From NCBI GenBank assembly GCA_001769275.1, contig MEOQ01000045.1, positions 129,821 to 193,820 of the forward strand: a stretch of 64,000 nt of DNA, written 5' to 3'. The stretch's first letter is position 1; each line of letters starts with the position of its first letter. The stretch is from Bacteroidetes bacterium GWF2_43_63. GTDB taxonomy: Bacteria; Bacteroidota; Bacteroidia; Bacteroidales; DTU049. The position numbers and the translations under genes were made by a program. The notes beneath the pieces were generated by a model. That model was not told where the DNA came from, made no database searches, and worked only from the letters and a program-made list of their open reading frames with translations. Positions 1 through 64,000 of the stretch are shown one piece after another.

Positions 1-1865
1 TATCTTGCAAACGCTTTTATCCATGCGCATTTATCGCCGCTCTGAACTTCTATCAGAATAACACCTTTTGCATTTTCCTGCAAAACAGAAGTGCCGTTTT
101 TATCTGTTGTATAGAATTGCTGTATAAGCCGACCATCCGATGAATAAATGCTGATCAGACTATTTTCTGCAGGCAACATCCAGTGCAGATTTCCATCGTT
201 TGCAAAAACTTTCGCCCAGTCACTTGTTTCGTCAAAACCTATATTCTGATAATTGATTGGAGTGGAGCAACCTGTGCATTGGCCTGTATTATTGGCGCAA
301 AGCATATAAGTGCCGGGCTGAGTTGCAGTATATGATTGTCCTGTTGCACCGGGAATAGTATCTCCATAAAGAAACCACTGATAATGGCTGAAAATCAGCG
401 GTGAGGTGAACACAGAGTCATTGGTGATATTTACAAAAACATTGGGCACCGGCATAATGAAAAACTGAATGGAGTCTTCGCCAACACATCCATTAGTGTC
501 TGTATAAGTAAGAGATACCCACATGTTTGTAGAAGGTGAAATAGATGGATTTGGATCGGTTGCGTTGGATACAACGCCAGCCGGACTCCACAGACAATTT
601 GTAAACGCTGTGTTGACGCCTGGCTGCATGGAAGCGCCGTTGCAGAGATTGTAACTGGTAGCACTTATGGCATTCATGGCTTCAGTGCTCACCAATATGT
701 CGAGCCCAGCTGAAATCAGAATTGAACTGTCGGTATATCTAATCGGATAATTCCCTGCGGCAAGATTCTGCAAAGTATTGCTGGTAGTGTATGTCGCACC
801 ATTATCATAGCTGAAGTAAACCGGTCCGTTGATGGTTCCGACATTCAGCGTTAAAGAACCGTCATTGTTTCCACAATGGGCTGGAGTGGTACTTTGACTT
901 TGGAAAACGATGGTCTGAATTTTTGAAACTCCGCCTGCAGTGCCAATCCAAACGAATCCGTCGGAGTCAATTATTGCACTGGTTTGTGTAGCTGAAACAA
1001 GCCCGGCGGAGGTTCCGTAAGTTGTGAACACTCCATTGCGAAAATGGCTGGTTCCGTTACCACTGGTGGCAATCCACATGCGGCTTTTAGCATCTGATAC
1101 AATTCCTCTGACATCGTTATGCGCAAGACCGTCTGTCGTTGAATAGGCCGTCCATATTGTTCCGTTCCATTTGTACAATCCACCTCCGATGCCCATGCTC
1201 GGGAGTGATCCAACCCAGATGTTTCCGTCGGCATCGGTGGTTGCAGACTGAACCTGATCTCCGTTGGTGTTAAAACCGTTAAGGCTGGTGTGGCTTGTCC
1301 AGACTGTGCCGGAAAATTTACTGACACCAGTTGCGGTTCCGAACCACATGTTGCCTGAAAGATCTTGGGTAATTGCAAGAACAGTATTGTGTTGAAGCCC
1401 GTCTGTTGTTGTGTAGTTGGTGAAACTGACGCCATTGTATTTGCTTACTCCGGCCGAATTACCAATCCAGATGTTGTTGGCTGCATCTGCGTAAACACAG
1501 CGCAGGTCATTGGTTGGCAGTCCTTGTGCCGTAGTATAGTTGGTAAATGTGGTGCCGTTGTATTTTGAAAGACCTGCCGTTGTTGCAATCCAGACATTGC
1601 CAAGTCCATCCACATCAATGCCTTTGACATTGTTGCCAATCAAACCTTCGGTGGTGGTCAGGTTTGTCCAGTTGCCACCGCTGAATTTTGACATTCCGTT
1701 TGCCGCGGTTCCAATCCACATGTTTCCGCTATTATCTGCTTTTAAAGATGTAATATTGTTGCTGCTGAGTGCACTATTCGAACTTGTGTAATTGGTTACG
1801 GAATGGTTTTGAGCAAATAGCCCAACGGTGGTCACTGTCAGAAGTATAAAAAACAAGTTTCTCAT
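1..1865 (-). CDS. Secreted beta-propeller repeat protein (Reg_prop-like blades) with probable T9SS C-terminal sorting domain; 3' end runs off the window
   Basis: Absent from the ORF track because there is no stop inside the window. Manual minus-strand translation from ATG at 1865 (MRNLFFILLTVTTVGLFAQN, signal peptide) is stop-free to position 1. Blades of the form W[IF]GT..G[LV]SK[FY].G..[FW]T.YT..DGL..N.V recur. The last ~80 aa (..SLISIYSSDGRLIQQFY..GVILIEVQSGDK..) look like a T9SS CTD. Confidence 0.8.
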   Translation of the reverse strand, partial: MRNLFFILLTVTTVGLFAQNHSVTNYTSSNSALSSNNITSLKADNSGNMWIGTAANGMSKFSGGNWTNLTTTEGLIGNNVKGIDVDGLGNVWIATTAGLSKYNGTTFTNYTTAQGLPTNDLRCVYADAANNIWIGNSAGVSKYNGVSFTNYTTTDGLQHNTVLAITQDLSGNMWFGTATGVSKFSGTVWTSHTSLNGFNTNGDQVQSATTDADGNIWVGSLPSMGIGGGLYKWNGTIWTAYSTTDGLAHNDVRGIVSDAKSRMWIATSGNGTSHFRNGVFTTYGTSAGLVSATQTSAIIDSDGFVWIGTAGGVSKIQTIVFQSQSTTPAHCGNNDGSLTLNVGTINGPVYFSYDNGATYTTSNTLQNLAAGNYPIRYTDSSILISAGLDILVSTEAMNAISATSYNLCNGASMQPGVNTAFTNCLWSPAGVVSNATDPNPSISPSTNMWVSLTYTDTNGCVGEDSIQFFIMPVPNVFVNITNDSVFTSPLIFSHYQWFLYGDTIPGATGQSYTATQPGTYMLCANNTGQCTGCSTPINYQNIGFDETSDWAKVFANDGNLHWMLPAENSLISIYSSDGRLIQQFYTTDKNGTSVLQENAKGVILIEVQSGDKCAWIKAFAR

Positions 1866-1938
1866 AAGGTGATTTTTTGAGTTAGATTCAAACAAAGGGA
1901 TTTTGTTTAAGCAACGTCAAAAATACTAATTTTGAAGC

Positions 1939-2499
1939 ATGAATGTAATGTGGCTTGTACTTTTGAGCATCGGTTTATGCTTCGATACGCTGGCAATCAG
2001 CATTTCCATCGGAATTAATGATCGTAAAGTCCGGTTCGGACAGGCTGTTCGCATAGCATTTATTATGGCTGTGTTTCAGGGAATAATGCCTGCATTGGGA
2101 TGGCTTGGCGGCATGTCGCTCGAACAATATATAGCACCGGTAGATCATTGGGTGGCCCTTGTGCTGCTGACCATCGTGGGAGGAAAAATGATTATTGAAT
2201 CATTTAGCAAAGAAGAAAAAGACCCGATGGATATCAGCAGCATGAAGCTCATTTTTACGCTCGCATTTGCAACCAGCATCGATGCTTTTGCCGTTGGAAT
2301 TCCCCTGGCCTTTACCAATACAAACATCTGGATTGCTGCGCCTGTAATTGGCCTTTTCACGGGTGTTACCGCTATGATCGGAATGCTTATCGGTAAAAAA
2401 GCAGCCGGATTTTTGGGCCCGAAAATTCAAATTCTTGGCGGACTGATTCTGATCGGAATCGGCTTGAAAATTTTTCTGGAACACATGAATGCGTTGTAG
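1939..2499 (+). CDS. mntP: Manganese efflux pump MntP (DUF204 family)
   Basis: 186 aa, six hydrophobic segments. It has the internal duplication typical of MntP (N-terminal ..CFDTLAISISIG.., second half ..FATSIDAFAVGI..). Confidence 0.8.
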   Translation: MNVMWLVLLSIGLCFDTLAISISIGINDRKVRFGQAVRIAFIMAVFQGIMPALGWLGGMSLEQYIAPVDHWVALVLLTIVGGKMIIESFSKEEKDPMDISSMKLIFTLAFATSIDAFAVGIPLAFTNTNIWIAAPVIGLFTGVTAMIGMLIGKKAAGFLGPKIQILGGLILIGIGLKIFLEHMNAL

Positions 2500-2560
2500 T
2501 TCAGACAATGTCGCTTTGTAGCAGTGATCAGTGAGCTTTGCGTGATATCCGAAGAAGCTT

Positions 2561-2650
2561 AATTCATAATTCAGCCTTCACTTCGAACTTCAATGTTCAT
2601 GATTCAGTGTTCGATGTTCATTTCGCCCTTTCCTTCAAAAATCAAAAATC
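2561..2650. repeat. Intergenic word repeat, TTCATGATTCA/CCTTCAA family
   Basis: ..cttcacttcgaacttcaatgttcatgattcagtgttcgatgttcat..tccttcaaaa.. shares words with the 12553-12703 tandem array and the 26881-27066 inverted repeat. Confidence 0.6.
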
Positions 2651-4084
2651 TCAAATCTTATATCTGAATTCTCCCCAGTTCCACGCCGCAGCTGTTGATT
2701 TTGATTTTTCCGGCATCTGATATTTCGATTGCCAGCGACCTTCTCCAAAAACAGAATTATAGTATTCTACCATTGGCAATATGGTTTTGTCGAGATCGGG
2801 GTTCATTTCTTTGTTGTTTTTGAACATAGCAGAACGCTCCGGTATTAATTCTGAAGGCATGTCCTGAAGCGGAATGCAGACGGGGTATATTTTTTCAATC
2901 AGAAATTCCGTAAACTCCTGCGACTCTCCAATAAATTTATGGCGCACCTGCCATTCAAAAGTCGGGTGTTTAAAAATGTCTAAAAAACCAAGTCCGAAGT
3001 ATTTTTGAAATAATTTCTCGTGTTGTTTAAAAAGACCGGGCTGTGTTTTTTGCGTCCGGATGACGGCTTCGCGGGGATTTTCAGAAAGCGACCAGGGCTG
3101 AACCTGGGGGGCAAAAGGACAATAGGAAAGACTCCAGATATATAAGTCATAAATCATGTCTTCCCATCTGCTTTTAATTTCGTCCCATTCAATTTTCATG
3201 GACTCAAACCGGTGATCAATCCTGCGGATTCCAAAATTTAATTCATCGCTGTTGGGAACATGAATGGTTGATGCTGCCGCCAAACGGTCAAATAATTCCA
3301 GCTTTTGTTTTTCGCATTCAATGTGGTGCGGACTTGCAGGCAATGCTTCGGTCATTCCAAGTAAAAACAACATGCCTTCGCGCGCAGCAATGGTTCCTTC
3401 CATGGCTTTATCCAAACCTTTTTCTATCTGTATTCTCAGATATCGTGGATAGGTCATTCCGGGCTCTTCGCCCAGTTTTATCATGTCATCTATTGGTTTT
3501 GTATAAAGCTCTGTTTTGAAAAGTGTGTCAATTTCAACATCGCTGTTATACGCATTTGGCCGGACATTGAGCTCTGCGTCAATATTTTTTTCACCTTCTT
3601 TTTTCACCAGATCCAGACCGCCGCTGCCTGCAAATGCGCCTTTGGCCAGCCCGTTCTTTTTCCCTTCGTTGCGGTGAGCAAAATCAAGCGTGTCCTTCAT
3701 CGCTTTTTTCGGGTCGTAGTTTCTGGCTTCTTCTATCACCCTTGCTTTCTCATCTTCGATGCGTTTAATTGCATCGCGCAATGCATTCAGATTTTGCGTT
3801 AGCAATGCCGAATCGTCGTAGCCGATTTCTTTTTGTTGTTCCTGCGCCTGAGCACTCAGCAGGCGGCTGTAACAATCGCTTATTTTTATATAAATGTCCT
3901 CTTTCATCACCTGCATGTTGAAAGCCATCACATCGTCGTGGGTGCGCGTGAGCTCTTCGAGGCGGTTGTAGTGTTCACACATCTTCTCGAAATAATCTCC
4001 GCTCATGTTTTTGTCGCGACATTCCTGCACCATGTTTTTAAAAGTTCCAAGCAGGGCATCGCTCATCATTGGGTCAAGTGGCAT
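2651..4084 (-). CDS. Hypothetical protein, 477 aa, predicted all-helical, no recognised domain
   Basis: Long clean ORF, 10 bp downstream of the 4095-4751 ORF on the same strand. No signal peptide or TM segment seen. I recognise no family. Confidence 0.7.
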   Translation of the reverse strand: MPLDPMMSDALLGTFKNMVQECRDKNMSGDYFEKMCEHYNRLEELTRTHDDVMAFNMQVMKEDIYIKISDCYSRLLSAQAQEQQKEIGYDDSALLTQNLNALRDAIKRIEDEKARVIEEARNYDPKKAMKDTLDFAHRNEGKKNGLAKGAFAGSGGLDLVKKEGEKNIDAELNVRPNAYNSDVEIDTLFKTELYTKPIDDMIKLGEEPGMTYPRYLRIQIEKGLDKAMEGTIAAREGMLFLLGMTEALPASPHHIECEKQKLELFDRLAAASTIHVPNSDELNFGIRRIDHRFESMKIEWDEIKSRWEDMIYDLYIWSLSYCPFAPQVQPWSLSENPREAVIRTQKTQPGLFKQHEKLFQKYFGLGFLDIFKHPTFEWQVRHKFIGESQEFTEFLIEKIYPVCIPLQDMPSELIPERSAMFKNNKEMNPDLDKTILPMVEYYNSVFGEGRWQSKYQMPEKSKSTAAAWNWGEFRYKI

Positions 4085-4094
4085 AGCAGTTTTT

Positions 4095-4751
4095 TTAAAT
4101 GTTCGCGATGGTTTTGTATTTCAAAATCTGTTCGTCGATCTGTTCGTCTTTATATGGCAGTAGTCTCCGGTGACGGAATTCTTTCACTACATCAGGATTG
4201 TGTTTCCATGCAGGATCGAGCATTTGCATTTGTTGCTCTGTTTCTCTGATAAGTTCTTTTATTCTGTCGGCAAAATACTGAGCACTTTTTTTCATGTCGG
4301 TCTGATAGGATGATGGCACAACTGCTTCAGAATAGGCTTCAATGCGATCAAGCAGCATCCAGCAATAATGGAACACCCGGTTGGCTTCGTCGAGCGAAAT
4401 TTCACGCATACCGCGGGTATTCTCTTCATTAACCATGTTAATCAGGTTAAAAACCTCCGTGAATTGATCAGCTTTTTCAAGGATCCGTTCTGGTATTGCA
4501 CCACGTATGGGTTCAATCAATTCCTGACAAATTGCCTTTTCCATGATGTTTTTGTCTTTCGTCAGGGCAACAGCACATAGCTGATTGAGATTCCCCAGAC
4601 GGCCCCTGAATTCTTCCAGCTCATTACAACCTTGCATGGCTTCGCTCAGGTTTTTTTCTGCTTCATAGCTGTTTTTGTAATTGGGATTGCCCGCGAATCG
4701 TTCCGCTCTGACGCGGTAATACTCCTTGTAATCCTGTAATAAATCAGACAT
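4095..4751 (-). CDS. Hypothetical protein, 218 aa, helical, no recognised domain
   Basis: Clean ORF that is apparently the first gene of a two-gene operon with 2651-4084. An AT-rich 250 bp upstream region lies between it and the divergent gene at 5002. Confidence 0.7.
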   Translation of the reverse strand: MSDLLQDYKEYYRVRAERFAGNPNYKNSYEAEKNLSEAMQGCNELEEFRGRLGNLNQLCAVALTKDKNIMEKAICQELIEPIRGAIPERILEKADQFTEVFNLINMVNEENTRGMREISLDEANRVFHYCWMLLDRIEAYSEAVVPSSYQTDMKKSAQYFADRIKELIRETEQQMQMLDPAWKHNPDVVKEFRHRRLLPYKDEQIDEQILKYKTIANI

Positions 4752-5001
4752 ATCAATTGATTTTATTCGGTAAATATATAAAAAACCGGATATTAAATGT
4801 TAAATTTCACAAGGATTGAGGTTGCGGCAGCGATATTCTGGAAGCCTTGTAAACACTGATGTTTTAAAGGCTATGTGTAGATATTTATCGCATGATATGC
4901 CGAAATTAACTATTCGCATTTAATAAAAACATGACCGGATGCGTTAGTTATATTAATAATTTTTCCTACTTTAGTGTTTTAAAACAAAAGAAAGGTCGCC
5001 G

Positions 5002-6513
5002 ATGAAACACCTGATTTTAATATTGCTGTTCCTGTCACCTGTGCTTGCAGCTATGTCTCAGCCGGCTGATACGGCCATCAACGTTGAAAACACGGAGATT
5101 GCAAAGATTTTCGACGAAATGACCCGTGAGAAATTCTACAACAGCGACAATTTTTTTCCGGAAAAAAACAAATATAATTATCCGGCGAATTTCGTCCCTG
5201 AGTATACTGATAGCATGGTAGCCGCCAGGGTAAAAGCCATGGACGTTGCTTCACCATTCGAATACCGTTACAATCCAGAGGTGAAAAAATGGATTGATTT
5301 CTATATTTCAAAACGCTATTTTATTGGTCGTCTCGTTGGTTTGTCGTTGTTGTATTATCCGGTTTTTGAACAGGCTTTTGATAAATACGGCGTACCTCTC
5401 GAAATGAAGCATCTGGCCATTGTTGAATCAGCGCTAAATCCCACCGCCAAATCGTGGGCCGGAGCTGCGGGCTTGTGGCAGTTTATGTATAAGACCGGAT
5501 TGTTGTATGATCTGAATGTGACTTCTTATGTTGATGACCGCTACGATCCTGCGAAAGCAACCGAAGCAGCCGCTCATCATATGCAGGACTTGTATGCCAT
5601 CTATCACGACTGGGCTTTGGTTCTTGCCGCTTATAATGCGGGCCCCGGAAATATAAACCGCGCCATCAAGCGTGCCGGAGGAGAAACAAATTACTGGAAA
5701 ATAAAGCATTTGCTGCCAAAAGAAACGCAGGCCTATGTGCCGGCTTTTATTGCTGCCAGCTATGTGATCACCTATTACGCCGAACACAACATTAGCATTC
5801 AGCGCCCACAGTTTATGGACTGGGAGCTTGATACTGTGTCGGTCACCGAAACAATGTCGTTTCATTACTTTACTTCTTTTGTTGGAATCGATGAGGCGGA
5901 AATGGTTTTTTTGAATCCTCAGTATATCAAGAAAATCATTCCGGCTACGAAAAACAACCCCTGCGCGATTCGCCTGCCGCAGAAATATGTTCTGGCCTTT
6001 GTTGAGAAAGAACCACTGATGTATGACAGCATTCACAAGGTTGCAAAGGCCGACAGTGCGCTCATTGCCAACAATTCAGTTAGCACTACTGTCAGAACAA
6101 ATCCTGTGAATACTACAACCAATAATTCAACAACCAGCAACAATACAACAACCAATACTTCTGGTACGAAAAATTATCATACAGTGAAAAGTGGTGAAAC
6201 ACTGGGAACCATCGCATCAATGTATAGTACCAGCAGCAGCAGTATACAGGCGTGGAACAATCTTTCTTCTACGGTAATATATCCGGGGCAGAAACTGCTT
6301 GTTTACGGAAAAACAGCGAACAACAGCAACAATATATCGAACACCAGCAACGGGAGTCTGAGCACAGTGTATTACACTGTAAAAAGCGGTGATACATTAT
6401 GGAAGATTGCCAATGCAAATGGGGTTAGCGTGGATGCAATCAGAAAAGCCAACAATCTGAAATCAGATAATTTATGGGTTGGCCAGAAACTCAAAATCCA
6501 CAAAAACAGCTGA
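5002..6513 (+). CDS. Lytic murein transglycosylase (SLT domain, MltD-like) with two C-terminal LysM domains
   Basis: Signal peptide MKHLILILLFLSPVLAAMSQ. SLT catalytic motif ..AIVESALNP..AGAAGLWQFM...AYNAGPGN. Two LysM repeats (YHTVKSGETLGTIA.., YYTVKSGDTLWKIA..) are separated by N/T/S-rich linkers. Confidence 0.9.
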   Translation: MKHLILILLFLSPVLAAMSQPADTAINVENTEIAKIFDEMTREKFYNSDNFFPEKNKYNYPANFVPEYTDSMVAARVKAMDVASPFEYRYNPEVKKWIDFYISKRYFIGRLVGLSLLYYPVFEQAFDKYGVPLEMKHLAIVESALNPTAKSWAGAAGLWQFMYKTGLLYDLNVTSYVDDRYDPAKATEAAAHHMQDLYAIYHDWALVLAAYNAGPGNINRAIKRAGGETNYWKIKHLLPKETQAYVPAFIAASYVITYYAEHNISIQRPQFMDWELDTVSVTETMSFHYFTSFVGIDEAEMVFLNPQYIKKIIPATKNNPCAIRLPQKYVLAFVEKEPLMYDSIHKVAKADSALIANNSVSTTVRTNPVNTTTNNSTTSNNTTTNTSGTKNYHTVKSGETLGTIASMYSTSSSSIQAWNNLSSTVIYPGQKLLVYGKTANNSNNISNTSNGSLSTVYYTVKSGDTLWKIANANGVSVDAIRKANNLKSDNLWVGQKLKIHKNS

Positions 6514-6518
6514 GAATT

Positions 6519-7508
6519 ATGAAAAGAATTTTTTTAGTTTTTTCTATCGGTGTTATTGCAACACTGATGACATCTTGTTTCAATGAAACAGAATCCGGAT
6601 TGCCTCCTTCTAATGGAACTGTTGCCGAAGTACTTGTTGTTATACCCAATCAGCAATGGGAAACATCGGTAGGTGCTGCCGTGAAATCAATTCTGCTGGC
6701 CGAGCAGGAAGGGCTGAATCAGGCCGAGCCATTGTTTGAGCCAATGCAGATTCAGCATCAGGATTACAAGGGCTTGTTTGAGCGCAACCGAAAAACCATT
6801 CGGGTTTTCGTAAGTGATACCGTGAAGAAAAACCAGCTGATTGCCCGACGCGACGTGTTTTCTTCGCCGCAGCTTATCATTGACCTGCATGCCAAAAGCG
6901 ATTCCGAAGCAATCCTGCTGCTTAATGAGCGGGCTAACTCAATTATTGAAATGCTTCATGATGTTGAGCGGAAGCGTCTGATTCTGGCTTTCCGCAGTAC
7001 AAAGAACATTGCTCTCTGTGAGAAAATTGAAAAGCAATTCGGTTTTAGTCTTGTAGTTCCCGAAAGCTATTACGTTGCCAAATCAAACGATGGTTTTGCA
7101 TGGCTCCGACTCGAAGCACCAAAGTACTCGCAGGCTATTCTGATTTATACTCGTGAATTCACCGACAGCGCTCAGTTTAATCCTACACAGATAATTGCAT
7201 ATCGCAATATGATTGCCAAGCAAAATATTCCGGGTGAGTTGCCTGGCTCTTACATGTCAACCGATACCATTGCTGAACCGGTTATGCGCAATGTGCCTTT
7301 TGCCGACACCCGTGCCATCGAAACCCGAGGGCTCTGGAAAACGGTTGGAGACTTCATGGGCGGCCCATTTCTGAGCTATACCTTCCATGACAAAAAAGCC
7401 AACAAAGTGGTTACGCTCGAAGGATATGTCTATTATCCAAGCATGGATAAACGCGACCTGCTCATGCAGCTGGAAGCGATTATGCATTCGTATGAGGTGA
7501 AGAAATAA
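6519..7508 (+). CDS. Lipoprotein of unknown function (DUF4837-like, tentative)
   Basis: I moved the start to ATG 6519 (MKRIFLVFSIGVIATLMTSCF, lipobox Cys). The track start at 6474 overlaps the preceding gene. Confidence 0.6.
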   Translation: MKRIFLVFSIGVIATLMTSCFNETESGLPPSNGTVAEVLVVIPNQQWETSVGAAVKSILLAEQEGLNQAEPLFEPMQIQHQDYKGLFERNRKTIRVFVSDTVKKNQLIARRDVFSSPQLIIDLHAKSDSEAILLLNERANSIIEMLHDVERKRLILAFRSTKNIALCEKIEKQFGFSLVVPESYYVAKSNDGFAWLRLEAPKYSQAILIYTREFTDSAQFNPTQIIAYRNMIAKQNIPGELPGSYMSTDTIAEPVMRNVPFADTRAIETRGLWKTVGDFMGGPFLSYTFHDKKANKVVTLEGYVYYPSMDKRDLLMQLEAIMHSYEVKK

Positions 7509-7532
7509 TTTTTCTGAAAGAATATCAGTCTG

Positions 7533-8360
7533 TCATCCACCTATCATGAACCGAATCGGGAGAGTAAACTGAACTCTGACCGGTTTGTTGAGTTGCATTC
7601 CAGGCTTCCATGAGGGCATAATGCTTACAACACGAATAGCTTCTTCGTCGCAGCCTCCGCCTATTCCCTGAACAACCCTGATGTTGGTTATTTTTCCATC
7701 CGGCTCCACTACAAAACTTAAGAAAACGGTACCCTGAACGTTGTTTTCTCTTGCGTATATTGGGTATTTGATATTTCGTGCAAGAAATTCAAACAAGGCA
7801 TATTCTCCGCCCGGAAATTCTGGTTGAATTTCATTCAATGAAAACAAAACCGTATCAATGTTTTCTTCGATAATGAACTTTGTAGACAAGATGTACTCCA
7901 TTGTCAGCAATGACTCATTTTTTAAAACAACAATGCTGTCAGCTCCTTTCCGAGCTCGTTTGTAGAAGTTGAATGAGATGTCTTCCCGACAGAAAGTCTG
8001 TTCTGTGAGGCAATAATATGCAGGGTCTTCAAAAACTATTGAATCTTTTATAATGCAGTGTTTTCTGAATAGTTCATATGATTTATCATCTCCGAAATTG
8101 CTCGCCAGTTCGAGATATTTGCACGATCCGCACTGATCACCGAGCTTGTTTTTCGCAATAGCCAGATTATAATATACATCTCTGTTCGGCTGAATTTTAG
8201 CTGATAGACCAAAGAGGGAATCAGCAGCCCTGTAATTTTCGGAATTGTAAGCCTCTACGCCTTTATCATAAAGCTTGTCAGCTTTTTTATTTTGCGCTTG
8301 GCCGTATGGTGAAAACAGAACTGATGAAATGATGAGAATGATTGATATTGATGTTTTCAT
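7533..8360 (-). CDS. Secreted TPR-like/TonB C-terminal domain protein
   Basis: Signal peptide. C-terminal ..PEFPGGEYALFEFLARNIKYP..NNVQGTVFLSFVVEPDGKITNIRVVQGIGGGCDEEAIRVV..WKPG... matches the TonB_C fold signature. Confidence 0.8.
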   Translation of the reverse strand: MKTSISIILIISSVLFSPYGQAQNKKADKLYDKGVEAYNSENYRAADSLFGLSAKIQPNRDVYYNLAIAKNKLGDQCGSCKYLELASNFGDDKSYELFRKHCIIKDSIVFEDPAYYCLTEQTFCREDISFNFYKRARKGADSIVVLKNESLLTMEYILSTKFIIEENIDTVLFSLNEIQPEFPGGEYALFEFLARNIKYPIYARENNVQGTVFLSFVVEPDGKITNIRVVQGIGGGCDEEAIRVVSIMPSWKPGMQLNKPVRVQFTLPIRFMIGG

Positions 8361-8401
8361 AATGTATTTGTTTCCTGTTCACTTCATTTATTCATACTAA
8401 G

Positions 8402-9235
8402 CTAATCATTTAATATAAACTGGATTGGGAGATTGAAATAAGCCCTGACCGGCTTGCCTCTTTGTGTTCCAGGTTTCCATGCCGGCATTAAACTTATTAC
8501 ACGGATGGCTTCTTCGTCGCAGCCACCGCCTATTCCTTTCAGAACTTTAATATTGGAGAGTTCCCCGTCAGGCTCAATTATGTATGTGATATATACGGTG
8601 CCTTGTATTTCATTATTTCTCGCAGCTAGCGGGTATTTGATGTTATTTTTGAGGAACGTCATGAGCGCATCTACTCCGCCGGGAAATTCAGGTTGGGTTT
8701 CAGTAATTGTATATATATCCTCTGAGAAATGTATTAAAGTATCAACGTATTTTTCAATTTCAAACGATTTCGAAAGAATAATATCGTTTGTCAAAGTTGA
8801 GTCATTAACTAGAATGACGCAACTGTCAGCTCCACTCTGTAATCTTTTGAAGAATGTGAAAATTATTTCTTCATTACAGCTTTGTCTTTTATAAACAACA
8901 TAATAGTTGTGATTTTCATATTTCAGTGTATCTATTTTAATGCAATACTTATTGTATCTTTTCATTGATGTTGTGTCACCAAAAATTCCAGCCAGATACA
9001 GATATTTACACGATTCGCACTGATCGCCTAGTTTGTTGTTGACTAGAGCCAGATTGACATAAACATCCCTAGTGGGGAATAATTCGGCAGAGAGTTTAAA
9101 GAGGGAGTCAGCTTTATTGTATTTCCCCGAGTTGTATGCATCAACTCCTTTGTCATTGAAGTATATTGCATCGATCCTTTGTGCCTGACACATCAATGAT
9201 ATCAACGCAAGAAAAAGTACAAATAATAATTTCAT
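8402..9235 (-). CDS. Secreted TPR-like/TonB C-terminal domain protein (tandem paralog of 7533-8360)
   Basis: Same architecture and colinear similarity along the whole length (..KLGDQCESCKYL.., ..PEFPGGVDALMTFLKNNIKYP..IQGTVYITYIIEPDG..GGGCDEEAIRV..). Confidence 0.8.
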   Translation of the reverse strand: MKLLFVLFLALISLMCQAQRIDAIYFNDKGVDAYNSGKYNKADSLFKLSAELFPTRDVYVNLALVNNKLGDQCESCKYLYLAGIFGDTTSMKRYNKYCIKIDTLKYENHNYYVVYKRQSCNEEIIFTFFKRLQSGADSCVILVNDSTLTNDIILSKSFEIEKYVDTLIHFSEDIYTITETQPEFPGGVDALMTFLKNNIKYPLAARNNEIQGTVYITYIIEPDGELSNIKVLKGIGGGCDEEAIRVISLMPAWKPGTQRGKPVRAYFNLPIQFILND

Positions 9236-9252
9236 ACTTAAGTTGTAGCTTT

Positions 9253-9471
9253 CTACAATTCAATTTTAATCTGATAATTTTCAAACTCCACAATCATCCC
9301 TTCCCGCAGTTTTCTTCGCCTTCTGAGCTCGGTTTCACCGTCCACTTTCACCATTCCCTCATCAATCACTTCGTGAGCCACTGAGCCGCTTTCAACCCAG
9401 CCCAGCAGTTTCATCAGCTGATCGAGCTGAATGTATTCCTGTCCCCGAAGGGAAAATGTTTCCTGTTTCAT
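9253..9471 (-). CDS. S4-domain RNA-binding protein (YbcJ-like)
   Basis: ..FSLRGQEYIQLDQLMKLLGWVESGSVAHEVIDEGMVKVDGETELRRRRKL.. resembles YbcJ. I prefer the start at the internal Met (MKQETF, 72 aa) because the longer track ORF (to 9495) runs into the repeat element at 9488. Confidence 0.75.
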   Translation of the reverse strand: MKQETFSLRGQEYIQLDQLMKLLGWVESGSVAHEVIDEGMVKVDGETELRRRRKLREGMIVEFENYQIKIEL

Positions 9472-9487
9472 GTGTTCATTATTGGCC

Positions 9488-9618
9488 GCTGTCATTCAGA
9501 GTGTCCGCCATGCTTCGTCAGGCTCAGCACATGGCTGGCGGATGTATCGAAGAAAGGCAGCGGCTTGCTGTCAGCACTTCGATACACCTCGCTTCGCTTC
9601 AGCACTCAGTGTGACAGC
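9488..9618. repeat. Palindromic element bounded by imperfect inverted GCTGTCAYYCWGAGTG termini (REP/MITE-like)
   Basis: Left end is gctgtcattcagagtg (9488-9503) and right end is cactcagtgtgacagc (9603-9618). Internal hairpins include gtatcgaag...cttcgatac, a perfect 9 bp stem. The same termini occur at 14657-14672, 48272-48285, 48299 and 48474-48487. Confidence 0.7.
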
Positions 9619-9626
9619 AATTTTTA

Positions 9627-10202
9627 CTAATATCTTTCCGACACAGCTTCCCAGTCCACCAGCTTCCAGAAGTCTGCAATGTAGTCGGGGCGCCGGTTTT
9701 GCTTATCAAGATAATAGGCGTGCTCCCACACATCGCAGGTGAGCAGCGGCTCCAGACCTTTGCGCATCGGGTTGCCCGCGTTGGATTCCTGAGTAATGAC
9801 AAGCTTGCCGTCTTCATCGGCACTGAGCCATGCCCAGCCGCTTCCAAACAGCGTTGCAGCTGCCTGCGTGAATTGTTTCTGAAATTCTTCAAACGATCCG
9901 AAGTCGCGAACAATAGCATCCATCAGGTCTCCGCTGGGTTGCCCGCCACCTTTTGGCGTAAGACAGTTCCAGTAAAATGTATGATTCCACACCTGTGCTG
10001 CATTGTTGAAAATACCGCCTTCGGCTTCTACTACAATCTGCTCCAGTGGCGCTTTTTCGAAAGGTGAGCCGGGTAACAGATTGTTCAGATTATTCACATA
10101 GGCCTGATGATGTTTGCCATAGTGAAACTCAATGGTTTTTGCACTGATAATAGGCTCAAGTGCATCGGCTGCCCAGGGCAGAGGAGGTAATTCGAATTTC
10201 AT
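9627..10202 (-). CDS. sodB: Fe/Mn superoxide dismutase
   Basis: [36 protein letters not shown]...[10 protein letters not shown] is the classic Fe/Mn-SOD signature. Confidence 0.95.
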
Positions 10203-10214
10203 AGTATTTGATTT

Positions 10215-10826
10215 TTAAAAAATGACGCCGATGTTAAAAGTTCCCATTACGATTTTTGAATCCGGATCGGTGCTGAGCATGGGTGTCAGTCCGTAACGCA
10301 ATGCGAGATCGAATCGCAGAAACCAGAGGTCCATGCCGATGCCGCCGACTGCTGCCAACGAATAGGGTTTGAAATCATCGGCTTCAATATTCAGTAAAGA
10401 ATCGTTCACGGCAGTTTTCAGAATCGACATAAATTCAATGCCGCCCATAAGTCGGACTGAGCTGCTGCCATCTTCGCTGCTGAAAATTTTCAAACCTGCC
10501 ATTACGGGAAGTGCCATGAAGGTGCGATAGACAGTCGTTTCTACAGTTCCGAGAGAATCAGTAGTCATCATGTTGGCTGAACTCTGACCGAGATTGAGAT
10601 TTCCCTCAATAAATAAATTGCCGCCGTAACGCAGCATGAGTCCGCCTTGCCAGCCAATGCGCGCGCTGGCGTCGGTGCTGTCGAGTTCTGTCTGAAATTT
10701 ACTTAGATTCAAACCACCATGCAAGCCCATTTTCATGGAGGCATTACTGCCAGAGCCATCGGTTTGAGCATGAAGCAATGATGAAACAAAAAGTAATGTC
10801 GCAAATAAAAAGCCTTTGAATTTCAT
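10215..10826 (-). CDS. Small outer-membrane beta-barrel protein
   Basis: Signal peptide ..LLHAQ, alternating amphipathic strands, C-terminal ..GTFNIGVIF (terminal aromatic residue). Confidence 0.7.
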   Translation of the reverse strand: MKFKGFLFATLLFVSSLLHAQTDGSGSNASMKMGLHGGLNLSKFQTELDSTDASARIGWQGGLMLRYGGNLFIEGNLNLGQSSANMMTTDSLGTVETTVYRTFMALPVMAGLKIFSSEDGSSSVRLMGGIEFMSILKTAVNDSLLNIEADDFKPYSLAAVGGIGMDLWFLRFDLALRYGLTPMLSTDPDSKIVMGTFNIGVIF

Positions 10827-10928
10827 AGCGGGATTTTTTACAAATCTAATAAAAAAATGATTTTATAATCTATTTTACCGCAAACTAATTTAAATTTACC
10901 GAATTCTGTTCAATTTGTTGAAAATATT

Positions 10929-10936
10929 TATATTTG
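10929..10936 (+). promoter_or_regulatory. Bacteroidota-type -7 box (TAnnTTTG) for the gene at 10982
   Basis: tatatttg lies 46 nt upstream of the ATG and matches the published Bacteroides sigma-A -7 consensus TAnnTTTG. Confidence 0.45.
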
Positions 10937-10981
10937 GTCAAATTTGTTTTTTCTAATTGTTAATCATTAAACTGTATTCCT

Positions 10982-12409
10982 ATGAATAAGCATGTACTTC
11001 TCCTATTTGTCATTATTTCTTTTACAGTTTCTGTAACCGCCCAACAGGCCACCTTTATCAGGAATTATGGTGATTTGTGTCCCGATTTTGGAATGTCGGT
11101 ATGTAATAACAACAGTGGCGGATATATTTTATGTGGCCAGTCCGAAAGCTACACTTCCGGCGCCATCAGTGCCATTGCCATCAGCATTGATTCGCTCGGC
11201 AATCAGGAATGGATGCAGACGTATGGGGGTTCTGACATCGATTTCGGACAAAGCATTGATAAGACGCCCGATGGCGGATATATTATCTGCGGCTTTACTA
11301 CTAGTTTCGGAGCTGGCGGATACGATATATATCTGGTGAAAACCGATGCGAACGGTAATCAGCAATGGCAAAAAACATTCGGAGGTGCAGGCACCGAATA
11401 TGGGTATTGCGTAAAAACGCTGCCCGACAGCGGATTCATCCTTTGCGGAAGCACCACCAGCTTTGGCGCTGGAGGTACCGATGCCATGCTTATTAGAACT
11501 GATGCGGCCGGAAATACTGTCTGGACAAAATATTACGGAGCCACCGGAAACGACGGCGTATACTCGCTTGCACGCACAAGCGACCATGGTTATGTATTGG
11601 CCGGATACACCTTTAATTTTGGCGCAGTGTCAGACGATGCATGGATAATAGAAACAGATTCTGCCGGAAATCAGCTCTGGGCCGAACATTTCGGAGGCAA
11701 TGGTTCAGAAAGGGCAATGAGTATTGTGCAGGATGTCAATCATGATTTCGTTTTCTCAGGGTATTCAAACAGCTACGGTGGCGGTAGTCAGGACTTCTAT
11801 CTTGTTCGGATCGATTCTGCCGGAACACTGCTGCAGGACACTGTTTTCGGTGGCTTGTCGGATGACAAATCCTTTGGAATTGCTGCTTGTGCCGACCATG
11901 GTTTTATTATGACAGGCCAAACAGAAAGCTATGGAAACGGTGGACTGGACTTGTATGTGATAAAGACAGATTCAGCTTTCAATCAGGATTGGAGTTCCAA
12001 CTTTGGTGGTTTCGACGATGACCAGGGATTTAATATCATGTCCACAAACGATGGCGGATATATTACCATTGGAAATACATGGTCTTATCCTCAGTCTGCC
12101 TGGTCCAATATTCTTGTTGTAAAAATTGATTCAACCGGATTTGCTGATGGAATTTCAATATTCAATACAACGCAATCAATTTTGCGTGTCTTTCCAAACC
12201 CAGCTATCGATTTTATTTCCATTGAAACCGGAATAATCCATGATGGCGTTGCTGTAACCATTTCTGACATGATCGGTCGCGTAGTTTTTGAGCAGGAATT
12301 TACTGATGAAAAACCAATAATTGATGTGTCTCTATTCGAAAGTGGAGCATATGTATTAACGATGAAAACCAATGACACAAGTAGTTCAGGAATGTTTGTG
12401 AAACAGTGA
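10982..12409 (+). CDS. Secreted repeat-rich (propeller-like) protein with T9SS C-terminal sorting domain
   Basis: Signal peptide. About seven repeats of ..GG..D.G.S...T.DGGYI..G.T.S.GAGG.D.YL.KTD..GN..W... The C-terminus (..RVFPNPAIDFISIE..GAYVLTMKT..) is T9SS-CTD-like. Confidence 0.8.
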   Translation: MNKHVLLLFVIISFTVSVTAQQATFIRNYGDLCPDFGMSVCNNNSGGYILCGQSESYTSGAISAIAISIDSLGNQEWMQTYGGSDIDFGQSIDKTPDGGYIICGFTTSFGAGGYDIYLVKTDANGNQQWQKTFGGAGTEYGYCVKTLPDSGFILCGSTTSFGAGGTDAMLIRTDAAGNTVWTKYYGATGNDGVYSLARTSDHGYVLAGYTFNFGAVSDDAWIIETDSAGNQLWAEHFGGNGSERAMSIVQDVNHDFVFSGYSNSYGGGSQDFYLVRIDSAGTLLQDTVFGGLSDDKSFGIAACADHGFIMTGQTESYGNGGLDLYVIKTDSAFNQDWSSNFGGFDDDQGFNIMSTNDGGYITIGNTWSYPQSAWSNILVVKIDSTGFADGISIFNTTQSILRVFPNPAIDFISIETGIIHDGVAVTISDMIGRVVFEQEFTDEKPIIDVSLFESGAYVLTMKTNDTSSSGMFVKQ

Positions 12410-12552
12410 TTTTATTGATTTTTCTCGGCTTATTAATCTTTTGTATTGTTGTGTTTTGAATCCTATTCGTTTTCAATCTGATATACACCTACTATCTGAA
12501 GCTTCGCCAGTTCAAGACCTCAAAAATCATCCACCGCGGCGAATTCGAATTT

Positions 12553-12703
12553 CCTTCATCCTTCAAACTTCCTTGTTCCTTGTTCATGATTCACGAATGT
12601 GTCTTCCCTTCATCCTTCAAACTTCCTTGTTCCTTGTTCATGATTCACGAATGTGTCGTCCCTTCTTCCTTCAAACTTCCTTGTTCCTTGTTCATGATTC
12701 ACT
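12553..12703. repeat. 54-bp tandem repeat, 2.8 copies
   Basis: The unit ccttcatccttcaaacttccttgttccttgttcatgattcacgaatgtgtcttc starts at 12553, 12607 and 12661. There are no unique spacers. Confidence 0.9.
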
Positions 12704-12710
12704 ACCTTTG
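12703..12710 (+). promoter_or_regulatory. Candidate -7 box (TAccTTTG) for the ABC-F gene
   Basis: tacctttg directly abuts the last repeat unit and lies 15 nt upstream of the GTG start at 12725. Confidence 0.4.
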
Positions 12711-12724
12711 CAAAAAATCTCTCA

Positions 12725-14602
12725 GTGAATTATCTCTCCGTTGAAAATCTGACCAAGTCCTACGGCGAAAAGCTGTTGTTTCAAAATATTTCCTTTGGCA
12801 TCGACGAAGGTCAGAAAGTCGCTCTCATCGCTGGAAACGGAACGGGCAAGAGTACGCTTCTTAATATTATTATGGGGCTCGATATTCCTGATTCGGGCAC
12901 GGTGACCATGCGCAACGATATTCGCGTGGCCTATCTGCCACAGGCACCGCAGTTCGATCCGGAGCTGAGTATTCTCGATGTAGTACTGACGTCAGACAAT
13001 TTGTATGTAAAAGCCACACGTGATTATGAGCTGGCTGTAGAGCTTGTCAATCACGATCCATCCTTGGCAAACCAGCACAAACTAAGTGAAGCTACTTCGC
13101 AGATGGATGCTCTTGCAGCATGGGATTACGATTCGCGTGTGAAAGAAGTGTTGAGTCGTCTCCGTATCGGAGATCTGACGCGCAAAATGGGAACATTATC
13201 CGGCGGTCAGATTCGAAAAGCCGCACTGGCACGTGTTCTTATTGATGAGTCCCACTTTGTGATTCTTGATGAGCCCACCAACCACCTCGACATCGATATG
13301 ATTGAGTGGCTCGAGGAGTTTCTGCAAAAGCAAAAAATGTCGATGCTGGTAGTCACGCACGACCGATATTTTCTCGACAATGTGTGCGACGAAATTTTCG
13401 AACTCGACAACTGCAGCATGTATCAATACGATGGAGGCTATGCGTATTTTATTGAGAAAAAGTCTGAACGTGAAGCAGCTCAACGACTCGAAACAGAAAA
13501 GGCACGCAACATTTACCGCACCGAACTCGAGTGGATGCGTAGAATGCCGAAAGCCCGGACTCATAAATCAAAGTCACGTATTGAATCTTTTTACGAACTG
13601 GAAATCAAGGCCAAGCGCCGGCTTGAAGACACCCGACCCGAATTTCAGGTAAAGCAAACCCGGATGGGTAATAGCATTTTGGAAATCAACAATATTCATA
13701 AATCTTATGAGCCGGTTGGAAAAGTGATTGATGATTTCAGTCATATTTTCAAACGAGGCGAACGTGTTGGGGTTGTGGGCCCGAACGGATCAGGAAAAAC
13801 CACGCTGTTTAAAATCATCATGGGGGAAGAACATCCCGATTTGGGCAGCCTGAAAACGGGTCAGACCATTGTATTCGGATATTTCTCGCAGATGAATCCC
13901 GAAATAAAAGAAGGCAAACGCGTCATTGAAGTTGTGAAAGATGTGGCTGAAGAAATTGTGATGGGAAATGCGCCGTCGGTTTCTGCATCGCAGTTTCTGC
14001 AATATTTTGGATTCGATCACAACACGCAGTACAATTATTATTCGAATCTGAGTGGTGGCGAAAAACGCAGGCTGCATCTGTGTCTTACGCTGATAAAAAA
14101 TCCAAATTTTCTCATTCTCGATGAGCCCACGAACGATCTGGACATCGATACGCTGAATGTGCTCGAAGAATTTCTCATTGGTTATCCGGGCTGTTTGCTG
14201 GTGGCCACGCACGATCGCGCATTTCTCGATAAAATTGCTGATCATATTTTTGTGTTTGATGGTAATGGTAAAGTCAAGGATTGTTATTCCAATTACAGCG
14301 CCTATCGTTTGCAGAAACTGAAAGAAGAAAACCTGGAAAAAGCAGCTGCGAAGCCAGAAGAGAAAAGTGTAAAACCAAAGACAACTACCAATAAGCCGAC
14401 CTTCAAACAGAAACAGGAATACGAAAAACTAACAGCAGATATTGCTTTGCTTGAAAAAGAAAAAGCTGCATTGCTTGAATTCATGAACAGTGGAAACGAC
14501 GACCCAAAGAAGCTTACAGAAGCATCGACCAAATACTCCGACATCACAAATCGGCTCGAAGAACTGGAATTGCGCTGGCTGGAATTGAGCGAACTGTTTT
14601 GA
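12725..14602 (+). CDS. ABC-F family ATPase (two ABC cassettes, no TM domain, C-terminal coiled coil)
   Basis: Two Walker A motifs (GNGTGKST, GPNGSGKTT), two signature motifs (LSGGQ, LSGGE) and a K/E-rich tail. GTG start as given by the track. Confidence 0.9.
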   Translation: MNYLSVENLTKSYGEKLLFQNISFGIDEGQKVALIAGNGTGKSTLLNIIMGLDIPDSGTVTMRNDIRVAYLPQAPQFDPELSILDVVLTSDNLYVKATRDYELAVELVNHDPSLANQHKLSEATSQMDALAAWDYDSRVKEVLSRLRIGDLTRKMGTLSGGQIRKAALARVLIDESHFVILDEPTNHLDIDMIEWLEEFLQKQKMSMLVVTHDRYFLDNVCDEIFELDNCSMYQYDGGYAYFIEKKSEREAAQRLETEKARNIYRTELEWMRRMPKARTHKSKSRIESFYELEIKAKRRLEDTRPEFQVKQTRMGNSILEINNIHKSYEPVGKVIDDFSHIFKRGERVGVVGPNGSGKTTLFKIIMGEEHPDLGSLKTGQTIVFGYFSQMNPEIKEGKRVIEVVKDVAEEIVMGNAPSVSASQFLQYFGFDHNTQYNYYSNLSGGEKRRLHLCLTLIKNPNFLILDEPTNDLDIDTLNVLEEFLIGYPGCLLVATHDRAFLDKIADHIFVFDGNGKVKDCYSNYSAYRLQKLKEENLEKAAAKPEEKSVKPKTTTNKPTFKQKQEYEKLTADIALLEKEKAALLEFMNSGNDDPKKLTEASTKYSDITNRLEELELRWLELSELF

Positions 14603-14905
14603 CGCATGCGGCATGCAGCATAAGGCATGCGGTTTACGGCTCAATGCACGCTCACCGCTGTCATTCTGAGTGTTTGAAGTGAAGACCTTGAAATATTAAC
14701 AAGCTTCAAATGTATCGAAGAAGGCGGCGGGATAAACTCCGGGCATGCGGCTCTTCACTGGCGCGGATATGTCATCCGTGACAGTGAAACACATAGCACG
14801 GATTTCATCCCGATCGTTGTAGGGACCGCGCTATGTAGCCGTCTGTAACGATTGTCACCCTGTCACTTTGTAACGTCTGTAACGCGTAACGTCTGATACA
14901 ATTGA
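14603..14905. repeat. Mosaic intergenic repeat composite (GCATGCGGCATG left edge, GCTGTCATTCTGAGTG, GTAACG array at right edge)
   Basis: gcatgcggcatgcagcataaggcatgcgg (14605-), gctgtcattctgagtg (14657-14672), aagcttcaaatgtatcgaagaagg, and ..tctgtaacgattgtcac..tttgtaacgtctgtaacgcgtaacgtctg (about 14862-14902). All of these words recur elsewhere in the window. Confidence 0.8.
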
Positions 14906-14969
14906 TATTTAACAGCTTCAAGAAAATGTAGAAATATGTTTTGTATTTTTACAATCCAACACAACAGTC

Positions 14970-15635
14970 ATGACAGCTATAGCACCGGATACATTGCAAT
15001 TTCTTCGCGAAGTAAAAGACAACAACAACCGCGAATGGTTTGCGCCGCAGAAGCATCGCTATGTAGCAGCTCGCGAAAACATTGGGAAATGGCTCGCAGA
15101 GCTTATTGAGCAAATGAAGTTAACAGATAACCGTATTCTTGCCAACCCGCCGCGCGGTGTAGGCCGCATTTACCGCGACATGCGCTTTTCGCCCGACAAA
15201 ACACCGTACCGCACCTTCCTTGGCGCCATGATTTTTCGCGCACCCGAAGATAGAAATTGTGAGTTTTATATTCATTTCGAGCCGGGAAATATTTTTGCTG
15301 GCGGAGGCATTTATATGCCAGATCCCGCGCAGCTAAAGCTCATTCGCGACGACATGGCCTACAGCACAAAAGAGTTAGATAAAATTGTAAAGAAGCCCGA
15401 CTTTAAAAAATATTTCGGCGAAATTACAGGTGATAAATTGCAACGCGCGCCCAAAGGCTTTTCACCGGATCATCCGGCCATTGAATGGCTGCGCTACAAG
15501 CAGTTTTTGGTGCTGCGGTCTTTCACTGATAAACAGGCGTTGCAGAAAAATTTTCAGGATGAAGTATATAAAACATTTCTTGCAGCCAGGCCCTTGTTTG
15601 ATCACATTGACCGTGCGTTGAATTTTAAAGAGTAG
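14970..15635 (+). CDS. DUF2461 (TIGR02453) family protein
   Basis: N-terminal ..FLREVKDNNNREWF..K..Y.. and overall length match this family. Confidence 0.7.
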   Translation: MTAIAPDTLQFLREVKDNNNREWFAPQKHRYVAARENIGKWLAELIEQMKLTDNRILANPPRGVGRIYRDMRFSPDKTPYRTFLGAMIFRAPEDRNCEFYIHFEPGNIFAGGGIYMPDPAQLKLIRDDMAYSTKELDKIVKKPDFKKYFGEITGDKLQRAPKGFSPDHPAIEWLRYKQFLVLRSFTDKQALQKNFQDEVYKTFLAARPLFDHIDRALNFKE

Positions 15636-15656
15636 TAAACGCTTCACATTTGCTAA

Positions 15657-16226
15657 TTACCTGAGTAGCCAGTTTTCAATAATTTTTTTCCCTTGTGGTG
15701 TCATGATGGATTCCGGATGAAACTGCACTCCATGAATATCGAATTGACGATGTTGAAGTGCCATGATAATTCCTTTTTCCGATATGGCCGTTATCTCAAG
15801 ATCTGCAGGAAAATTGTTTTCTGACACAGCCCAGGAGTGGTATAATCCCGCATCAAATCCGTCGTTCAGCCCTTTCAATAAAGTACATGAACCATTCAAT
15901 ATTTTTACTTTAGCTGTGATTCCGTGGCTGACAGGTGTTACCTGAAAAAGCTCTGCGCCAAACGCACAAGCGATAGACTGATGTCCGAGACAAACGCCCA
16001 GAATCGATGCACTGGTTGAATAATTCAAAATGACATCTCGCAGTAATGGCCTATCTGAAGGCAGTCCCGGTCCCGGCGAAATCATGATTTTACGATAAGT
16101 TGTAATATCAGTGTTATTCAGTTTATCCACCGGCACGACATGCACTTGTATATTGCTGAAAGTCTGCAGCAAATGCACCAGATTAAAAGTGAATGAATCG
16201 TGATTGTCGATGAGTAGGATTTTCAA
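15657..16226 (-). CDS. pabA: Aminodeoxychorismate/anthranilate synthase component II (glutamine amidotransferase)
   Basis: MKILLIDNHDSFTFNLV.., catalytic ..GVCLGHQ.. and ..GVQFHPES.. The pabA assignment rests on the divergent pabB-like neighbour. Confidence 0.85.
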   Translation of the reverse strand: MKILLIDNHDSFTFNLVHLLQTFSNIQVHVVPVDKLNNTDITTYRKIMISPGPGLPSDRPLLRDVILNYSTSASILGVCLGHQSIACAFGAELFQVTPVSHGITAKVKILNGSCTLLKGLNDGFDAGLYHSWAVSENNFPADLEITAISEKGIIMALQHRQFDIHGVQFHPESIMTPQGKKIIENWLLR

Positions 16227-16240
16227 AGCCGGGAATTATT

Positions 16241-16248
16241 TACTTTTG
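16241..16248 (+). promoter_or_regulatory. Candidate -7 box (TActTTTG) for pabB
   Basis: tacttttg lies 11 nt upstream of ATG 16259, inside the 32 bp divergent pabA/pabB gap. Confidence 0.4.
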
Positions 16249-16258
16249 CAAAAGTACA

Positions 16259-17254
16259 ATGAAAAAGGAAGACGCGCAAAATAGCATGAATAGACTGGGG
16301 CAGAAAGGCATTCCATTTCTGTTTGTGCTGGATTACGCCCTATCGGATTGTCTCGTAGTTCCATTGGCGGAAATAGATTCGTCTGAAATCATGTACAATT
16401 TGCAGGGAAAATCCAACGAAAATGCTGTTGTAGAAATTCCGGATAAAATTGAATTTTCCAAAACGCCTGTTTCTTTCAGCGAATATCAGAAAAAATTCGA
16501 CATTGTTTTTCGGAATATTCAGCACGGAAATTCCTATCTCGCCAATCTCACACAGCCCACACAGGTTAACACCAATCTGTCATTGCAACAGCTTTATTGC
16601 GTTGGCAGTGCTAAGTTTAAATTGTATTTCAAAAATCAGTTTGTTGTTTTTTCACCAGAGCCATTTGTAAAAATATCTGACGCAAAAATATTTTCATACC
16701 CCATGAAAGGCACCATTGATGCGGGAATCGAAAATGCCGAACAAATTTTGCTTAATGATCAAAAAGAAACAGCAGAGCACAATACGATTGTCGATCTGAT
16801 TCGGAATGATCTGAGTATGGTTGCTGAAAACGTCACAGTGCACCGGTTTCGATACATCGAAAAATTGTCCACCAATTATAAAACGTTGCTGCAAATGAGT
16901 TCTGAAATCTGTGGCGATTTGCCCGGTGATTATCTGCAACATCTCGGAGACATTGTATTTAAGCTGCTTCCGGCGGGTAGTATCACCGGAGCGCCGAAAG
17001 AAAAAACCTGCGACATCATTCGCGAAGCAGAAGGATTTGAGCGCGGATATTTCACTGGTGTCTTCGGGATTTTCGATGGAAAGATCCTTGAAAGCGCGGT
17101 CATGATCCGCTTTTTTGAAAATACCGCTGACGGCATGATATGCAAAAGCGGCGGTGGAATCACCTGCTTCAGCGAGGCGGCGAAAGAGTATCAGGAGATG
17201 GTTGACAAGGTTTATATTCCGCTGCGCGGCTCTGCTCCGCTGTGCGAAGTTTAA
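16259..17254 (+). CDS. pabB: Aminodeoxychorismate synthase component I (short chorismate-binding enzyme)
   Basis: ..PEPF..PMKGT..AEH..IVDL.RND.. and ..GSITGAPK...RG.YTG..G.. are chorismate-binding motifs. Confidence 0.8.
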   Translation: MKKEDAQNSMNRLGQKGIPFLFVLDYALSDCLVVPLAEIDSSEIMYNLQGKSNENAVVEIPDKIEFSKTPVSFSEYQKKFDIVFRNIQHGNSYLANLTQPTQVNTNLSLQQLYCVGSAKFKLYFKNQFVVFSPEPFVKISDAKIFSYPMKGTIDAGIENAEQILLNDQKETAEHNTIVDLIRNDLSMVAENVTVHRFRYIEKLSTNYKTLLQMSSEICGDLPGDYLQHLGDIVFKLLPAGSITGAPKEKTCDIIREAEGFERGYFTGVFGIFDGKILESAVMIRFFENTADGMICKSGGGITCFSEAAKEYQEMVDKVYIPLRGSAPLCEV

Positions 17255-17314
17255 ACCTCGCACAGCGACGTCCTTTCGCAAGAAAATATTAATTTAGCGC
17301 ATAATTTGTTCTTT

Positions 17315-19039
17315 ATGCTTCGTATCGCATTTTTCCTGCTGTTTCTCAGCATCGTTCCGGCGTTTGCCTGCACAAACCTGATTATAACCAAAGGCGCATC
17401 GAAAGACGGCTCGGTGATGATTACCTATGCCGCTGATTCGCACCGTCGCTACGGATATTTATTTCATTATCCGGCAGCTGATCACAAACCGGGCGCTATG
17501 GTCGATCTCATTCATTACGAAAACGGAAAGTTGCTTGGACAGATTCCTGAAGTCGCACACACTTACAATGTGATTGGTCTCATGAATGAACATCAGGTGG
17601 CCATGGGTGAAACAACCTTCGGTGGACTCGAACAATTACAGTCGCAACCCGGCGCCTTGCCCGATTACGGCTCGTTGATGAAGCTCGCACTGCAGCGCGC
17701 CAAAACCGCCCGCGAAGCCATTATGATCATTGCCGAACTTGTTGAAAAATATGGCTACGCCAGCAATGGCGAGTCGTTTTCGATCAGTGATAAAAACGAA
17801 GCATGGATTATGGAAATTATCGGCAAAGGAAGCTTCGAAAAAGGCGCTGTATGGGTTGCCATGCGCATTCCAGACGGGTATGTTTCGGCGCACGCCAATC
17901 AGGCACGTATCACCACTTTCCCATTTCAAAAGAAAAATGATTGGAATAATCTGAAACAGGAAGTGTATCACAGTCCCGATGTTATTTCATTTGCAAAAAA
18001 GCATGATTTTTACAAAGGATCGGATGCGGCTTTCAGCTTTTCAGATGTCTACAATCCGATTACTTTTGATGGTTCACGATTTTGCGATGCACGCGTCTGG
18101 GCTTTCTTCCGCAAGGTAAACAAAGACATCCGCGATAACCCTGCATTTATGAATTACTCTTGCGGAAATCTTGAATATGGTTGTAAAATGGTTAGTGGAT
18201 GCGATAATCCAAATCTGTTTTGTTCCAATCGGCTTCCGCTCTGGGTGAAGCCTGACGAATTGATCGATATACAATTGGTAATGGCTACCATGCGCGATCA
18301 TTTCGAAGGTACTCCCCTCGACATGCGCGATGGAATTGGTGCCGGCCCCTGGCATTGTCCCTATCGCTGGCGTCCTATGACTTTTGAAATCGACAGCATT
18401 GAATATGTGCACGAACGTGCGATTGCAACGCAGCAAACGGGTTACAGTTTTGTGGCCCAGAGCCGCTCCTGGCTTGATGATATCGTTGGTGGAATTTATT
18501 GGTTCGGTGTTGATGATGCCGATGGTTGTGTGTATGCGCCCATGTATGCAAGCATTTCAGAAATCCCATCCTCTTATGCATTCGGCACTGGATCTATGAT
18601 TGAGTGGAATGACAACAGCGCGTTCTGGATTTTTAATCTCGTCACCAATTGGTGTTACACGCGCTACGACCTGATTCACCCGGAGATTGAGGCCTATCAG
18701 AAAGAAATTGAAAATGGATATTTTGCAAAAACCACCGACATCGATGCAGCTGCAAACGAGCTTCTGAAGAGCGATCCGGAAGTTGCCCGTAAATATCTGA
18801 CCGAATACAGTTGCACGATCGGTAACAAGCTTGTTCAGGATTGGCGTGCATTTTTTTACTATCTGTTCATGAAATACATGGATGGCAATGTGAAGGAATC
18901 AGCCGATCATAAATTGCTTGACAACGGCAACAATAAAGGCATTCCGAAAAAAATTACTCATCCCGGCTATGGCGAAGACTGGCTGCGCCTGATGATGATG
19001 AACAGCGGTGAAAGATACATAGTGCCGAAGAAAGAATAG
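17315..19039 (+). CDS. C69 family dipeptidase
   Basis: A signal peptide is followed by the nucleophile Cys context ..AFACTNLIITKGASKDGSVMITYAADS.. Start set to ATG 17315 (the track begins 9 nt earlier at TTG). Confidence 0.85.
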   Translation: MLRIAFFLLFLSIVPAFACTNLIITKGASKDGSVMITYAADSHRRYGYLFHYPAADHKPGAMVDLIHYENGKLLGQIPEVAHTYNVIGLMNEHQVAMGETTFGGLEQLQSQPGALPDYGSLMKLALQRAKTAREAIMIIAELVEKYGYASNGESFSISDKNEAWIMEIIGKGSFEKGAVWVAMRIPDGYVSAHANQARITTFPFQKKNDWNNLKQEVYHSPDVISFAKKHDFYKGSDAAFSFSDVYNPITFDGSRFCDARVWAFFRKVNKDIRDNPAFMNYSCGNLEYGCKMVSGCDNPNLFCSNRLPLWVKPDELIDIQLVMATMRDHFEGTPLDMRDGIGAGPWHCPYRWRPMTFEIDSIEYVHERAIATQQTGYSFVAQSRSWLDDIVGGIYWFGVDDADGCVYAPMYASISEIPSSYAFGTGSMIEWNDNSAFWIFNLVTNWCYTRYDLIHPEIEAYQKEIENGYFAKTTDIDAAANELLKSDPEVARKYLTEYSCTIGNKLVQDWRAFFYYLFMKYMDGNVKESADHKLLDNGNNKGIPKKITHPGYGEDWLRLMMMNSGERYIVPKKE

Positions 19040-19267
19040 CATGATCTGCTAACGCAGACAGAAGTCTCTTCTCCAGTCGTGAGCAGCGAGCAGTGATCGT
19101 TGCGCTTTTGCTCTCTTCACAAAAGAGCGCTGTTCTCTAACATTTTTGCTGATCATGAAGCTTGAAAACAATATATATTTCAATCAGACATATCATTGTT
19201 TACATTGTTTCGGTCAGTAAATAGATGCTGTTTGTTTGCAATATATTTCGGTTAAGATATTTATTAG

Positions 19268-19275
19268 TATATTTG
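19268..19275 (+). promoter_or_regulatory. Candidate -7 box (TAtaTTTG) for the gene at 19294
   Basis: tatatttg lies 19 nt upstream of ATG 19294. Confidence 0.45.
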
Positions 19276-19293
19276 CCAAACAAATTGAACAAA

Positions 19294-20610
19294 ATGAAAA
19301 CACTAATTTCTGCTTTTTTGCTTTTCTTTTTTACTGCGACGCTGTTGTTTTCGCAAATCAGCACCGTAGAACAGTCAGTAAATAAGGTTAAAAAATTTGC
19401 TTCAGCAAAGGCTGATCCGAAAACAAAATCGTCAACTGAAAAAATATTTTGTTTCCCATTTGGAGGATATTCCAATGTGCCAACAGGACCTTCGTATTTT
19501 TATCTGAGTGATCCCAACAACATTTATCTGATTGACTCATCGGCAACACCCATTTACGCTGCTACATGGGCAAATGGTAAATGGTACGGTGCCGATTACG
19601 GTGCAATGACACTGTTAACTATCGACACTGCCAGTGGTGCCATGACAACAATAGGGAATATGGGAGTAGTGTTGAATGGATTGGCTTATGATACTGTGTC
19701 GAATATACTGTACGGAGTTTCTTCAACCGGATTGTACAGCATTGACATTACTAGCGGCGCATTGACATTAATTGGTGAATCCAATCTTACCTCTCCGACT
19801 TATATAAATCTCGCCTGTTCTCCCTCAGGTAAATTATATACGGTAAATATGAATGATGACATCTTGTATTTGCTGGACAAAACAACAGGTGCTGCTACTG
19901 CTGTAGGCACAGGGCTTGGGATTTTAATATCCTTTGCACAGGATATGGAATACGATTTCAACAGCAACACGTTGTATATAGCAGGATATATGGGCGGGGG
20001 ATCAAGCGGACTTTTTGCCGTGGATACACTCACAGGAACTGTTTCGGCCAGTCTTGGAAATCTGGACAGCGCCGAGGTTTGCGGAATGGCTATTCCCATA
20101 AATTCAACAACATCATATAGTGTGGCGTTCAGCGTTGTAAACGGCCATGGTACGCTGTCAGCAACAGTGAATGGCCTTCCGATAAATTCAGGCGACATTG
20201 TTAATGCAGGAGAAACGGTTGATTTCGCTGCTCTTCCCGATTCCTTATATATTGTTAAAGAGTGGATAAACAATGCTTCGATAGTGAGTGGAAATACTAC
20301 TGAAAATTATTCAATATCCGGACTAAGCGATAACGTTGTCGTTACCGTTGAGTTTGTTTCAACGGCAAGTTTTTCAGATTACGAAAAAATGGCCATTGCT
20401 GTATTTCCCAATCCTGCAACAGACTTCCTGACCATTCCGGTTGAAAGCTCAAGTGTTCTGAATGTCTGGTCAGCTGCCGGAACTTTGATTCTGACAAAAA
20501 CAGTTGAGGCAGGAAATAAAACAATTGATGTGTCGGGTTTTGCAGCAGGAAAGTATTATATCATGCTCAGCGGAGAGAAAAACCAACATGCTGTGTTTGT
20601 TATTGAATAA
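19294..20610 (+). CDS. Secreted protein with T9SS C-terminal sorting domain
   Basis: Start moved to MKTLISAFLLFFFTATLLFSQ (signal peptide). C-terminus ..AVFPNPATDFLTIP..GKYYIMLSGE..AVFVIE is T9SS-CTD-like. Confidence 0.8.
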   Translation: MKTLISAFLLFFFTATLLFSQISTVEQSVNKVKKFASAKADPKTKSSTEKIFCFPFGGYSNVPTGPSYFYLSDPNNIYLIDSSATPIYAATWANGKWYGADYGAMTLLTIDTASGAMTTIGNMGVVLNGLAYDTVSNILYGVSSTGLYSIDITSGALTLIGESNLTSPTYINLACSPSGKLYTVNMNDDILYLLDKTTGAATAVGTGLGILISFAQDMEYDFNSNTLYIAGYMGGGSSGLFAVDTLTGTVSASLGNLDSAEVCGMAIPINSTTSYSVAFSVVNGHGTLSATVNGLPINSGDIVNAGETVDFAALPDSLYIVKEWINNASIVSGNTTENYSISGLSDNVVVTVEFVSTASFSDYEKMAIAVFPNPATDFLTIPVESSSVLNVWSAAGTLILTKTVEAGNKTIDVSGFAAGKYYIMLSGEKNQHAVFVIE

Positions 20611-20632
20611 CAAAAACTCAAAAAGCTCAAAG

Positions 20633-20661
20633 CCGGTTCCCTGAAAAGAATCGGTTTTTTT
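20633..20661 (+). terminator. Rho-independent terminator candidate
   Basis: ccggttc-cctgaaaa-gaatcgg followed by ttttttt, 23 nt after the stop at 20610. Confidence 0.5.
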
Positions 20662-20705
20662 ATGAAAAGCAGATTTGGCCTATTGTGTTTCTGGTTTTTT
20701 TGCGA

Positions 20706-21383
20706 TCAATCATTTTTCACCGCCCTCGTCATCTCTCTTTTTCCGGCGAAGCCTGGTAGTTTTTCAATTGCGAAGCCGCACGCTTTCATGGTTCGGCGCA
20801 CTTCGCCTTTTGCGACATACGTGACAAGAATTCCTCCCGGTTTCATAGCTGCAAATATTTTTTCAAAAACGTCTGCGGTCCACATCTCAGGTTGAACGCC
20901 GGGAGAGAAGGCGTCGAAATATACAACATCAAAAAAATTATTTTCAAATTCAATTTGCTGAATTTTATTTTCGTGATAATGAAAAACAAAATAGTCACCA
21001 ATAAGTACTTTTCTTTCTCTGTCTGCCTCATGTATGGCTCTTAGTGCTTCTTTCATGCGATCGCCTCCGGCTATATCGGCGTAATTGAGTTTTGCGATAT
21101 TGTCAGCGCTTATTGGATTTGGTTCTGCAGCAAAATAACGCACGATCTTTTTATTGTTTTCTGCTTCAAGCAATGTCAGCGCTGCATTCAGTCCGGTTCC
21201 CAGTCCGACTTCGAGAATATTGATGGATGTAATATTATTTATTTTTGGTTTTAAACCGGCTTCGATGAACACATGTTTGCTTTCGGCTACAGCTCCGTGA
21301 ATAGAATGGTAATGTTCATTTATCTCTGGCAGAAACAATGTGTGGGAGCCATCTTCAGTTACAATAAGCGTTTTCTTATTCAT
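20706..21383 (-). CDS. mnmD: tRNA (mnm5s2U34) methyltransferase MnmD
   Basis: ..TEDGSHTLF.PE..EHYHS.HGAV.ES.HVFIEAGL.. and a SAM-binding ..ILEVGLGTGLN.. motif. Confidence 0.8.
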   Translation of the reverse strand: MNKKTLIVTEDGSHTLFLPEINEHYHSIHGAVAESKHVFIEAGLKPKINNITSINILEVGLGTGLNAALTLLEAENNKKIVRYFAAEPNPISADNIAKLNYADIAGGDRMKEALRAIHEADRERKVLIGDYFVFHYHENKIQQIEFENNFFDVVYFDAFSPGVQPEMWTADVFEKIFAAMKPGGILVTYVAKGEVRRTMKACGFAIEKLPGFAGKREMTRAVKND

Positions 21384-22669
21384 CGGTTATAAAGTATTTT
21401 GATGTCTTTTATAGAGTCTGGAAGTGCAACCGTTCCGATTAATGAACCGGTTGGATATGAATAAGCATTGATGTTTTTTCCGGATGAAAGGTAAAGAACG
21501 TCATCCGTTTCGTCATACACAACATCTCCAAACGTTGTTGCATTGCCGATTTCAGCATAAGTATTATCGTCGAAGGAATAAACAAAAAGACCATCGCTGT
21601 GACTGATGAGATGTCTGTCATAGTCGATTTGAGAAACACCATAGATTTCTCCAGCCGGGAGATTTTTCAGGTGTGTTATAACCATCGAATATGTGTTTAG
21701 GGTGCGCACGCTTGGCTGTGTTCCTTCATTGCAAAACAGAACAACGTCGTTGCCTGAAACACGAAAAAGATTCTGGACTTTGTAAGTACCGTACACCATA
21801 TCTTTCAACAATCCTGAATACTCGTAAATAGCCCCTGTGAAAAACATGCTGCCATTAAAATATTCAAGAACCGATAAAAGATATATGCCGTCGTAGCTGA
21901 CTTGATGCAGCCTGTAGTTGTCAAAAGTGTAAACAAATTTAAGATTCCCATTTCCAAAATATCCTTCAATTCGCCCGTCGTAATACCCTACAATCAGCAA
22001 ATTATTACCCCAATACAATGACTCAAAATAGGGAAAAGGAGGATTATTGAGTGCGTTGACCTGATCAACAACGGAGCCGTTGGCAGCATCGAGAAAATAT
22101 AGATTTCCTTTGTATTGACCCATGGAATAAATCAGTTGATTCTGGCTATTGACGGCACCTTCCTGAAAGTCGTCGGGCAATTGTTTGAAAAGTGAATAAT
22201 TCAGTAAACTGTCAACTTTATATATTTTCACATTGTCATTGGCCTTTTCATGGCAGAATACAACGAGAGACCGGCTTTCTTTTGGTATTCCGGTTACTGT
22301 AAGTCGAATAAATTTGGTGGATGCGCTGTATCCGTTGCCAGCCTCGATATACAGGTAATGAGTGCCAGATAGCAAAGAGGTGTTCGAAATAATATATTCA
22401 GTATTTATTGAATAGTTTTCAGTGCCCGGATTGATGGTCACAGCTGGACAAGCCTGAACATATGCGGTTGTAAGCAAAACAATTTTCACGTACGTAATTG
22501 GAACGGCGGAAGATATGGACCCTGAGACCTGAAGCGTGTCGCCGGTTGTCGCAGCGCTGTTTTCAGAAGGAGAGTACATCTGTATGAAAGGCGGCTCGTA
22601 GGTCTCTTCGCGGCACGAAGAAACAGCTACTGCAACAATTAAAAAGAAAATAATCCAATTAAATCTCAT
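21380..22669 (-). CDS. Lipoprotein of unknown function (N-terminal Ig-like region, C-terminal propeller-like region)
   Basis: MRFNWIIFFLIVAVAVSSC lipobox. There is a 4 bp overlap with the mnmD start, so the two are likely co-transcribed. Confidence 0.7.
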   Translation of the reverse strand: MRFNWIIFFLIVAVAVSSCREETYEPPFIQMYSPSENSAATTGDTLQVSGSISSAVPITYVKIVLLTTAYVQACPAVTINPGTENYSINTEYIISNTSLLSGTHYLYIEAGNGYSASTKFIRLTVTGIPKESRSLVVFCHEKANDNVKIYKVDSLLNYSLFKQLPDDFQEGAVNSQNQLIYSMGQYKGNLYFLDAANGSVVDQVNALNNPPFPYFESLYWGNNLLIVGYYDGRIEGYFGNGNLKFVYTFDNYRLHQVSYDGIYLLSVLEYFNGSMFFTGAIYEYSGLLKDMVYGTYKVQNLFRVSGNDVVLFCNEGTQPSVRTLNTYSMVITHLKNLPAGEIYGVSQIDYDRHLISHSDGLFVYSFDDNTYAEIGNATTFGDVVYDETDDVLYLSSGKNINAYSYPTGSLIGTVALPDSIKDIKILYNR

Positions 22670-22719
22670 TGTCGGAATTTGTTTATAAATTTAGCACGAA
22701 AAAACTAAATATACTTGTT

Positions 22720-23421
22720 ATGGAAGATTATTTTTCACATATTTTGTTTCTTGACATTGAAACTGTTCCCGGGAGCAAGTCGTACAGCGCGTTGAATGAG
22801 CGCATGAAGCATCTCTGGGACAAAAAGGCCGAAAGTATGAAACGTGCCGAGAATGACACCCCGGAATCATTGTATGGAAAAGCCGGCATTTTTGCTGAAT
22901 TTGGAAAAATCATCTGTATATCAACCGGTGTCGTCAATGGTGGGAAGGCTCATTTAAAAAGCTTCTACGGACACGATGAGGTCGTTTTGCTGAATGAATT
23001 TGCTGATTATCTTCGCGATCTGCCATCGCGCGGGGTGCGGCTTCTGTGTGCGCACAACGGAAAAGAATTCGACTTCCCGTGGATTTGCCGACGAATGATG
23101 ATCAACGGAATCCGCATTCCGGAAATGTTGAATATTCAGGGAAAAAAACCATGGGAAATTGCGCATATCGACACTATGGAGCTTTGGAAATTTGGCGATT
23201 ATAAGAACTTCACTTCACTCGATTTGCTCACTGAATTGTTCGACATTCCAACGCCGAAGGATGATATCAATGGTGCCGATGTTGCGCGGGTTTATTACGA
23301 AGAGGATGATCTGATCCGCATTATGCAATATTGCCAGAAAGACGTTATTGCGCTGATTCAGCTGTTGCGCAGACTCAACTACATGCCACTGATTCCGGAA
23401 GTGAATGTGAATTATTTATAG
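22720..23421 (+). CDS. RNase H-fold 3'-5' exonuclease (PolB-exo/DnaQ-like)
   Basis: Start moved to ATG 22720 (MEDYFSHILFLDIETVP, Exo I DxE). Later motifs ..AHNGKEFDFP.. and ..YCQKDV.. fit. Confidence 0.7.
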   Translation: MEDYFSHILFLDIETVPGSKSYSALNERMKHLWDKKAESMKRAENDTPESLYGKAGIFAEFGKIICISTGVVNGGKAHLKSFYGHDEVVLLNEFADYLRDLPSRGVRLLCAHNGKEFDFPWICRRMMINGIRIPEMLNIQGKKPWEIAHIDTMELWKFGDYKNFTSLDLLTELFDIPTPKDDINGADVARVYYEEDDLIRIMQYCQKDVIALIQLLRRLNYMPLIPEVNVNYL

Positions 23422-23517
23422 CTACTGACTTTTTAGAAGCCAGGGAAGTCTGTTTGGCGGAATGACGTAACTATTCGATGTTCCCGAGCTGGGTTTAGTC
23501 TTTTGTTTAATACTGCT

Positions 23518-23689
23518 GAGGCTGTCTTGGAACAAGCAGTTTCTACAAAAATAATATTCCATCGTCGTAAAGCGACGCAGGAGCGAAAGGATATGGAATC
23601 GTTGTTTTTGTAGCTGTTACGACGATTCCATATCCGCCAGCAGGCGGACGATGGAATATCGTAACGTTTTTTAATTTTGAGACAACCTC
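23518..23689. repeat. Hairpin-rich TIR-bounded element, copy B (inverted relative to 41251-41469)
   Basis: 23551-23689 aligns with the reverse complement of 41262-41445 apart from a swapped central module (ccgccagcaggcgg here). Ends are gaggctgtctt.../...ttttgagacaacctc. Confidence 0.8.
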
Positions 23690-23784
23690 AATAAATATAT
23701 TTACAATATACTATGCCCGAGCTGGTTGAAAGGCTTTACAGGAGCGTAATTCGGCGTGAATGCGTTTATTATTTGAGTGCAATG

Positions 23785-24864
23785 CTAAAATCTGATTTCC
23801 AACGCAAGCTCATACATGCGTCTGATATCGCCGTTCTTATCCCAGTATTCAGCTCCCAGTACCAGTTTGTTTTTTAGAAAACGATAAGCAATTCCCGTAT
23901 TGATGCGGGTTAGAGAAATGTCGTTTTCAGATTCAAATTTGTCGTAGCGGCCAACAATGGAGAATTTTGTTTGCGGGATTTTAAATTCTCCAAAAAAAGC
24001 ATATCCTGAATTTTTGTTGGATTGAAACAGTGTATCAACATAAGTCCCGGCATAATCGCCAACACCGCTATAATACTGAGCCATGAGCACATGATATTTG
24101 CTTTCGGAGGAGAGATACAGAACATTCATAATAAAGTCTGCGTCATTATTTGCAATGTTTGCTTTTCCGTTGGCATAGGCATACCCGAACTGCAGCCCGG
24201 GCATAAAAGCAGGCAGTGGGCGCAGTGTCAGACGTGCTTCAAACGTTTTATTGTTGTTGCGCTCAACATCATGATAGCCACCTCCATTGTATAATCCAAA
24301 CGAAAAACTGCCATATTTTCCAGGATAAGCTGCATTTACTTCTTTCTGATATTGTTTATCAATCTCGCCCCCAATCAATCCTTCATAGATAAATCCAAAA
24401 TCAGCTGAACTAAGCACATTTGTTTTTTCAAGAAACATGGGGCCCATCACCCGATAGGCGTTAATCTTTTGTTCAAATTCAATCCATGGACGGGGGACCA
24501 TTCCTACGGAAATTGATCCTTTCTGAAATTTGGGCAGGAAATTAATTTTTTGCTGAAGATACAGGTATTTTAGACGCATCTCGACATTACCCGCATCATC
24601 ACCTTCTGTATCGAGCGTTATATCCTGTGTGTAGCGTGCCGTCAGACTTTCGGTCAAGTGACTTTCAATGGTGAAATACCCACGTTTAAGTTCTATCTGA
24701 TACAATGAATCCTGATCATCATAATTGCCGGAAATAAACCACTGTCCGGATATTTCAGTGTTTTTAATAAAAGCTTGTTTTGTTTTTGAAGTGTCTTGTG
24801 CCGACAGTTTCAGTGTCGAAAATATTACAATAATAACACTGAATATTGCTAATGATTTCTTCAT
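23785..24864 (-). CDS. Outer-membrane porin (possibly phosphate-selective O/P type, judged from context)
   Basis: Start set to MKKSLAIFSVIIVIFSTLKLSAQ. Beta-strand pattern with a C-terminal ..LALEIRF. It lies next to a PhoR/PhoB-like pair. Confidence 0.55.
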   Translation of the reverse strand: MKKSLAIFSVIIVIFSTLKLSAQDTSKTKQAFIKNTEISGQWFISGNYDDQDSLYQIELKRGYFTIESHLTESLTARYTQDITLDTEGDDAGNVEMRLKYLYLQQKINFLPKFQKGSISVGMVPRPWIEFEQKINAYRVMGPMFLEKTNVLSSADFGFIYEGLIGGEIDKQYQKEVNAAYPGKYGSFSFGLYNGGGYHDVERNNNKTFEARLTLRPLPAFMPGLQFGYAYANGKANIANNDADFIMNVLYLSSESKYHVLMAQYYSGVGDYAGTYVDTLFQSNKNSGYAFFGEFKIPQTKFSIVGRYDKFESENDISLTRINTGIAYRFLKNKLVLGAEYWDKNGDIRRMYELALEIRF

Positions 24865-25049
24865 TTTCGCTTCAATTTTGCGCAAAAATACAGCTTAAAG
24901 ATTAAGAAATTGTTACCGAAATAATATTAATCAGGTCGAAATAAAGTATTGAGATTAAAGCACCGTATAGCTGCACGGCGCGCGACCTGTACTCTTTATT
25001 AACTTTCTTTGCGTCATGTTCTCAACAACTCAGCATTCTATGCGAGCAA

Positions 25050-26102
25050 TCATTTATTGGCTTTGGCAAGCGTGAACGAAAACGTGGTTCCGACATCAAT
25101 TTTTGAACGCACATGTATGGCTTGCTGATGCGCTTCGATAATATGTTTCACGATGGCAAGTCCAAGGCCGGTTCCACCCAATTTGCGGCTGCGACTTTTT
25201 TCGGTGCGGTAGAAGCGCTCGAAAATCCGCGGCAGATCGGCCTGATCTATACCAATTCCGCTATCCGCTACTTCTATTAAAAAATATTCATCCATGTCAA
25301 AGGCGCTGATGGTCGTCGAACCAAAGCGGTTTCCATATTTCAGCGAATTGTCGATCAGGTTGATGAGAACCTGCCGTATACGGTCAGGATCTGCGTGCAC
25401 CATGATTTTCGAGTCAGACTGATTTTTATAATCGAGCACGATGCGACGTTTTTCAGCTTTAATTTCCATGAATTCAAACACATCTTTCACCAGTGCTGAA
25501 AAATTGAAATTTTCAAAATTCATTTTCATGGTGCCGCTTTCAAGCCTCGAAATTTCGTCGAGATCATTCACAATGGCAATCAGACGGTCGATGTTTTTTG
25601 CAGCTCGTTGCAGATATTTCACGTTGATTTCGTTGTCATGGAGGCCGCCGTCGAGCAGGGTCAGCACATAGCCCTGAATGGTTGTAATGGGCGTTTTGAG
25701 TTCATGCGAGACGTTTCCGATGAACTCGCGCCGGAATTCCTCGTTTTTTTTCAGAATTTCAATTTCGTTGGCTTTGTCACGTGTCCATTGTTCAACATCA
25801 CGACTGACATTTTCAATAACATCGCCTTTTTCAATCTGCAGTTTTCTTGTGCTTCTTCCGAGTTTTGTGCTGCGGATTGATTTATAAATGAGTCTGATTT
25901 TATCGTATATAAAGCGATTGAGTGTGTACAGCAATGCAATAAAAACCACCAGGAATGTTGCCAAAGCCAATGTTGTAGCCACTATCCAGGAGGGGGCAAG
26001 AGTAAATTCAATAACAACCATGCTGATGACAAACACCAGAACGGCAAGCAAAGCTGCAATAAAAACCGATAATTGTCGCGGATTTCCGGGAACGATTTTC
26101 AT
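25050..26102 (-). CDS. Sensor histidine kinase (PhoR-like)
   Basis: Two N-terminal TM segments, H-box ..FIGNVSHELKTPIT.., N box ..LIDNSLKYG.., G boxes ..DSGIGI.. and ..GGTGLGLAIV.. Confidence 0.85.
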   Translation of the reverse strand: MKIVPGNPRQLSVFIAALLAVLVFVISMVVIEFTLAPSWIVATTLALATFLVVFIALLYTLNRFIYDKIRLIYKSIRSTKLGRSTRKLQIEKGDVIENVSRDVEQWTRDKANEIEILKKNEEFRREFIGNVSHELKTPITTIQGYVLTLLDGGLHDNEINVKYLQRAAKNIDRLIAIVNDLDEISRLESGTMKMNFENFNFSALVKDVFEFMEIKAEKRRIVLDYKNQSDSKIMVHADPDRIRQVLINLIDNSLKYGNRFGSTTISAFDMDEYFLIEVADSGIGIDQADLPRIFERFYRTEKSRSRKLGGTGLGLAIVKHIIEAHQQAIHVRSKIDVGTTFSFTLAKANK

Positions 26103-26797
26103 TTTTTAATTTCAAAAGTATAACCAACACCTTTAACCGTACGAATCAGGCTCAGTCCGATTTTTTCGCGGATTTTACGAATATGAACATCAATGGTTCG
26201 ATCGCCGACAACAATATCATTTCCCCAGACTTTGGAAAATATTTCTTCGCGCGTAAAAACTTTTCCGGGTTTGCTGGCCAGCAATGCGAGCAACTCGAAT
26301 TCTTTGCGTGGAAGCAATATTTCCTGTCCTTCGCGAATAACAATATAGCGTTCGAAATTTATGGTGAGTCCTTCAAATTCAAGTTCCCTTGAGGATCCAG
26401 TACTGCTTTCGGTCGAAAAGCGACGCAAATATGTTTTGACTTTTGTCAGAAATACTTTAGGTGTAATGGGTTTGCTTATGAAGTCGTCGCCACCAGATTC
26501 AAGAGCCGCGATCTGTGCGAAATCTTCATTGCGCGCAGTCAGGAAAATAATGACTGATTTTTTCAGAGTATCATGTTTCCTCATTTCCTGACAGGCCGTG
26601 ATTCCATCCATACCCGGCATCATAATGTCCAGTACAATCAGCTGAGGTTCGATGTCCAGCGCCTTGGTGATTGCCGATTGGCCATCGCGGGCGGTAAATA
26701 CATTATAACCTTCCTTTTTCAGGTTGTAACTCATGATCTCGAGAATGTCCTTCTCGTCGTCCACCAGCAGTATTCGGATATTTTCGTTCTGATTCAT
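26099..26797 (-). CDS. OmpR/PhoB-family response regulator
   Basis: Receiver domain (..ILLVDDE..LDIMMPGMDG..) plus winged-helix output (..LTINFERY..LLPRKEFELL..VWG..RTIDVHI..LR.K). There is a 4 bp overlap with the kinase gene. Confidence 0.9.
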   Translation of the reverse strand: MNQNENIRILLVDDEKDILEIMSYNLKKEGYNVFTARDGQSAITKALDIEPQLIVLDIMMPGMDGITACQEMRKHDTLKKSVIIFLTARNEDFAQIAALESGGDDFISKPITPKVFLTKVKTYLRRFSTESSTGSSRELEFEGLTINFERYIVIREGQEILLPRKEFELLALLASKPGKVFTREEIFSKVWGNDIVVGDRTIDVHIRKIREKIGLSLIRTVKGVGYTFEIKK

Positions 26798-26880
26798 TTG
26801 TGTAAATCAATTTGTCAGACAAAGTTATTAAAATACCGGAACGAGCATACGAAGTTACAATTGCTTAATATAAAAGTAAT

Positions 26881-27066
26881 GAATACTGAATATGCAATGG
26901 AACATCGAACACTGAATAAGGAATGTTGAAGTAAACATCGAATCATGAACACTGAACAAGGAATGACGAAGTAAAGGCAGAAATATTTGAAGCGCCTTTC
27001 TACTTTATAAACTTTAAGAACTTTGGATTACTTCGTCATTAAACCTTCCTTGTTCCTTGTTCATTA
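26881..27066. repeat. Direct plus inverted repeats of the TTCATGATTCA/CCTTGTTCC word family
   Basis: catcgaacactgaataaggaatgttgaagtaaa (26904-) and catgaacactgaacaaggaatgacgaagtaaa (26945-) are direct copies. ttacttcgtcattaaaccttccttgttccttgttcat (27028-27064) is the inverted partner. Confidence 0.75.
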
Positions 27067-27068
27067 TT

Positions 27069-28385
27069 CTACAGCCCGCCCTCACCGCGGTAAAGCGACA
27101 ATTTGCCATCAAGAGTAACTTTAAGTACGGTCATGTATTTGTCCTGCACTCCTTCTGGGACATCAATGTAAACAATACCCGGAACCTTGCTCCAGGAGAT
27201 CTTTCCAACCACTTTGAAATCTGCGGGAGTGTTGGATCCAACCACTTCAATTTTTTTAATATCGTTGTTCAACCCTTTCAGAATCACATTTCCACTTTGA
27301 TTTCCCTGCAGGAACAAATACAGGGCAGTCGAGTCTTTTGAAATGGTGGTTGGTCCATAAAAATGTCCGAGCGGCATTCCTGCAACTGATTCGAAAACCG
27401 CTTCGCTGTGTTTGGCATTCCATTGACCGAGTTCCTGCATAATAAACAGCTGTTCTTCAGGAATGGTTCCATCGGCTTTCGGGCCAATGTCGAGTAATAG
27501 ATTGCCCCCAAAACTTATGCAATCGGCAAAAATACTTATGATTTCATAAGGCGTTTTATAGGCTGAATCTGTGATGTAATAGCCCCATGAATCATTCATG
27601 GTCATACACAATTCCCAGTTTTCCTTTTGTGGACGGACTACCGGAAAATGCTGTTCGGGCGTGGCATAATCGCCAAATCCCTGCAGACGGCCATTGATGA
27701 TTGCATTCGGATTATTTTTCAAAATTCTTTCACGAATACCGGCCGCATCCCATTCTTCGGCACTGTGTTCCCAATCGCCGTCAAACCAGACCAGGTCGGG
27801 ATTGTATTGCTCAAGAATTTCACTCAACTGGCCGTTGTTGAACTTAATGAATTTTTTCCATCGCTTTGGATCTGCACTGATTTCGTAACGACCCGAATCG
27901 CGCAGGAATCCGGGGTAATCTTCATGTGTCCAGTCAATCAGAGAATAATATAAGCCAAGTTTTAAGTCGGTTTTTCTTACTTCGTTCACAAACGGTGTAA
28001 GCACATCGCGCTTCGCCGGGGAACTTTTTTTTGTACTCAGGTCGTTGAATTTTGTGTCCCAGAGCGATACTCCGTCATGATGTTTCGAAGTAATAACTAT
28101 GTATCTGGCTCCGGTTTTTTCGATCAGCGATACCCATCCGGCCGGATCGTATTTCTCTGCCGTGAATTCACTAATCTGAGCCATATAATCCTTGTGACTC
28201 ATATGCCCGTTGTGAAACTCCCAGGACTCGCTGCCACGACCAGTGGAATAAATTCCCCAATGAATAAAAATGCCAAGTTTGGCATCGGAAAACCATTGCA
28301 TTCTTGCTGAATGGCTTGTGTCGGTCTGCGCAATGGCTTGAGTCGCCAGCAGAAACAGCAGGGAAATATTAAGCAGATATTTCAT
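27069..28385 (-). CDS. GH29 alpha-L-fucosidase
   Basis: Signal peptide, ..W..AK.GIFIHWG.YS.., ..KHHDG..LWD.., ..LVWFDG.W.. and a C-terminal beta-sandwich. Confidence 0.85.
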   Translation of the reverse strand: MKYLLNISLLFLLATQAIAQTDTSHSARMQWFSDAKLGIFIHWGIYSTGRGSESWEFHNGHMSHKDYMAQISEFTAEKYDPAGWVSLIEKTGARYIVITSKHHDGVSLWDTKFNDLSTKKSSPAKRDVLTPFVNEVRKTDLKLGLYYSLIDWTHEDYPGFLRDSGRYEISADPKRWKKFIKFNNGQLSEILEQYNPDLVWFDGDWEHSAEEWDAAGIRERILKNNPNAIINGRLQGFGDYATPEQHFPVVRPQKENWELCMTMNDSWGYYITDSAYKTPYEIISIFADCISFGGNLLLDIGPKADGTIPEEQLFIMQELGQWNAKHSEAVFESVAGMPLGHFYGPTTISKDSTALYLFLQGNQSGNVILKGLNNDIKKIEVVGSNTPADFKVVGKISWSKVPGIVYIDVPEGVQDKYMTVLKVTLDGKLSLYRGEGGL

Positions 28386-28494
28386 GACTTTTAATCTTGA
28401 GACAAAGAAACAAAATGAACAGTGCTAAGCCAAATTGTTTTTGAAAAGCGGGCCAGTATTTATTTGAAATGACGCTACAAAAGTCCAAAAGTTG

Positions 28495-29307
28495 CTATTC
28501 AAGCGTATAATCAAAATCAATATCAGGAATTATATTGTGGCAAAAGACGAAATTTTCGAAATCCGAAAACCATTGAATGACAGTATTTGAATCAACAAAA
28601 TAATTTTCGTTATTAATTATTTCATTATAGGAAGAATAAATCCACTCTTCCGGTCGTTGGAAAAAACCATGATAAACGGGGTTGTTGTGAATATACACAA
28701 CAAGCGTTCGCAAGTAATCATCGGACAACACTTCTTTTCGCTGAAAGGGATGAATAAACAATCCGCCCATTCGTTTGTTTTGCTTATTGAACGCCTGCGT
28801 ATAACTCGAAAACAAGTCGCCGAGCTGGCGGCTGATCCATATTTGAAGAAACGCTTCTACTTCCGATGCCGAGCCGTTTGAGCTTTTGAGGTCTTTTAAA
28901 GCTTCGAGTTTTCTAGAAGTCTTTTTATAGGCATTGAAGCGGGAGCTTGGGGATGTTTTTGCTGCGCTAAAGAAAGGTGGCAACTCCTCTTTCGCCATAA
29001 ACTTCAACGAAGTTTCAAACTTCGTTGAAGTTGGCGAAGAAGTTTCAAACTTCGTTGAAGTTGGCGAAGTTGAAGTTGGTTTAAGCATCTCTTCCAGCGC
29101 AGCAACAATCTCTTCGCAGCTTTTTACCCGAACCAGAAAATGAAAGTGGTTCGGCATCAGGCAATATGCGTAGGTGTCGAAAAACGCTGATAAATGAAAT
29201 TTGTATTTCTCGAGGAAAAACGAGAAATTTTCACCTTTGCGAAAAATATTTTCAAACCCGTTTGCATGATTATAAATATGGTAATATTTCCCGGATTCCA
29301 GATACAT
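28495..29307 (-). CDS. REP-associated tyrosine (Y1, HUH) transposase-like protein (RAYT / IS200-like) with an enlarged central insert
   Basis: HUH context ..YAYCLMPNHFHFLVRV.. and the Tyr-region motif ..VVYIHNNPVYHGF.. At 270 aa it appears longer than I would expect for this family, because of a low-complexity insert containing a 30-bp tandem duplication. Confidence 0.75.
   Translation of the reverse strand: MYLESGKYYHIYNHANGFENIFRKGENFSFFLEKYKFHLSAFFDTYAYCLMPNHFHFLVRVKSCEEIVAALEEMLKPTSTSPTSTKFETSSPTSTKFETSLKFMAKEELPPFFSAAKTSPSSRFNAYKKTSRKLEALKDLKSSNGSASEVEAFLQIWISRQLGDLFSSYTQAFNKQNKRMGGLFIHPFQRKEVLSDDYLRTLVVYIHNNPVYHGFFQRPEEWIYSSYNEIINNENYFVDSNTVIQWFSDFENFVFCHNIIPDIDFDYTLE
29010..29069. repeat. 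Perfect 30-bp tandem duplication containing a palindrome, inside the RAYT coding sequence
   Basis: aagtttcaaacttcgttgaagttggcgaag x2 (29010-29039 and 29040-29069). cttcaacgaagttt-c-aaacttcgttgaag (29002-29030) is a perfect 14-bp hairpin. The duplication is in frame and encodes SPTSTKFETS twice. Confidence 0.9.
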
Positions 29308-29329
29308 TATTGTTTGAAAATATTGCAGA

Positions 29330-30820
29330 CTAGAACTGAATATAAATAAACGGCATCGCGTCGAGACTGTAAAGCTGATAGAGTAATATTATAAGAACGG
29401 CCAGGGTTGCGGCTTTGAGCGACCAGTGGGTTTTAGTAAATCCACCTAGGATTCCTGCGTACATTTTTATTGGCAGATATTGCAAAATCAAACCGCCCAG
29501 CATCAACAGGAACGGGGTCATATAAATACCAAGCCATTGCGGAAACAGGGCAAAATCTGCAGTCAGAATAAAATTATAGAATTCGCCGGCTTTGGCTAAG
29601 TTGGGAACTTTAAGCAATACGGCTGTAAAAACCAGAAAATGAAAAGTGATAAAAATGCTGATGAAAGAATAAATGCTTTTTGGCATCCATTTTTGGATTT
29701 TTGATCTGGTGTTCTGGCTAATCACATCCCAGGCGATGGCTGCTCCATGCAAAAGGCCCCACACCACAAAGGTAAGGGCTGCACCATGCCACAGGCCGGA
29801 TACAAAAAATGTGATGAACACAGCCAGCAATATGAGCGATTTTCCACCCCGGCGCCACGCGAAGGCCATGGGTTGATACAAATATTCATTGAGCCAGTTG
29901 TATAATGTGATGTGCCAGCGGCGCCAGAATTCAGTGATGTTGCCTGCAATGAACGGCTTGTTGAAGTTGTGCTCAATGGTAAATCCCATCAGGCAACCAA
30001 ATCCAACCATCATGTCGGTGTAGCCGGCAAAATCGAAATAGAGTTGCAGCAAACCTCCATAAGCGGCCATCAGCGCGTCAAGCCCGGTAAAATATTGCGG
30101 ACTTTCGAAAACGCGATCCACCAGATTTGCAGCAATAAAATCTGCGAAAACAATTTTTTTGATTAGTCCAAGCATGATTAAAAACAGTCCTTTGCTCAGG
30201 ATGTTTTTGTCAATGATTGGTTTTGAAATAAATTGAGGAAGTAAATCGCGCGCCTTCGAAATGGGCCCGGCCAGAATATTTGGAAAAAACGAAACATACA
30301 GCACATAGCGGAACCAGTTGCGCTCGGGCTCTTCGATGACTTCGCGGTGGATATCGAAAATGTAGGTGAGCGATTTAAAAACAAAGTAGGAAATGCCGAG
30401 TGGCTGAACGATTTTCAGCACCAGGGGCTCTGTTCCCGGGTGAACAAAACCCGTCCATGTTTCAAGCAGAAAATTGGTGTATTTGAAATATAAAAGGGCG
30501 CCAACATTGATGGCTACAGACAGCACCAGAAGCCATTTTTTACTTGCATCACTTTTTGATTTGTGTATGCCTTTTCCAATAAAAAAATCAATGGTGGCCA
30601 TCAGAATCATCACTCCGACAAAAAGTCCGCTAATTTTGTAATAGAAGTATAAGCTGAAAAGCAGGAGGACACTGTTCCGCAAAGTGCGGTTGTTGAACGA
30701 TAGCGAATACAGCAGATAGAAGAATGCGAAGAGTATGAAGAATGTGACAGACTGGAATATAAGCGGCTGTCCGGGCAGATATTGAAGCGAATACAGAAAG
30801 TCGGTAAACGAAAAATTCAT
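29330..30820 (-). CDS. MBOAT family O-acyltransferase (DltB/AlgI/PatA-like)
   Basis: Polytopic membrane protein with ..FWRRWHITLYNWLNEYLY.. and the conserved His region ..SGLWHGA.. Confidence 0.9.
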   Translation of the reverse strand: MNFSFTDFLYSLQYLPGQPLIFQSVTFFILFAFFYLLYSLSFNNRTLRNSVLLLFSLYFYYKISGLFVGVMILMATIDFFIGKGIHKSKSDASKKWLLVLSVAINVGALLYFKYTNFLLETWTGFVHPGTEPLVLKIVQPLGISYFVFKSLTYIFDIHREVIEEPERNWFRYVLYVSFFPNILAGPISKARDLLPQFISKPIIDKNILSKGLFLIMLGLIKKIVFADFIAANLVDRVFESPQYFTGLDALMAAYGGLLQLYFDFAGYTDMMVGFGCLMGFTIEHNFNKPFIAGNITEFWRRWHITLYNWLNEYLYQPMAFAWRRGGKSLILLAVFITFFVSGLWHGAALTFVVWGLLHGAAIAWDVISQNTRSKIQKWMPKSIYSFISIFITFHFLVFTAVLLKVPNLAKAGEFYNFILTADFALFPQWLGIYMTPFLLMLGGLILQYLPIKMYAGILGGFTKTHWSLKAATLAVLIILLYQLYSLDAMPFIYIQF

Positions 30821-30821
30821 A

Positions 30822-32828
30822 CTACTTGATGCTTAGTTTTTGTCCGACATTCAGATTGTCGGATGTCATTTTGTTATCCTTCTTGATTTTATCGACGGTC
30901 GTATTGTATTTTTTTGCGATTGACCAGAGCGACTCACCGCTTTTCACAATATGAACAGTGCCGAGTTTGTTGCTTTGAGTCTGAGTGGTCTGTTGTTGTG
31001 TTGTAGTCTGTGTTGACGTTTTTTGGGCCGTTCCTGCGGTATAAATCACCAGCGTTTTCCCGGCAACAATATTACTTGATGTCAGCCCATTCCATTTTTT
31101 AATATCGTCAACAGACACTTTGTATTTCGCCGCAATCGAGCCGAGGTTGTCGCCACTTTTTATGGTATACACTACTTTCTTACTTCCGCTGCTTGTTTGC
31201 TGCGTAGAAGTATTCTGCACCGTAGTATTTTGTGTTGTTGTGTTTTTTACAGCTGTTTTGCTCACTAGCAGCTTCTGGCCTGCATTAATACGGGTGGAAG
31301 AAAGATTGTTCCATTTTTGAAGATCAGAAACCGTTACTCCATAACGCTTTGCAATGGTGCTTAGATTGTCGCCGGATCGCACAATATAGTACTGGCCTGT
31401 TCCCTGACCTGATGTTTTTATTCCACCTGTCTGATTTTTGTAATTCTCAATTTTGTCAGTCGCAGCAACTTCCTGACGGTTGTAATAGGTGGATTTATTA
31501 ATAACCCAATTACCAAAATTGGTAGTATCGATGTGATCATTGAAAACGAGCAGGCTATCGGGATAGCGCGACAGGTAAGCAATGTATGAATTGAGCAGGG
31601 CATTGCAATACAATTCGCCTTTCACTTTGTAGCCCTTGTAACTAAGATGGCAGCGGTCGCGCTGCGACAATCCGTTCTTTGCCCAATTCAGCATGGATTG
31701 AGGCCCGCCGGATATATTGTAATAATCATAAAGAACAACATTCTGTTCTTTTGAAAGCAATCGGGTGAGCATGCTGTAATCTTTGCAGTTGGTAATATTT
31801 CTTCCGCGATAATAAATATCTTGTGCATTTGGCAGCATGAAAACAGCATTGGGTGCCGACTCGCGGAAAAGCGCGATCGATTTGTTGATGCTGCTCATGA
31901 TGTATTGATAGTTGAATGTGCCGCGAAAAAAATCATTAATTCCCAAATCAAAAATCACAAGATCGGGCTTCACTGCCTTTAGCTGCGTAGAAGTAAGGTT
32001 TTGATTGAAAAAACTGTGATAGCCTGCGCCGTTGATCCCAACGCTGATGTATTGAATACCGGAGTTGGCCACGCTCTGGATTTCGATACCATAACACTCG
32101 AAATATTTTTGTTCGGGCGATGTTTTGTTCACAACAAGTGTCAGTGTGTCCGATGCTTTTGGCAGAATTACCTCGACATACGGAAGGCTGTCGGAATGGC
32201 AATCTGCATCAACCCACGTGTTGGTGCCACCGGCTTTTATTTTCGCATCGAAACTTTCTTTTCCTTTGTGGCAATAGATGCGAATCCTTTTAAAATCGGG
32301 CTGAATGGAGTAGTAGTGTTTTCTGAAAATCAGCTTGAATCCTGCGGTTGAGTCGGTCGTGAATACCGTGATGCCACTGATGCCAATATTCATTTTTGGC
32401 TTTAGCTCTACATTTTTCGATGCTGACCAGACTCCATGCGACTGAGCAAAATAATCAAACGCAGAATGGGTGCCGGCTGCCTGATAAGGGAAAACTATCC
32501 CGCGTCCACCGAAGCCAAAAATCTGCTGAAGCATTGCCCGGGTGATACCCGTTCCAATGTCGCTCTGAATGTGAGAATCGCCAATATGTAGAATGACGAC
32601 TTTTTCCTTGTTGGATTTTTTTAGCTTTTCGAAAAATGGTGCTATGGCATCGATCTGATACCACTCAAGCATGTTTTTATCGTACTGTAAAAAATCGAAA
32701 AATTCGCTGTACTTGACGGCTTGCTTCAGGTAATTTGTATCAGTTGGATTCTTCTGAGCATGGCTTTTCAGGCCGAAGAACAGAAGTCCGGTGATCAACA
32801 CAAATATTTTGAAATTACCTGTCATCAT
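30822..32828 (-). CDS. Exported SGNH/GDSL-type hydrolase/acyltransferase fused to three C-terminal LysM domains
   Basis: Signal peptide, block I ..ILHIGDSHIQSD.., later ..DLGINDF.. and ..RDRCHLS.. Three LysM repeats (YYIVRSGDNLSTIA, VYTIKSGDNLGSIA, VHIVKSGESLWSIA) are separated by T/Q-rich linkers. Confidence 0.85.
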   Translation of the reverse strand: MMTGNFKIFVLITGLLFFGLKSHAQKNPTDTNYLKQAVKYSEFFDFLQYDKNMLEWYQIDAIAPFFEKLKKSNKEKVVILHIGDSHIQSDIGTGITRAMLQQIFGFGGRGIVFPYQAAGTHSAFDYFAQSHGVWSASKNVELKPKMNIGISGITVFTTDSTAGFKLIFRKHYYSIQPDFKRIRIYCHKGKESFDAKIKAGGTNTWVDADCHSDSLPYVEVILPKASDTLTLVVNKTSPEQKYFECYGIEIQSVANSGIQYISVGINGAGYHSFFNQNLTSTQLKAVKPDLVIFDLGINDFFRGTFNYQYIMSSINKSIALFRESAPNAVFMLPNAQDIYYRGRNITNCKDYSMLTRLLSKEQNVVLYDYYNISGGPQSMLNWAKNGLSQRDRCHLSYKGYKVKGELYCNALLNSYIAYLSRYPDSLLVFNDHIDTTNFGNWVINKSTYYNRQEVAATDKIENYKNQTGGIKTSGQGTGQYYIVRSGDNLSTIAKRYGVTVSDLQKWNNLSSTRINAGQKLLVSKTAVKNTTTQNTTVQNTSTQQTSSGSKKVVYTIKSGDNLGSIAAKYKVSVDDIKKWNGLTSSNIVAGKTLVIYTAGTAQKTSTQTTTQQQTTQTQSNKLGTVHIVKSGESLWSIAKKYNTTVDKIKKDNKMTSDNLNVGQKLSIK

Positions 32829-34291
32829 TTACCGGCAGTTGTTCCGTGAATTAAATATTTATTGTATTCGCCCATAATGGCGAGGAAAAGTTCATTGACA
32901 ACAATCTCACGTCCTTTGTCGCTGTAATGTCCGTCACGCGATGCCCAGCCCTTTTTATTCCAGGCCAGCACAGAGTTTTCGCCACCCATCAGCTGATACA
33001 GATCGAAAAATGCACAACCGTTTTTCAGCGCTACTTCTTTCTGAACATCACGAATTCGGCTTACCATCGGGTACGATGCATAGGTTCCGCCAACACTGCG
33101 TGCAACATCGTTCACACCAATTACAAGCACGGATGCATCGGGCAGGGCTTTGCGGAAATGCGCGTAGAGCCGGTCGTAGCTGTTTTTGATGTTGTTCAGC
33201 GACGCTTCATTTTTCACATAGGGTGTAACGTTTCCGCCAAACTGGAGTATTACAAGTTTGTTATTTAGCTTTATGAATTGTGCTTTCAAAAAATCGTTTT
33301 GAATAGTCATAAGTCCGTCGCCGCTATGTCCGCGTAGACCATAATTGTCAAATTGAACTCCGGCACCGGGATCAAAGCTCAGTCCGTAAATCTCAGGACT
33401 GGGGCCGGTGAACACGAATTTTAATGCTGCCGGATTCGATTTAAGCGGAAGCTTCAAAACATTGAATGGATCGGGACTATCAAGCACAACTTCGGCCAAA
33501 AGTTCATTGGTTTTTGAATTATAAACTTTCAGCTCAGCTGTTTCAGTTGCTTTTCCATACCATAATTTTGCAACACTGTAGCCGCGGAAAAGTTTCAGAT
33601 ATACAGTTGCATTTGCGTAGGAACAAGCTGGAATTTTTATTTTGGTTGTATCTCCGTTTTCTCCGATGCTGTCGCGTGTGCATTCCGGAGTTGAAAAACG
33701 ATAACGGAACACAGCTCCTCCGGCACAATACAACCCTTTGGCAGAGCGATTATGAAACACAGTGTGGCGAACCCAGTTGGGGCTTGTGCTTCGCGTATAA
33801 CTAACCGGCGAAGTCACATCGTCGATTGGAACATAACCAACTCCACTGCCGCCAAACTTGTCCTGAAACATGATCCGGAGCAGGCTTGTGATGCGGTCTC
33901 CCTCGATTTGCGAATCGCCATAATGGCCGATACGAATGAGCGAAGAATCGCTTTTTTGCAGATATTTGAAAAAATTCTCCAGCGCAGTGCCACCTTCGGC
34001 AGCCGAAGGATTAAGGAAAAAATCGCTGGAATTAAACACTGATTCATCAAGAATGCTCATGCGTTTTATAGCATCCTCGTTCACGCCGTAGGCGCGCGAT
34101 TCAAGCATCGCAATCACACTGTCTACATTTTGTGTATTGTCCTTTACTTTAAAATTCAGAATTTCTTCCTTTGGAATAAAAGTAATAATCCTGTTGCCTA
34201 CAACAATCTCGCTTTTTGGCCAGAAACAGGATGCTGCAAGCAGGAGTACGCCTGTCAGCACAATAATTGCAAAGACCTGATATCTCTTCAT
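32825..34291 (-). CDS. Membrane-anchored SGNH-like protein (DltD/AlgJ/PatB-like)
   Basis: N-terminal TM anchor (VFAIIVLTGVLLLAASCFW), block I ..IGHYGDSQIEGDRIT.., ..VIGVNDV.. and ..RDGHYS.. There is a 4 bp overlap with the downstream gene. Confidence 0.75.
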   Translation of the reverse strand: MKRYQVFAIIVLTGVLLLAASCFWPKSEIVVGNRIITFIPKEEILNFKVKDNTQNVDSVIAMLESRAYGVNEDAIKRMSILDESVFNSSDFFLNPSAAEGGTALENFFKYLQKSDSSLIRIGHYGDSQIEGDRITSLLRIMFQDKFGGSGVGYVPIDDVTSPVSYTRSTSPNWVRHTVFHNRSAKGLYCAGGAVFRYRFSTPECTRDSIGENGDTTKIKIPACSYANATVYLKLFRGYSVAKLWYGKATETAELKVYNSKTNELLAEVVLDSPDPFNVLKLPLKSNPAALKFVFTGPSPEIYGLSFDPGAGVQFDNYGLRGHSGDGLMTIQNDFLKAQFIKLNNKLVILQFGGNVTPYVKNEASLNNIKNSYDRLYAHFRKALPDASVLVIGVNDVARSVGGTYASYPMVSRIRDVQKEVALKNGCAFFDLYQLMGGENSVLAWNKKGWASRDGHYSDKGREIVVNELFLAIMGEYNKYLIHGTTAGK

Positions 34292-34292
34292 T

Positions 34293-34538
34293 TTATGCGA
34301 TCAGCTTTTCATTGATGATGGTCAGCATATCGCCGACGTTTTTCATTTTCACCATTTCTTTCAACTTGAAACGGAATCCAAAAGCCTCTTCCACTTTTGC
34401 AATCATGGTTAAATGTGTGAGGCTGTCCCATTTGTCAACATCGTTGGCTGTCATTTCAGGGTTGATAACAAGAGCTGGTGCCTGAAACACGTCTCTGAAA
34501 ATTTCCTGAACCTTTGAATTGATTTCTTCGTTGTTCAT
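34293..34538 (-). CDS. Acyl/peptidyl carrier protein (DltC-like)
   Basis: 81 aa with the phosphopantetheine attachment context ..DVDKWDSLTHLTMI.. Confidence 0.85.
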   Translation of the reverse strand: MNNEEINSKVQEIFRDVFQAPALVINPEMTANDVDKWDSLTHLTMIAKVEEAFGFRFKLKEMVKMKNVGDMLTIINEKLIA

Positions 34539-34545
34539 AGTATTA

Positions 34546-35235
34546 TTATCCTTTCATTAAATTCATTATGTCGACTTTCATTAACAGCATTCCGGCTCCG
34601 GGAAAGTATTTCAGCACGTCCGGGTCGTCACAATAAGTACGTTCTGTAATGGTGAATCCCATTTTTTCGTATGCGTGAATGGCTGTTTTGTTCTCAATGT
34701 AAGTCATCAGTTCGGCATTGCTGACCGGATACTGCTGCAATAGATATTTTGCAACATGCGCTTTGAAGAGCTTTGTAATTAGTCCCTTGCCTCTGTGTTC
34801 TTCCGCGACAAATGCAGATTCAAACTGCAGATCTCCATCCGTGCGATGCACCATCATTTTGTCGGTGATGTGTTTTTGGTTCTGCACAAATTCCAGTGCC
34901 CCTTTCGGATAGTATTGCTGCATGAGCACCGAACGCACCATCCATGATGAAACACCATCAAGGCCCTCAATCCATGCGGAAATACAAGCCACAGGTTTCC
35001 CTTCATATTCTGCAACAAGAAAGTGAAACGGCGAAAATTCGCATCCTTCCACTTCTTCGGGCATCATGGCTTCAATAGCGTCGCGTGCCTGCTCGTAGCT
35101 GATTCCGAACAAGGCAGCATAACTTGTGTTTGTGCCGGTTGAGCCGATATCTGCTTTCAGAATGGCTTCAGCCAGAAAACGATAATCGCTTTCCTTCGCG
35201 CGGCGTATGGTGTAGTTGAGATCAGTCATGTCCAA
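34546..35235 (-). CDS. GNAT family N-acetyltransferase
   Basis: ..FVAEEHRGKGLITKLF.. (Q/RxxGxG/A-like acetyl-CoA loop) plus a C-terminal ..AIHAYEKMGF.. motif. It overlaps the upstream ligase gene by 14 bp. Confidence 0.75.
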   Translation of the reverse strand: MDMTDLNYTIRRAKESDYRFLAEAILKADIGSTGTNTSYAALFGISYEQARDAIEAMMPEEVEGCEFSPFHFLVAEYEGKPVACISAWIEGLDGVSSWMVRSVLMQQYYPKGALEFVQNQKHITDKMMVHRTDGDLQFESAFVAEEHRGKGLITKLFKAHVAKYLLQQYPVSNAELMTYIENKTAIHAYEKMGFTITERTYCDDPDVLKYFPGAGMLLMKVDIMNLMKG

Positions 35236-36694
35236 GTACCAGATTATTAATTTCTCTGCGGTTTATTTTGCCATTGTTGTTTAGCGGAAAGCTGCTTATG
35301 AAGCGGAATTCGGAAGGAATCATATAGAATGGCATTTTGCTTTTCAGATAATCGTTCAAGTCGTGTATCGCGTCTTCGCTGCCTTCAATGGCTGCAACAA
35401 TAACGTCGTTTCCTGTAGTATCGTGTGCGGCCATGGCAACTACTCTGCGATTTTCGTAAAACGAAGCAATATGATGTTCTATTTCGCTCAATTCCACACG
35501 GAAGCCGCGGATTTTAACCTGATAATCTTTACGTCCAAGATAAAAGTACAAGCCGTTTTCACGAATACATATATCCCCGGTGCGGTAAAAATTCTTCCCA
35601 TTTATTTCAACAAACGCTTCGCGGTTTTTTTCTTCATTCTTCAGATAACCCGTAATTACCTGACCTCCGTTGAGGAGCAGTTCTCCTTTTTCGCCATCCG
35701 CCACAATTTTATTCTCATCATCAACAATCACTGCATCAATGTCGAGCGTAGGCCAGCCGATACTGACAATGCCATTGCGCGAAGGAATTTCATTTTCCGG
35801 CATGCGATACCACACGGAATAAATAGTTGCTTCGGTAGGTCCGTACAGATTTTGAAATTCCGCATTTGGACAGCATTTCTTCCACTCAAGAGTGAGTCCG
35901 TGCGGAACCGCTTCGCCGCTGAGACACATGTATTTCATTTTTTCGAGCATGATCTCATCGAAGTATGGCCGTAGATAAGCAACCACGCTGGGAACGAGAA
36001 TGGCAAACTCGATTTCATATTCTTCGAGCAGTCTGAAAATTGTTGGATACTTAATATTGTTGTTCGGAACTGAAAACAAAGTTCCTCTGCAAATAAACGG
36101 TGACAAAATGGAAACAATGCTTAGGTCGAAACTGAGATCGAACATCTGCAGAAAGCGGCTGCCCGGGCCAAGTTGGTAATTCATTGTTTCGAGGTTGCGC
36201 AGAAAAGAGCGCACATTGCCGTATGAAACCGGAACACCTTTTGGCTGACCTGTACTGCCGGAAGTAAAAAGAATATAGGCCGTGTCATTGTCTTCGGGCG
36301 ATGCAGGATGGTCAAAAATATTTTCTTTCAGATCGCACGTACATACGAATTCGGAATTGGCTTGCACTTTTTCTGTGCTGTGCAGAATGAGTTTTATTTC
36401 AGCCTGCTCAACAATGCTCGCAATGCGGTCGGACGGGTGGTAGGGGTTGAGTGGTACATAAATATTTCCGGTGGCCCAGATGGCCATGGCTGCGGCATAA
36501 GTGTCGGCATGATCCGAAGCCACAACACCGACAGCAGCTTTTTTCAAGCCACGCGAAGTAAGCAAAGATGCAATGGCATCGATTCGATTGCGAAACGAAG
36601 TGTAGGAATAAAAAACGTCCTCAACGCAAATGGCATTCAGCTTTTCATCGTAGTCTGGAAGAAACGGAAATATCACCTTGTTTGTTTTTTGCAA
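35222..36694 (-). CDS. Stand-alone adenylation enzyme (DltA / NRPS A-domain-like carrier-protein ligase)
   Basis: Core motifs ..AYILFTSGSTGQPKGV.. (A3), ..NLYGPTEATI.. (A5) and ..YRTGD....GRKDYQVKIRGFRVELSEIE.. (A7-A8). Confidence 0.9.
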   Translation of the reverse strand: MQKTNKVIFPFLPDYDEKLNAICVEDVFYSYTSFRNRIDAIASLLTSRGLKKAAVGVVASDHADTYAAAMAIWATGNIYVPLNPYHPSDRIASIVEQAEIKLILHSTEKVQANSEFVCTCDLKENIFDHPASPEDNDTAYILFTSGSTGQPKGVPVSYGNVRSFLRNLETMNYQLGPGSRFLQMFDLSFDLSIVSILSPFICRGTLFSVPNNNIKYPTIFRLLEEYEIEFAILVPSVVAYLRPYFDEIMLEKMKYMCLSGEAVPHGLTLEWKKCCPNAEFQNLYGPTEATIYSVWYRMPENEIPSRNGIVSIGWPTLDIDAVIVDDENKIVADGEKGELLLNGGQVITGYLKNEEKNREAFVEINGKNFYRTGDICIRENGLYFYLGRKDYQVKIRGFRVELSEIEHHIASFYENRRVVAMAAHDTTGNDVIVAAIEGSEDAIHDLNDYLKSKMPFYMIPSEFRFISSFPLNNNGKINRREINNLVLGHD

Positions 36695-36713
36695 AAGTAG
36701 TCATTTCAGGCAA

Positions 36714-36721
36714 TATTTTTG
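36714..36721 (+). promoter_or_regulatory. Candidate -7 box (TAttTTTG) for the CAP-domain gene
   Basis: tatttttg lies 40 nt upstream of ATG 36761. Confidence 0.4.
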
Positions 36722-36760
36722 CAGTGCGGCGCGCTATTCATTGACACCCTTTTGTTAATC

Positions 36761-37330
36761 ATGCGAACATTTTTTCTTCTTCTTGCCCTTTTTATTGTCA
36801 GTCCGGTTATACATGCACAGACCGACACCAGTCTGAGAGCCATGAATGAGCGGGAAATTGAATTGTACAGGCAGATTATGGAATACCGATCAAAAAAGCG
36901 ATTGAAAAGTATTCCTGTTTCATCATCGCTTACAAAAGTAGCTCAGTGTCATGTCCGCGATTTGAACAATTACCCGCCTGCAAAAAAATGTGGTATGCAC
37001 AGTTGGAGCGAAAATGGGCCATGGAAGCCGGTTTGCTACGATGCTGCGCGCAATGGCCCCGAGTTGATGTGGAGTAAGCCATCGGAACTGACTTCGTATA
37101 TCGGCAGGGGTTACGAAAACTCATTCTGGACAACAGATACTTCTTTCAGGGCTGAAGATGCACTTGCTGCCTGGAAATCGAGTCCTCCGCATAATTCTGT
37201 AATCATAAACCTCGGTATGTGGAAAGACTCGAAATGGAAAGCCATTGGATTGGCTGCCGAAGGGAATTATGCAGTAGTCTGGTTTGGCGAGAATGAAGAT
37301 CCAGCCGGGAACATTGATTTACCGGAATAA
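36761..37330 (+). CDS. Secreted CAP (SCP/PR-1-like) domain protein
   Basis: Start moved to MRTFFLLLALFIVSPVIHAQ. C-terminal ..AAWKSSPPHNSVI......KAIGLAAEGNYAVVWFGE is CAP-like. Confidence 0.65.
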   Translation: MRTFFLLLALFIVSPVIHAQTDTSLRAMNEREIELYRQIMEYRSKKRLKSIPVSSSLTKVAQCHVRDLNNYPPAKKCGMHSWSENGPWKPVCYDAARNGPELMWSKPSELTSYIGRGYENSFWTTDTSFRAEDALAAWKSSPPHNSVIINLGMWKDSKWKAIGLAAEGNYAVVWFGENEDPAGNIDLPE

Positions 37331-37347
37331 TTATTTTCTGAAAGGTC

Positions 37348-38766
37348 TTACAACATTGACCGGATCAGCAGGAACAGCCCGCCCGACATGACAATGGTAA
37401 CCGGGATGGTAATAACCCAGGTGAGCAGAATGTTGTAAATGGTTTTCATTTGCAGATTGTGCCAGCCGCCTTCATACACCATAGATCCTGCAATGCCGGA
37501 TGAGAGCACATGGGTTGTACTTACCGGCAAGCCAATGGTTGACGAAGACATGATGGTTGCGGTTGCTACTATTTGGGCGCTGGCGCCTTGTGCATAACTC
37601 ATCTGCGTTTTGCCGATTTTTTCACCAAGTGTTGTTACAATACGTTTCCAGCCAATCATAGTACCGAGCCCAAGTGAAATTGAAACCATCAGAATCACCC
37701 ACCAAGGTGCATATTCCGTGTAAGAGTCCATTTCCTTAATATCGTTTTTCAGCATTTTGCTTTCTTTATGATTCAACACAAGTGCATTGTTCTTAACGAC
37801 AGAAGGACTTTTTAGAAACTCATTCATTTTTTTCTTAATGGTAAGAATGTCTTTTCTTGCATTGAATCGGTCGAGCTTGTCTGATTGTTCAGGATTCTGT
37901 GCTATCAGTAAATTCCCTTTAAGATCAGAAATACAGGATGTCAGTGTAGTATATACAGGCAGATCGGCCACCAGGATTTTTGTAGTATCGGTTTTGCCAA
38001 TATAATACTCAATGTGATTTACATTACCGATCATATTGGATGGGTTTTTCGAAATATCGAGTGCGAAGTGTGCAGGCAGCAAGCTGATCAGAATAATCAT
38101 AATCAATCCAACTCCTTTCTGTCCATCATTGGAGCCATGCGAATAACTTACGGTGGTGCATGTCCCGATCAGCAGTAAACGCACCCAAAAAGGCGGCTTT
38201 TTCTCCGGATCGGCAGGTTTGAAAAACTTTTTCTTTCGGATGGTTCGTTTTAAAATGTGCATCAAAAGAATTGTAAGCCCAAAGCCGATTACCGGTGAAA
38301 TCAAAAGTGCGCTGAATGCTTCAATAACTTTTGTCCAGTTAAGCGCTGCACCACTTGAGTCTGAAATGAAAAGAAAGGCAAGACCAACGCCGAAAATACT
38401 TCCAATGAGTGTGTGCGAGCTGGAGCAGGGAATACCGAAATACCAGGTGCCAAGGTTCCAGATGATGGCTGTCAGAATTAGCGAAGCAACCATCGCAACA
38501 TTATGACTGATGTTTTGGTCGAGCAGAATTTCGAGGGGCAGCAGATTAATAATACCAATTGCAACCGCAATTCCACCAAAATAAACGCCTAGAAAATTGA
38601 AGATTCCGGACCAGATTACTGCTACCCGGGGTTTCAGCGAACGTGTGTAAATGACCGTTGCAACTGCATTGGCCGTATCGTGAAATCCATTGATAAATTC
38701 AAACGCCATGGCTGCCAATATGCAACCAAACAACAGGATGGTCATCCCTAAATCAAGTCCGAACAT
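37348..38766 (-). CDS. Inorganic phosphate transporter, PiT (PHO4) family
   Basis: ..NGFHDTANAVATVI.. at the N-terminus and ..SHGSNDGQKG.. in the second half, with a long cytoplasmic loop between the halves. Confidence 0.9.
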   Translation of the reverse strand: MFGLDLGMTILLFGCILAAMAFEFINGFHDTANAVATVIYTRSLKPRVAVIWSGIFNFLGVYFGGIAVAIGIINLLPLEILLDQNISHNVAMVASLILTAIIWNLGTWYFGIPCSSSHTLIGSIFGVGLAFLFISDSSGAALNWTKVIEAFSALLISPVIGFGLTILLMHILKRTIRKKKFFKPADPEKKPPFWVRLLLIGTCTTVSYSHGSNDGQKGVGLIMIILISLLPAHFALDISKNPSNMIGNVNHIEYYIGKTDTTKILVADLPVYTTLTSCISDLKGNLLIAQNPEQSDKLDRFNARKDILTIKKKMNEFLKSPSVVKNNALVLNHKESKMLKNDIKEMDSYTEYAPWWVILMVSISLGLGTMIGWKRIVTTLGEKIGKTQMSYAQGASAQIVATATIMSSSTIGLPVSTTHVLSSGIAGSMVYEGGWHNLQMKTIYNILLTWVITIPVTIVMSGGLFLLIRSML

Positions 38767-38846
38767 TTTTTCTAATTTCCTGCAAATTTCCTGGAAATTC
38801 CAATATGAATTTAATGTTACGCATTAATAACCATTTGGTAACAATA

Positions 38847-38895
38847 AATTAATATTGACCCGGATCTGTCAGTTGATTCCGGGTCAATATTAATT
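38847..38895. terminator. Perfect 18-bp-stem hairpin between the two PiT genes
   Basis: aattaatattgacccgga (38847-38864), a 13 nt loop, then tccgggtcaatattaatt (38878-38895). It lies 14 nt downstream of the 38909 stop on the minus strand. Confidence 0.6.
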
Positions 38896-38908
38896 GAAAA
38901 ACAAGCTG

Positions 38909-41161
38909 CTAGATCAAGCGGTAATCAGTGTCGGCCGCCTGGCTTTTGGTTCTGATATCGAGTTCTGTCAATTCATTTACAAAGCGCGTGATATTCTGAA
39001 TTTCGGTGGTGATGTTGAAAAACAGCAGACTTGAGCGTGATGCATTTTCTTTGCGTTTCACCCGCTCGATCTGAGAACGCCGGACAATTTTGATTTTATC
39101 GCAAACGACATTGGCTATCTGATGCAGATCGTCGGCCAGGCCACGACCCGAATCTTCCATCACAATTTTCTTTGAGAAGTCGCATAACTGCTGCAGATCT
39201 TCGGACAAAGACTCGAAATCGCGCATTTGATTTTTGCCGAGATTTTTATGCTGATTATTGATGTGATTATACACAGGGTGCGTCAAATAACCAAGACTGA
39301 CTGAGATTTCACGGAGGATTTCAGCGTTTTTGAGATAGTATTCGCCATAGAGCACGTAATTGTCTCCCAGTGCTGAAATTGAGCTGTTGACGGTTGAGCT
39401 GAACAATTCTGTCCGCTTATTAATGTCTTTCACAATTTCATCAGCTTCTTTCAGCTTTTTCAGTTTTTCTTCTTCAAGGCCTTCACGGATTAAAGTGACG
39501 ACTTCAGGAATTTTCTCTATTACATACGAAACATTGGTTCTGCATAAGTCGAGAATTTCGCTTTCGCCGGTATTCTCATCAATGCGTAACATGTTTTCTT
39601 TTTCCTGATAATCCTTTTCGCGACGACGGTGAATAACTTTGCTGCGGACAAGAAAGAATATGGCAAATACGGACAGAAGAACGACTGAAACAATGCTGCC
39701 CAGATAGAGCACATAGGCAAGCAGTGCGGCAGAAAGGAAGGCCAGAAATGCTGTAATGAACCAACCGCCAATTACAGTGGTAACTCCGGAAACGCGATAC
39801 ACAGCGCTGTCGCGGTCCCAGGCGCGGTCAGCCAGTGATGTTCCCATGGCCACCATGAAAGTAACATAGGTTGTTGAAAGCGGGAGTTTGAGCGATGTTC
39901 CGAATGCAATGAGACTTGATCCGACGGTGAGATTTATTGCAGCGCGTACCATGTCAAATGCCGGTGCATCGGGACTGTTGCTCATTGGAGGAGCAGCAAA
40001 CCGTTTTTCGATCCAGCGATGGACAGCAGGAATGCGTACCAGTGTAAAGAAATTTCCGATTGAAACAGCCAGTTTTACAAGCGAACGAGCTACCGGATTG
40101 GTGTCGAAATTTTCAACACCTTCGTTCTGACGCGACAATCCAACCTCGGTGCGGATAACGGTTCGGGTTTTTTTATTGAGCCACAAAGTCAGCAACATGA
40201 TTAATCCAGCCCCCATCAGAAATCCAACCGGAACCTTGGCCGGAGTACTTAATGTCTCCATTGTCATTGTTGGATCTCCGGTTACAGAATAGGCCTGGTA
40301 GGCATCGAGACCAGCCAGTGATGGTCCGAGAAAGTTTACGAGGTCATTACCAGCAAATGCCATGGCGATTGCAAAAGTTCCATAAATCACAATGACCCGA
40401 AAAACATTTACTCTGAAAAGCAATTGCAACATCAACAGAATTACAGCGGCCCCTGCCATTACTGAAGTAAGCATCAATGCAAGGTGCTGGGCCACATATT
40501 CTTTCATGTCCTTATCGATGAAAGTGGCCGATTTCATTCCTTTGAAAAATATAAAATATGAAATAAGGGCGATTGCAATGCCACCGAAAATGGCTCCGCC
40601 GATTTTATATCTTGAGAAGTTGAAACTGAAAACAGTTCGCGCAATTTTTTGAATAAGCAATCCGAAAAAGAAAGCGATGGCAATGGATACAAAAATAGCA
40701 ATGATCATTGCAAAAGCTTTTTCTGTATTCATGTACATATCGAGATCGCCAATTGCCTGCCCATTTTCAACAAGTTTTGCCACTGAAAAAGTAAAGGAAG
40801 CACCCAGCAACGCCGCAACCAGAGAAACGGTTGTCGATGTTGGCAGTCCAAGCGTATTGAAGAAATCAATCAGCAGCACATCGTTGAGCATTACGGCCAG
40901 ATAAATCATAATGACTTCTTCGAACATAAAATATTGCGGATGAAACACCCCTGATCGCGCCACGTCCATCATGCCGCCGGCAAACAAGGCGCCAACAAAA
41001 ACACCCAGCGAAGCTATCACGAGCAACCACTTGAAAGTGAGACTACGGGAGCCGTACCCGGAGTTGAGAAAGTTTACTGCATCGTTGGCCACACCGACGG
41101 TGAGATCCATTATTGAGAGCAGAAAAAGTACGACCAATACACCTATAAAATAATATTCCAT
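38909..41161 (-). CDS. PiT-family phosphate transporter fused to a ~250 aa C-terminal cytoplasmic helical (PhoU-like, tentative) domain
   Basis: N-terminal ..GVANDAVNFLNS.. and a second-half ..FAGNDLVNFLG.. PiT signature pair. After the last TM (..FFLVRSKVIHRRRE) comes a long charged helical region. Confidence 0.8.
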   Translation of the reverse strand: MEYYFIGVLVVLFLLSIMDLTVGVANDAVNFLNSGYGSRSLTFKWLLVIASLGVFVGALFAGGMMDVARSGVFHPQYFMFEEVIMIYLAVMLNDVLLIDFFNTLGLPTSTTVSLVAALLGASFTFSVAKLVENGQAIGDLDMYMNTEKAFAMIIAIFVSIAIAFFFGLLIQKIARTVFSFNFSRYKIGGAIFGGIAIALISYFIFFKGMKSATFIDKDMKEYVAQHLALMLTSVMAGAAVILLMLQLLFRVNVFRVIVIYGTFAIAMAFAGNDLVNFLGPSLAGLDAYQAYSVTGDPTMTMETLSTPAKVPVGFLMGAGLIMLLTLWLNKKTRTVIRTEVGLSRQNEGVENFDTNPVARSLVKLAVSIGNFFTLVRIPAVHRWIEKRFAAPPMSNSPDAPAFDMVRAAINLTVGSSLIAFGTSLKLPLSTTYVTFMVAMGTSLADRAWDRDSAVYRVSGVTTVIGGWFITAFLAFLSAALLAYVLYLGSIVSVVLLSVFAIFFLVRSKVIHRRREKDYQEKENMLRIDENTGESEILDLCRTNVSYVIEKIPEVVTLIREGLEEEKLKKLKEADEIVKDINKRTELFSSTVNSSISALGDNYVLYGEYYLKNAEILREISVSLGYLTHPVYNHINNQHKNLGKNQMRDFESLSEDLQQLCDFSKKIVMEDSGRGLADDLHQIANVVCDKIKIVRRSQIERVKRKENASRSSLLFFNITTEIQNITRFVNELTELDIRTKSQAADTDYRLI

Positions 41162-41250
41162 TGTACGGAGTTTTTAATGATGCAAAAATAAAGGTACAAA
41201 AACAACTCTACATTAGCGCTATGTTAAGAAATTATTAGGTGGGATAGTAA

Positions 41251-41469
41251 GAGGATGTCTCAAAATTGAAAATCGTTACGATATTCCATCGTTCCGGCCG
41301 GTTCGAAATCCCTCGAAGGGTTCTGAACCCTTCGAGGGATAATATTCGGCCGGAATATGGAATCGTCGTAACAGCTTCAAAAACAACGATTCCATACCCT
41401 TTCGCTCCTACGTCGCTTTCGGACGATGGAATATTATTTTTGAAGAAGGCGATATTTTGAGACATCCTC
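41251..41469. repeat. Hairpin-rich element with perfect 16-bp terminal inverted repeats, copy A
   Basis: gaggatgtctcaaaat (41251-41266) pairs with attttgagacatcctc (41454-41469). Nested hairpins include ccctcgaaggg/cccttcgaggg, ccggccg/cggccgg, tatggaatcgt/acgattccata and acgatattccatcgt/acgatggaatat. Confidence 0.9.
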
Positions 41470-41551
41470 GTTGTTGCAGCAACAAAAAATGGGTTTAGCT
41501 TTTACACTAAACCCAATAGAGATTATTTAAACAGAAACAATGAACTCAGAC

Positions 41552-42376
41552 TTACATTCCTCTCAGGTTTTCTTTGCGGACGCTGTCTTTCTGCTCGTTG
41601 GTTTGTTTGAAATTGTATTTGAGCACTGCACTTTCCCAATCACCATACATTGGGTTTGGAAGAACGATAAAACGCTTTCCGAATTCCGATTTGTTTTCGT
41701 CGGTAACGGTAAAGCGATCATCAACCGTTTTGTTTTCAAAAATACCGCTAAAATCATTCATATTGTCGCCAATCAGCAACACAATATTATGAGTTGCCGA
41801 TACTTTGTCGCGACGCTCGTTTTTGCTACTGGTCTTGTCGCGCAGCAACAAATGTTCATCATCGATCATAGGGAAACCAAGTGCCCGCATATTTTTTATG
41901 GTAGCATCCTTTTCGGCAATTTTTCGATTGCTGACATAAAACACATCGACGCCTTTTGAAACAGCGTATTTCATAAATTCAACTGCACCGGGAATGGCCG
42001 TGGCAGATGCTTTGTCGATCCATTCACCCCAACGTTCAGGGTAACCGAAGTTTCCGAGAATATTCGCAGCTTCGTAGGGGCTATTGTCTACCATGGTTTC
42101 GTCAATATCTACAACAACAGCAAGTTTTTTAGGGCCTTTATAACTTTCAAGTGTTTGATCGATCGAAATCCGTGCAGTATTGAATGCCTGATAGCACATA
42201 GCGCGCATTTCTGCTGAAGTCTGATACCAGAGTACCGCCATCAGCATGTAGTCGTAATCAAAATTGTTTACATAAACCGTGTCGTGAACAATCACCGTTT
42301 TTTCAACAATACGCTCAGTCTGACATGCAGTCAGGGTGAGTAAGCCAACTAAAACAACAACGAACAGATTTTTCAT
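41552..42376 (-). CDS. Class C acid phosphatase / 5'-nucleotidase, lipoprotein e(P4) family
   Basis: Lipobox ..LLTLTAC, HAD motif I ..VVVDIDETMVDNSPY.. and motif ..LLIGDNMNDF.. Confidence 0.85.
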   Translation of the reverse strand: MKNLFVVVLVGLLTLTACQTERIVEKTVIVHDTVYVNNFDYDYMLMAVLWYQTSAEMRAMCYQAFNTARISIDQTLESYKGPKKLAVVVDIDETMVDNSPYEAANILGNFGYPERWGEWIDKASATAIPGAVEFMKYAVSKGVDVFYVSNRKIAEKDATIKNMRALGFPMIDDEHLLLRDKTSSKNERRDKVSATHNIVLLIGDNMNDFSGIFENKTVDDRFTVTDENKSEFGKRFIVLPNPMYGDWESAVLKYNFKQTNEQKDSVRKENLRGM

Positions 42377-42391
42377 GGGTTTTTGTTTTGA

Positions 42392-42418
42392 TGAAAAAGG
42401 CCGGACAAAGCCGGCCCT
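42392..42418 (-). terminator. Rho-independent terminator downstream of nifJ
   Basis: The minus strand reads gggccgg-ctttgt-ccggcc followed by tttttc, 21 nt after the stop at 42439. Confidence 0.65.
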
Positions 42419-42438
42419 TAAAGAATTGGGTTGAATAA

Positions 42439-45400
42439 TTAATCAGCAAGTTTTTTATACTTGTTGTAACGCCATTTTGCATTGTCTTCGCAAGCGGCAA
42501 ACAGTACCTTTGCTTCATCGGGAAATGCCTGTTCAAGTGAAGTAAAACGCACTTCGCTTTTCAGGAACTCCTGGAATTTGCTCCAGTCCGGTTCTTTTGA
42601 ATCGAGAATAAATGGATTCTTTCCTTCGGTTTCGAGCTGCGGATTGAAACGATAGTTTTGCCAGTAGCCCGATTCCACTGCATGTTTGCCCTGTGCCTGG
42701 GTTTTGCCCATGCCGGCACGCAAACCATGGTTGATGCAAGGCGAGTAAGCAATGATGAGTGATGGTCCCGGATAAGCTTCAGCTTCGCGGATGGCTTTCA
42801 GATACTGACTCTGGTCGGCACCCATTGAAACCTGGGCAACATACACATAACCGTATGACATGGCCATCATGCCGAGATCTTTCTTGCGGGTTTTCTTTCC
42901 CGAAGCAGCAAACTTGGCAACAGCACCAGTTGGTGATGATTTCGAAGCCTGACCGCCGGTATTTGAATACACTTCAGTGTCAAGAACAAGAACGTTGATG
43001 TCTTCGCCGCTGGCAAGTACATGGTCGAGTCCGCCGTAGCCGATATCGTATGCCCAGCCGTCGCCGCCAAATACCCAAAATGATTTTTTAATCAGGTATT
43101 GTTTTTTGTCAACGATTTCTTTTGCAATTTCTGAATTGTCTTTTTCAGCAATAGCCACAAGTTTTGCAGATGCTGCTTCAGATGCTTCAGCGTTGTTCAT
43201 GCCGGCAATCCATTCCTCACAAGCAGTTTTCAAATCACCGCTTAATCCGGCAGCAATGGCTTCCTGCATTTTCATTGAAAGGAAATCGCGCATTTTATTC
43301 ACACCGGTGGCAATACCTAAACCGTATTCTGCATTGTCTTCGAACAGTGAGTTGGCCCAGGCAACACCTTTACCACTCTTATTGTTGATGGTGTATGGAG
43401 TTGAAGGAGCAGAGCCGCCATAGATTGATGAACAACCTGTCGCATTGGCAACAATCATTCGCTCACCATAGAGCTGTGTGATGGCCTTGATATACGGAGT
43501 TTCACCGCAACCAGCACATGCGCCGGAGAATTCAAATAATGGCTGTGCAAACTGGCTGTTTTTAACCGATTTACTCTTCTCGAGCACGGTGTCTTTATAG
43601 CCAACTTTTTCGTCCATATAAGTCCAGCGTTCTTTTTCAGCAAGCTGGGTTTCGAGTGGTTTCATTACCAGTGCCTTTGTTTTGGCAGGACACACATCGG
43701 CGCAGTTGCCGCAACCGGTGCAATCCATCGGGCTTACCTGAATACGGAAATTGTATTCCTTGGTTGCTGCAAGACCTTTTAAAGTAGTGGTTCCGGCAGG
43801 AGCTTTGGCAGTTTCTTCTTCGGTGAGGAGGAAAGGACGAATGGCAGCGTGAGGGCAAACGTATGCACACTGGTTGCACTGGATGCAGTTTTCCGATTGC
43901 CATTCAGGTATGGTAACAGCAATACCACGTTTTTCATATTTCGTGGTTCCGTATGGGAATGTGCCATCTTCACGTCCAACAAAAGTCGAAACTTTCAGAT
44001 CGTCGCCGCTCTGACGGTTGATCACGTCGGCTACATTGCGGATAAAATCAGGATGTGTTTCATCGTCGAATGCAGCTTTGCCTTCCAGGTTTTTCCATTC
44101 AGCCGGGATGGCTACTTCGGTAAGTTCACCACCGCGGTCTACTGCTGCGCAGTTCATCTTCACTATTTCTTCGCCTTTGCGGCCGAACGATTTGTCAATG
44201 AATTTTTTCATTTCTTTCACTGCCAGATCGTAAGGAATTACGCCTGAAATTTTGAAGAAAGAAGCCTGCATGATTGTGTTGGTGCGGTTTCCCAGACCAA
44301 TTTCATCGGCAATTTTAGTAGCGTTGATGGTGTAGAATTTAATCTCATTCACCGCCATGTACTTCTTCATATCATCGGGCAGGTGATTTTTTGTTTCTTC
44401 AACATCCCAGATGGAGTTGAGGAGGAAAACGCCACCTTTTTTCAGACCTTTTAGCATGTCGTAGCGGCCCAGATAAGCCGGAACGTGACAAGCAACAAAG
44501 TCAGGTGTGTTTACGAGATACGGCGAGCGGATGGGAACATCACCGAAACGAAGGTGTGATGCGGTAAATCCACCAGATTTTTTTGAATCGTATGCAAAAT
44601 AACCCTGGCAATATTTGTTGGTGGTTTCACCAATAATTTTGATGGAGTTTTTGTTTGCACCAACAGTACCATCGGAGCCGAGACCGTAGAATTTTGCCTG
44701 GAAAATGCTGGGATCTGAAATATTGATTTCGGCAATCAGTGGCAGTGATTTGAAAGTAACATCATCAACGATGCCAATGGTGAAGCCGTTTTTCGGCTCA
44801 TTGTTTTTCAGGTTGTCATACACGGCAATGATCTGAGCAGGCGTAGTGTCTTTTGAAGACAGACCATAACGGCCACCAACTACGAGCGGAGCATTGGGTT
44901 TGTTGTAAAACAGATTTTTGATATCGAGATACAAAGGTTCGCCTTCGCTGCCCGGTTCTTTTGTGCGGTCGAGAACAGCAATTCGTTTCACTGATTTCGG
45001 GAACACATTCATGAAATATTTTTCGCTGAATGGACGGTAGAGGTGACAGGTGAGAAGACCAACTTTTTCGCCTTTGGCATTGAGATAATCAATGGTTTCG
45101 CGAATGGTTTCGGTAACAGAACCCATGGCAATGATGATGTTTTCAGCATCAGCGGCACCGTAATAAGTGAATGGGTGATATTCGCGACCAGTAAGTTTGT
45201 TCAGCTCAACCATGTATTCTTCCACGATGTCGGCAACCTTGTCGTAGAAAGGGTTTGCTGCTTCGCGTGATTGGAAATAAATATCAGGATTCTGTGCAGT
45301 ACCGCGGGTAACAGGATGTTCCGGATTCAGCGCTGCGTGACGGAAGCTGGTGAGTGCCTTCATGTCGACAAGCTGCTTCACATCTTCGTTCTCAAGATAT

Positions 45401-45954
45401 TCCACTTTCTGAATTTCGTGTGATGTACGGAAACCATCAAAGAAATGCAGGAAAGGAATGCGTGAACGGATAGAGGCCAAATGCGCTACCGGAGCGATGT
45501 CCATGATTTCCTGAACACTTCCGGTGGCCAGCATGGCAAATCCGGTCATACGGCAACTCATCACGTCGCTGTGGTCTCCAAAGATTGACAGAGCCTGAGC
45601 AGCAATGGCGCGGGCCGAAACGTGAAATACGCCTGGCAGAAGTTCGCCAGACATTTTATACATATTCGGAATCATCAGGAGAAGGCCCTGTGAAGCCGTA
45701 TAAGTCGATGTGAGTGAGCCACTCTGTAGTGAGCCGTGCATGGCGCCGGCAGCACCAGCTTCGCTCTGCATTTCGACAACTTTCACGGTGTCGCCGAAAA
45801 TATTTTTACGTCCGTTTGCCGACCACTCGTCCACATACTCGGCCATCGTACTCGATGGAGTGATGGGATAAATGGCTGCTACTTCGCTGAACATGTACGA
45901 TACATGTGCCGCAGCGTAGTTGCCGTCACATGTAATGAACTTTTTGTTTTTCAT
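42439..45954 (-). CDS. nifJ: Pyruvate:ferredoxin (flavodoxin) oxidoreductase
   Basis: 1171 aa with two 4Fe-4S motifs (CIQCNQCAYVCPH, CTGCGNCADVCP) and a C-terminal TPP-binding region ..GGDGWAYDIGYGGLDHV.. Confidence 0.95.
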   Translation of the reverse strand: MKNKKFITCDGNYAAAHVSYMFSEVAAIYPITPSSTMAEYVDEWSANGRKNIFGDTVKVVEMQSEAGAAGAMHGSLQSGSLTSTYTASQGLLLMIPNMYKMSGELLPGVFHVSARAIAAQALSIFGDHSDVMSCRMTGFAMLATGSVQEIMDIAPVAHLASIRSRIPFLHFFDGFRTSHEIQKVEYLENEDVKQLVDMKALTSFRHAALNPEHPVTRGTAQNPDIYFQSREAANPFYDKVADIVEEYMVELNKLTGREYHPFTYYGAADAENIIIAMGSVTETIRETIDYLNAKGEKVGLLTCHLYRPFSEKYFMNVFPKSVKRIAVLDRTKEPGSEGEPLYLDIKNLFYNKPNAPLVVGGRYGLSSKDTTPAQIIAVYDNLKNNEPKNGFTIGIVDDVTFKSLPLIAEINISDPSIFQAKFYGLGSDGTVGANKNSIKIIGETTNKYCQGYFAYDSKKSGGFTASHLRFGDVPIRSPYLVNTPDFVACHVPAYLGRYDMLKGLKKGGVFLLNSIWDVEETKNHLPDDMKKYMAVNEIKFYTINATKIADEIGLGNRTNTIMQASFFKISGVIPYDLAVKEMKKFIDKSFGRKGEEIVKMNCAAVDRGGELTEVAIPAEWKNLEGKAAFDDETHPDFIRNVADVINRQSGDDLKVSTFVGREDGTFPYGTTKYEKRGIAVTIPEWQSENCIQCNQCAYVCPHAAIRPFLLTEEETAKAPAGTTTLKGLAATKEYNFRIQVSPMDCTGCGNCADVCPAKTKALVMKPLETQLAEKERWTYMDEKVGYKDTVLEKSKSVKNSQFAQPLFEFSGACAGCGETPYIKAITQLYGERMIVANATGCSSIYGGSAPSTPYTINNKSGKGVAWANSLFEDNAEYGLGIATGVNKMRDFLSMKMQEAIAAGLSGDLKTACEEWIAGMNNAEASEAASAKLVAIAEKDNSEIAKEIVDKKQYLIKKSFWVFGGDGWAYDIGYGGLDHVLASGEDINVLVLDTEVYSNTGGQASKSSPTGAVAKFAASGKKTRKKDLGMMAMSYGYVYVAQVSMGADQSQYLKAIREAEAYPGPSLIIAYSPCINHGLRAGMGKTQAQGKHAVESGYWQNYRFNPQLETEGKNPFILDSKEPDWSKFQEFLKSEVRFTSLEQAFPDEAKVLFAACEDNAKWRYNKYKKLAD

Positions 45955-46183
45955 GTTTTATCTGAATTTCTGATTATTAGTTTTTGGAGTTGCGAAATTA
46001 ATCATATTTTATTTCTTTTAAGGTGTTTTAAGTGGGTTTTGTGGAAATTTAACCCCGTTGAAATTTGACCGGTAAATAATTATGTATTAATATTTTGTCA
46101 GTTAATGCCTGAAATTTGCAGATTCGCAAAATAAAACCGAAAAGAGCTCGTTAATATTTCGCAAAACCAATAATAATATATCA

Positions 46184-47062
46184 ATGAAAAACCTGATTTT
46201 TTCAGCTTTAATGATGTTCGCTCTGACATCAGTCTTCGCACAGTCCGATTCAAAGCCGAGGATTCGAATTTCAGACATCATGGTTCAGGGCGGGATGCAG
46301 AACTTCAATAATTTCAGTCTCGATCAATCTGACTTTATCAAGCTTGCTCCCGGAGATCCTTTTTTGTTGACCGATTTCAGTGATTATACAAAATCGCGCT
46401 CAACGGGTGCCAGTAGCGGATTGTTTGCTGTTACAATCGGTTTGAAGTTTCTTGATACAGAACATGATTCATATAGGGCCAATCCGGTACTTCGCCTCGG
46501 AATCTTCAATGCCCGTACTTCACCTGACGGAATATTCTATTCAAAAGATGAGTATTTCAGATATGACACACTGACTTCGTCGGCAACTAATCAGCAATAT
46601 TTTGTCGATTCGGTTTCCACCTCCCATTACGAAATGCATTATTCGTCTGAACATCTTGGCTTGACTGCATCTGTGCAGTTTAGCACCAATCCTGAAAAGC
46701 GTGTTTCGCTTTATGCCGGAGCCGGCCTCATTGCTGCGTTTTCATTCAACAACACAACCGAGGTTGCCAATTATGAATATGGAAGCTTTGTATCTGATGA
46801 TATTTTTTATAATAGTTCCGGACATTATTCCAGCGATTATGATTATAAATCGATTTTCTACACCAATAAAACAACAACGCTGATGTCGTTCGGAGTCCCG
46901 CTGGGCTTCGATTTCAGAATGGGCAGATCGCATTATTTCTGGAATCAGATTCATCTGGTTTATGAAATCAGACCATCCGTTACAATGACAGATATTCCGG
47001 AATTAAAGACTTTCACCACAACAGGATTGTGCAGTACATTGGGTTTTAAAGTGGCGTGGTGA
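46184..47062 (+). CDS. Outer-membrane beta-barrel protein, unknown function
   Basis: Signal peptide ..LTSVFAQ, amphipathic strands, C-terminal ..LGFKVAW. Confidence 0.65.
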   Translation: MKNLIFSALMMFALTSVFAQSDSKPRIRISDIMVQGGMQNFNNFSLDQSDFIKLAPGDPFLLTDFSDYTKSRSTGASSGLFAVTIGLKFLDTEHDSYRANPVLRLGIFNARTSPDGIFYSKDEYFRYDTLTSSATNQQYFVDSVSTSHYEMHYSSEHLGLTASVQFSTNPEKRVSLYAGAGLIAAFSFNNTTEVANYEYGSFVSDDIFYNSSGHYSSDYDYKSIFYTNKTTTLMSFGVPLGFDFRMGRSHYFWNQIHLVYEIRPSVTMTDIPELKTFTTTGLCSTLGFKVAW

Positions 47063-47085
47063 TTTTCTGGTTTTTTTGCGAACAT

Positions 47086-47116
47086 CCTTGCCTGGATTTT
47101 TCAGGCGGGGTTTTTT
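47086..47116 (+). terminator. Rho-independent terminator candidate
   Basis: ccttgcctg-gattttt-caggcgggg (two G-U pairs) followed by tttttt. Confidence 0.55.
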
Positions 47117-47146
47117 GAATCCTTCAGGTTATACATGCAACTCTTC

Positions 47147-47316
47147 CCACAACGCAGAGAGCTTGCTTCGCAAGGCACTCAGGTTGTGGGAGGGTTTTGA
47201 AGCCAACCTCTCCACCGTAGAATAGCGTCGCATTGTGCGACCTGGGTGCGCTGGACTGAAACTCAAATGTTGTCCACAATGCAGAGAGCTCGCTACGCGA
47301 GGCACTCAGGTTGCGG
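47147..47316. repeat. Direct repeat of a ~43-bp module (CCACAAYGCAGAGAGCTYGCT.CGCRAGGCACTCAGGTTG)
   Basis: Copies lie at 47147-47189 and 47274-47316, with a third at 53646-53687. Each contains a short ctcgc/gcgag-type hairpin. Confidence 0.85.
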
Positions 47317-47373
47317 AAGGGCATTGAAGTCTTTTCCTATAGTCAGCAAACAAATCCAATTTTTGAATAAATG

Positions 47374-47381
47374 TATATTTG
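47374..47381 (+). promoter_or_regulatory. Candidate -7 box (TAtaTTTG) for the channel gene
   Basis: tatatttg lies 22 nt upstream of ATG 47403. Confidence 0.45.
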
Positions 47382-47402
47382 TGAAAAATAATTTGGATAG
47401 TT

Positions 47403-48221
47403 ATGACTCGAAATCGAATCAAAGACCGCTTATTTACAGTTATTTTCGAGTCCGATACCCAGGCTGGAAAATTTTTCGATATTACTTTGCTGATTTGTAT
47501 TTTAATCAGTGTTATCACTATTCTTCTGGAAAGCATACCCAGCTATCAAAAAGAGTATTCTTATTGGTTTCGGTCTGTGGAATGGTTTTTTACGATTGTT
47601 TTCACGCTGGAGTATGGTTTGCGGCTTTACAGCACCAGAAATGCGAAAAAGTATGCGCTAAGTTTTTTTGGAATAATCGATCTTTTGTCGATCCTGCCCA
47701 CATACATCGGTCTTGTTTTTGCCGGCGCACATTCCCTTATGATTATTCGATTGGTGCGGGTTTTGAGAATTTTCAGAATTTTCAAACTCACCAAACAACT
47801 CACCGATGGGAATGTTTTGTTGTCGGCTCTAAAGGCCAGTAGAAGCAAAATAATGATTTTTCTGATGTCGGTGCTTTTAATTGTTTGCGTTTTCGGAACC
47901 ATTATGTATCTTGTTGAAGGTCCTGTTAATGCCAGTTTCGACAGCATTCCGCGCAGTATTTACTGGTGTATTGTTACGGTGACAACGGTGGGCTATGGCG
48001 ATATTTCTCCTGTAACCAGTGGCGGGCAGTTTTTAGCCAGCATACTGATGATATGCGGTTATGCTATTTTGGCTGTGCCAACCGGAATAATGACGGGTGA
48101 AATCATCCGCAGTGAAAAGAAGGCCACTGCACAAACCTGCCCTTATTGCACAAAACAAGGTCATGACAAAGATGCAACGTATTGCAAGTTTTGTGGCATG
48201 CCGCTACATGAGAGGGCTTAG
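47403..48221 (+). CDS. Voltage-sensor-type K+ channel (Ion_trans, 6TM) with a C-terminal Cys4 zinc-ribbon tail
   Basis: S4-like ..IIRLVRVLRIFRIFKLTK.., selectivity filter ..TVTTVGYGD.., and tail ..CPYCTKQGH..ATYCKFCGMPL. Confidence 0.85.
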   Translation: MTRNRIKDRLFTVIFESDTQAGKFFDITLLICILISVITILLESIPSYQKEYSYWFRSVEWFFTIVFTLEYGLRLYSTRNAKKYALSFFGIIDLLSILPTYIGLVFAGAHSLMIIRLVRVLRIFRIFKLTKQLTDGNVLLSALKASRSKIMIFLMSVLLIVCVFGTIMYLVEGPVNASFDSIPRSIYWCIVTVTTVGYGDISPVTSGGQFLASILMICGYAILAVPTGIMTGEIIRSEKKATAQTCPYCTKQGHDKDATYCKFCGMPLHERA

Positions 48222-48493
48222 GTACTTCGATGCGATGAAGACTCGTGAAACATATTGCTGAATGCTTCATCGCTCAGTGTGACAGTTTTTTTGGTTCCGC
48301 TGTCATTCAGTCACGAAAGCTTTCGTGAGTTTGCAATAAAGACTTTTATATGAAACCAGCTTCAAATGTATCCCCGCCAGCTTTGCAGCGGGCAGGGAAG
48401 AACGACAGCGGGTTTTAGTTAGTCGCACTTCGATACGATGAAGACGGGTGTAGCGCAAAGCTTATGCGTCATCACTCAGTGTGACAATAGTTT
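48222..48493. repeat. Mosaic repeat including a 189-bp GCTGTCA-ended palindromic element (48299-48487)
   Basis: gctgtcattcag (48299-) pairs with cactcagtgtgaca (48474-48487). Internal perfect palindrome tcacgaaag/ctttcgtga. Shared words are gcacttcgatac and cagcttcaaatgtatc. Confidence 0.75.
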
Positions 48494-49186
48494 TTACAGC
48501 TTGCTCAGCTTAGTAAGCAGCATATATTCCATCAAATCGCCTTTGTCGCTGTAGGTCTCGGATTTTACAATGCCAGCGCCTATCGAAATATAATCTACGG
48601 ATGAATGTTTTGTATTTATAAAACCTGTCTTGGACTGGATTTTCGATGAGATTTTATAAACTTCGAAAGTGCCGGCAGCCGTAGTCATGGTCTCTTTTCC
48701 ACCAATCTTGCGATCGGTAATATTAATTGTCATTGTCATAATGGTCATTCCGTTGCTGCTCATTTGATAAGTAATGTTTGCATCGGGCAATGAGGCGCCT
48801 TCGGTGAGGGTGGCGGGAAATTGCAGGTCATTGGCGGTCATAGCGATTTCCATATCTGGGTTTTCCTGATAGAAATTTTCTCCCAGAAAATCTTTCATGT
48901 CAAAATAAAAAACGCCATCAGCGCATTTCATAATCAGATCGCCGGATCCTTCAACTTCACCCTTTTCATTCATTACAGTTGTGGTAACAGTTGCATCGTA
49001 ACCGTTTGTAAGGTCTTTAACCGATTTAACCGAATAGGCATTAACACCTTCAACTTTATCTTTTTTGTTGTATTGGGTCATTTCCCAGCTGTTTCCGGTT
49101 TTAAGCGGAAAGTATTCTGGACAAACCTGAGCGCTCATCCAGATTGGGAGAAGCAGAAGTAATGCAATGTTTGCAAGTGTTTTCAT
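48494..49186 (-). CDS. Secreted hypothetical protein
   Basis: Signal peptide ..LLPIWMSAQ. The ORF is beta-rich and I recognise no family. Confidence 0.65.
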   Translation of the reverse strand: MKTLANIALLLLLPIWMSAQVCPEYFPLKTGNSWEMTQYNKKDKVEGVNAYSVKSVKDLTNGYDATVTTTVMNEKGEVEGSGDLIMKCADGVFYFDMKDFLGENFYQENPDMEIAMTANDLQFPATLTEGASLPDANITYQMSSNGMTIMTMTINITDRKIGGKETMTTAAGTFEVYKISSKIQSKTGFINTKHSSVDYISIGAGIVKSETYSDKGDLMEYMLLTKLSKL

Positions 49187-49472
49187 AGTATTTTTGTGGC
49201 AAATATAATAATAAATGGGTTATCAACTCGCAAATTTCATCGACCATCACCCCTCGAAGTGTTTCAAGTCCTACACCACAACATTCCGCCGTTTGTAAAC
49301 TTGTGTTTCCCGACGATTCCACGTAAGTAATGTTATACACTCAGCCCTTATAAAATGACGGTAGAATGTCGGGAAACCCAACATTCTGTCGTCCGCATGA
49401 CTGATTTTGGAGAAAGGTTGCGGACACGGAATCGTTGGGGGTAAATTGTTTCAAATCCTTTTTGAGGTATAA

Positions 49473-50075
49473 TCAAAACTGAATCTTCAATTGCTCATTC
49501 AACCGAAAGCTTCTCCGGTGATAGGATGTGATGCCGTTTTCAGCAATCGCTTTTTTGTGTCCGGGCGATGGGTAGCCTTTATTTTCATTCCATCCGTATT
49601 GCGGAAAATTTTCATGAAGATCAATCATGAATTCGTCGCGATGCGTTTTTGCAAGTATGCTGGCCGCCGCAATACTCATGTATTTTCCATCGCCTTTTAT
49701 AATGGTTGTGTGCGGAATTTTTCGGAATGGTTTGAAACGATTTCCGTCCACAATGATATGCGCCGGCTTTGTTTTCAGTTTGCCCAAAGCCAGATGCATG
49801 GCCCTGATCGAAGCATTGAGAATATTTATTTTATCGATTTCTTTGTGATCTACAAATGCTACAGCCCAGTCAAGTGCCTGTTCTTCGATGATTTCCCGCA
49901 GCAGCGCACGTTCTTTTTCATTCAGTTTTTTTGAATCATCGAGCAGCGGATGAAAAAAATTAGCGGGCAAAATGACGACTGCTGCTGTTACCGGACCTGC
50001 CAGACATCCGCGCCCTGCCTCGTCGCATCCGGCTTCGGGAACCAACTCCGAATAGTGATGTAGCAAGGCCGCCAT
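49473..50075 (-). CDS. rnhB: Ribonuclease HII
   Basis: ..[15 protein letters not shown].. (DEAGRG motif), ..DDSKKL.. and ..ASILAK..RD.. Confidence 0.95.
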
Positions 50076-50080
50076 ATAAT

Positions 50081-51061
50081 TTATTTATAATTCAACAGAT
50101 AATAATACAAGATTGGAAACACGATGGGCATCAGCCAGAGTATGATGAACGCGGCTTTCCGACGGGCGTTGTACATCAGTCGGGTCCAGTAAAAAACAGT
50201 TGCAAGTCCGTAAATTGAAAATAAAATATTCGTATTGAACAACGACGAAATCATTGCAGGAGCAAGTGCTATCAACGAAAACAGGATCACTGAATAACTC
50301 CGGCGGACAGATATTTTTGATTCACTAACTCTTGAATGAACAATCAAAGCGAGTAAAAATAAAAGAGCCGGACAGCCGTAGAAACTGGCCGGGAATGCAA
50401 ATTGGAGCAAGTCTTCTTGCAATACAAAAGCACCCGGATTGTCAAGTAAAATATTTGTTTTGTTAGTCAGAAAATACCAGAACAAAACAAAAAAAGCAGG
50501 AGTCAGAAAACCGGTCAACCACACAAGGGTGCGGCGGAACGATATGTTCTGACTGATGATCATGGTGATAATTCCTGTAACAAAAAACAAAACAGCAAAT
50601 GCACCATTCAGTAGCAAAAATCCACTTAAGATTGCGGCGGTAAGTGTCCGGCGAAGTACCGTCCCCTGCGATTCTCCGGGCAAAAGCTGATAAAGAATAA
50701 GGAGGAAAGCTGTCCAATAAATCGACACCATCAATCCGATGCTCCAATCCACAATGGTGAAATGAATGACTGGAAGAATAAAAAAGAGCATGTATTCTTT
50801 TCGTGACACTTCGAGATTTCTTGTCGAAATGAGCCACAGAAGCAGTGTTGAGGCTGCAATAAATAAAACGCGAAGAATTACAATCCAGCTGAAACTGAGT
50901 GTAAGCACTGTTTCCGTAATGCCGGCAAGCCAGGGGTGTAATTGAATATTGGTGTTTGGTTCTCCGTTGAGTATCAGAAAAACAAGCGTAGCAAGCCAGA
51001 GCAGCATGAAAACGAATTTCATCTGCGAGTTGATGACTCTTTCGGCATTAAACGATCTCAT
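50081..51061 (-). CDS. Polytopic membrane protein of unknown function
   Basis: About 9-10 hydrophobic segments. The start is uncertain: 51061 overlaps the purD end by 14 bp, and the alternative Met at 51022 does not. Confidence 0.65.
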
Positions 51062-52331
51062 ACGCTTTTAAATCAAGTCCGATATCGCTGCGGTTTGTTT
51101 TGCCTTCGAAATGCACATGGTCAGCCAGATTGTAGGCCGCTGTGCGGGCTTCGTCCAGCGTGTTGCCCGTGCCCACAACAGCCATCACACGACCGCCTGA
51201 GGTAACTACATTGTCATGGAGCACTTTTGTTCCGGCATGAAAAATCAAATGATTTCCTTCGGGTAAAGAAATTGTTTTGCCTTTTTCATAGTCGCCCGGA
51301 TATCCTTTCGATGCCAGCACAATTGACAATGCTGTCATTGGGAGTGTCTCGGTTTTATAATCTTTCAGATTTCCGGTGGCTGCAGCTGTAAGCATTTCTG
51401 CAAACGAGCCTCCGATGCGGGGCATAACCACCTGTGTTTCGGGATCGCCCATACGGACATTGTATTCGATCACGAATGGATCGCCGTTCACATTCATCAA
51501 TCCGAAGAAAACAAATCCGCAATAATCGATGTTGTCTTTCTGAAATCCGCTGATGGTGGGTTCTACAACGCGTGTTACCACTTTATCCATAAATTCCTTT
51601 GTGGCGAAAGGAACCGGAGAGACCGTTCCCATGCCGCCTGTATTCGGTCCGGTATTTCCATCGCCGATGCGCTTGTAATCTTTTGCGCCGGGCAACAGGA
51701 CATAATTTTTCCCGTCCGTCAGGGCAAAAACCGACATTTCGATTCCATCTAGAAACTGTTCTATCACCAGTGTTTTACCGGCTTCGCCAAAAATATTATC
51801 TTCGAAAACCGATGCGATATGATTGACGGCTTCGTCGGCTGATTCGGTAATAACAACTCCTTTGCCGGCAGCCAACCCGTCTGCTTTCATCACGTAGGGG
51901 CCGCTGTGGCTGCGGATATACGATTGTGCTTCTGTTTTTTGCTCCGAAGTGAATGTGGCGTAGGCCGCTGTGGGTATGTCATGACGAATCATGAATTGTT
52001 TTGCAAAATCCTTGCTCCCTTCGAGCATGGCTCCATGAGCCGATGGACCGACGATCAGAAGATTTATGAAGCGTGGATCTTTTTTCAATAAATCAGTGAA
52101 TCCGTTTACCAGCGGCTCTTCTGGCCCGACAAGAATCATGTCGATGCTGAGCGAAATAATTTGTTCCAGCAGGTTTTCAAAATCGTTGAAAGAGTAGGGG
52201 AGATTTGTGCCGCATTGCAGTGTGCCTGCATTTCCGGGCGCGATAAAAATATTTTCTTTGCCGATATCGCGCGCCAGTCGCCATGCCAATGCATGCTCAC
52301 GCCCGCCCGAACCTGTGATGAGAATTTTCAT
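51048..52331 (-). CDS. purD: Phosphoribosylamine--glycine ligase
   Basis: Start set to MKILITGSGGREHALAW. Downstream ATP-grasp motifs include ..KADGLAAGKGV.. and ..EYN.R.GDPE.. Confidence 0.95.
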   Translation of the reverse strand: MKILITGSGGREHALAWRLARDIGKENIFIAPGNAGTLQCGTNLPYSFNDFENLLEQIISLSIDMILVGPEEPLVNGFTDLLKKDPRFINLLIVGPSAHGAMLEGSKDFAKQFMIRHDIPTAAYATFTSEQKTEAQSYIRSHSGPYVMKADGLAAGKGVVITESADEAVNHIASVFEDNIFGEAGKTLVIEQFLDGIEMSVFALTDGKNYVLLPGAKDYKRIGDGNTGPNTGGMGTVSPVPFATKEFMDKVVTRVVEPTISGFQKDNIDYCGFVFFGLMNVNGDPFVIEYNVRMGDPETQVVMPRIGGSFAEMLTAAATGNLKDYKTETLPMTALSIVLASKGYPGDYEKGKTISLPEGNHLIFHAGTKVLHDNVVTSGGRVMAVVGTGNTLDEARTAAYNLADHVHFEGKTNRSDIGLDLKAYEIV

Positions 52332-52359
52332 AAAACAACTTTGCTGCAAATTTACAATT

Positions 52360-52500
52360 TAGACGCGGAATAACGCGGAAAATAGTATAAGCCCCAACGG
52401 ATAGACGCGGAGAGAGAGGTTTAGACGCGGATTAACGCGGAATATATTAAAACTGACGGATGGACGTGGAGAAAGAGGATTAGACGCGGAATATTTCAAA
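52360..52500. repeat. ~60-bp tandem repeat carrying five TAGACGCGGA decamers
   Basis: The decamer occurs at 52360, 52402, 52422, 52461 (variant tggacgtgga) and 52481, with spacing 42/20/39/20 bp. It starts 29 bp upstream of the purD start codon. Confidence 0.85.
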
Positions 52501-52920
52501 ACGCGTTTTGACGGATTCAAAGGTGCTTCATTTAAAACCACGTGGAACGTGGCAAGCTGTGACATGTCGCTCAATTTGTCCCTGGGGTGGAGTCTATCCC
52601 GCTGCCTCCTTCGATACACCGCAAGCAGATATCTCGCAAAGAGCTGCGAGAGCGGCACTCAGGATGACAGCGAGGGTGTGCCATTCAATTTTGGGTTGCG
52701 ATGCACGCATTGCTGGTGGTCTCTGGATGACAGCGGCGGGGCCAAGGGTTACCGATGTTGGACTGCAGAGTTTGCTCTACAAGAGGCGGAGGCGCATCTT
52801 ATGGAGCTCCGCAGCTTTTTAAATCCTTCGGATACTCGATCTCGTAACGTTTGTAACGTCTGTAACGTGTAACGAAAGTCTTACTAAACCTTAACCTGGG
52901 CGCGCGTCTCCCGACGCGTG
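52501..52920. repeat. Mosaic intergenic repeat composite
   Basis: Words present are ccacgtggaacgtggcaagctgtgac, cttcgatac, actcaggatgacagcg, a GTAACG array (ctcgtaacgtttgtaacgtctgtaacgtgtaacg, about 52840-52873) and ctgggcgcgcgtct (also at about 53724). Confidence 0.75.
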
Positions 52921-52923
52921 ACC

Positions 52924-53472
52924 CTATTCTCCCATGTTGAATTTGACGATCAGATGAAAGAAGAATGTTTCATTGTCGATGATGGTGAAAGCAAAATCGA
53001 GGGGCATGCCGGCTTTGCGGCGGATCTCGAGGATGCCAAGGCCATTGCTTCCGTTTGGACTCTCAGCGATAACAGGTTTTTCGGCATCAGCCTGACGTAC
53101 ATTTTCTTTCATGCTGCCACCGGCTTTGCGGTTGGCTTCGCGGATTCTTTTTTCAACAACCGTTCTGCGGGTGATACTTACGGCGTTTCCGCAATCAATT
53201 TTAAATCCCTGCCGGGTGCGTGTTGCCAGAAAAACAGCCGGATAAAGCGGGTATTCGTTATGCATATAAATATTCTGCAAAATCTCGCTGGCGGCAAGCA
53301 GAATCCGTTTTCTGATGCGGGTTTCCTGCTCTCCGAACAACCCTTCCATATTGTCAAGAATCCTGTCCGATTTCTTCTCAGAAATGGTGCCTTTGAATTG
53401 AGAAATCACATCGGCAGAATTGATGTTCTCCTTGATAAAATCGTCAATATTGAATTTCGATCCTGGTTTCAT
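52924..53472 (-). CDS. Small GHKL-like kinase, SiaB/DUF6272-like (tentative)
   Basis: 182 aa. ..ISQFKGTIS...RKRILLAASEILQNIYMHN.. and ..NGLGILEIRRKAG.. resemble the N-box and G-box of small anti-sigma-type Ser/Thr kinases. There is no partner gene nearby. Confidence 0.45.
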   Translation of the reverse strand: MKPGSKFNIDDFIKENINSADVISQFKGTISEKKSDRILDNMEGLFGEQETRIRKRILLAASEILQNIYMHNEYPLYPAVFLATRTRQGFKIDCGNAVSITRRTVVEKRIREANRKAGGSMKENVRQADAEKPVIAESPNGSNGLGILEIRRKAGMPLDFAFTIIDNETFFFHLIVKFNMGE

Positions 53473-53639
53473 GGGGGTTCAGTGAATTAATTTTTTCTGC
53501 AGATCATCAATGAACAATGTCATGTCTGCCCAAAGGTATAAAATAATTTTAATTATTATCGGTCATTTTTTTAACATGAATGGATAAAATTGGGAAAGCT
53601 GGGCAATCCTACAAAAACTTCTTTTTGAAATTCCCTGCA

Positions 53640-53979
53640 ACATTTCCACAACGCAGAGAGCTCGCTCCGCGAGGCACTCAGGTTGTGAAAATATTCAATG
53701 GGCGAGCCATCTCAAATTCAATCTGGGCGCGCGTCTTCTGCTTGTGTTTACGCCACCTTTACAACCGAGACACGCAGTCTTCTTGTCCATGTGGCTTTCA
53801 CGTGAAGCGTCCTGGAAGAGTCGGAGAGGGAATGCACAGTGCACAACGCCAACGCGCCGCCTGCCTTTGTCTCGCTTGTAACGTTGTAACGCTTGTAACG
53901 TGTAACGCTTGTAACGCGTAACGTCTGTAACGCCTGTAACGCCACGCTTCCAGCGTGATAAATTCCACGCTTGTAACGT
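53640..53979. repeat. Mosaic intergenic repeat composite ending in a nine-copy GTAACG array
   Basis: Third copy of the CCACAACGCAGAGAGC module (53646-53687). The 65-bp segment 53797-53861 is about 90% identical to 59223-59287. GTAACG occurs at 53878, 53886, 53895, 53902, 53911, 53918, 53927, 53936 and 53973. Confidence 0.85.
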
Positions 53980-55197
53980 CTATTTCTCCAATAAAAATTT
54001 CCGGATATGACAATGCTCAATGCCTTCAAAACTAGCACCCTCAAATGCATCCATGGTAATTACTTTTTTCGGATATTGATCTTTTATCTTCATAAGATTG
54101 CCAAATTCCCGCTCTACCGTTTTTTCTCCTTTCAAATTCAGCGCAACCTGTATATACATCTTTTCCTGATTCTTTTCGCACACAAAATCAATTTCACCTG
54201 TGCCAATGCTGCCCACTTTTACATCCCACCCCAAAAACAACAAATGGTTAAATGCGACATTTTCCAATATCTTTCCCAAATCCTGCGGGCGGTATCCAAT
54301 CACTGCATGGCGTAGGCCCGTGTTCTCAAAATAGTTTTTTCCACCTGTTTCGAAAATCCGCTTACCTACAATATCGTAGCGTTCAGCGTGATGTATAATA
54401 AAGGCATTGGCCAGATAGCTGATGAAAAGTTGTATCTGATTCGGCGCAATATTCACCTGCTGAGATTTTAAATAATCACTGATTTTTTTTGCCGAAAACA
54501 AGCTCCCAGTATTATCGGCCAGAAATTGTATCAGCTTTTCCAGCAACTTGTGACTACGTATATTGTATCGATTGATAACATCGCGATATACAATAGTGGC
54601 GTAAATACTTTTCAGATATTCCATCAATACTGCATTTTCCTGGGGAAGATGCATCAGATAGGGTAAACCGCCATAACGAAAATACCGATCCAGTGTTTTG
54701 TCAGAATCCTGAATCTGGTGAAAATGCAAAAACTCGGGATAGGACAAGCTGTAAATTTTTATCTCCACAAAACGGCCACTGAGCAAACTGGAGAGCTCGC
54801 CTGATAACAGCTCAGCATTGCTGCCCGTGCAGTAAATATCGCAGTTCCCTTTTAGCAAAAGGCTGCGCAAAGCTTTTTCAAATGCCGGTATTTCCTGTAT
54901 TTCATCAATGAAGATATAATTCATCCGATCACTTACTATATTTGATGCAATGTAATCGTGAAGGTCTTTTGCCGTCTGCAGGTGATCGAACAACAAATCC
55001 TCCTTGTTTATGTATATCACCGGCACATCATGCTCCAAACCGCGCAGATGCTGTATGATCTGAAAAAGGATGTAACTCTTCCCGACCCGGCGCTGCCCCG
55101 TGAAAACTTTAATCACGTTTTTTCCGATAAAAGGGATTATTCTTGACAGATATTCATGTCGCTTTTTTAATCCCGCAGGCAGAGTTGTTTTGTTCAT
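53980..55197 (-). CDS. AAA+ ATPase with C-terminal DUF4143 (COG1373-type)
   Basis: Walker A ..TGQRRVGKSY.., Walker B ..YIFIDEIQEIP.., ..TGSNAELLSGELSSLLSGRF.., and a C-terminal ..GEIDFV.. nuclease-fold-like motif. Confidence 0.85.
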   Translation of the reverse strand: MNKTTLPAGLKKRHEYLSRIIPFIGKNVIKVFTGQRRVGKSYILFQIIQHLRGLEHDVPVIYINKEDLLFDHLQTAKDLHDYIASNIVSDRMNYIFIDEIQEIPAFEKALRSLLLKGNCDIYCTGSNAELLSGELSSLLSGRFVEIKIYSLSYPEFLHFHQIQDSDKTLDRYFRYGGLPYLMHLPQENAVLMEYLKSIYATIVYRDVINRYNIRSHKLLEKLIQFLADNTGSLFSAKKISDYLKSQQVNIAPNQIQLFISYLANAFIIHHAERYDIVGKRIFETGGKNYFENTGLRHAVIGYRPQDLGKILENVAFNHLLFLGWDVKVGSIGTGEIDFVCEKNQEKMYIQVALNLKGEKTVEREFGNLMKIKDQYPKKVITMDAFEGASFEGIEHCHIRKFLLEK

Positions 55198-55299
55198 ATA
55201 TATAATTGTGTTTATAGTATCTATGCAAATATACGAAAGTTATAAACATGATTACAATAAATAGTAATAATGTGAAAACATTGGGGTCAAATAGTCAAG

Positions 55300-55570
55300 G
55301 GTTGCCTTTGCTCCGTCTTTGCGGCTATCGCGCATATCGGTGGCTGACGCGTAAATTGCACAGCGCGCAAAGCTCGGCGCATGCGGCATGCGGCAAGGCT
55401 TTGCATCGCTCCCACGCTTATTCCCGCTCTCGCTCTCACGCTCGCTCTGATTTATTCAACCTCTATGCGTCGCATAGCGACCTGTCACGATTGCTATCGT
55501 GAGCGTTGAAGAAGGACAAAGCACATCACCTCATCGCCAACGCGCCCCCTCGCCAACGCGCCGGGAAGGA
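55300..55570. repeat. Mosaic intergenic repeat composite
   Basis: gcgcacaaagctcggcgcatgcggcatgcggcaaggctttgcatcgctccc (compare 60905-60950), a CGCTCTCGCTC run, and the 42-bp segment 55471-55512, which is identical to 57384-57425. Confidence 0.85.
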
Positions 55571-55641
55571 CAGAGCAGTAGCAATATTGACCGCGCCATT
55601 GAATGAATAAGATTTATGTTGCATCATGGAAAAAAATTGAT

Positions 55642-55649
55642 TATCTTTG
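55642..55649 (+). promoter_or_regulatory. Candidate -7 box (TAtcTTTG) for the hipB-like/hipA operon
   Basis: tatctttg lies 61 nt upstream of the TTG start at 55710. Confidence 0.4.
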
Positions 55650-55709
55650 CTTGCTTAATAGATAAAATATTATCAATTAAACCGAAAAACCAAATTAAAG
55701 ACTAAAATA

Positions 55710-56030
55710 TTGGTCGAAATATCGGAAATATTAAACCGTAACAATCCAAACAGCATTGCCTTGGAACTGGCAAAGCGTGCGAAAAAATTGCGCTTAGCCG
55801 GCAATATGTCGCAGCAGATGCTGGCGGAAAAATCAGGTGTGAGCCTGGGCTCAGTGAAACGGTTTGAGCAACTTGGTCTGATTTCGTTACAGCATTTATT
55901 GCATATTGCTGTTGCGTTGAATGCGGCCGAAGATTTTATACAGTTATTTTCACAACCGCATTATGAAAGTATTGATGCTCTTGTGAAACTCAAAATGGCG
56001 GAAAACCGGAAACGTGTGCGAAGAAAATGA
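55710..56030 (+). CDS. XRE-family helix-turn-helix antitoxin (HipB-like)
   Basis: ..LRLAGNMSQQMLAEKSGVSLGSVKRFE.. HTH motif. There is a 4 bp ATGA overlap with hipA. The TTG start is inferred because no in-frame ATG lies upstream of the HTH. Confidence 0.75.
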   Translation: MVEISEILNRNNPNSIALELAKRAKKLRLAGNMSQQMLAEKSGVSLGSVKRFEQLGLISLQHLLHIAVALNAAEDFIQLFSQPHYESIDALVKLKMAENRKRVRRK

Positions 56031-57106
56031 AGATACCATCAACAGATATGATTACGGTGAAATGCGGCTCGCACATAGCTGGTCGAATGATATTGTCGCC
56101 GGAACGATTAATGGTTTTTGAGTACGACGCCAATTGGCTAAAGAATGGTTTTGCGCTTTCACCATTTTTTCTCCCGCTGAAGGCCGGCGCCATGACTGCC
56201 CGGCGAGAGCCATTCCATGGTAACTTCGGCGTTTTCGCCGACAGTCTTCCGGATGGATGGGGAAATCTTTTGTTGGATCGTGTATTGCGAAAATACGGAC
56301 TGGATCCGGCTTCGCTCACAACCATTCAGCGGCTTTCGCTTGTTGGAAATAACGGCATGGGTGCATTGACCTATGAACCCGCATTTGCAGTATCTGAACC
56401 GCAGGCATTGGAAGATCTCAACGAAATTGCTGCTGAAGTTGAGATGATAATGAATGACCAGGCATATATGGAATCTGTCGATGAGTTGTACCGTCAGGCA
56501 GGATCATCGGCGGGTGCCAGACCCAAGGTGCTGATTATGCACGAAGGTGAGCACTGGCTGGTGAAATTTGCATCCTCAATGGATCCGGACAATATTGGTG
56601 AAATAGAATTCGAATACTCGCAGCGCGCACGCAGAGCCGGAATTGAAATGCCTGAAACCCGGCTTTTTGAAGGAAAGTATTTTGGCGTGAAACGTTTCGA
56701 TCGTGAAGGAGAAGAGCGGATTCATATGATATCCGCTGCGGGATTGCTGCATGCCGATTTTCGGGTGCCATCGCTGGATTATACCGAGTTGATTAAAGCC
56801 ACCAGAGCGCTGACCGGGAGTGTTGTAGAGGTCGAGAAAATGTATCGGCTTATGGCTTTCAATGTCCTGATTGGGAATAACGATGATCACGCGCGCAACT
56901 TTTCTTTTATTTACAAAAAAGGTGAATGGAAATGCTCACCGGCATATGATTTACTTCCGTCGGTAGGAATGAATGGCGAACACTGCACAGCTGTTGCGGG
57001 TAGCGGACGTCCCGATGAAGGCGACATGCTGCGTGTTGCTGCTCAATGTAGCATTGAGAATGTGCGGGCCAAAGAGATTATTGCGGAAGTTGGAAGGTCT
57101 TTATAG
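56027..57106 (+). CDS. hipA: HipA-family Ser/Thr kinase toxin (type II TA)
   Basis: N-terminal coupling domain ..FADSLPDGWGNLLLDR.., ..GSSAGARPKVLI.. and catalytic ..IGNNDDHARNFSF.. Confidence 0.85.
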   Translation: MKIPSTDMITVKCGSHIAGRMILSPERLMVFEYDANWLKNGFALSPFFLPLKAGAMTARREPFHGNFGVFADSLPDGWGNLLLDRVLRKYGLDPASLTTIQRLSLVGNNGMGALTYEPAFAVSEPQALEDLNEIAAEVEMIMNDQAYMESVDELYRQAGSSAGARPKVLIMHEGEHWLVKFASSMDPDNIGEIEFEYSQRARRAGIEMPETRLFEGKYFGVKRFDREGEERIHMISAAGLLHADFRVPSLDYTELIKATRALTGSVVEVEKMYRLMAFNVLIGNNDDHARNFSFIYKKGEWKCSPAYDLLPSVGMNGEHCTAVAGSGRPDEGDMLRVAAQCSIENVRAKEIIAEVGRSL

Positions 57107-57615
57107 TGATGCATAGCGCTTCAGGCATGCGGCATAGAGCACGACGCATGCGGCATGAAGCACAACGCAAAGCGCACAAAGCTTAATGCTTAACGATTGC
57201 ACAAAACCCTAAGCCTTCAACTACATCCCGCTCCCGCTCTCATTCTCGCTCTGATTCCCGCTCTCGCTCAGATGATTCCCGCTCTCGCTCTCACGCTCGC
57301 TCTGATTTTTTCAGCCTCTCTGCGTCGCGCCTAGTCATCACGTGAAACCACGTAAAACGTGGCAAGCTGTGACAGGCTGTTTCACGCATAGCGACCTGTC
57401 ACGATTGCTATCGTGAGCGTTGAAGAGGCACAGCGCACAACGCATAGCTTAATGCTTAAGAGCTTAAAGATTAGACAAAACCTTAAACTTTCAACTTTAA
57501 GCTTTAAGCAATCGCCTCATCGCCCCCTCGCCTGTAACGTGTAACGCCTTCCGCTTCCAGCGGAATAAATTCCACGCCTGTAACGCCCGTAACGATTGTA
57601 ACGACCATATTTGTA
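57107..57615. repeat. Mosaic intergenic repeat composite (GCATGCGGCATG left, CGCTCTCGCTC middle, CACGTGAAAC, GTAACG array right)
   Basis: 57110-57195 is GCATGCGG-type and 57225-57310 is a CGCTCT run. 57384-57425 is identical to 55471-55512, and 57533-57576 is identical to 59326-59369. Confidence 0.9.
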
Positions 57616-57984
57616 ATTAAGCCAATAATATTTTTTATCTTTGCGATAAGTCTCGCAACGAAAATTTTCGCAATACATGGAAATGAATTCCTTTAGATTT
57701 GGAACCCATTGCTCCGAAACGAAAGGCATTCTTTAGTCTGACATAGGCGCAGCAGTCAATCTATGGTCCAACATTTTTGCATTTTCAGAGATTTTATGGT
57801 CTGAAAAAACAACATTTATTGATCATTATTGGTTTGGAAAAACGAAAATTGTAGCTGAATAAATTTGAAAAGAACACATTATCAGCATAATATACTCCAA
57901 GGTTGCCATGCGCAATAATTGGTACAACAATGTTAATAAGGTTGAAATATGGAAATTAAAATTCCAAAATGCAACCATAATTAT

Positions 57985-57992
57985 TATCTTTG
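57985..57992 (+). promoter_or_regulatory. Candidate -7 box (TAtcTTTG) for the AAA+/DUF4143 gene at 58029
   Basis: tatctttg lies 37 nt upstream of ATG 58029. Confidence 0.45.
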
Positions 57993-58028
57993 CAATGGAA
58001 ATTAGTGGTATCACCAGTCTATGAATCT

Positions 58029-59186
58029 ATGATAACACGTTTTTTATATTCTGAACTATCCTGGTCCATGCAAAAGTTCCCGGCTGTCTGCATCACGGGC
58101 CCACGACAATGTGGAAAGACAACGCTTGCAAAACAATTGTGTTCTGCCTCTGCCAAAGATTTCATCTATCTTGATCTTGAAAAGCATGAAGATTTGATGC
58201 GCATTAAAGATGCCGGCCTTTTTTTTCGTGATAACAGGGATAAACTGATTGTTCTGGACGAAATTCAACGAAAACCAGAGCTTTTCTCAGAAATCAGAGC
58301 CGAAATTGATGCCTTCAAACGCTCCGGCCGCTTTCTGATTCTTGGATCGGCCAGCCCCGATATTATTAAAAACACATCAGAAACACTTGCTGGCAGAATC
58401 CGATATATCCATTTGCATCCTTTCATTCTGAGTGAATTGAATGATCCTGTGTCGTGGAAGGACTTGATGTTCTGGGGCGGATTCCCCGATGTTGTACTCG
58501 ATAATGATGAGAGATTCAGGAAGGAATGGCTCGATAACTTTATTTATACCTATCTCGAACGCGATTTGCCTATGCTCGGTTTAAAAGCTGATCCTGTACA
58601 GATTCGCCGATTGTGGGAAATGCTTGCGTGGCAGGCCGGCAGCCTTCTCAATTCCTCAAATCTCGGCCGCTCTCTTGGCGTTTCAAACCATACTGTAAAT
58701 AATTATCTCGATTATCTCGAAGGGGCTTTCATGATTCACCGTATTGAACCATTCGATGCCAATATCGGGAAACGAATCGTTAAGTCTAAAAAGGTATTTA
58801 TTGCCGATACCGGACTTTTACACCGCCTGTTGCGTCTTAGTTCTTACGACCAGCTTATGGGCAATGCGATGGCAGGTCATTCCTGGGAAAACTTTGTATT
58901 CAATCAGCTGCAGCCACTATTGAAAAACGACTGGAATATCTGGTTTTACCGCACACATACTGGTGTTGAAACCGATCTTGTACTTGGAAAAGGAATGAAA
59001 CCCCTGGTGAGTATTGAAATAAAACTTTCATCGTCTCCTGGTATGACACGCGGCTTTGCAACAGCGATTGCAGATCTTGGAACTCTGAAGAATTTTATCA
59101 TTATCCCTGAAAGCGAAAAATTCAGAGTAAGGGAAGATGTTACTGTCTATGGCCTTCAACAGTTTATCGCCGAATTACCTTTGTAA
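58029..59186 (+). CDS. AAA+ ATPase with C-terminal DUF4143 (second, divergent paralog)
   Basis: Start moved to MITRFLYSEL.. Walker A ..TGPRQCGKTT.., Walker B ..LIVLDEIQRKP.., ..LGSASPDIIKNTSETLAGRI.., and C-terminal ..GVETDLVL.. Confidence 0.85.
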   Translation: MITRFLYSELSWSMQKFPAVCITGPRQCGKTTLAKQLCSASAKDFIYLDLEKHEDLMRIKDAGLFFRDNRDKLIVLDEIQRKPELFSEIRAEIDAFKRSGRFLILGSASPDIIKNTSETLAGRIRYIHLHPFILSELNDPVSWKDLMFWGGFPDVVLDNDERFRKEWLDNFIYTYLERDLPMLGLKADPVQIRRLWEMLAWQAGSLLNSSNLGRSLGVSNHTVNNYLDYLEGAFMIHRIEPFDANIGKRIVKSKKVFIADTGLLHRLLRLSSYDQLMGNAMAGHSWENFVFNQLQPLLKNDWNIWFYRTHTGVETDLVLGKGMKPLVSIEIKLSSSPGMTRGFATAIADLGTLKNFIIIPESEKFRVREDVTVYGLQQFIAELPL

Positions 59187-59440
59187 CGCCTTCCGACCTT
59201 CAAGAGTCGCGACTGTGTCACGTTTCACGTGAAGCGTCCTGGAAGAGTCGGAGAGAGAACGCACAGCGCCCAACGCCAACGCGCCGCCCACCTTGTCACT
59301 TTGTTACCTTGTCACTCTGTTACTCTGTAACGTGTAACGCCTTCCGCTTCCAGCGGAATAAATTCCACGATTGTAACGCCACGCTTTCAGCGTGATAAAC
59401 TCCACGCCTGTAACGCCTGCATCCGATCAAAACACATCTG
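59187..59440. repeat. Mosaic intergenic repeat composite ending in a GTAACG array
   Basis: 59223-59287 is about 90% identical to 53797-53861 and 59326-59369 is identical to 57533-57576. Hairpins present are ccgcttccagcgg and cacgctttcagcgtg. Confidence 0.9.
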
Positions 59441-59513
59441 CGTCCAGTATGCCGGCAGCAGTTGAAATATTTCGTTTTTATGCAATATATTTGCTGTAAT
59501 GAATAAAATAGAC

Positions 59514-59521
59514 TATATTTG
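59514..59521 (+). promoter_or_regulatory. Candidate -7 box (TAtaTTTG); a second copy lies at 59486-59493
   Basis: tatatttg lies 20 nt upstream of ATG 59541. The other copy lies 6 nt upstream of ATG 59499, so the true start is ambiguous. Confidence 0.4.
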
Positions 59522-59540
59522 TACAGTAAAGAACAATTTA

Positions 59541-60806
59541 ATGATTAAAAACATTATTATTCAGCAGCAGGAAGAAAAATTATTTTTGCTAAACCGGCCA
59601 TATATTGAACGTATTGAAGCCGGTGAAAAAACAAAATTATTAAAGACAAGTCTTATTAAAGTCATTGCAGGGCCCAGAAGAGCCGGAAAGTCGGTGATTG
59701 CTCTTCAGCTTTTGAAAGAGAAAAATTTTGCCTATCTGAATTTTGACGATGATTTGTTGTTGAAACACTTCGCCGAAGACAAGGTGCTGCAAGCATTGCA
59801 TCAGATATACCCGGGGTTTGAATATTTATTGCTCGATGAAATTCAAAATCTTGATGGCTGGGAATTATGGGTGAATAAATTGTATCGCCGTGGTATTAAT
59901 ATGATTATCACAGGTTCCAATGCCAGATTGCTTTCACATGAACTGGCCTCGGGTCTGACAGGCCGTTTCGTGCAGTTGACAGTTTTGCCATTTGGCTTTG
60001 CCGAAGTCATTAGGTTTAGCAACTTGTTGCCCGCAGAAAAGCCTCAGGCCACTCTGACAAAGAAAGCCAGATTGCTTGCAATGCTCGAAAATTATCTTTC
60101 CAATGGCGGCTTTCCTGAGACATTGTTGAATCAAGGGCTATTGGTAAATTATCTTTCATCCTTGTTTGATTCTATTTTATTAAAGGATATTCTGAATCGT
60201 TTTCATATTCGCCAAACCCGGCAGTTATACGATTTGTCGCACTACCTGCTGTCGAATTACACAAATTGTTTTACCTTTAACCAGTTGAAAGAATCGCTTG
60301 ATTTCAACAGCGTTGCAACCGTTCAGAAATTTACCGGTTATCTCGAAGAACCCTATCTTTTTCAGCATCTCACACGATACAATACCAAAATAAAAAGTCA
60401 GCAGAAAGCACCACAAAAAATATACATTGTCGATAATGGATTTGTAAAAGCCAGGTCGTTTGAATTGTCGCCCAATTACGGCCGCCTGCTTGAAAATCTT
60501 GTATTTGTCGAATTGTTGCGACGAAATTTTCTGCCCGAATTGTCATTGTTTTATTACCGTACCCGTAATGACCGTGAAGTTGATTTTTTGCTTCGGGAAG
60601 GAAATAAGACAGATCAGTTGATTCAGGTCTGCTATGCGATGGATCAACCCAAAACAATCAAACGGGAAATTAGTGCGCTTATTGAAGCAGCTGAGGAACT
60701 CAAATGCACAAAGCTTTTGATAATTACCTGGGACAAAGAGGAAGTGATAGAACAGAAAAATCTTCGTATTGTTGTTGTACCGGCCTATAAGTGGCTAATG
60801 GAATAG
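59541..60806 (+). CDS. AAA+ ATPase with C-terminal DUF4143 (third, divergent paralog)
   Basis: Walker A ..AGPRRAGKSV.., Walker B ..YLLLDEIQNLD.., ..TGSNARLLSHELASGLTGRF.., and C-terminal ..REVDFLL.. The alternative start at 59499 would add 14 aa. Confidence 0.8.
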   Translation: MIKNIIIQQQEEKLFLLNRPYIERIEAGEKTKLLKTSLIKVIAGPRRAGKSVIALQLLKEKNFAYLNFDDDLLLKHFAEDKVLQALHQIYPGFEYLLLDEIQNLDGWELWVNKLYRRGINMIITGSNARLLSHELASGLTGRFVQLTVLPFGFAEVIRFSNLLPAEKPQATLTKKARLLAMLENYLSNGGFPETLLNQGLLVNYLSSLFDSILLKDILNRFHIRQTRQLYDLSHYLLSNYTNCFTFNQLKESLDFNSVATVQKFTGYLEEPYLFQHLTRYNTKIKSQQKAPQKIYIVDNGFVKARSFELSPNYGRLLENLVFVELLRRNFLPELSLFYYRTRNDREVDFLLREGNKTDQLIQVCYAMDQPKTIKREISALIEAAEELKCTKLLIITWDKEEVIEQKNLRIVVVPAYKWLME

Positions 60807-61188
60807 AGCATAGGGCTTGCGGCATGCGGTCCCGCCTTCGTCGGGATAAACTCCGGGTATGCGGTGCACAACGTCACGCTTGCAGCGTGATAATCTCCAC
60901 GCACAGCGCACAAAGCTCGGCGCATGCGGCAAGGCTTTGCATCGCTCCCGCTCTCATTCTCGCTCTCTCTCTCGCTCTGATTCCCGCTCTCGCTCAGATG
61001 ATTCTCGCTCTCGCTCTCACGCTCGCTCTGATTTATTCAACCTCTCTGCGTCGTGAAGCGACCTGAGTGCGTTGAAGAAGAACAAAGCACATCGCCTCCA
61101 CGCCACATCGCATCATCGCCACATCGCCACCTCGCTCCCACGCCACCTCGCCAAAAAAAAATATACATGGCTCATTCAGAACTGACAA
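60807..61188. repeat. Mosaic intergenic repeat composite
   Basis: gcttgcggcatgcgg at the left edge, 60905-60950 matching 55364-55412, a CGCTCT run (60945-61035), and a CATCGCCAC/CCTCGC run (61090-61152). Confidence 0.85.
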
Positions 61189-61293
61189 CCAATAACCATT
61201 AACCAATAACCATTAACCATTAACCAATAACCAATAACCAATAACCAATAACCATTAACCATTAACCATTAACCATTAACCATTAACCAATAA
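61189..61293. repeat. 15-unit heptanucleotide array of two variants (CCAATAA / CCATTAA)
   Basis: The units are exactly contiguous in the order A T A T T A A A A T T T T T A (A=ccaataa, T=ccattaa). The array is flanked on both sides by actgac and ends 23 bp before a TAtaTTTG box. Confidence 0.95.
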
Positions 61294-61315
61294 CTGACCA
61301 CTGGCAGCTAATTCT

Positions 61316-61323
61316 TATATTTG
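61316..61323 (+). promoter_or_regulatory. Candidate -7 box (TAtaTTTG) almost abutting ATG 61328
   Basis: tatatttg ends 4 nt before the annotated ATG. This implies either a leaderless transcript or use of a downstream Met. Confidence 0.4.
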
Positions 61324-61327
61324 CAAA

Positions 61328-62686
61328 ATGTGGACATTCAACCCCTCCGATTATATAACCCTCTGGGACTGGCTCCTGTCGTTTATGTATATGGGCATGG
61401 CCATGATGGTTTTCTGGGTGTATATCCGCTTCCGAAAAAACGATGACCCTGCATATCGCTGGTTTATTCCCGCCCTCTTTTTCAAATTTCTGGGCGGTAT
61501 CGCCGTGCTGATGATCTATGCATATTATTACACAGCAGGAGGTGATACTTATTCTTATTTCGATAACACCAAAGTTCTTATACGGCTATCTGGAGATGAT
61601 TTTTCTTCGGCATTTCAGTTTTTGCTGGGCGATAACAGCTGGGAATCCTATTCAAAATTCACTTTCGAATCCGGGCGCCCATGGACGGATCTGTATGCTG
61701 ATGACAATGCCTGGGCGGTCAGCCGGTTCACTTATCCAATTGTAATATTAGGATTGGGCCGAATAATGACTTCAACCATTCTTTTCAATGTATTTGCTTT
61801 CATTGGTCCCTGGAAACTCTTCAAATTTCTCAATCAGCGTTACCCCGGACAAACAGCCCGCCTGGCCTTTGCCATCTTCTTCATTCCATCCTGTGTTTTC
61901 TGGGGTTCGGGTTTGTATAAGGACAGCTTCACGCTTTCAGCCACGTTGTGGATTCTGTATTCCATCATGGCCATTTCGTTTGAAAAGAAAAAAATTGCAC
62001 TCAATATTTTTTTGATTCTGGTCAATTCTTATTTAATAATCAGCATCAAACCCTATATTTTTGTGGCGCTCATGCCGGCCGCACTCATTTTGTTTCTGTA
62101 TTCATCGGTGCAGAATATCCGTAACAAGGCACTCCGTGTGCTGGTGCTTCCATTGGGCACAGCAATTCTGCTTGTCGGAGGATTATCCGCTTATTCTTAT
62201 CTTTCTCCATCACTTGGAAAATACGGAAGCATGGATTCTATGATGGAAAAATTAGTGGTCACCCGCGAGGACTTTATAAACAACAAAACCTACAGCTCCA
62301 ACTTTTTCGATATCGGAGATTTTGATCCAACCATGGGGGGCCTTGCACGAAAGGCACCGCTGGCCTTCATTTACGGATTGTTCGGTCCTTTTCCCTGGCA
62401 GGTGGCCAACCCCGTGATGGCCATCAGTTCGCTCGAGGGAATGTTGTTTCTGGTTTTATTTGTAATCGCATTGCGAAATGTATTGTTTCGAAAGGGCGCA
62501 TCCAGAGTGCTTTCCGATCCGGTGATCATAGGGTTTCTCATTTTTTCTCTCATGTTTATCATCTTTGTGGGATTAAGCACCGCCAACTTCGGATCACTGG
62601 TCCGGTATCGCATTCCGGCGCTGCCGCTGTTCTTTTTCTGTGTGATGTATATTATTGGCAAAACGCGGAGAGATCAGCTGGAGTAA
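61328..62686 (+). CDS. Polytopic membrane protein (polysaccharide polymerase/glycosyltransferase-like topology; function unknown)
   Basis: 452 aa with about 11-12 hydrophobic segments and a mid-protein soluble loop. It neighbours a HisF-like (WbuZ-type) sugar-modification gene. Confidence 0.6.
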   Translation: MWTFNPSDYITLWDWLLSFMYMGMAMMVFWVYIRFRKNDDPAYRWFIPALFFKFLGGIAVLMIYAYYYTAGGDTYSYFDNTKVLIRLSGDDFSSAFQFLLGDNSWESYSKFTFESGRPWTDLYADDNAWAVSRFTYPIVILGLGRIMTSTILFNVFAFIGPWKLFKFLNQRYPGQTARLAFAIFFIPSCVFWGSGLYKDSFTLSATLWILYSIMAISFEKKKIALNIFLILVNSYLIISIKPYIFVALMPAALILFLYSSVQNIRNKALRVLVLPLGTAILLVGGLSAYSYLSPSLGKYGSMDSMMEKLVVTREDFINNKTYSSNFFDIGDFDPTMGGLARKAPLAFIYGLFGPFPWQVANPVMAISSLEGMLFLVLFVIALRNVLFRKGASRVLSDPVIIGFLIFSLMFIIFVGLSTANFGSLVRYRIPALPLFFFCVMYIIGKTRRDQLE

Positions 62687-62689
62687 ACA

Positions 62690-63262
62690 CTTTATGTGAA
62701 AATGTGCGACTGCGTCGATGTGCGGCTTCGCCGTATGTGTGAATATAAGCAACATAAAAACTGGCCATTGGCTACTGAATACTGGCTACTAGTAAGAAGG
62801 TGTGAAAATGTGGGGCTCACGTAAAACAGCTTGTCACGTTTCACGTGATGACACGTTCGCCCATGCGGCGCGGAGTTTATCCAGCTGGAAGCGGGGCGCA
62901 TGTGAGAATTTTAGATTCTGCAAATGATGTGAAAATGTGAGGCTCACGTAAAACAGCTTGTCACAGCTTGCCACGTTTCACGTGGTTTCACGTGATGACA
63001 TGTTCGCCTATGTGAGAATTAGAGATACCTTAAAAGCTATGAGTTATGGGTTATAAGTTATGAGTGTAGCGTTGTAACGTCTGTAACGACACAGCCCCTT
63101 CTTTAACCTCTCTGCGTCGCACAGCGACCTGAGTGCGTTAAAGAAGCCCATTACTTCTCAGCTTCTGCTCAGAGCTGATCGCTGATTATCCCGAGTCCTG
63201 CGGACGGGACTTCGCTGACAGCTGATGACTGAGATGTAACGATTGTAACGTGTAACGAAAGG
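62690..63262. repeat. Mosaic intergenic repeat composite with a long direct repeat rich in CACGTG and two GTAACG clusters
   Basis: gtgaaaatgtg[ga]ggctcacgtaaaacagcttgtcac..gtttcacgtgatgaca[ct]gttcgcc occurs at about 62802-62870 and about 62929-63012. GTAACG clusters lie at 63070-63093 and 63236-63258. Confidence 0.85.
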
Positions 63263-63264
63263 TT

Positions 63265-64000
63265 CTAAAAGCAACTGATTTCTTCTGCAGCCGGGTAATT
63301 AATCAACACTGCCTTATTCGGACCATAAAACACAAACATGCTTCCGGCAGCAAGAGCAGTAGCGTGTGCCTGATGGTATGCATCGCGCATGTGCTGCAGG
63401 TTTCCGGCACCCCCCAATGCAACAACGGGAATGGTGACTGCAGCAGATATTTTTGCAATCAGATTCAGATCATATCCATTCATAGTGCCATCGTGATCGA
63501 TGGATTGCACTATAATTTCACCGGCGCCCTGATGTTGCATCTCGATGGCAAATTCAACCGGATTTAAACCGCTGGCTTTTGTGCCATTGATAATATAAGT
63601 TTGCTCGTCGCCTAAAAATTTCTTTTTCACATCCATGCATACAACAATGGTCGAAGCGCCAAAAGTATCGGATGCTTTTCTGATAAATTCTTTATTCAAC
63701 ACCGCCTGAGTATTAATAATCACTTTCTCGGCACCGGCATTGGTCAATTCGCGAATTTGCTCAATAGTAGAAATGCCGCCACCAACAGCGAAAGGCATAT
63801 TGGCTTCTTCGCCCACTTCGCGCACAAAATCAACCGAAATGCAGCGGCTTTCCCGCGTTGCTTTTATATCGAGAAAAACGAGTTCATCTGCTTTCAGATC
63901 ATTGAATATTTTTACAGCATTGATGGGGTCTCCGATGTATTTCGGATTCCCAAACCGGACGGTTTTCACAAGCACCTGGTCTTTTAGTAATAGGACGGGT
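63265..64000 (-). CDS. HisF-like cyclase subunit (WbuZ/HisF2-type, sugar amidination), 5' end outside the window
   Basis: ..VKTVRFGNPKYIGDPINAVKIFNDLKADELVFLDI.. and ..GGGI..IEQI..L...GAEKV.IN.. The reading frame stays open upstream of the track Met to position 64000 (..PVLLLKDQVL..). Confidence 0.8.
   Translation of the reverse strand, partial: PVLLLKDQVLVKTVRFGNPKYIGDPINAVKIFNDLKADELVFLDIKATRESRCISVDFVREVGEEANMPFAVGGGISTIEQIRELTNAGAEKVIINTQAVLNKEFIRKASDTFGASTIVVCMDVKKKFLGDEQTYIINGTKASGLNPVEFAIEMQHQGAGEIIVQSIDHDGTMNGYDLNLIAKISAAVTIPVVALGGAGNLQHMRDAYHQAHATALAAGSMFVFYGPNKAVLINYPAAEEISCF

What the first reader, a model, noticed from the sequence alone, without database searches (positions are those of the whole stretch)
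52924..60806. Accessory segment with three highly divergent AAA+/DUF4143 ATPases interleaved with HipBA and an orphan small kinase
Between core purD and a polysaccharide-type locus lie 53980-55197(-), 58029-59186(+) and 59541-60806(+). All three have Walker A/B motifs, the xGSxxxxLxxExxxxLxGR motif, and a C-terminal acidic motif (EIDFV, ETDLV, EVDFL) compatible with a PD-(D/E)xK-like module. By eye the three share only the motif positions, so they are not recent duplicates. A HipB-like/HipA toxin-antitoxin pair (55710-57106) and a SiaB-like kinase (52924-53472) are intercalated. Every unit is bounded by the mosaic repeats, and no integrase or tRNA is present. An ATPase-nuclease plus a TA module is the kind of content seen in defence or addiction islands. 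The function of COG1373/DUF4143 proteins is, as far as I know, unestablished.
Basis: partly seen in the sequence, partly recalled or inferred. Interest (0 to 1): 0.65.

Follow-up and report, generated by a model that had tools for sequence, protein, structure and literature searches.

The report
Variable spot with ATPase-nucleases and HipBA
A gene-swapping spot in an uncultured Bacteroidota genome holds three very different copies of a common but untested "candidate phage-defence" ATPase-nuclease and a HipBA toxin-antitoxin pair; this is an ordinary example of a known kind, with a few small new details.

Summary
At the stated coordinates are three intact AAA_14+DUF4143 genes that are only 22-27% identical to each other, an overlapping hipB-hipA pair and a DUF6272 gene. 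There is no tRNA, integrase or transposase.

- **Accessory status.** Four relatives (purD 77-87% identical) each carry different cargo here, so ATPase-1, hipBA and ATPase-3 are accessory. The "orphan SiaB-like kinase" is a core gene, next to purD in all four.
- **Family.** All three ATPases match PADLOC's candidate PDC-S01. This family is very abundant and was proposed as defence by "guilt by embedding". It was tested once in E. coli against T4/T5/T7 and was not among the protective systems.
- **Architecture.** The ATPase-2 model (pLDDT 91) shows AAA+, then a winged helix, then a PD-(D/E)xK fold.
- **Nuclease motif.** ATPase-2 has the full invariant E..ExD..ExK. ATPase-1 and ATPase-3 carry a conserved lysine-less variant, E..ExD..Qx[A/C/S/T] followed by R-E.
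- **Transcription.** Each unit has its own Bacteroidota-type promoter box.
- **Repeats.** The mosaic repeats do bound every unit, but they are lineage-wide intergenic repeats, not island borders.

Most likely these are stand-alone ATP-dependent DNA-binding nucleases plus an addiction or abortive-infection module, gathered in a recombination hotspot. Verdict: a new member of a known kind, of low-to-moderate interest.

The parts
52924..53472 (-). DUF6272 gene (sub-threshold SiaB-family resemblance). It is a core gene and forms the conserved left boundary of the variable interval; it is not cargo.
   Evidence: Pfam DUF6272 54.7 bits. NCBIfam SiaB_fam_kinase 53 bits against cut-off 85. Present next to purD at 79-93% identity in L086, L088, L090 and L091.
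53796..53978 (.). Mosaic repeat composite 'Y': a GTAACG array plus a CGCTTCCAGCGTG hairpin, lying just past the 3' end of ATPase-1.
   Evidence: It is 77% identical over 195 nt to 59223-59417.
53980..55197 (-). ATPase-1: AAA_14 + DUF4143, 405 aa, PADLOC PDC-S01 (model PDLC04787). Its nuclease motif is the variant E312..E335xD337..Q350xA352..R363-E364.
   Evidence: A -7 box TATATTTG lies at 55233-55226 on the minus strand, 29 nt upstream of the start.
55349..55562 (.). Mosaic repeat composite 'X' in the divergent ATPase-1/hipB promoter region.
55710..56030 (+). hipB-like HTH antitoxin, 106 aa. A -7 box TATCTTTG lies at 55642-55649.
   Evidence: Pfam HTH_3. It overlaps hipA by 4 nt. Promoter box.
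56027..57106 (+). hipA-family Ser/Thr kinase toxin, 359 aa, with intact GNNDDHARNFS and SPAYDLL motifs.
   Evidence: Couple_hipA + HipA_C. Aligned to solved HipT and HipA.
57110..57610 (.). Mosaic repeats: composite 'X' followed by a partial 'Y'.
57640..57930 (.). AT-rich spacer (about 36% GC) of unknown nature, with no ORF, no Rfam family and no counterpart in the relative L090.
58029..59186 (+). ATPase-2: AAA_14 + DUF4143, 385 aa, PADLOC PDC-S01 (model PDLC04790). Walker A K30. Winged helix at about residues 189-260. The PD-(D/E)xK domain spans about residues 278-385 (58860-59183) with E287, E314xD316 and E330xK332.
   Evidence: A -7 box TATCTTTG at 57985-57992 favours the 58029 start. The orthologue in L090 is 93% identical at protein level and 90% at nucleotide level.
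59223..59417 (.). Mosaic repeat composite 'Y'.
59541..60806 (+). ATPase-3: AAA_14 + DUF4143, 421 aa, PADLOC PDC-S01 (model PDLC04787). Its nuclease motif is the variant E318..E346xD348..Q362xC364..R375-E376.
   Evidence: A -7 box TATATTTG lies at 59514-59521.
60800..61294 (.). Mosaic repeats: 'Y' fragment, 'X', an ATCGCC array, and AACCATT repeated 15 times.
61328..62686 (+). Multi-pass membrane protein of 452 aa with no Pfam match. It is the right flank of the interval. An orthologue (53% identity) lies two genes from DUF6272 in relative L088.

Best explanation
The interval between the core DUF6272 gene (next to purD) and the hisH/hisF2 polysaccharide-type genes is a recombination hotspot. 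It has no integrase. In this strain it has collected four independent conflict-type units.

**The three ATPases.** Three units are single-gene, anciently diverged members of the AAA_14-DUF4143 family (COG1373, PADLOC candidate PDC-S01).
- Shown by sequence and model: each protein is an AAA+ P-loop ATPase, a helical lid, a winged-helix domain and a C-terminal PD-(D/E)xK-fold domain.
- Inferred from the ORC/Cdc6-type archaeal ATPases, McrBC and STAND nucleases it resembles: the protein binds DNA through the winged helix, uses ATP binding and hydrolysis to assemble or switch state, and cuts nucleic acid with the C-terminal domain. This would act against incoming phage or plasmid DNA.
- ATPase-2 has the complete catalytic set E..ExD..ExK.
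- ATPase-1 and ATPase-3 belong to branches that keep the three acidic residues but have a strictly conserved Gln and a small residue in place of Glu-x-Lys, followed by a conserved Arg-Glu. They probably still bind metal but use altered chemistry, or act as sensors.

**The fourth unit.** This is a HipB-HipA toxin-antitoxin pair. By analogy with characterised HipA kinases, it arrests growth by phosphorylating a translation factor when HipB is lost. It would serve as an addiction or abortive-infection module.

**How the units relate.** They are transcribed separately and were gained separately. ATPase-2 is shared with one relative. ATPase-1 + hipBA form a 4.5 kb insertion relative to that relative.
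For: **Domains and family.** Pfam and PADLOC assignments are. The three proteins are 22-27% identical to each other, yet each has 60-77% identical homologues in other families and phyla such as KSB1, Kapabacteria and Pedobacter. ATPase motifs are invariant.

**Structure.**
- The full-length ATPase-2 model has pLDDT 91 and pTM 0.90, with an alpha-beta-beta-beta-alpha-beta C-terminus carrying E287, E314xD316 and E330xK332 on the expected elements.
- Its best PDB matches are the archaeal AAA+/winged-helix ATPases 2fna and 2qen (TM about 0.5), then RuvB, ORC and Avs4.
- The C-terminal domain alone (pLDDT 88.5) matches Bax1, McrC (TM 0.63), EcoT38I, YaeQ, the DdmD-DdmE complex, VRR_NUC and Kpn2I. 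I recognise all of these as PD-(D/E)xK-fold proteins from my own knowledge.

**Variant motif.** Q is found in 121/122 and 130/135 homologues of the two variant branches. R-E is found in 120/122 and 132/135.

**Hotspot.**
- L090 has DUF6272-ATPase-2-ribBA.
- L086 has DUF6272-hisH-IVP-hisF2.
- L088 has DUF6272-methyltransferase-ATP_bind_3-memb452.
- L091 and L086 have PDDEXK_3 between DUF6272 and purD.
- The window has 4,462 nt where L090 has 318 nt.

**Selection and exchange.** ATPase-2 against its L090 orthologue gives dN/dS 0.087. Its dS is 0.37, against 0.83-1.34 for three flanking core genes.

**Separate transcription.** Each unit has its own TAnnTTTG box 16-61 nt upstream. The background is 0.55 per kb per strand.

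**Homologue contexts.** L092 has a tandem divergent pair with PemK, NTP_transf_2, PDDEXK_3, an rve fragment and Y1_Tnp. L094 has AbiEi/AbiEii and a transposase next door. L095 has another tandem pair.

**Circumstantial.** A Thermus AAA_14/DUF4143 gene is induced 6.6-fold by plasmid DNA (PMC4406477).

**HipA.** Its catalytic motifs align to solved HipT and HipA.
Against: - No member of the family has a demonstrated function.
- One PDC-S01 representative tested in E. coli B against T4, T5 and T7 was not among the four candidates that protected (bioRxiv 10.1101/2024.09.26.614923).
- Payne et al. report that PDCs as a class associate less with other defence systems than candidates found by enrichment.
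- No RM, BREX, CRISPR or other validated system lies in the window segment.
- Two of the four sampled homologue contexts are plain housekeeping neighbourhoods.
- ATPase-1 and ATPase-3 lack the catalytic lysine.
- GC and GC3 of the segment genes are not distinct from their neighbours.
- Synteny rests on only four metagenome contigs of relatives.
- The dS contrast is one gene pair and could partly reflect codon constraint.
Confidence: 0.55

Rival explanations
1. The AAA_14-DUF4143 genes are not immune genes. They could be selfish or neutral 'passenger' paralogues, or DNA-binding ATPases with a regulatory or chromosome-related role. They would simply accumulate where insertions are tolerated. PADLOC's PDC-S01 label would then be a false lead caused by the family's sheer abundance.
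For: [quoted passage not shown] That abundance is unusual for a true defence gene.
- The only phage test did not show protection.
- The candidate list was built from as little as a single embedded instance.
- Homologues sit between a sigma/FecR/SusCD set and rhamnose genes, or next to a PAS kinase.
- One homologue is annotated as an ArsR-family regulator on a Spirosoma plasmid.
- ATPase-1 and ATPase-3 lack the catalytic Lys.
Against: - Purifying selection is strong: dN/dS 0.087, and 60-77% identity is kept across phyla.
- An invariant full nuclease motif in the ATPase-2 branch argues for a selected enzymatic function.
- Distribution is patchy and strain-variable, and toxin-antitoxin and Abi genes co-locate here and in L092 and L094.
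- No terminal repeats or transposase travel with the genes.
Confidence: 0.3
2. The four units form one cooperating system. The lysine-less ATPase-1 and ATPase-3 would act as sensors or regulators, ATPase-2 as the executing nuclease, and HipBA as a back-up growth-arrest arm. This resembles clustered NLR paralogues.
For: - All three family members in the 64 kb window lie within 7 kb.
- Tandem pairs of very divergent paralogues recur in 2 of 4 sampled homologue loci.
- One full-motif protein and two variant-motif proteins sit together here.
Against: - Each unit has its own promoter box and orientations are mixed.
- ATPase-2 stands alone in L090.
- The L092 pair consists of two ExK-type proteins.
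- The same hipBA was found only in this strain's arrangement, and a metagenome scan gave a single short unrelated-context hit. Linkage could therefore not be shown.
Confidence: 0.08
3. The segment is the decayed remnant of one integrated mobile element, such as an ICE, prophage or genomic island, that arrived as a block.
For: Its content is accessory and of conflict type. Family members occur on 381 of 72,556 plasmids.
Against: - There is no integrase, transposase or tRNA, and no pseudogene fragment of the family in the gaps.
- There is no compositional shift.
- The parts have different histories. ATPase-2 is shared with L090, while ATPase-1 and hipBA are inserted beside it.
- There is almost no presence in phages: 9 of 50,697 records at 30% identity or less. 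There is no PHROG family for the architecture.
Confidence: 0.05

Closest known systems
PADLOC phage-defence candidate PDC-S01 (Pfam AAA_14 PF13173 + DUF4143 PF13635; COG1373)
   Same: All three proteins match PDC-S01 HMMs over their full length (E = 4e-146, 3e-90 and 1e-103). They have the same two-domain Pfam architecture. They are single-gene units with their own promoters. The literature describes the family as an ATPase fused to a PD-(D/E)xK domain.
   Different: They are not embedded in or next to an RM, BREX or DISARM system, which was the basis on which the candidate was proposed. Two of the three carry a lysine-less variant of the nuclease motif. The family itself has no validated function.
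Archaeal AAA+ ATPases SSO1545 (PDB 2fna) and PABY2304 (PDB 2qen), Pfam ATPase_2 PF01637
   Same: They are the best structural matches to the ATPase-2 model over about 360 columns (TM 0.48-0.53), sharing the AAA+ core, lid and winged helix. There are weak Pfam ATPase_2 hits.
   Different: Identity is only 15-16% and TM about 0.5. These proteins are about 350 aa. I did not check whether they carry a C-terminal PD-(D/E)xK domain with an E..D..ExK motif. Their function is also unknown.
McrBC-type NTP-dependent restriction (AAA+ McrB plus PD-(D/E)xK McrC)
   Same: The same two activities are combined. The ATPase-2 C-terminal domain superposes on T. gammatolerans McrC with TM 0.63.
   Different: McrB is a GTPase of a different AAA+ clade with a separate nuclease subunit and a modified-DNA reader domain. 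Here everything is one polypeptide with a winged helix. There is no sequence-level relationship.
STAND/Avs-type nuclease NTPases (e.g. Avs4, PDB 8dgf)
   Same: An NTPase, helical and winged-helix module is joined to a nuclease effector. Avs4 is among the structural matches (TM 0.37-0.38). There is a weak nSTAND3 Pfam hit for ATPase-2.
   Different: There is no C-terminal sensor repeat region. The proteins are about 400 aa rather than about 1,500. The nuclease is C-terminal, not N-terminal.
HipBA type II toxin-antitoxin (E. coli HipA, Legionella HipT)
   Same: Couple_hipA + HipA_C domains, conserved catalytic and Mg-binding motifs, and an overlapping upstream HTH gene.
   Different: HipA here is 359 aa against 440 aa. 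Scores are far below the NCBIfam equivalog cut-offs: YjjJ 52 against 401, couple_hipB 19.6 against 71.65. Close relatives are rare in the collections searched.

Membership tests
PDC-S01 / AAA_14-DUF4143 (COG1373) | Full-length match to a PADLOC PDC-S01 HMM | tested here: met
   ATPase-1 matches PDLC04787 at 4.2e-146 (residues 9-404 of 405). ATPase-2 matches PDLC04790 at 2.8e-90. ATPase-3 matches PDLC04787 at 1e-103.
PDC-S01 / AAA_14-DUF4143 (COG1373) | Pfam AAA_14 followed by DUF4143, both above gathering score | tested here: met
   AAA_14 scores 95-107 bits against 27. DUF4143 scores 55.8, 149.6 and 81.7 bits against 28.1.
PDC-S01 / AAA_14-DUF4143 (COG1373) | Intact P-loop ATPase site (Walker A Lys, Walker B Asp-Glu, conserved Arg) | tested here: met
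   The residues are present in all three proteins and invariant or nearly so in 120-135 homologues of each branch.
PDC-S01 / AAA_14-DUF4143 (COG1373) | C-terminal PD-(D/E)xK fold | tested here: met
   The ATPase-2 models show alpha-beta-beta-beta-alpha-beta topology. The top PDB matches to the isolated domain are PD-(D/E)xK proteins, though E-values are weak (1.6e-3 to 0.1). ATPase-1 and ATPase-3 were not modelled. Their fold is inferred from alignment.
PDC-S01 / AAA_14-DUF4143 (COG1373) | Canonical catalytic residues E..D..(D/E)xK | tested here: inconclusive
   Met for ATPase-2 (E287, D316, E330, K332; invariant in 117-120 of 120 homologues). Not met for ATPase-1 (Q350, A352) or ATPase-3 (Q362, C364). 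Both have a conserved Q-x-small variant followed by R-E.
PDC-S01 / AAA_14-DUF4143 (COG1373) | Embedded in or adjacent to a known defence system (the basis of the candidate) | tested here: not met
   No RM, BREX, DISARM or CRISPR gene lies in the segment. The only neighbour of conflict type is hipBA.
PDC-S01 / AAA_14-DUF4143 (COG1373) | Protection against phage or plasmid | not testable with these tools
   The literature holds one representative tested against T4, T5 and T7 in E. coli B. It was not listed among the protective candidates.
HipBA type II toxin-antitoxin | HipA N-terminal and C-terminal kinase domains above Pfam thresholds | tested here: met
   HipA_C scores 167.2 bits against 30.5. 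Couple_hipA scores 59.5 bits against 22.5.
HipBA type II toxin-antitoxin | Catalytic loop and Mg-binding motif conserved | tested here: met
   GNNDDHARNFS aligns to GNEDMHLKNFS of HipT, and SPAYDLL aligns to SPAYDLL.
HipBA type II toxin-antitoxin | Upstream, translationally coupled HTH antitoxin | tested here: met
   hipB (HTH_3, 29.5 bits against 23) ends at 56030 and hipA starts at 56027.
HipBA type II toxin-antitoxin | Membership of a curated NCBIfam HipA or HipB subfamily | tested here: not met
   YjjJ equivalog scores 52.1 against 401. couple_hipB scores 19.6 against 71.65.
HipBA type II toxin-antitoxin | Toxicity of HipA neutralised by HipB | not testable with these tools
   This needs expression assays.
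SiaB-family protein kinase | Score above the NCBIfam SiaB_fam_kinase cut-off | tested here: not met
   53.3 bits against 85. The kinase_SiaB equivalog scores 23.8 against 225. Only Pfam DUF6272 passes.
SiaB-family protein kinase | Partner genes (SiaA phosphatase, SiaC substrate, SiaD cyclase) nearby | tested here: not met
   None is present in the window segment or next to the orthologue in four relatives.
Integrase-borne genomic island / prophage / ICE | Integrase or transposase, tRNA or att-type target, compositional shift | tested here: not met
   There is no tRNA and no such domains. GC and GC3 are within the range of neighbours. The ATPases have no PHROG family.

The most novel reading that the evidence does not exclude
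Very divergent AAA_14-DUF4143 paralogues may cluster because they work as a set. The strictly conserved lysine-less branches (E..ExD..Qx-small..RE) would be alternative-chemistry or non-cutting sensor subunits. They would partner with a canonical ExK-type executor, in the manner of clustered NLR paralogues. The lineage-wide mosaic (BIME-like) repeats would supply the homology that lets such cassettes be captured and swapped at one spot without any integrase.
Probability: 0.08. Interest if true: 0.6.

Novelty: new member of a known kind. Interest (0 to 1): 0.28.

Why it matters
AAA_14-DUF4143 proteins are among the most common uncharacterised "defence candidates" in bacteria and archaea, with tens of thousands of copies, yet nobody knows what they do. 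This locus adds no new kind of system, but it offers a compact, well-delimited test case.

- It holds one canonical-motif member and two variant-motif members side by side.
- Each has its own promoter, and they sit in a demonstrably variable spot.
- There is evidence of purifying selection and of recent exchange.

The most reusable points for anyone setting out to characterise the family are these:
- Large branches of the family have replaced the catalytic Glu-x-Lys with a conserved Gln-x-small plus Arg-Glu.
- Divergent paralogues recurrently sit in tandem.

Tried and rejected
1. **GTDB species representatives for synteny.** Only one relative closer than 57% purD identity was returned (L006, 68%). 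Its upstream side is unrelated (GT9, membrane glycosyltransferase-like, rlmH, nadC). It is too distant to be decisive, so I switched to graded purD homologues and their contigs.
2. **Metagenome scan with HipA to test HipBA/ATPase linkage.** It gave one 1.2 kb contig at 41% identity, which is uninformative.
3. **Exact-protein look-ups of HipA and ATPase-3.** They returned only the same strain's arrangement, or single-gene short contigs. No second context was found.
4. **Pseudogene remnants in the intergenic gaps.** I searched with 360 family and purD proteins and found none. I searched for remnants of the PDDEXK_3 and 23S_rRNA_IVP genes seen in relatives and found none.
5. **Rfam on 51-64 kb at E <= 1.** The only hit was a sub-threshold mir-753 match (28.9 bits against 62) inside a tandem repeat, which I rejected as chance.
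6. **PDB sequence search with ATPase-2.** It found nothing below E = 0.1, so no member of the family has a solved structure under that sequence search.
7. **Literature search on AAA_14, PF13173 and COG1373.** The results were swamped by unrelated strings and only the 2012 PD-(D/E)XK survey was relevant. I found no paper reporting an experimentally established function for DUF4143.
8. **Integrated-element reading.** I rejected it for lack of integrase, tRNA or compositional shift.
9. **Repeats as specific island borders.** I rejected this because the same modules occur elsewhere in the window and in relatives.

Full report
**1. What is there**

The ORF list reproduces every gene of the finding at the stated coordinates.

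- Pfam assigns AAA_14 + DUF4143 to 53980-55197(-) (ATPase-1, 405 aa), 58029-59186(+) (ATPase-2, 385 aa) and 59541-60806(+) (ATPase-3, 421 aa). All scores are above the gathering thresholds.
- 55710-56030 is HTH_3. 56027-57106 is Couple_hipA + HipA_C. 52924-53472(-) is DUF6272.
- The last gene reaches only 53 bits against NCBIfam's SiaB_fam_kinase cut-off of 85. 'SiaB-like' is therefore a resemblance, not a membership.
- The three ATPases are 22-27% identical pairwise.
- A profile built from either branch finds exactly these three genes and no other in the 64 kb window.
- The window has no tRNA.
- The left-over ORFs in the gaps are repeat-derived and have no Pfam domain. No pseudogene fragment of the family is hidden in the gaps.

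**2. Where it comes from**

The purD protein (start at 52331) is encoded identically on MAG contigs GCA_003499605.1 DNSQ01000014.1, ENA ANAN16-1 scaffold_78 and JGI 3300001242, all with the same gene order. ATPase-3 is also found on GCA_003518945.1. Best purD relatives among species representatives are uncultured Bacteroidota at 68% identity or less.

**3. Is the segment accessory?**

I took purD homologues at graded identity and fetched their contigs. I then located the window's proteins on them by tblastn.

The downstream side, purD-memb326-RNase HII-DUF3108, is conserved in all. So is the DUF6272 gene immediately upstream of purD, at 79-93% identity. That gene is therefore core, not cargo. 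Beyond DUF6272 every relative differs:

| Relative | purD identity | Content beyond DUF6272 |
|---|---|---|
| L090 | 87% | A single ATPase-2 orthologue (93% aa), then ribBA |
| L086 | 86% | hisH-like GATase, a 23S_rRNA_IVP gene, then hisF2 (82%), in inverted orientation relative to the window |
| L088 | 77% | A methyltransferase, an ATP_bind_3-like gene, then the orthologue of the 452-aa membrane protein (53%) |

L086 and L091 carry a small PDDEXK_3 gene between DUF6272 and purD, and L090 carries a 23S_rRNA_IVP gene there. The window has only repeats at that place.

Nucleotide alignment shows that the window has 4,462 nt (ATPase-1, hipBA and repeats) where L090 has 318 nt between DUF6272 and the ATPase-2 promoter. 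So the interval is a hotspot. ATPase-1, hipBA and ATPase-3 are strain-specific as far as sampled. ATPase-2 is older at this site or was exchanged.

ATPase-2 against its L090 orthologue gives dN/dS = 0.087, which indicates purifying selection. Its dS is 0.37, whereas purD, RNase HII and DUF6272 of the same two contigs have dS of 0.83-1.34. This suggests the ATPase-2 alleles share a more recent ancestor than the surrounding chromosome. It is only one pair, and codon constraint is not excluded.

GC and GC3 of the cargo genes are within the range of their neighbours.

**4. The repeats**

All six gaps contain blocks of short-unit tandem arrays and longer shared modules.

- A composite I call X recurs at 55349-55562, 57110-57534 and 60901-61154.
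- A composite Y recurs at 53796-53978, 57532-57610 and 59223-59417, with a fragment at 60870-60902.
- So every unit is indeed bounded by them, and hipBA is flanked by direct X copies.
- Pieces of the same modules also lie at 14728-14895, 47147-47313 and 62947-63261 in the window and in relatives L086 and L091.
- Short-read assemblies of this strain break exactly there. hipBA sits on a 1,789-nt contig, ATPase-3 on a 1,622-nt contig, and the purD contig starts 231 nt upstream of purD.

They are a lineage-wide interspersed mosaic repeat family, reminiscent of enterobacterial BIME/REP elements (my own comparison, untested). They could provide homology for recombination, but they are not specific island borders.

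**5. Transcription units**

The Bacteroidota -7 promoter consensus TAnnTTTG (established knowledge for this phylum) occurs 16-61 nt upstream of purD, DUF6272, ATPase-1, hipB, ATPase-2 and ATPase-3. The background is 0.55 per kb per strand. This supports separate transcription of each ATPase and of hipBA. It also favours the 58029 and 59541 starts over the longer ORFs.

**6. What the ATPases are**

*PADLOC and literature.* PADLOC-DB models of 'PDC-S01' match all three over their full length, at 4e-146, 3e-90 and 1e-103. ATPase-1 and ATPase-3 fall on one sub-model and ATPase-2 on another.

- PDC systems are untested candidates. They were derived from genes embedded in BREX, DISARM or type I RM loci, and the authors proposed that even a single embedded instance warrants investigation (bioRxiv 10.1101/2024.01.29.577857).
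- PDC-S01 is reported as the fourth most common 'defence' in prokaryotes, with 29,494 bacterial and 9,986 archaeal hits. It is described as an ATPase fused to a PD-(D/E)xK domain (PMC12988326).
- It is the most frequent single locus in rumen genomes (PMC13356809).
- One representative was tested in E. coli B against T4, T5 and T7 and was not among the four candidates that protected (bioRxiv 10.1101/2024.09.26.614923).
- DUF4143 was already listed as a PD-(D/E)XK family of unknown function in 2012 (PMC3424549).
- A Thermus DUF4143 gene is induced 6.6-fold by plasmid DNA (PMC4406477).

*Distribution.*
- ATPase-3 alone recruits 10,140 clusters (50% identity level) at E <= 1e-3.
- Homologues at 60-77% identity to ATPase-1 and ATPase-2 occur in other families and phyla. 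This is higher than purD identity to the same breadth of taxa and points to constraint plus horizontal spread.
- The family is nearly absent from phage records (9 of 50,697, at 30% identity or less) and has no PHROG family.
- It is present on 381 of 72,556 plasmids.

**7. Structure and active sites**

*Full-length model.* An AlphaFold2 model of ATPase-2 from 120 sequences has pLDDT 91 and pTM 0.90.

- Its order of elements is an AAA+ alpha/beta core (residues about 1-130), helical lid, a helix-turn-helix with a beta-hairpin wing (about 189-260), and a C-terminal alpha-beta-beta-beta-alpha-beta unit.
- The best PDB matches are the archaeal AAA+/winged-helix ATPases 2fna and 2qen (TM about 0.5), followed by RuvB, ORC subunits, Avs4 and p97.
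- No closer match to the full-length model turned up.

*C-terminal domain.* The last 114 residues modelled alone (pLDDT 88.5) match Bax1, Tk-TIP26, McrC (TM 0.63), EcoT38I, YaeQ, the DdmD-DdmE complex, SfsA, VRR_NUC, AgeI, Kpn2I and EndoMS. The E-values are weak (1.6e-3 and above). I recognise all of these as PD-(D/E)xK-fold proteins from my own knowledge.

*Motifs.*
- In 120 homologues, E287 (helix 1), E314 and D316 (strand 2) and E330 and K332 (strand 3) are invariant or nearly so. This is a complete canonical site.
- In the ATPase-1 branch (122 sequences) and the ATPase-3 branch (135 sequences) the three acidic residues are equally invariant.
- In those branches strand 3 reads Q-x-A or Q-x-[C/S/T/A], with Q in 121/122 and 130/135 and no lysine. 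An R-E pair about 12 residues later is conserved in 120/122 and 132/135.
- This is a selected variant, not decay. Whether it cuts is unknown.

**8. Contexts of homologues**

- L092 has a tandem pair of 27%-identical AAA_14-DUF4143 genes. Beside them are PDDEXK_3, an integrase-core fragment, two small nucleotidyltransferase genes, PemK and a Y1 transposase.
- L094 has AbiEi/AbiEii and a transposase nearby.
- L095 has another tandem pair between sigma/FecR/SusCD and rhamnose genes.
- L093 has a lone copy by a PAS kinase.

Clustering of divergent paralogues is thus recurrent, as is co-location with toxin-antitoxin genes. Plain housekeeping neighbourhoods are equally common in this small sample.

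**9. HipBA**

- HipA aligns to solved HipT and HipA with the catalytic GNxDxHxxNFS and the SPAYDLL Mg-binding motif intact.
- hipB overlaps hipA by 4 nt.
- Both fall far below NCBIfam subfamily cut-offs, and close relatives are rare.
- By established knowledge of HipA kinases, the pair most likely arrests growth by phosphorylating an aminoacyl-tRNA synthetase when HipB is degraded.

**10. Verdict**

- The spot is a genuine integrase-free variable site. It is filled with three independent PDC-S01-type AAA+/winged-helix/PD-(D/E)xK proteins and a HipBA module.
- The kinase-like gene is core, the repeats are generic, and the defence idea is already published and unproven.
- The most likely mechanism is a stand-alone ATP-dependent DNA-binding nuclease, with HipBA as an independent addiction or abortive module.
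- The architecture and motifs are shown. The activity and the biological role are inferred.
- It is a new member of a known, uncharacterised kind.
- The lysine-less conserved variant site, the recurrent tandem arrangement of divergent paralogues and the low dS of ATPase-2 are the only modestly new points.

Noticed in passing
window 52358-52564, 53796-53978, 55349-55562, 57110-57610, 59223-59417, 60800-61294; also 14728-14895, 47147-47313, 62947-63261; L086 597-714 and 2705-3740; L091 109-232: An interspersed mosaic repeat family built from shuffled modules. The modules include GTAACG, CGCTCT, ATCGCC and TTAGACGCGGA arrays, AACCATT repeated 15 times, a CGCTTCCAGCG hairpin and longer shared blocks. 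It fills intergenic gaps in this lineage and breaks short-read assemblies exactly at its copies. It resembles BIME/REP elements, but no RAYT-type gene was seen in the window.
   Followed up: partly
window 58029-59186 against L090 2656-3810: ATPase-2 and its orthologue differ by dS 0.37. The flanking core genes of the same two contigs differ by dS 0.83-1.34. This suggests allele exchange between lineages at a conserved site.
   Followed up: partly
window 57624-57930: An AT-rich stretch of about 300 nt (about 36% GC) with no ORF and no RNA family. It is preceded by a promoter-like AATAATATTTTTTATCTTTGC and has no counterpart in relative L090. Its nature is unknown.
   Followed up: partly
L086 3086-3508, L087 270-692, L091 1231-1653, L090 4958-5332, L086 803-1165, L092 5763-6140: Small PDDEXK_3 and 23S_rRNA_IVP (four-helix-bundle) genes come and go between DUF6272 and purD in relatives and also appear near AAA_14 pairs. 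They behave like tiny mobile passengers. The window has no remnant of either.
   Followed up: partly
L086 3-1837 against window 63265-63975 and beyond (L100 9725-11498): The hisH-like/hisF2 gene block lies in inverted orientation relative to DUF6272 in L086 compared with the window. The hotspot therefore also undergoes inversion.
   Followed up: no
window 53980-55197 and 59541-60806 (protein residues Q350/A352/R363/E364 and Q362/C364/R375/E376): Two large branches of the DUF4143 family have replaced the catalytic Glu-x-Lys by a strictly conserved Gln-x-small residue, followed by a conserved Arg-Glu. I did not find this described in the papers searched.
   Followed up: yes
window 12553-12702 and 29009-29069: There is a 54-nt unit repeated 2.8 times at 97% identity and a perfect 30-nt unit repeated twice. 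I did not examine them.
   Followed up: no
window 50081-51061 and 61328-62686: Two multi-pass membrane proteins (326 and 452 aa) have no Pfam family. The first is conserved next to purD in all relatives, overlapping its 3' end. The second has a 53% orthologue in L088 beside glycosyltransferase and MBOAT genes.
   Followed up: no
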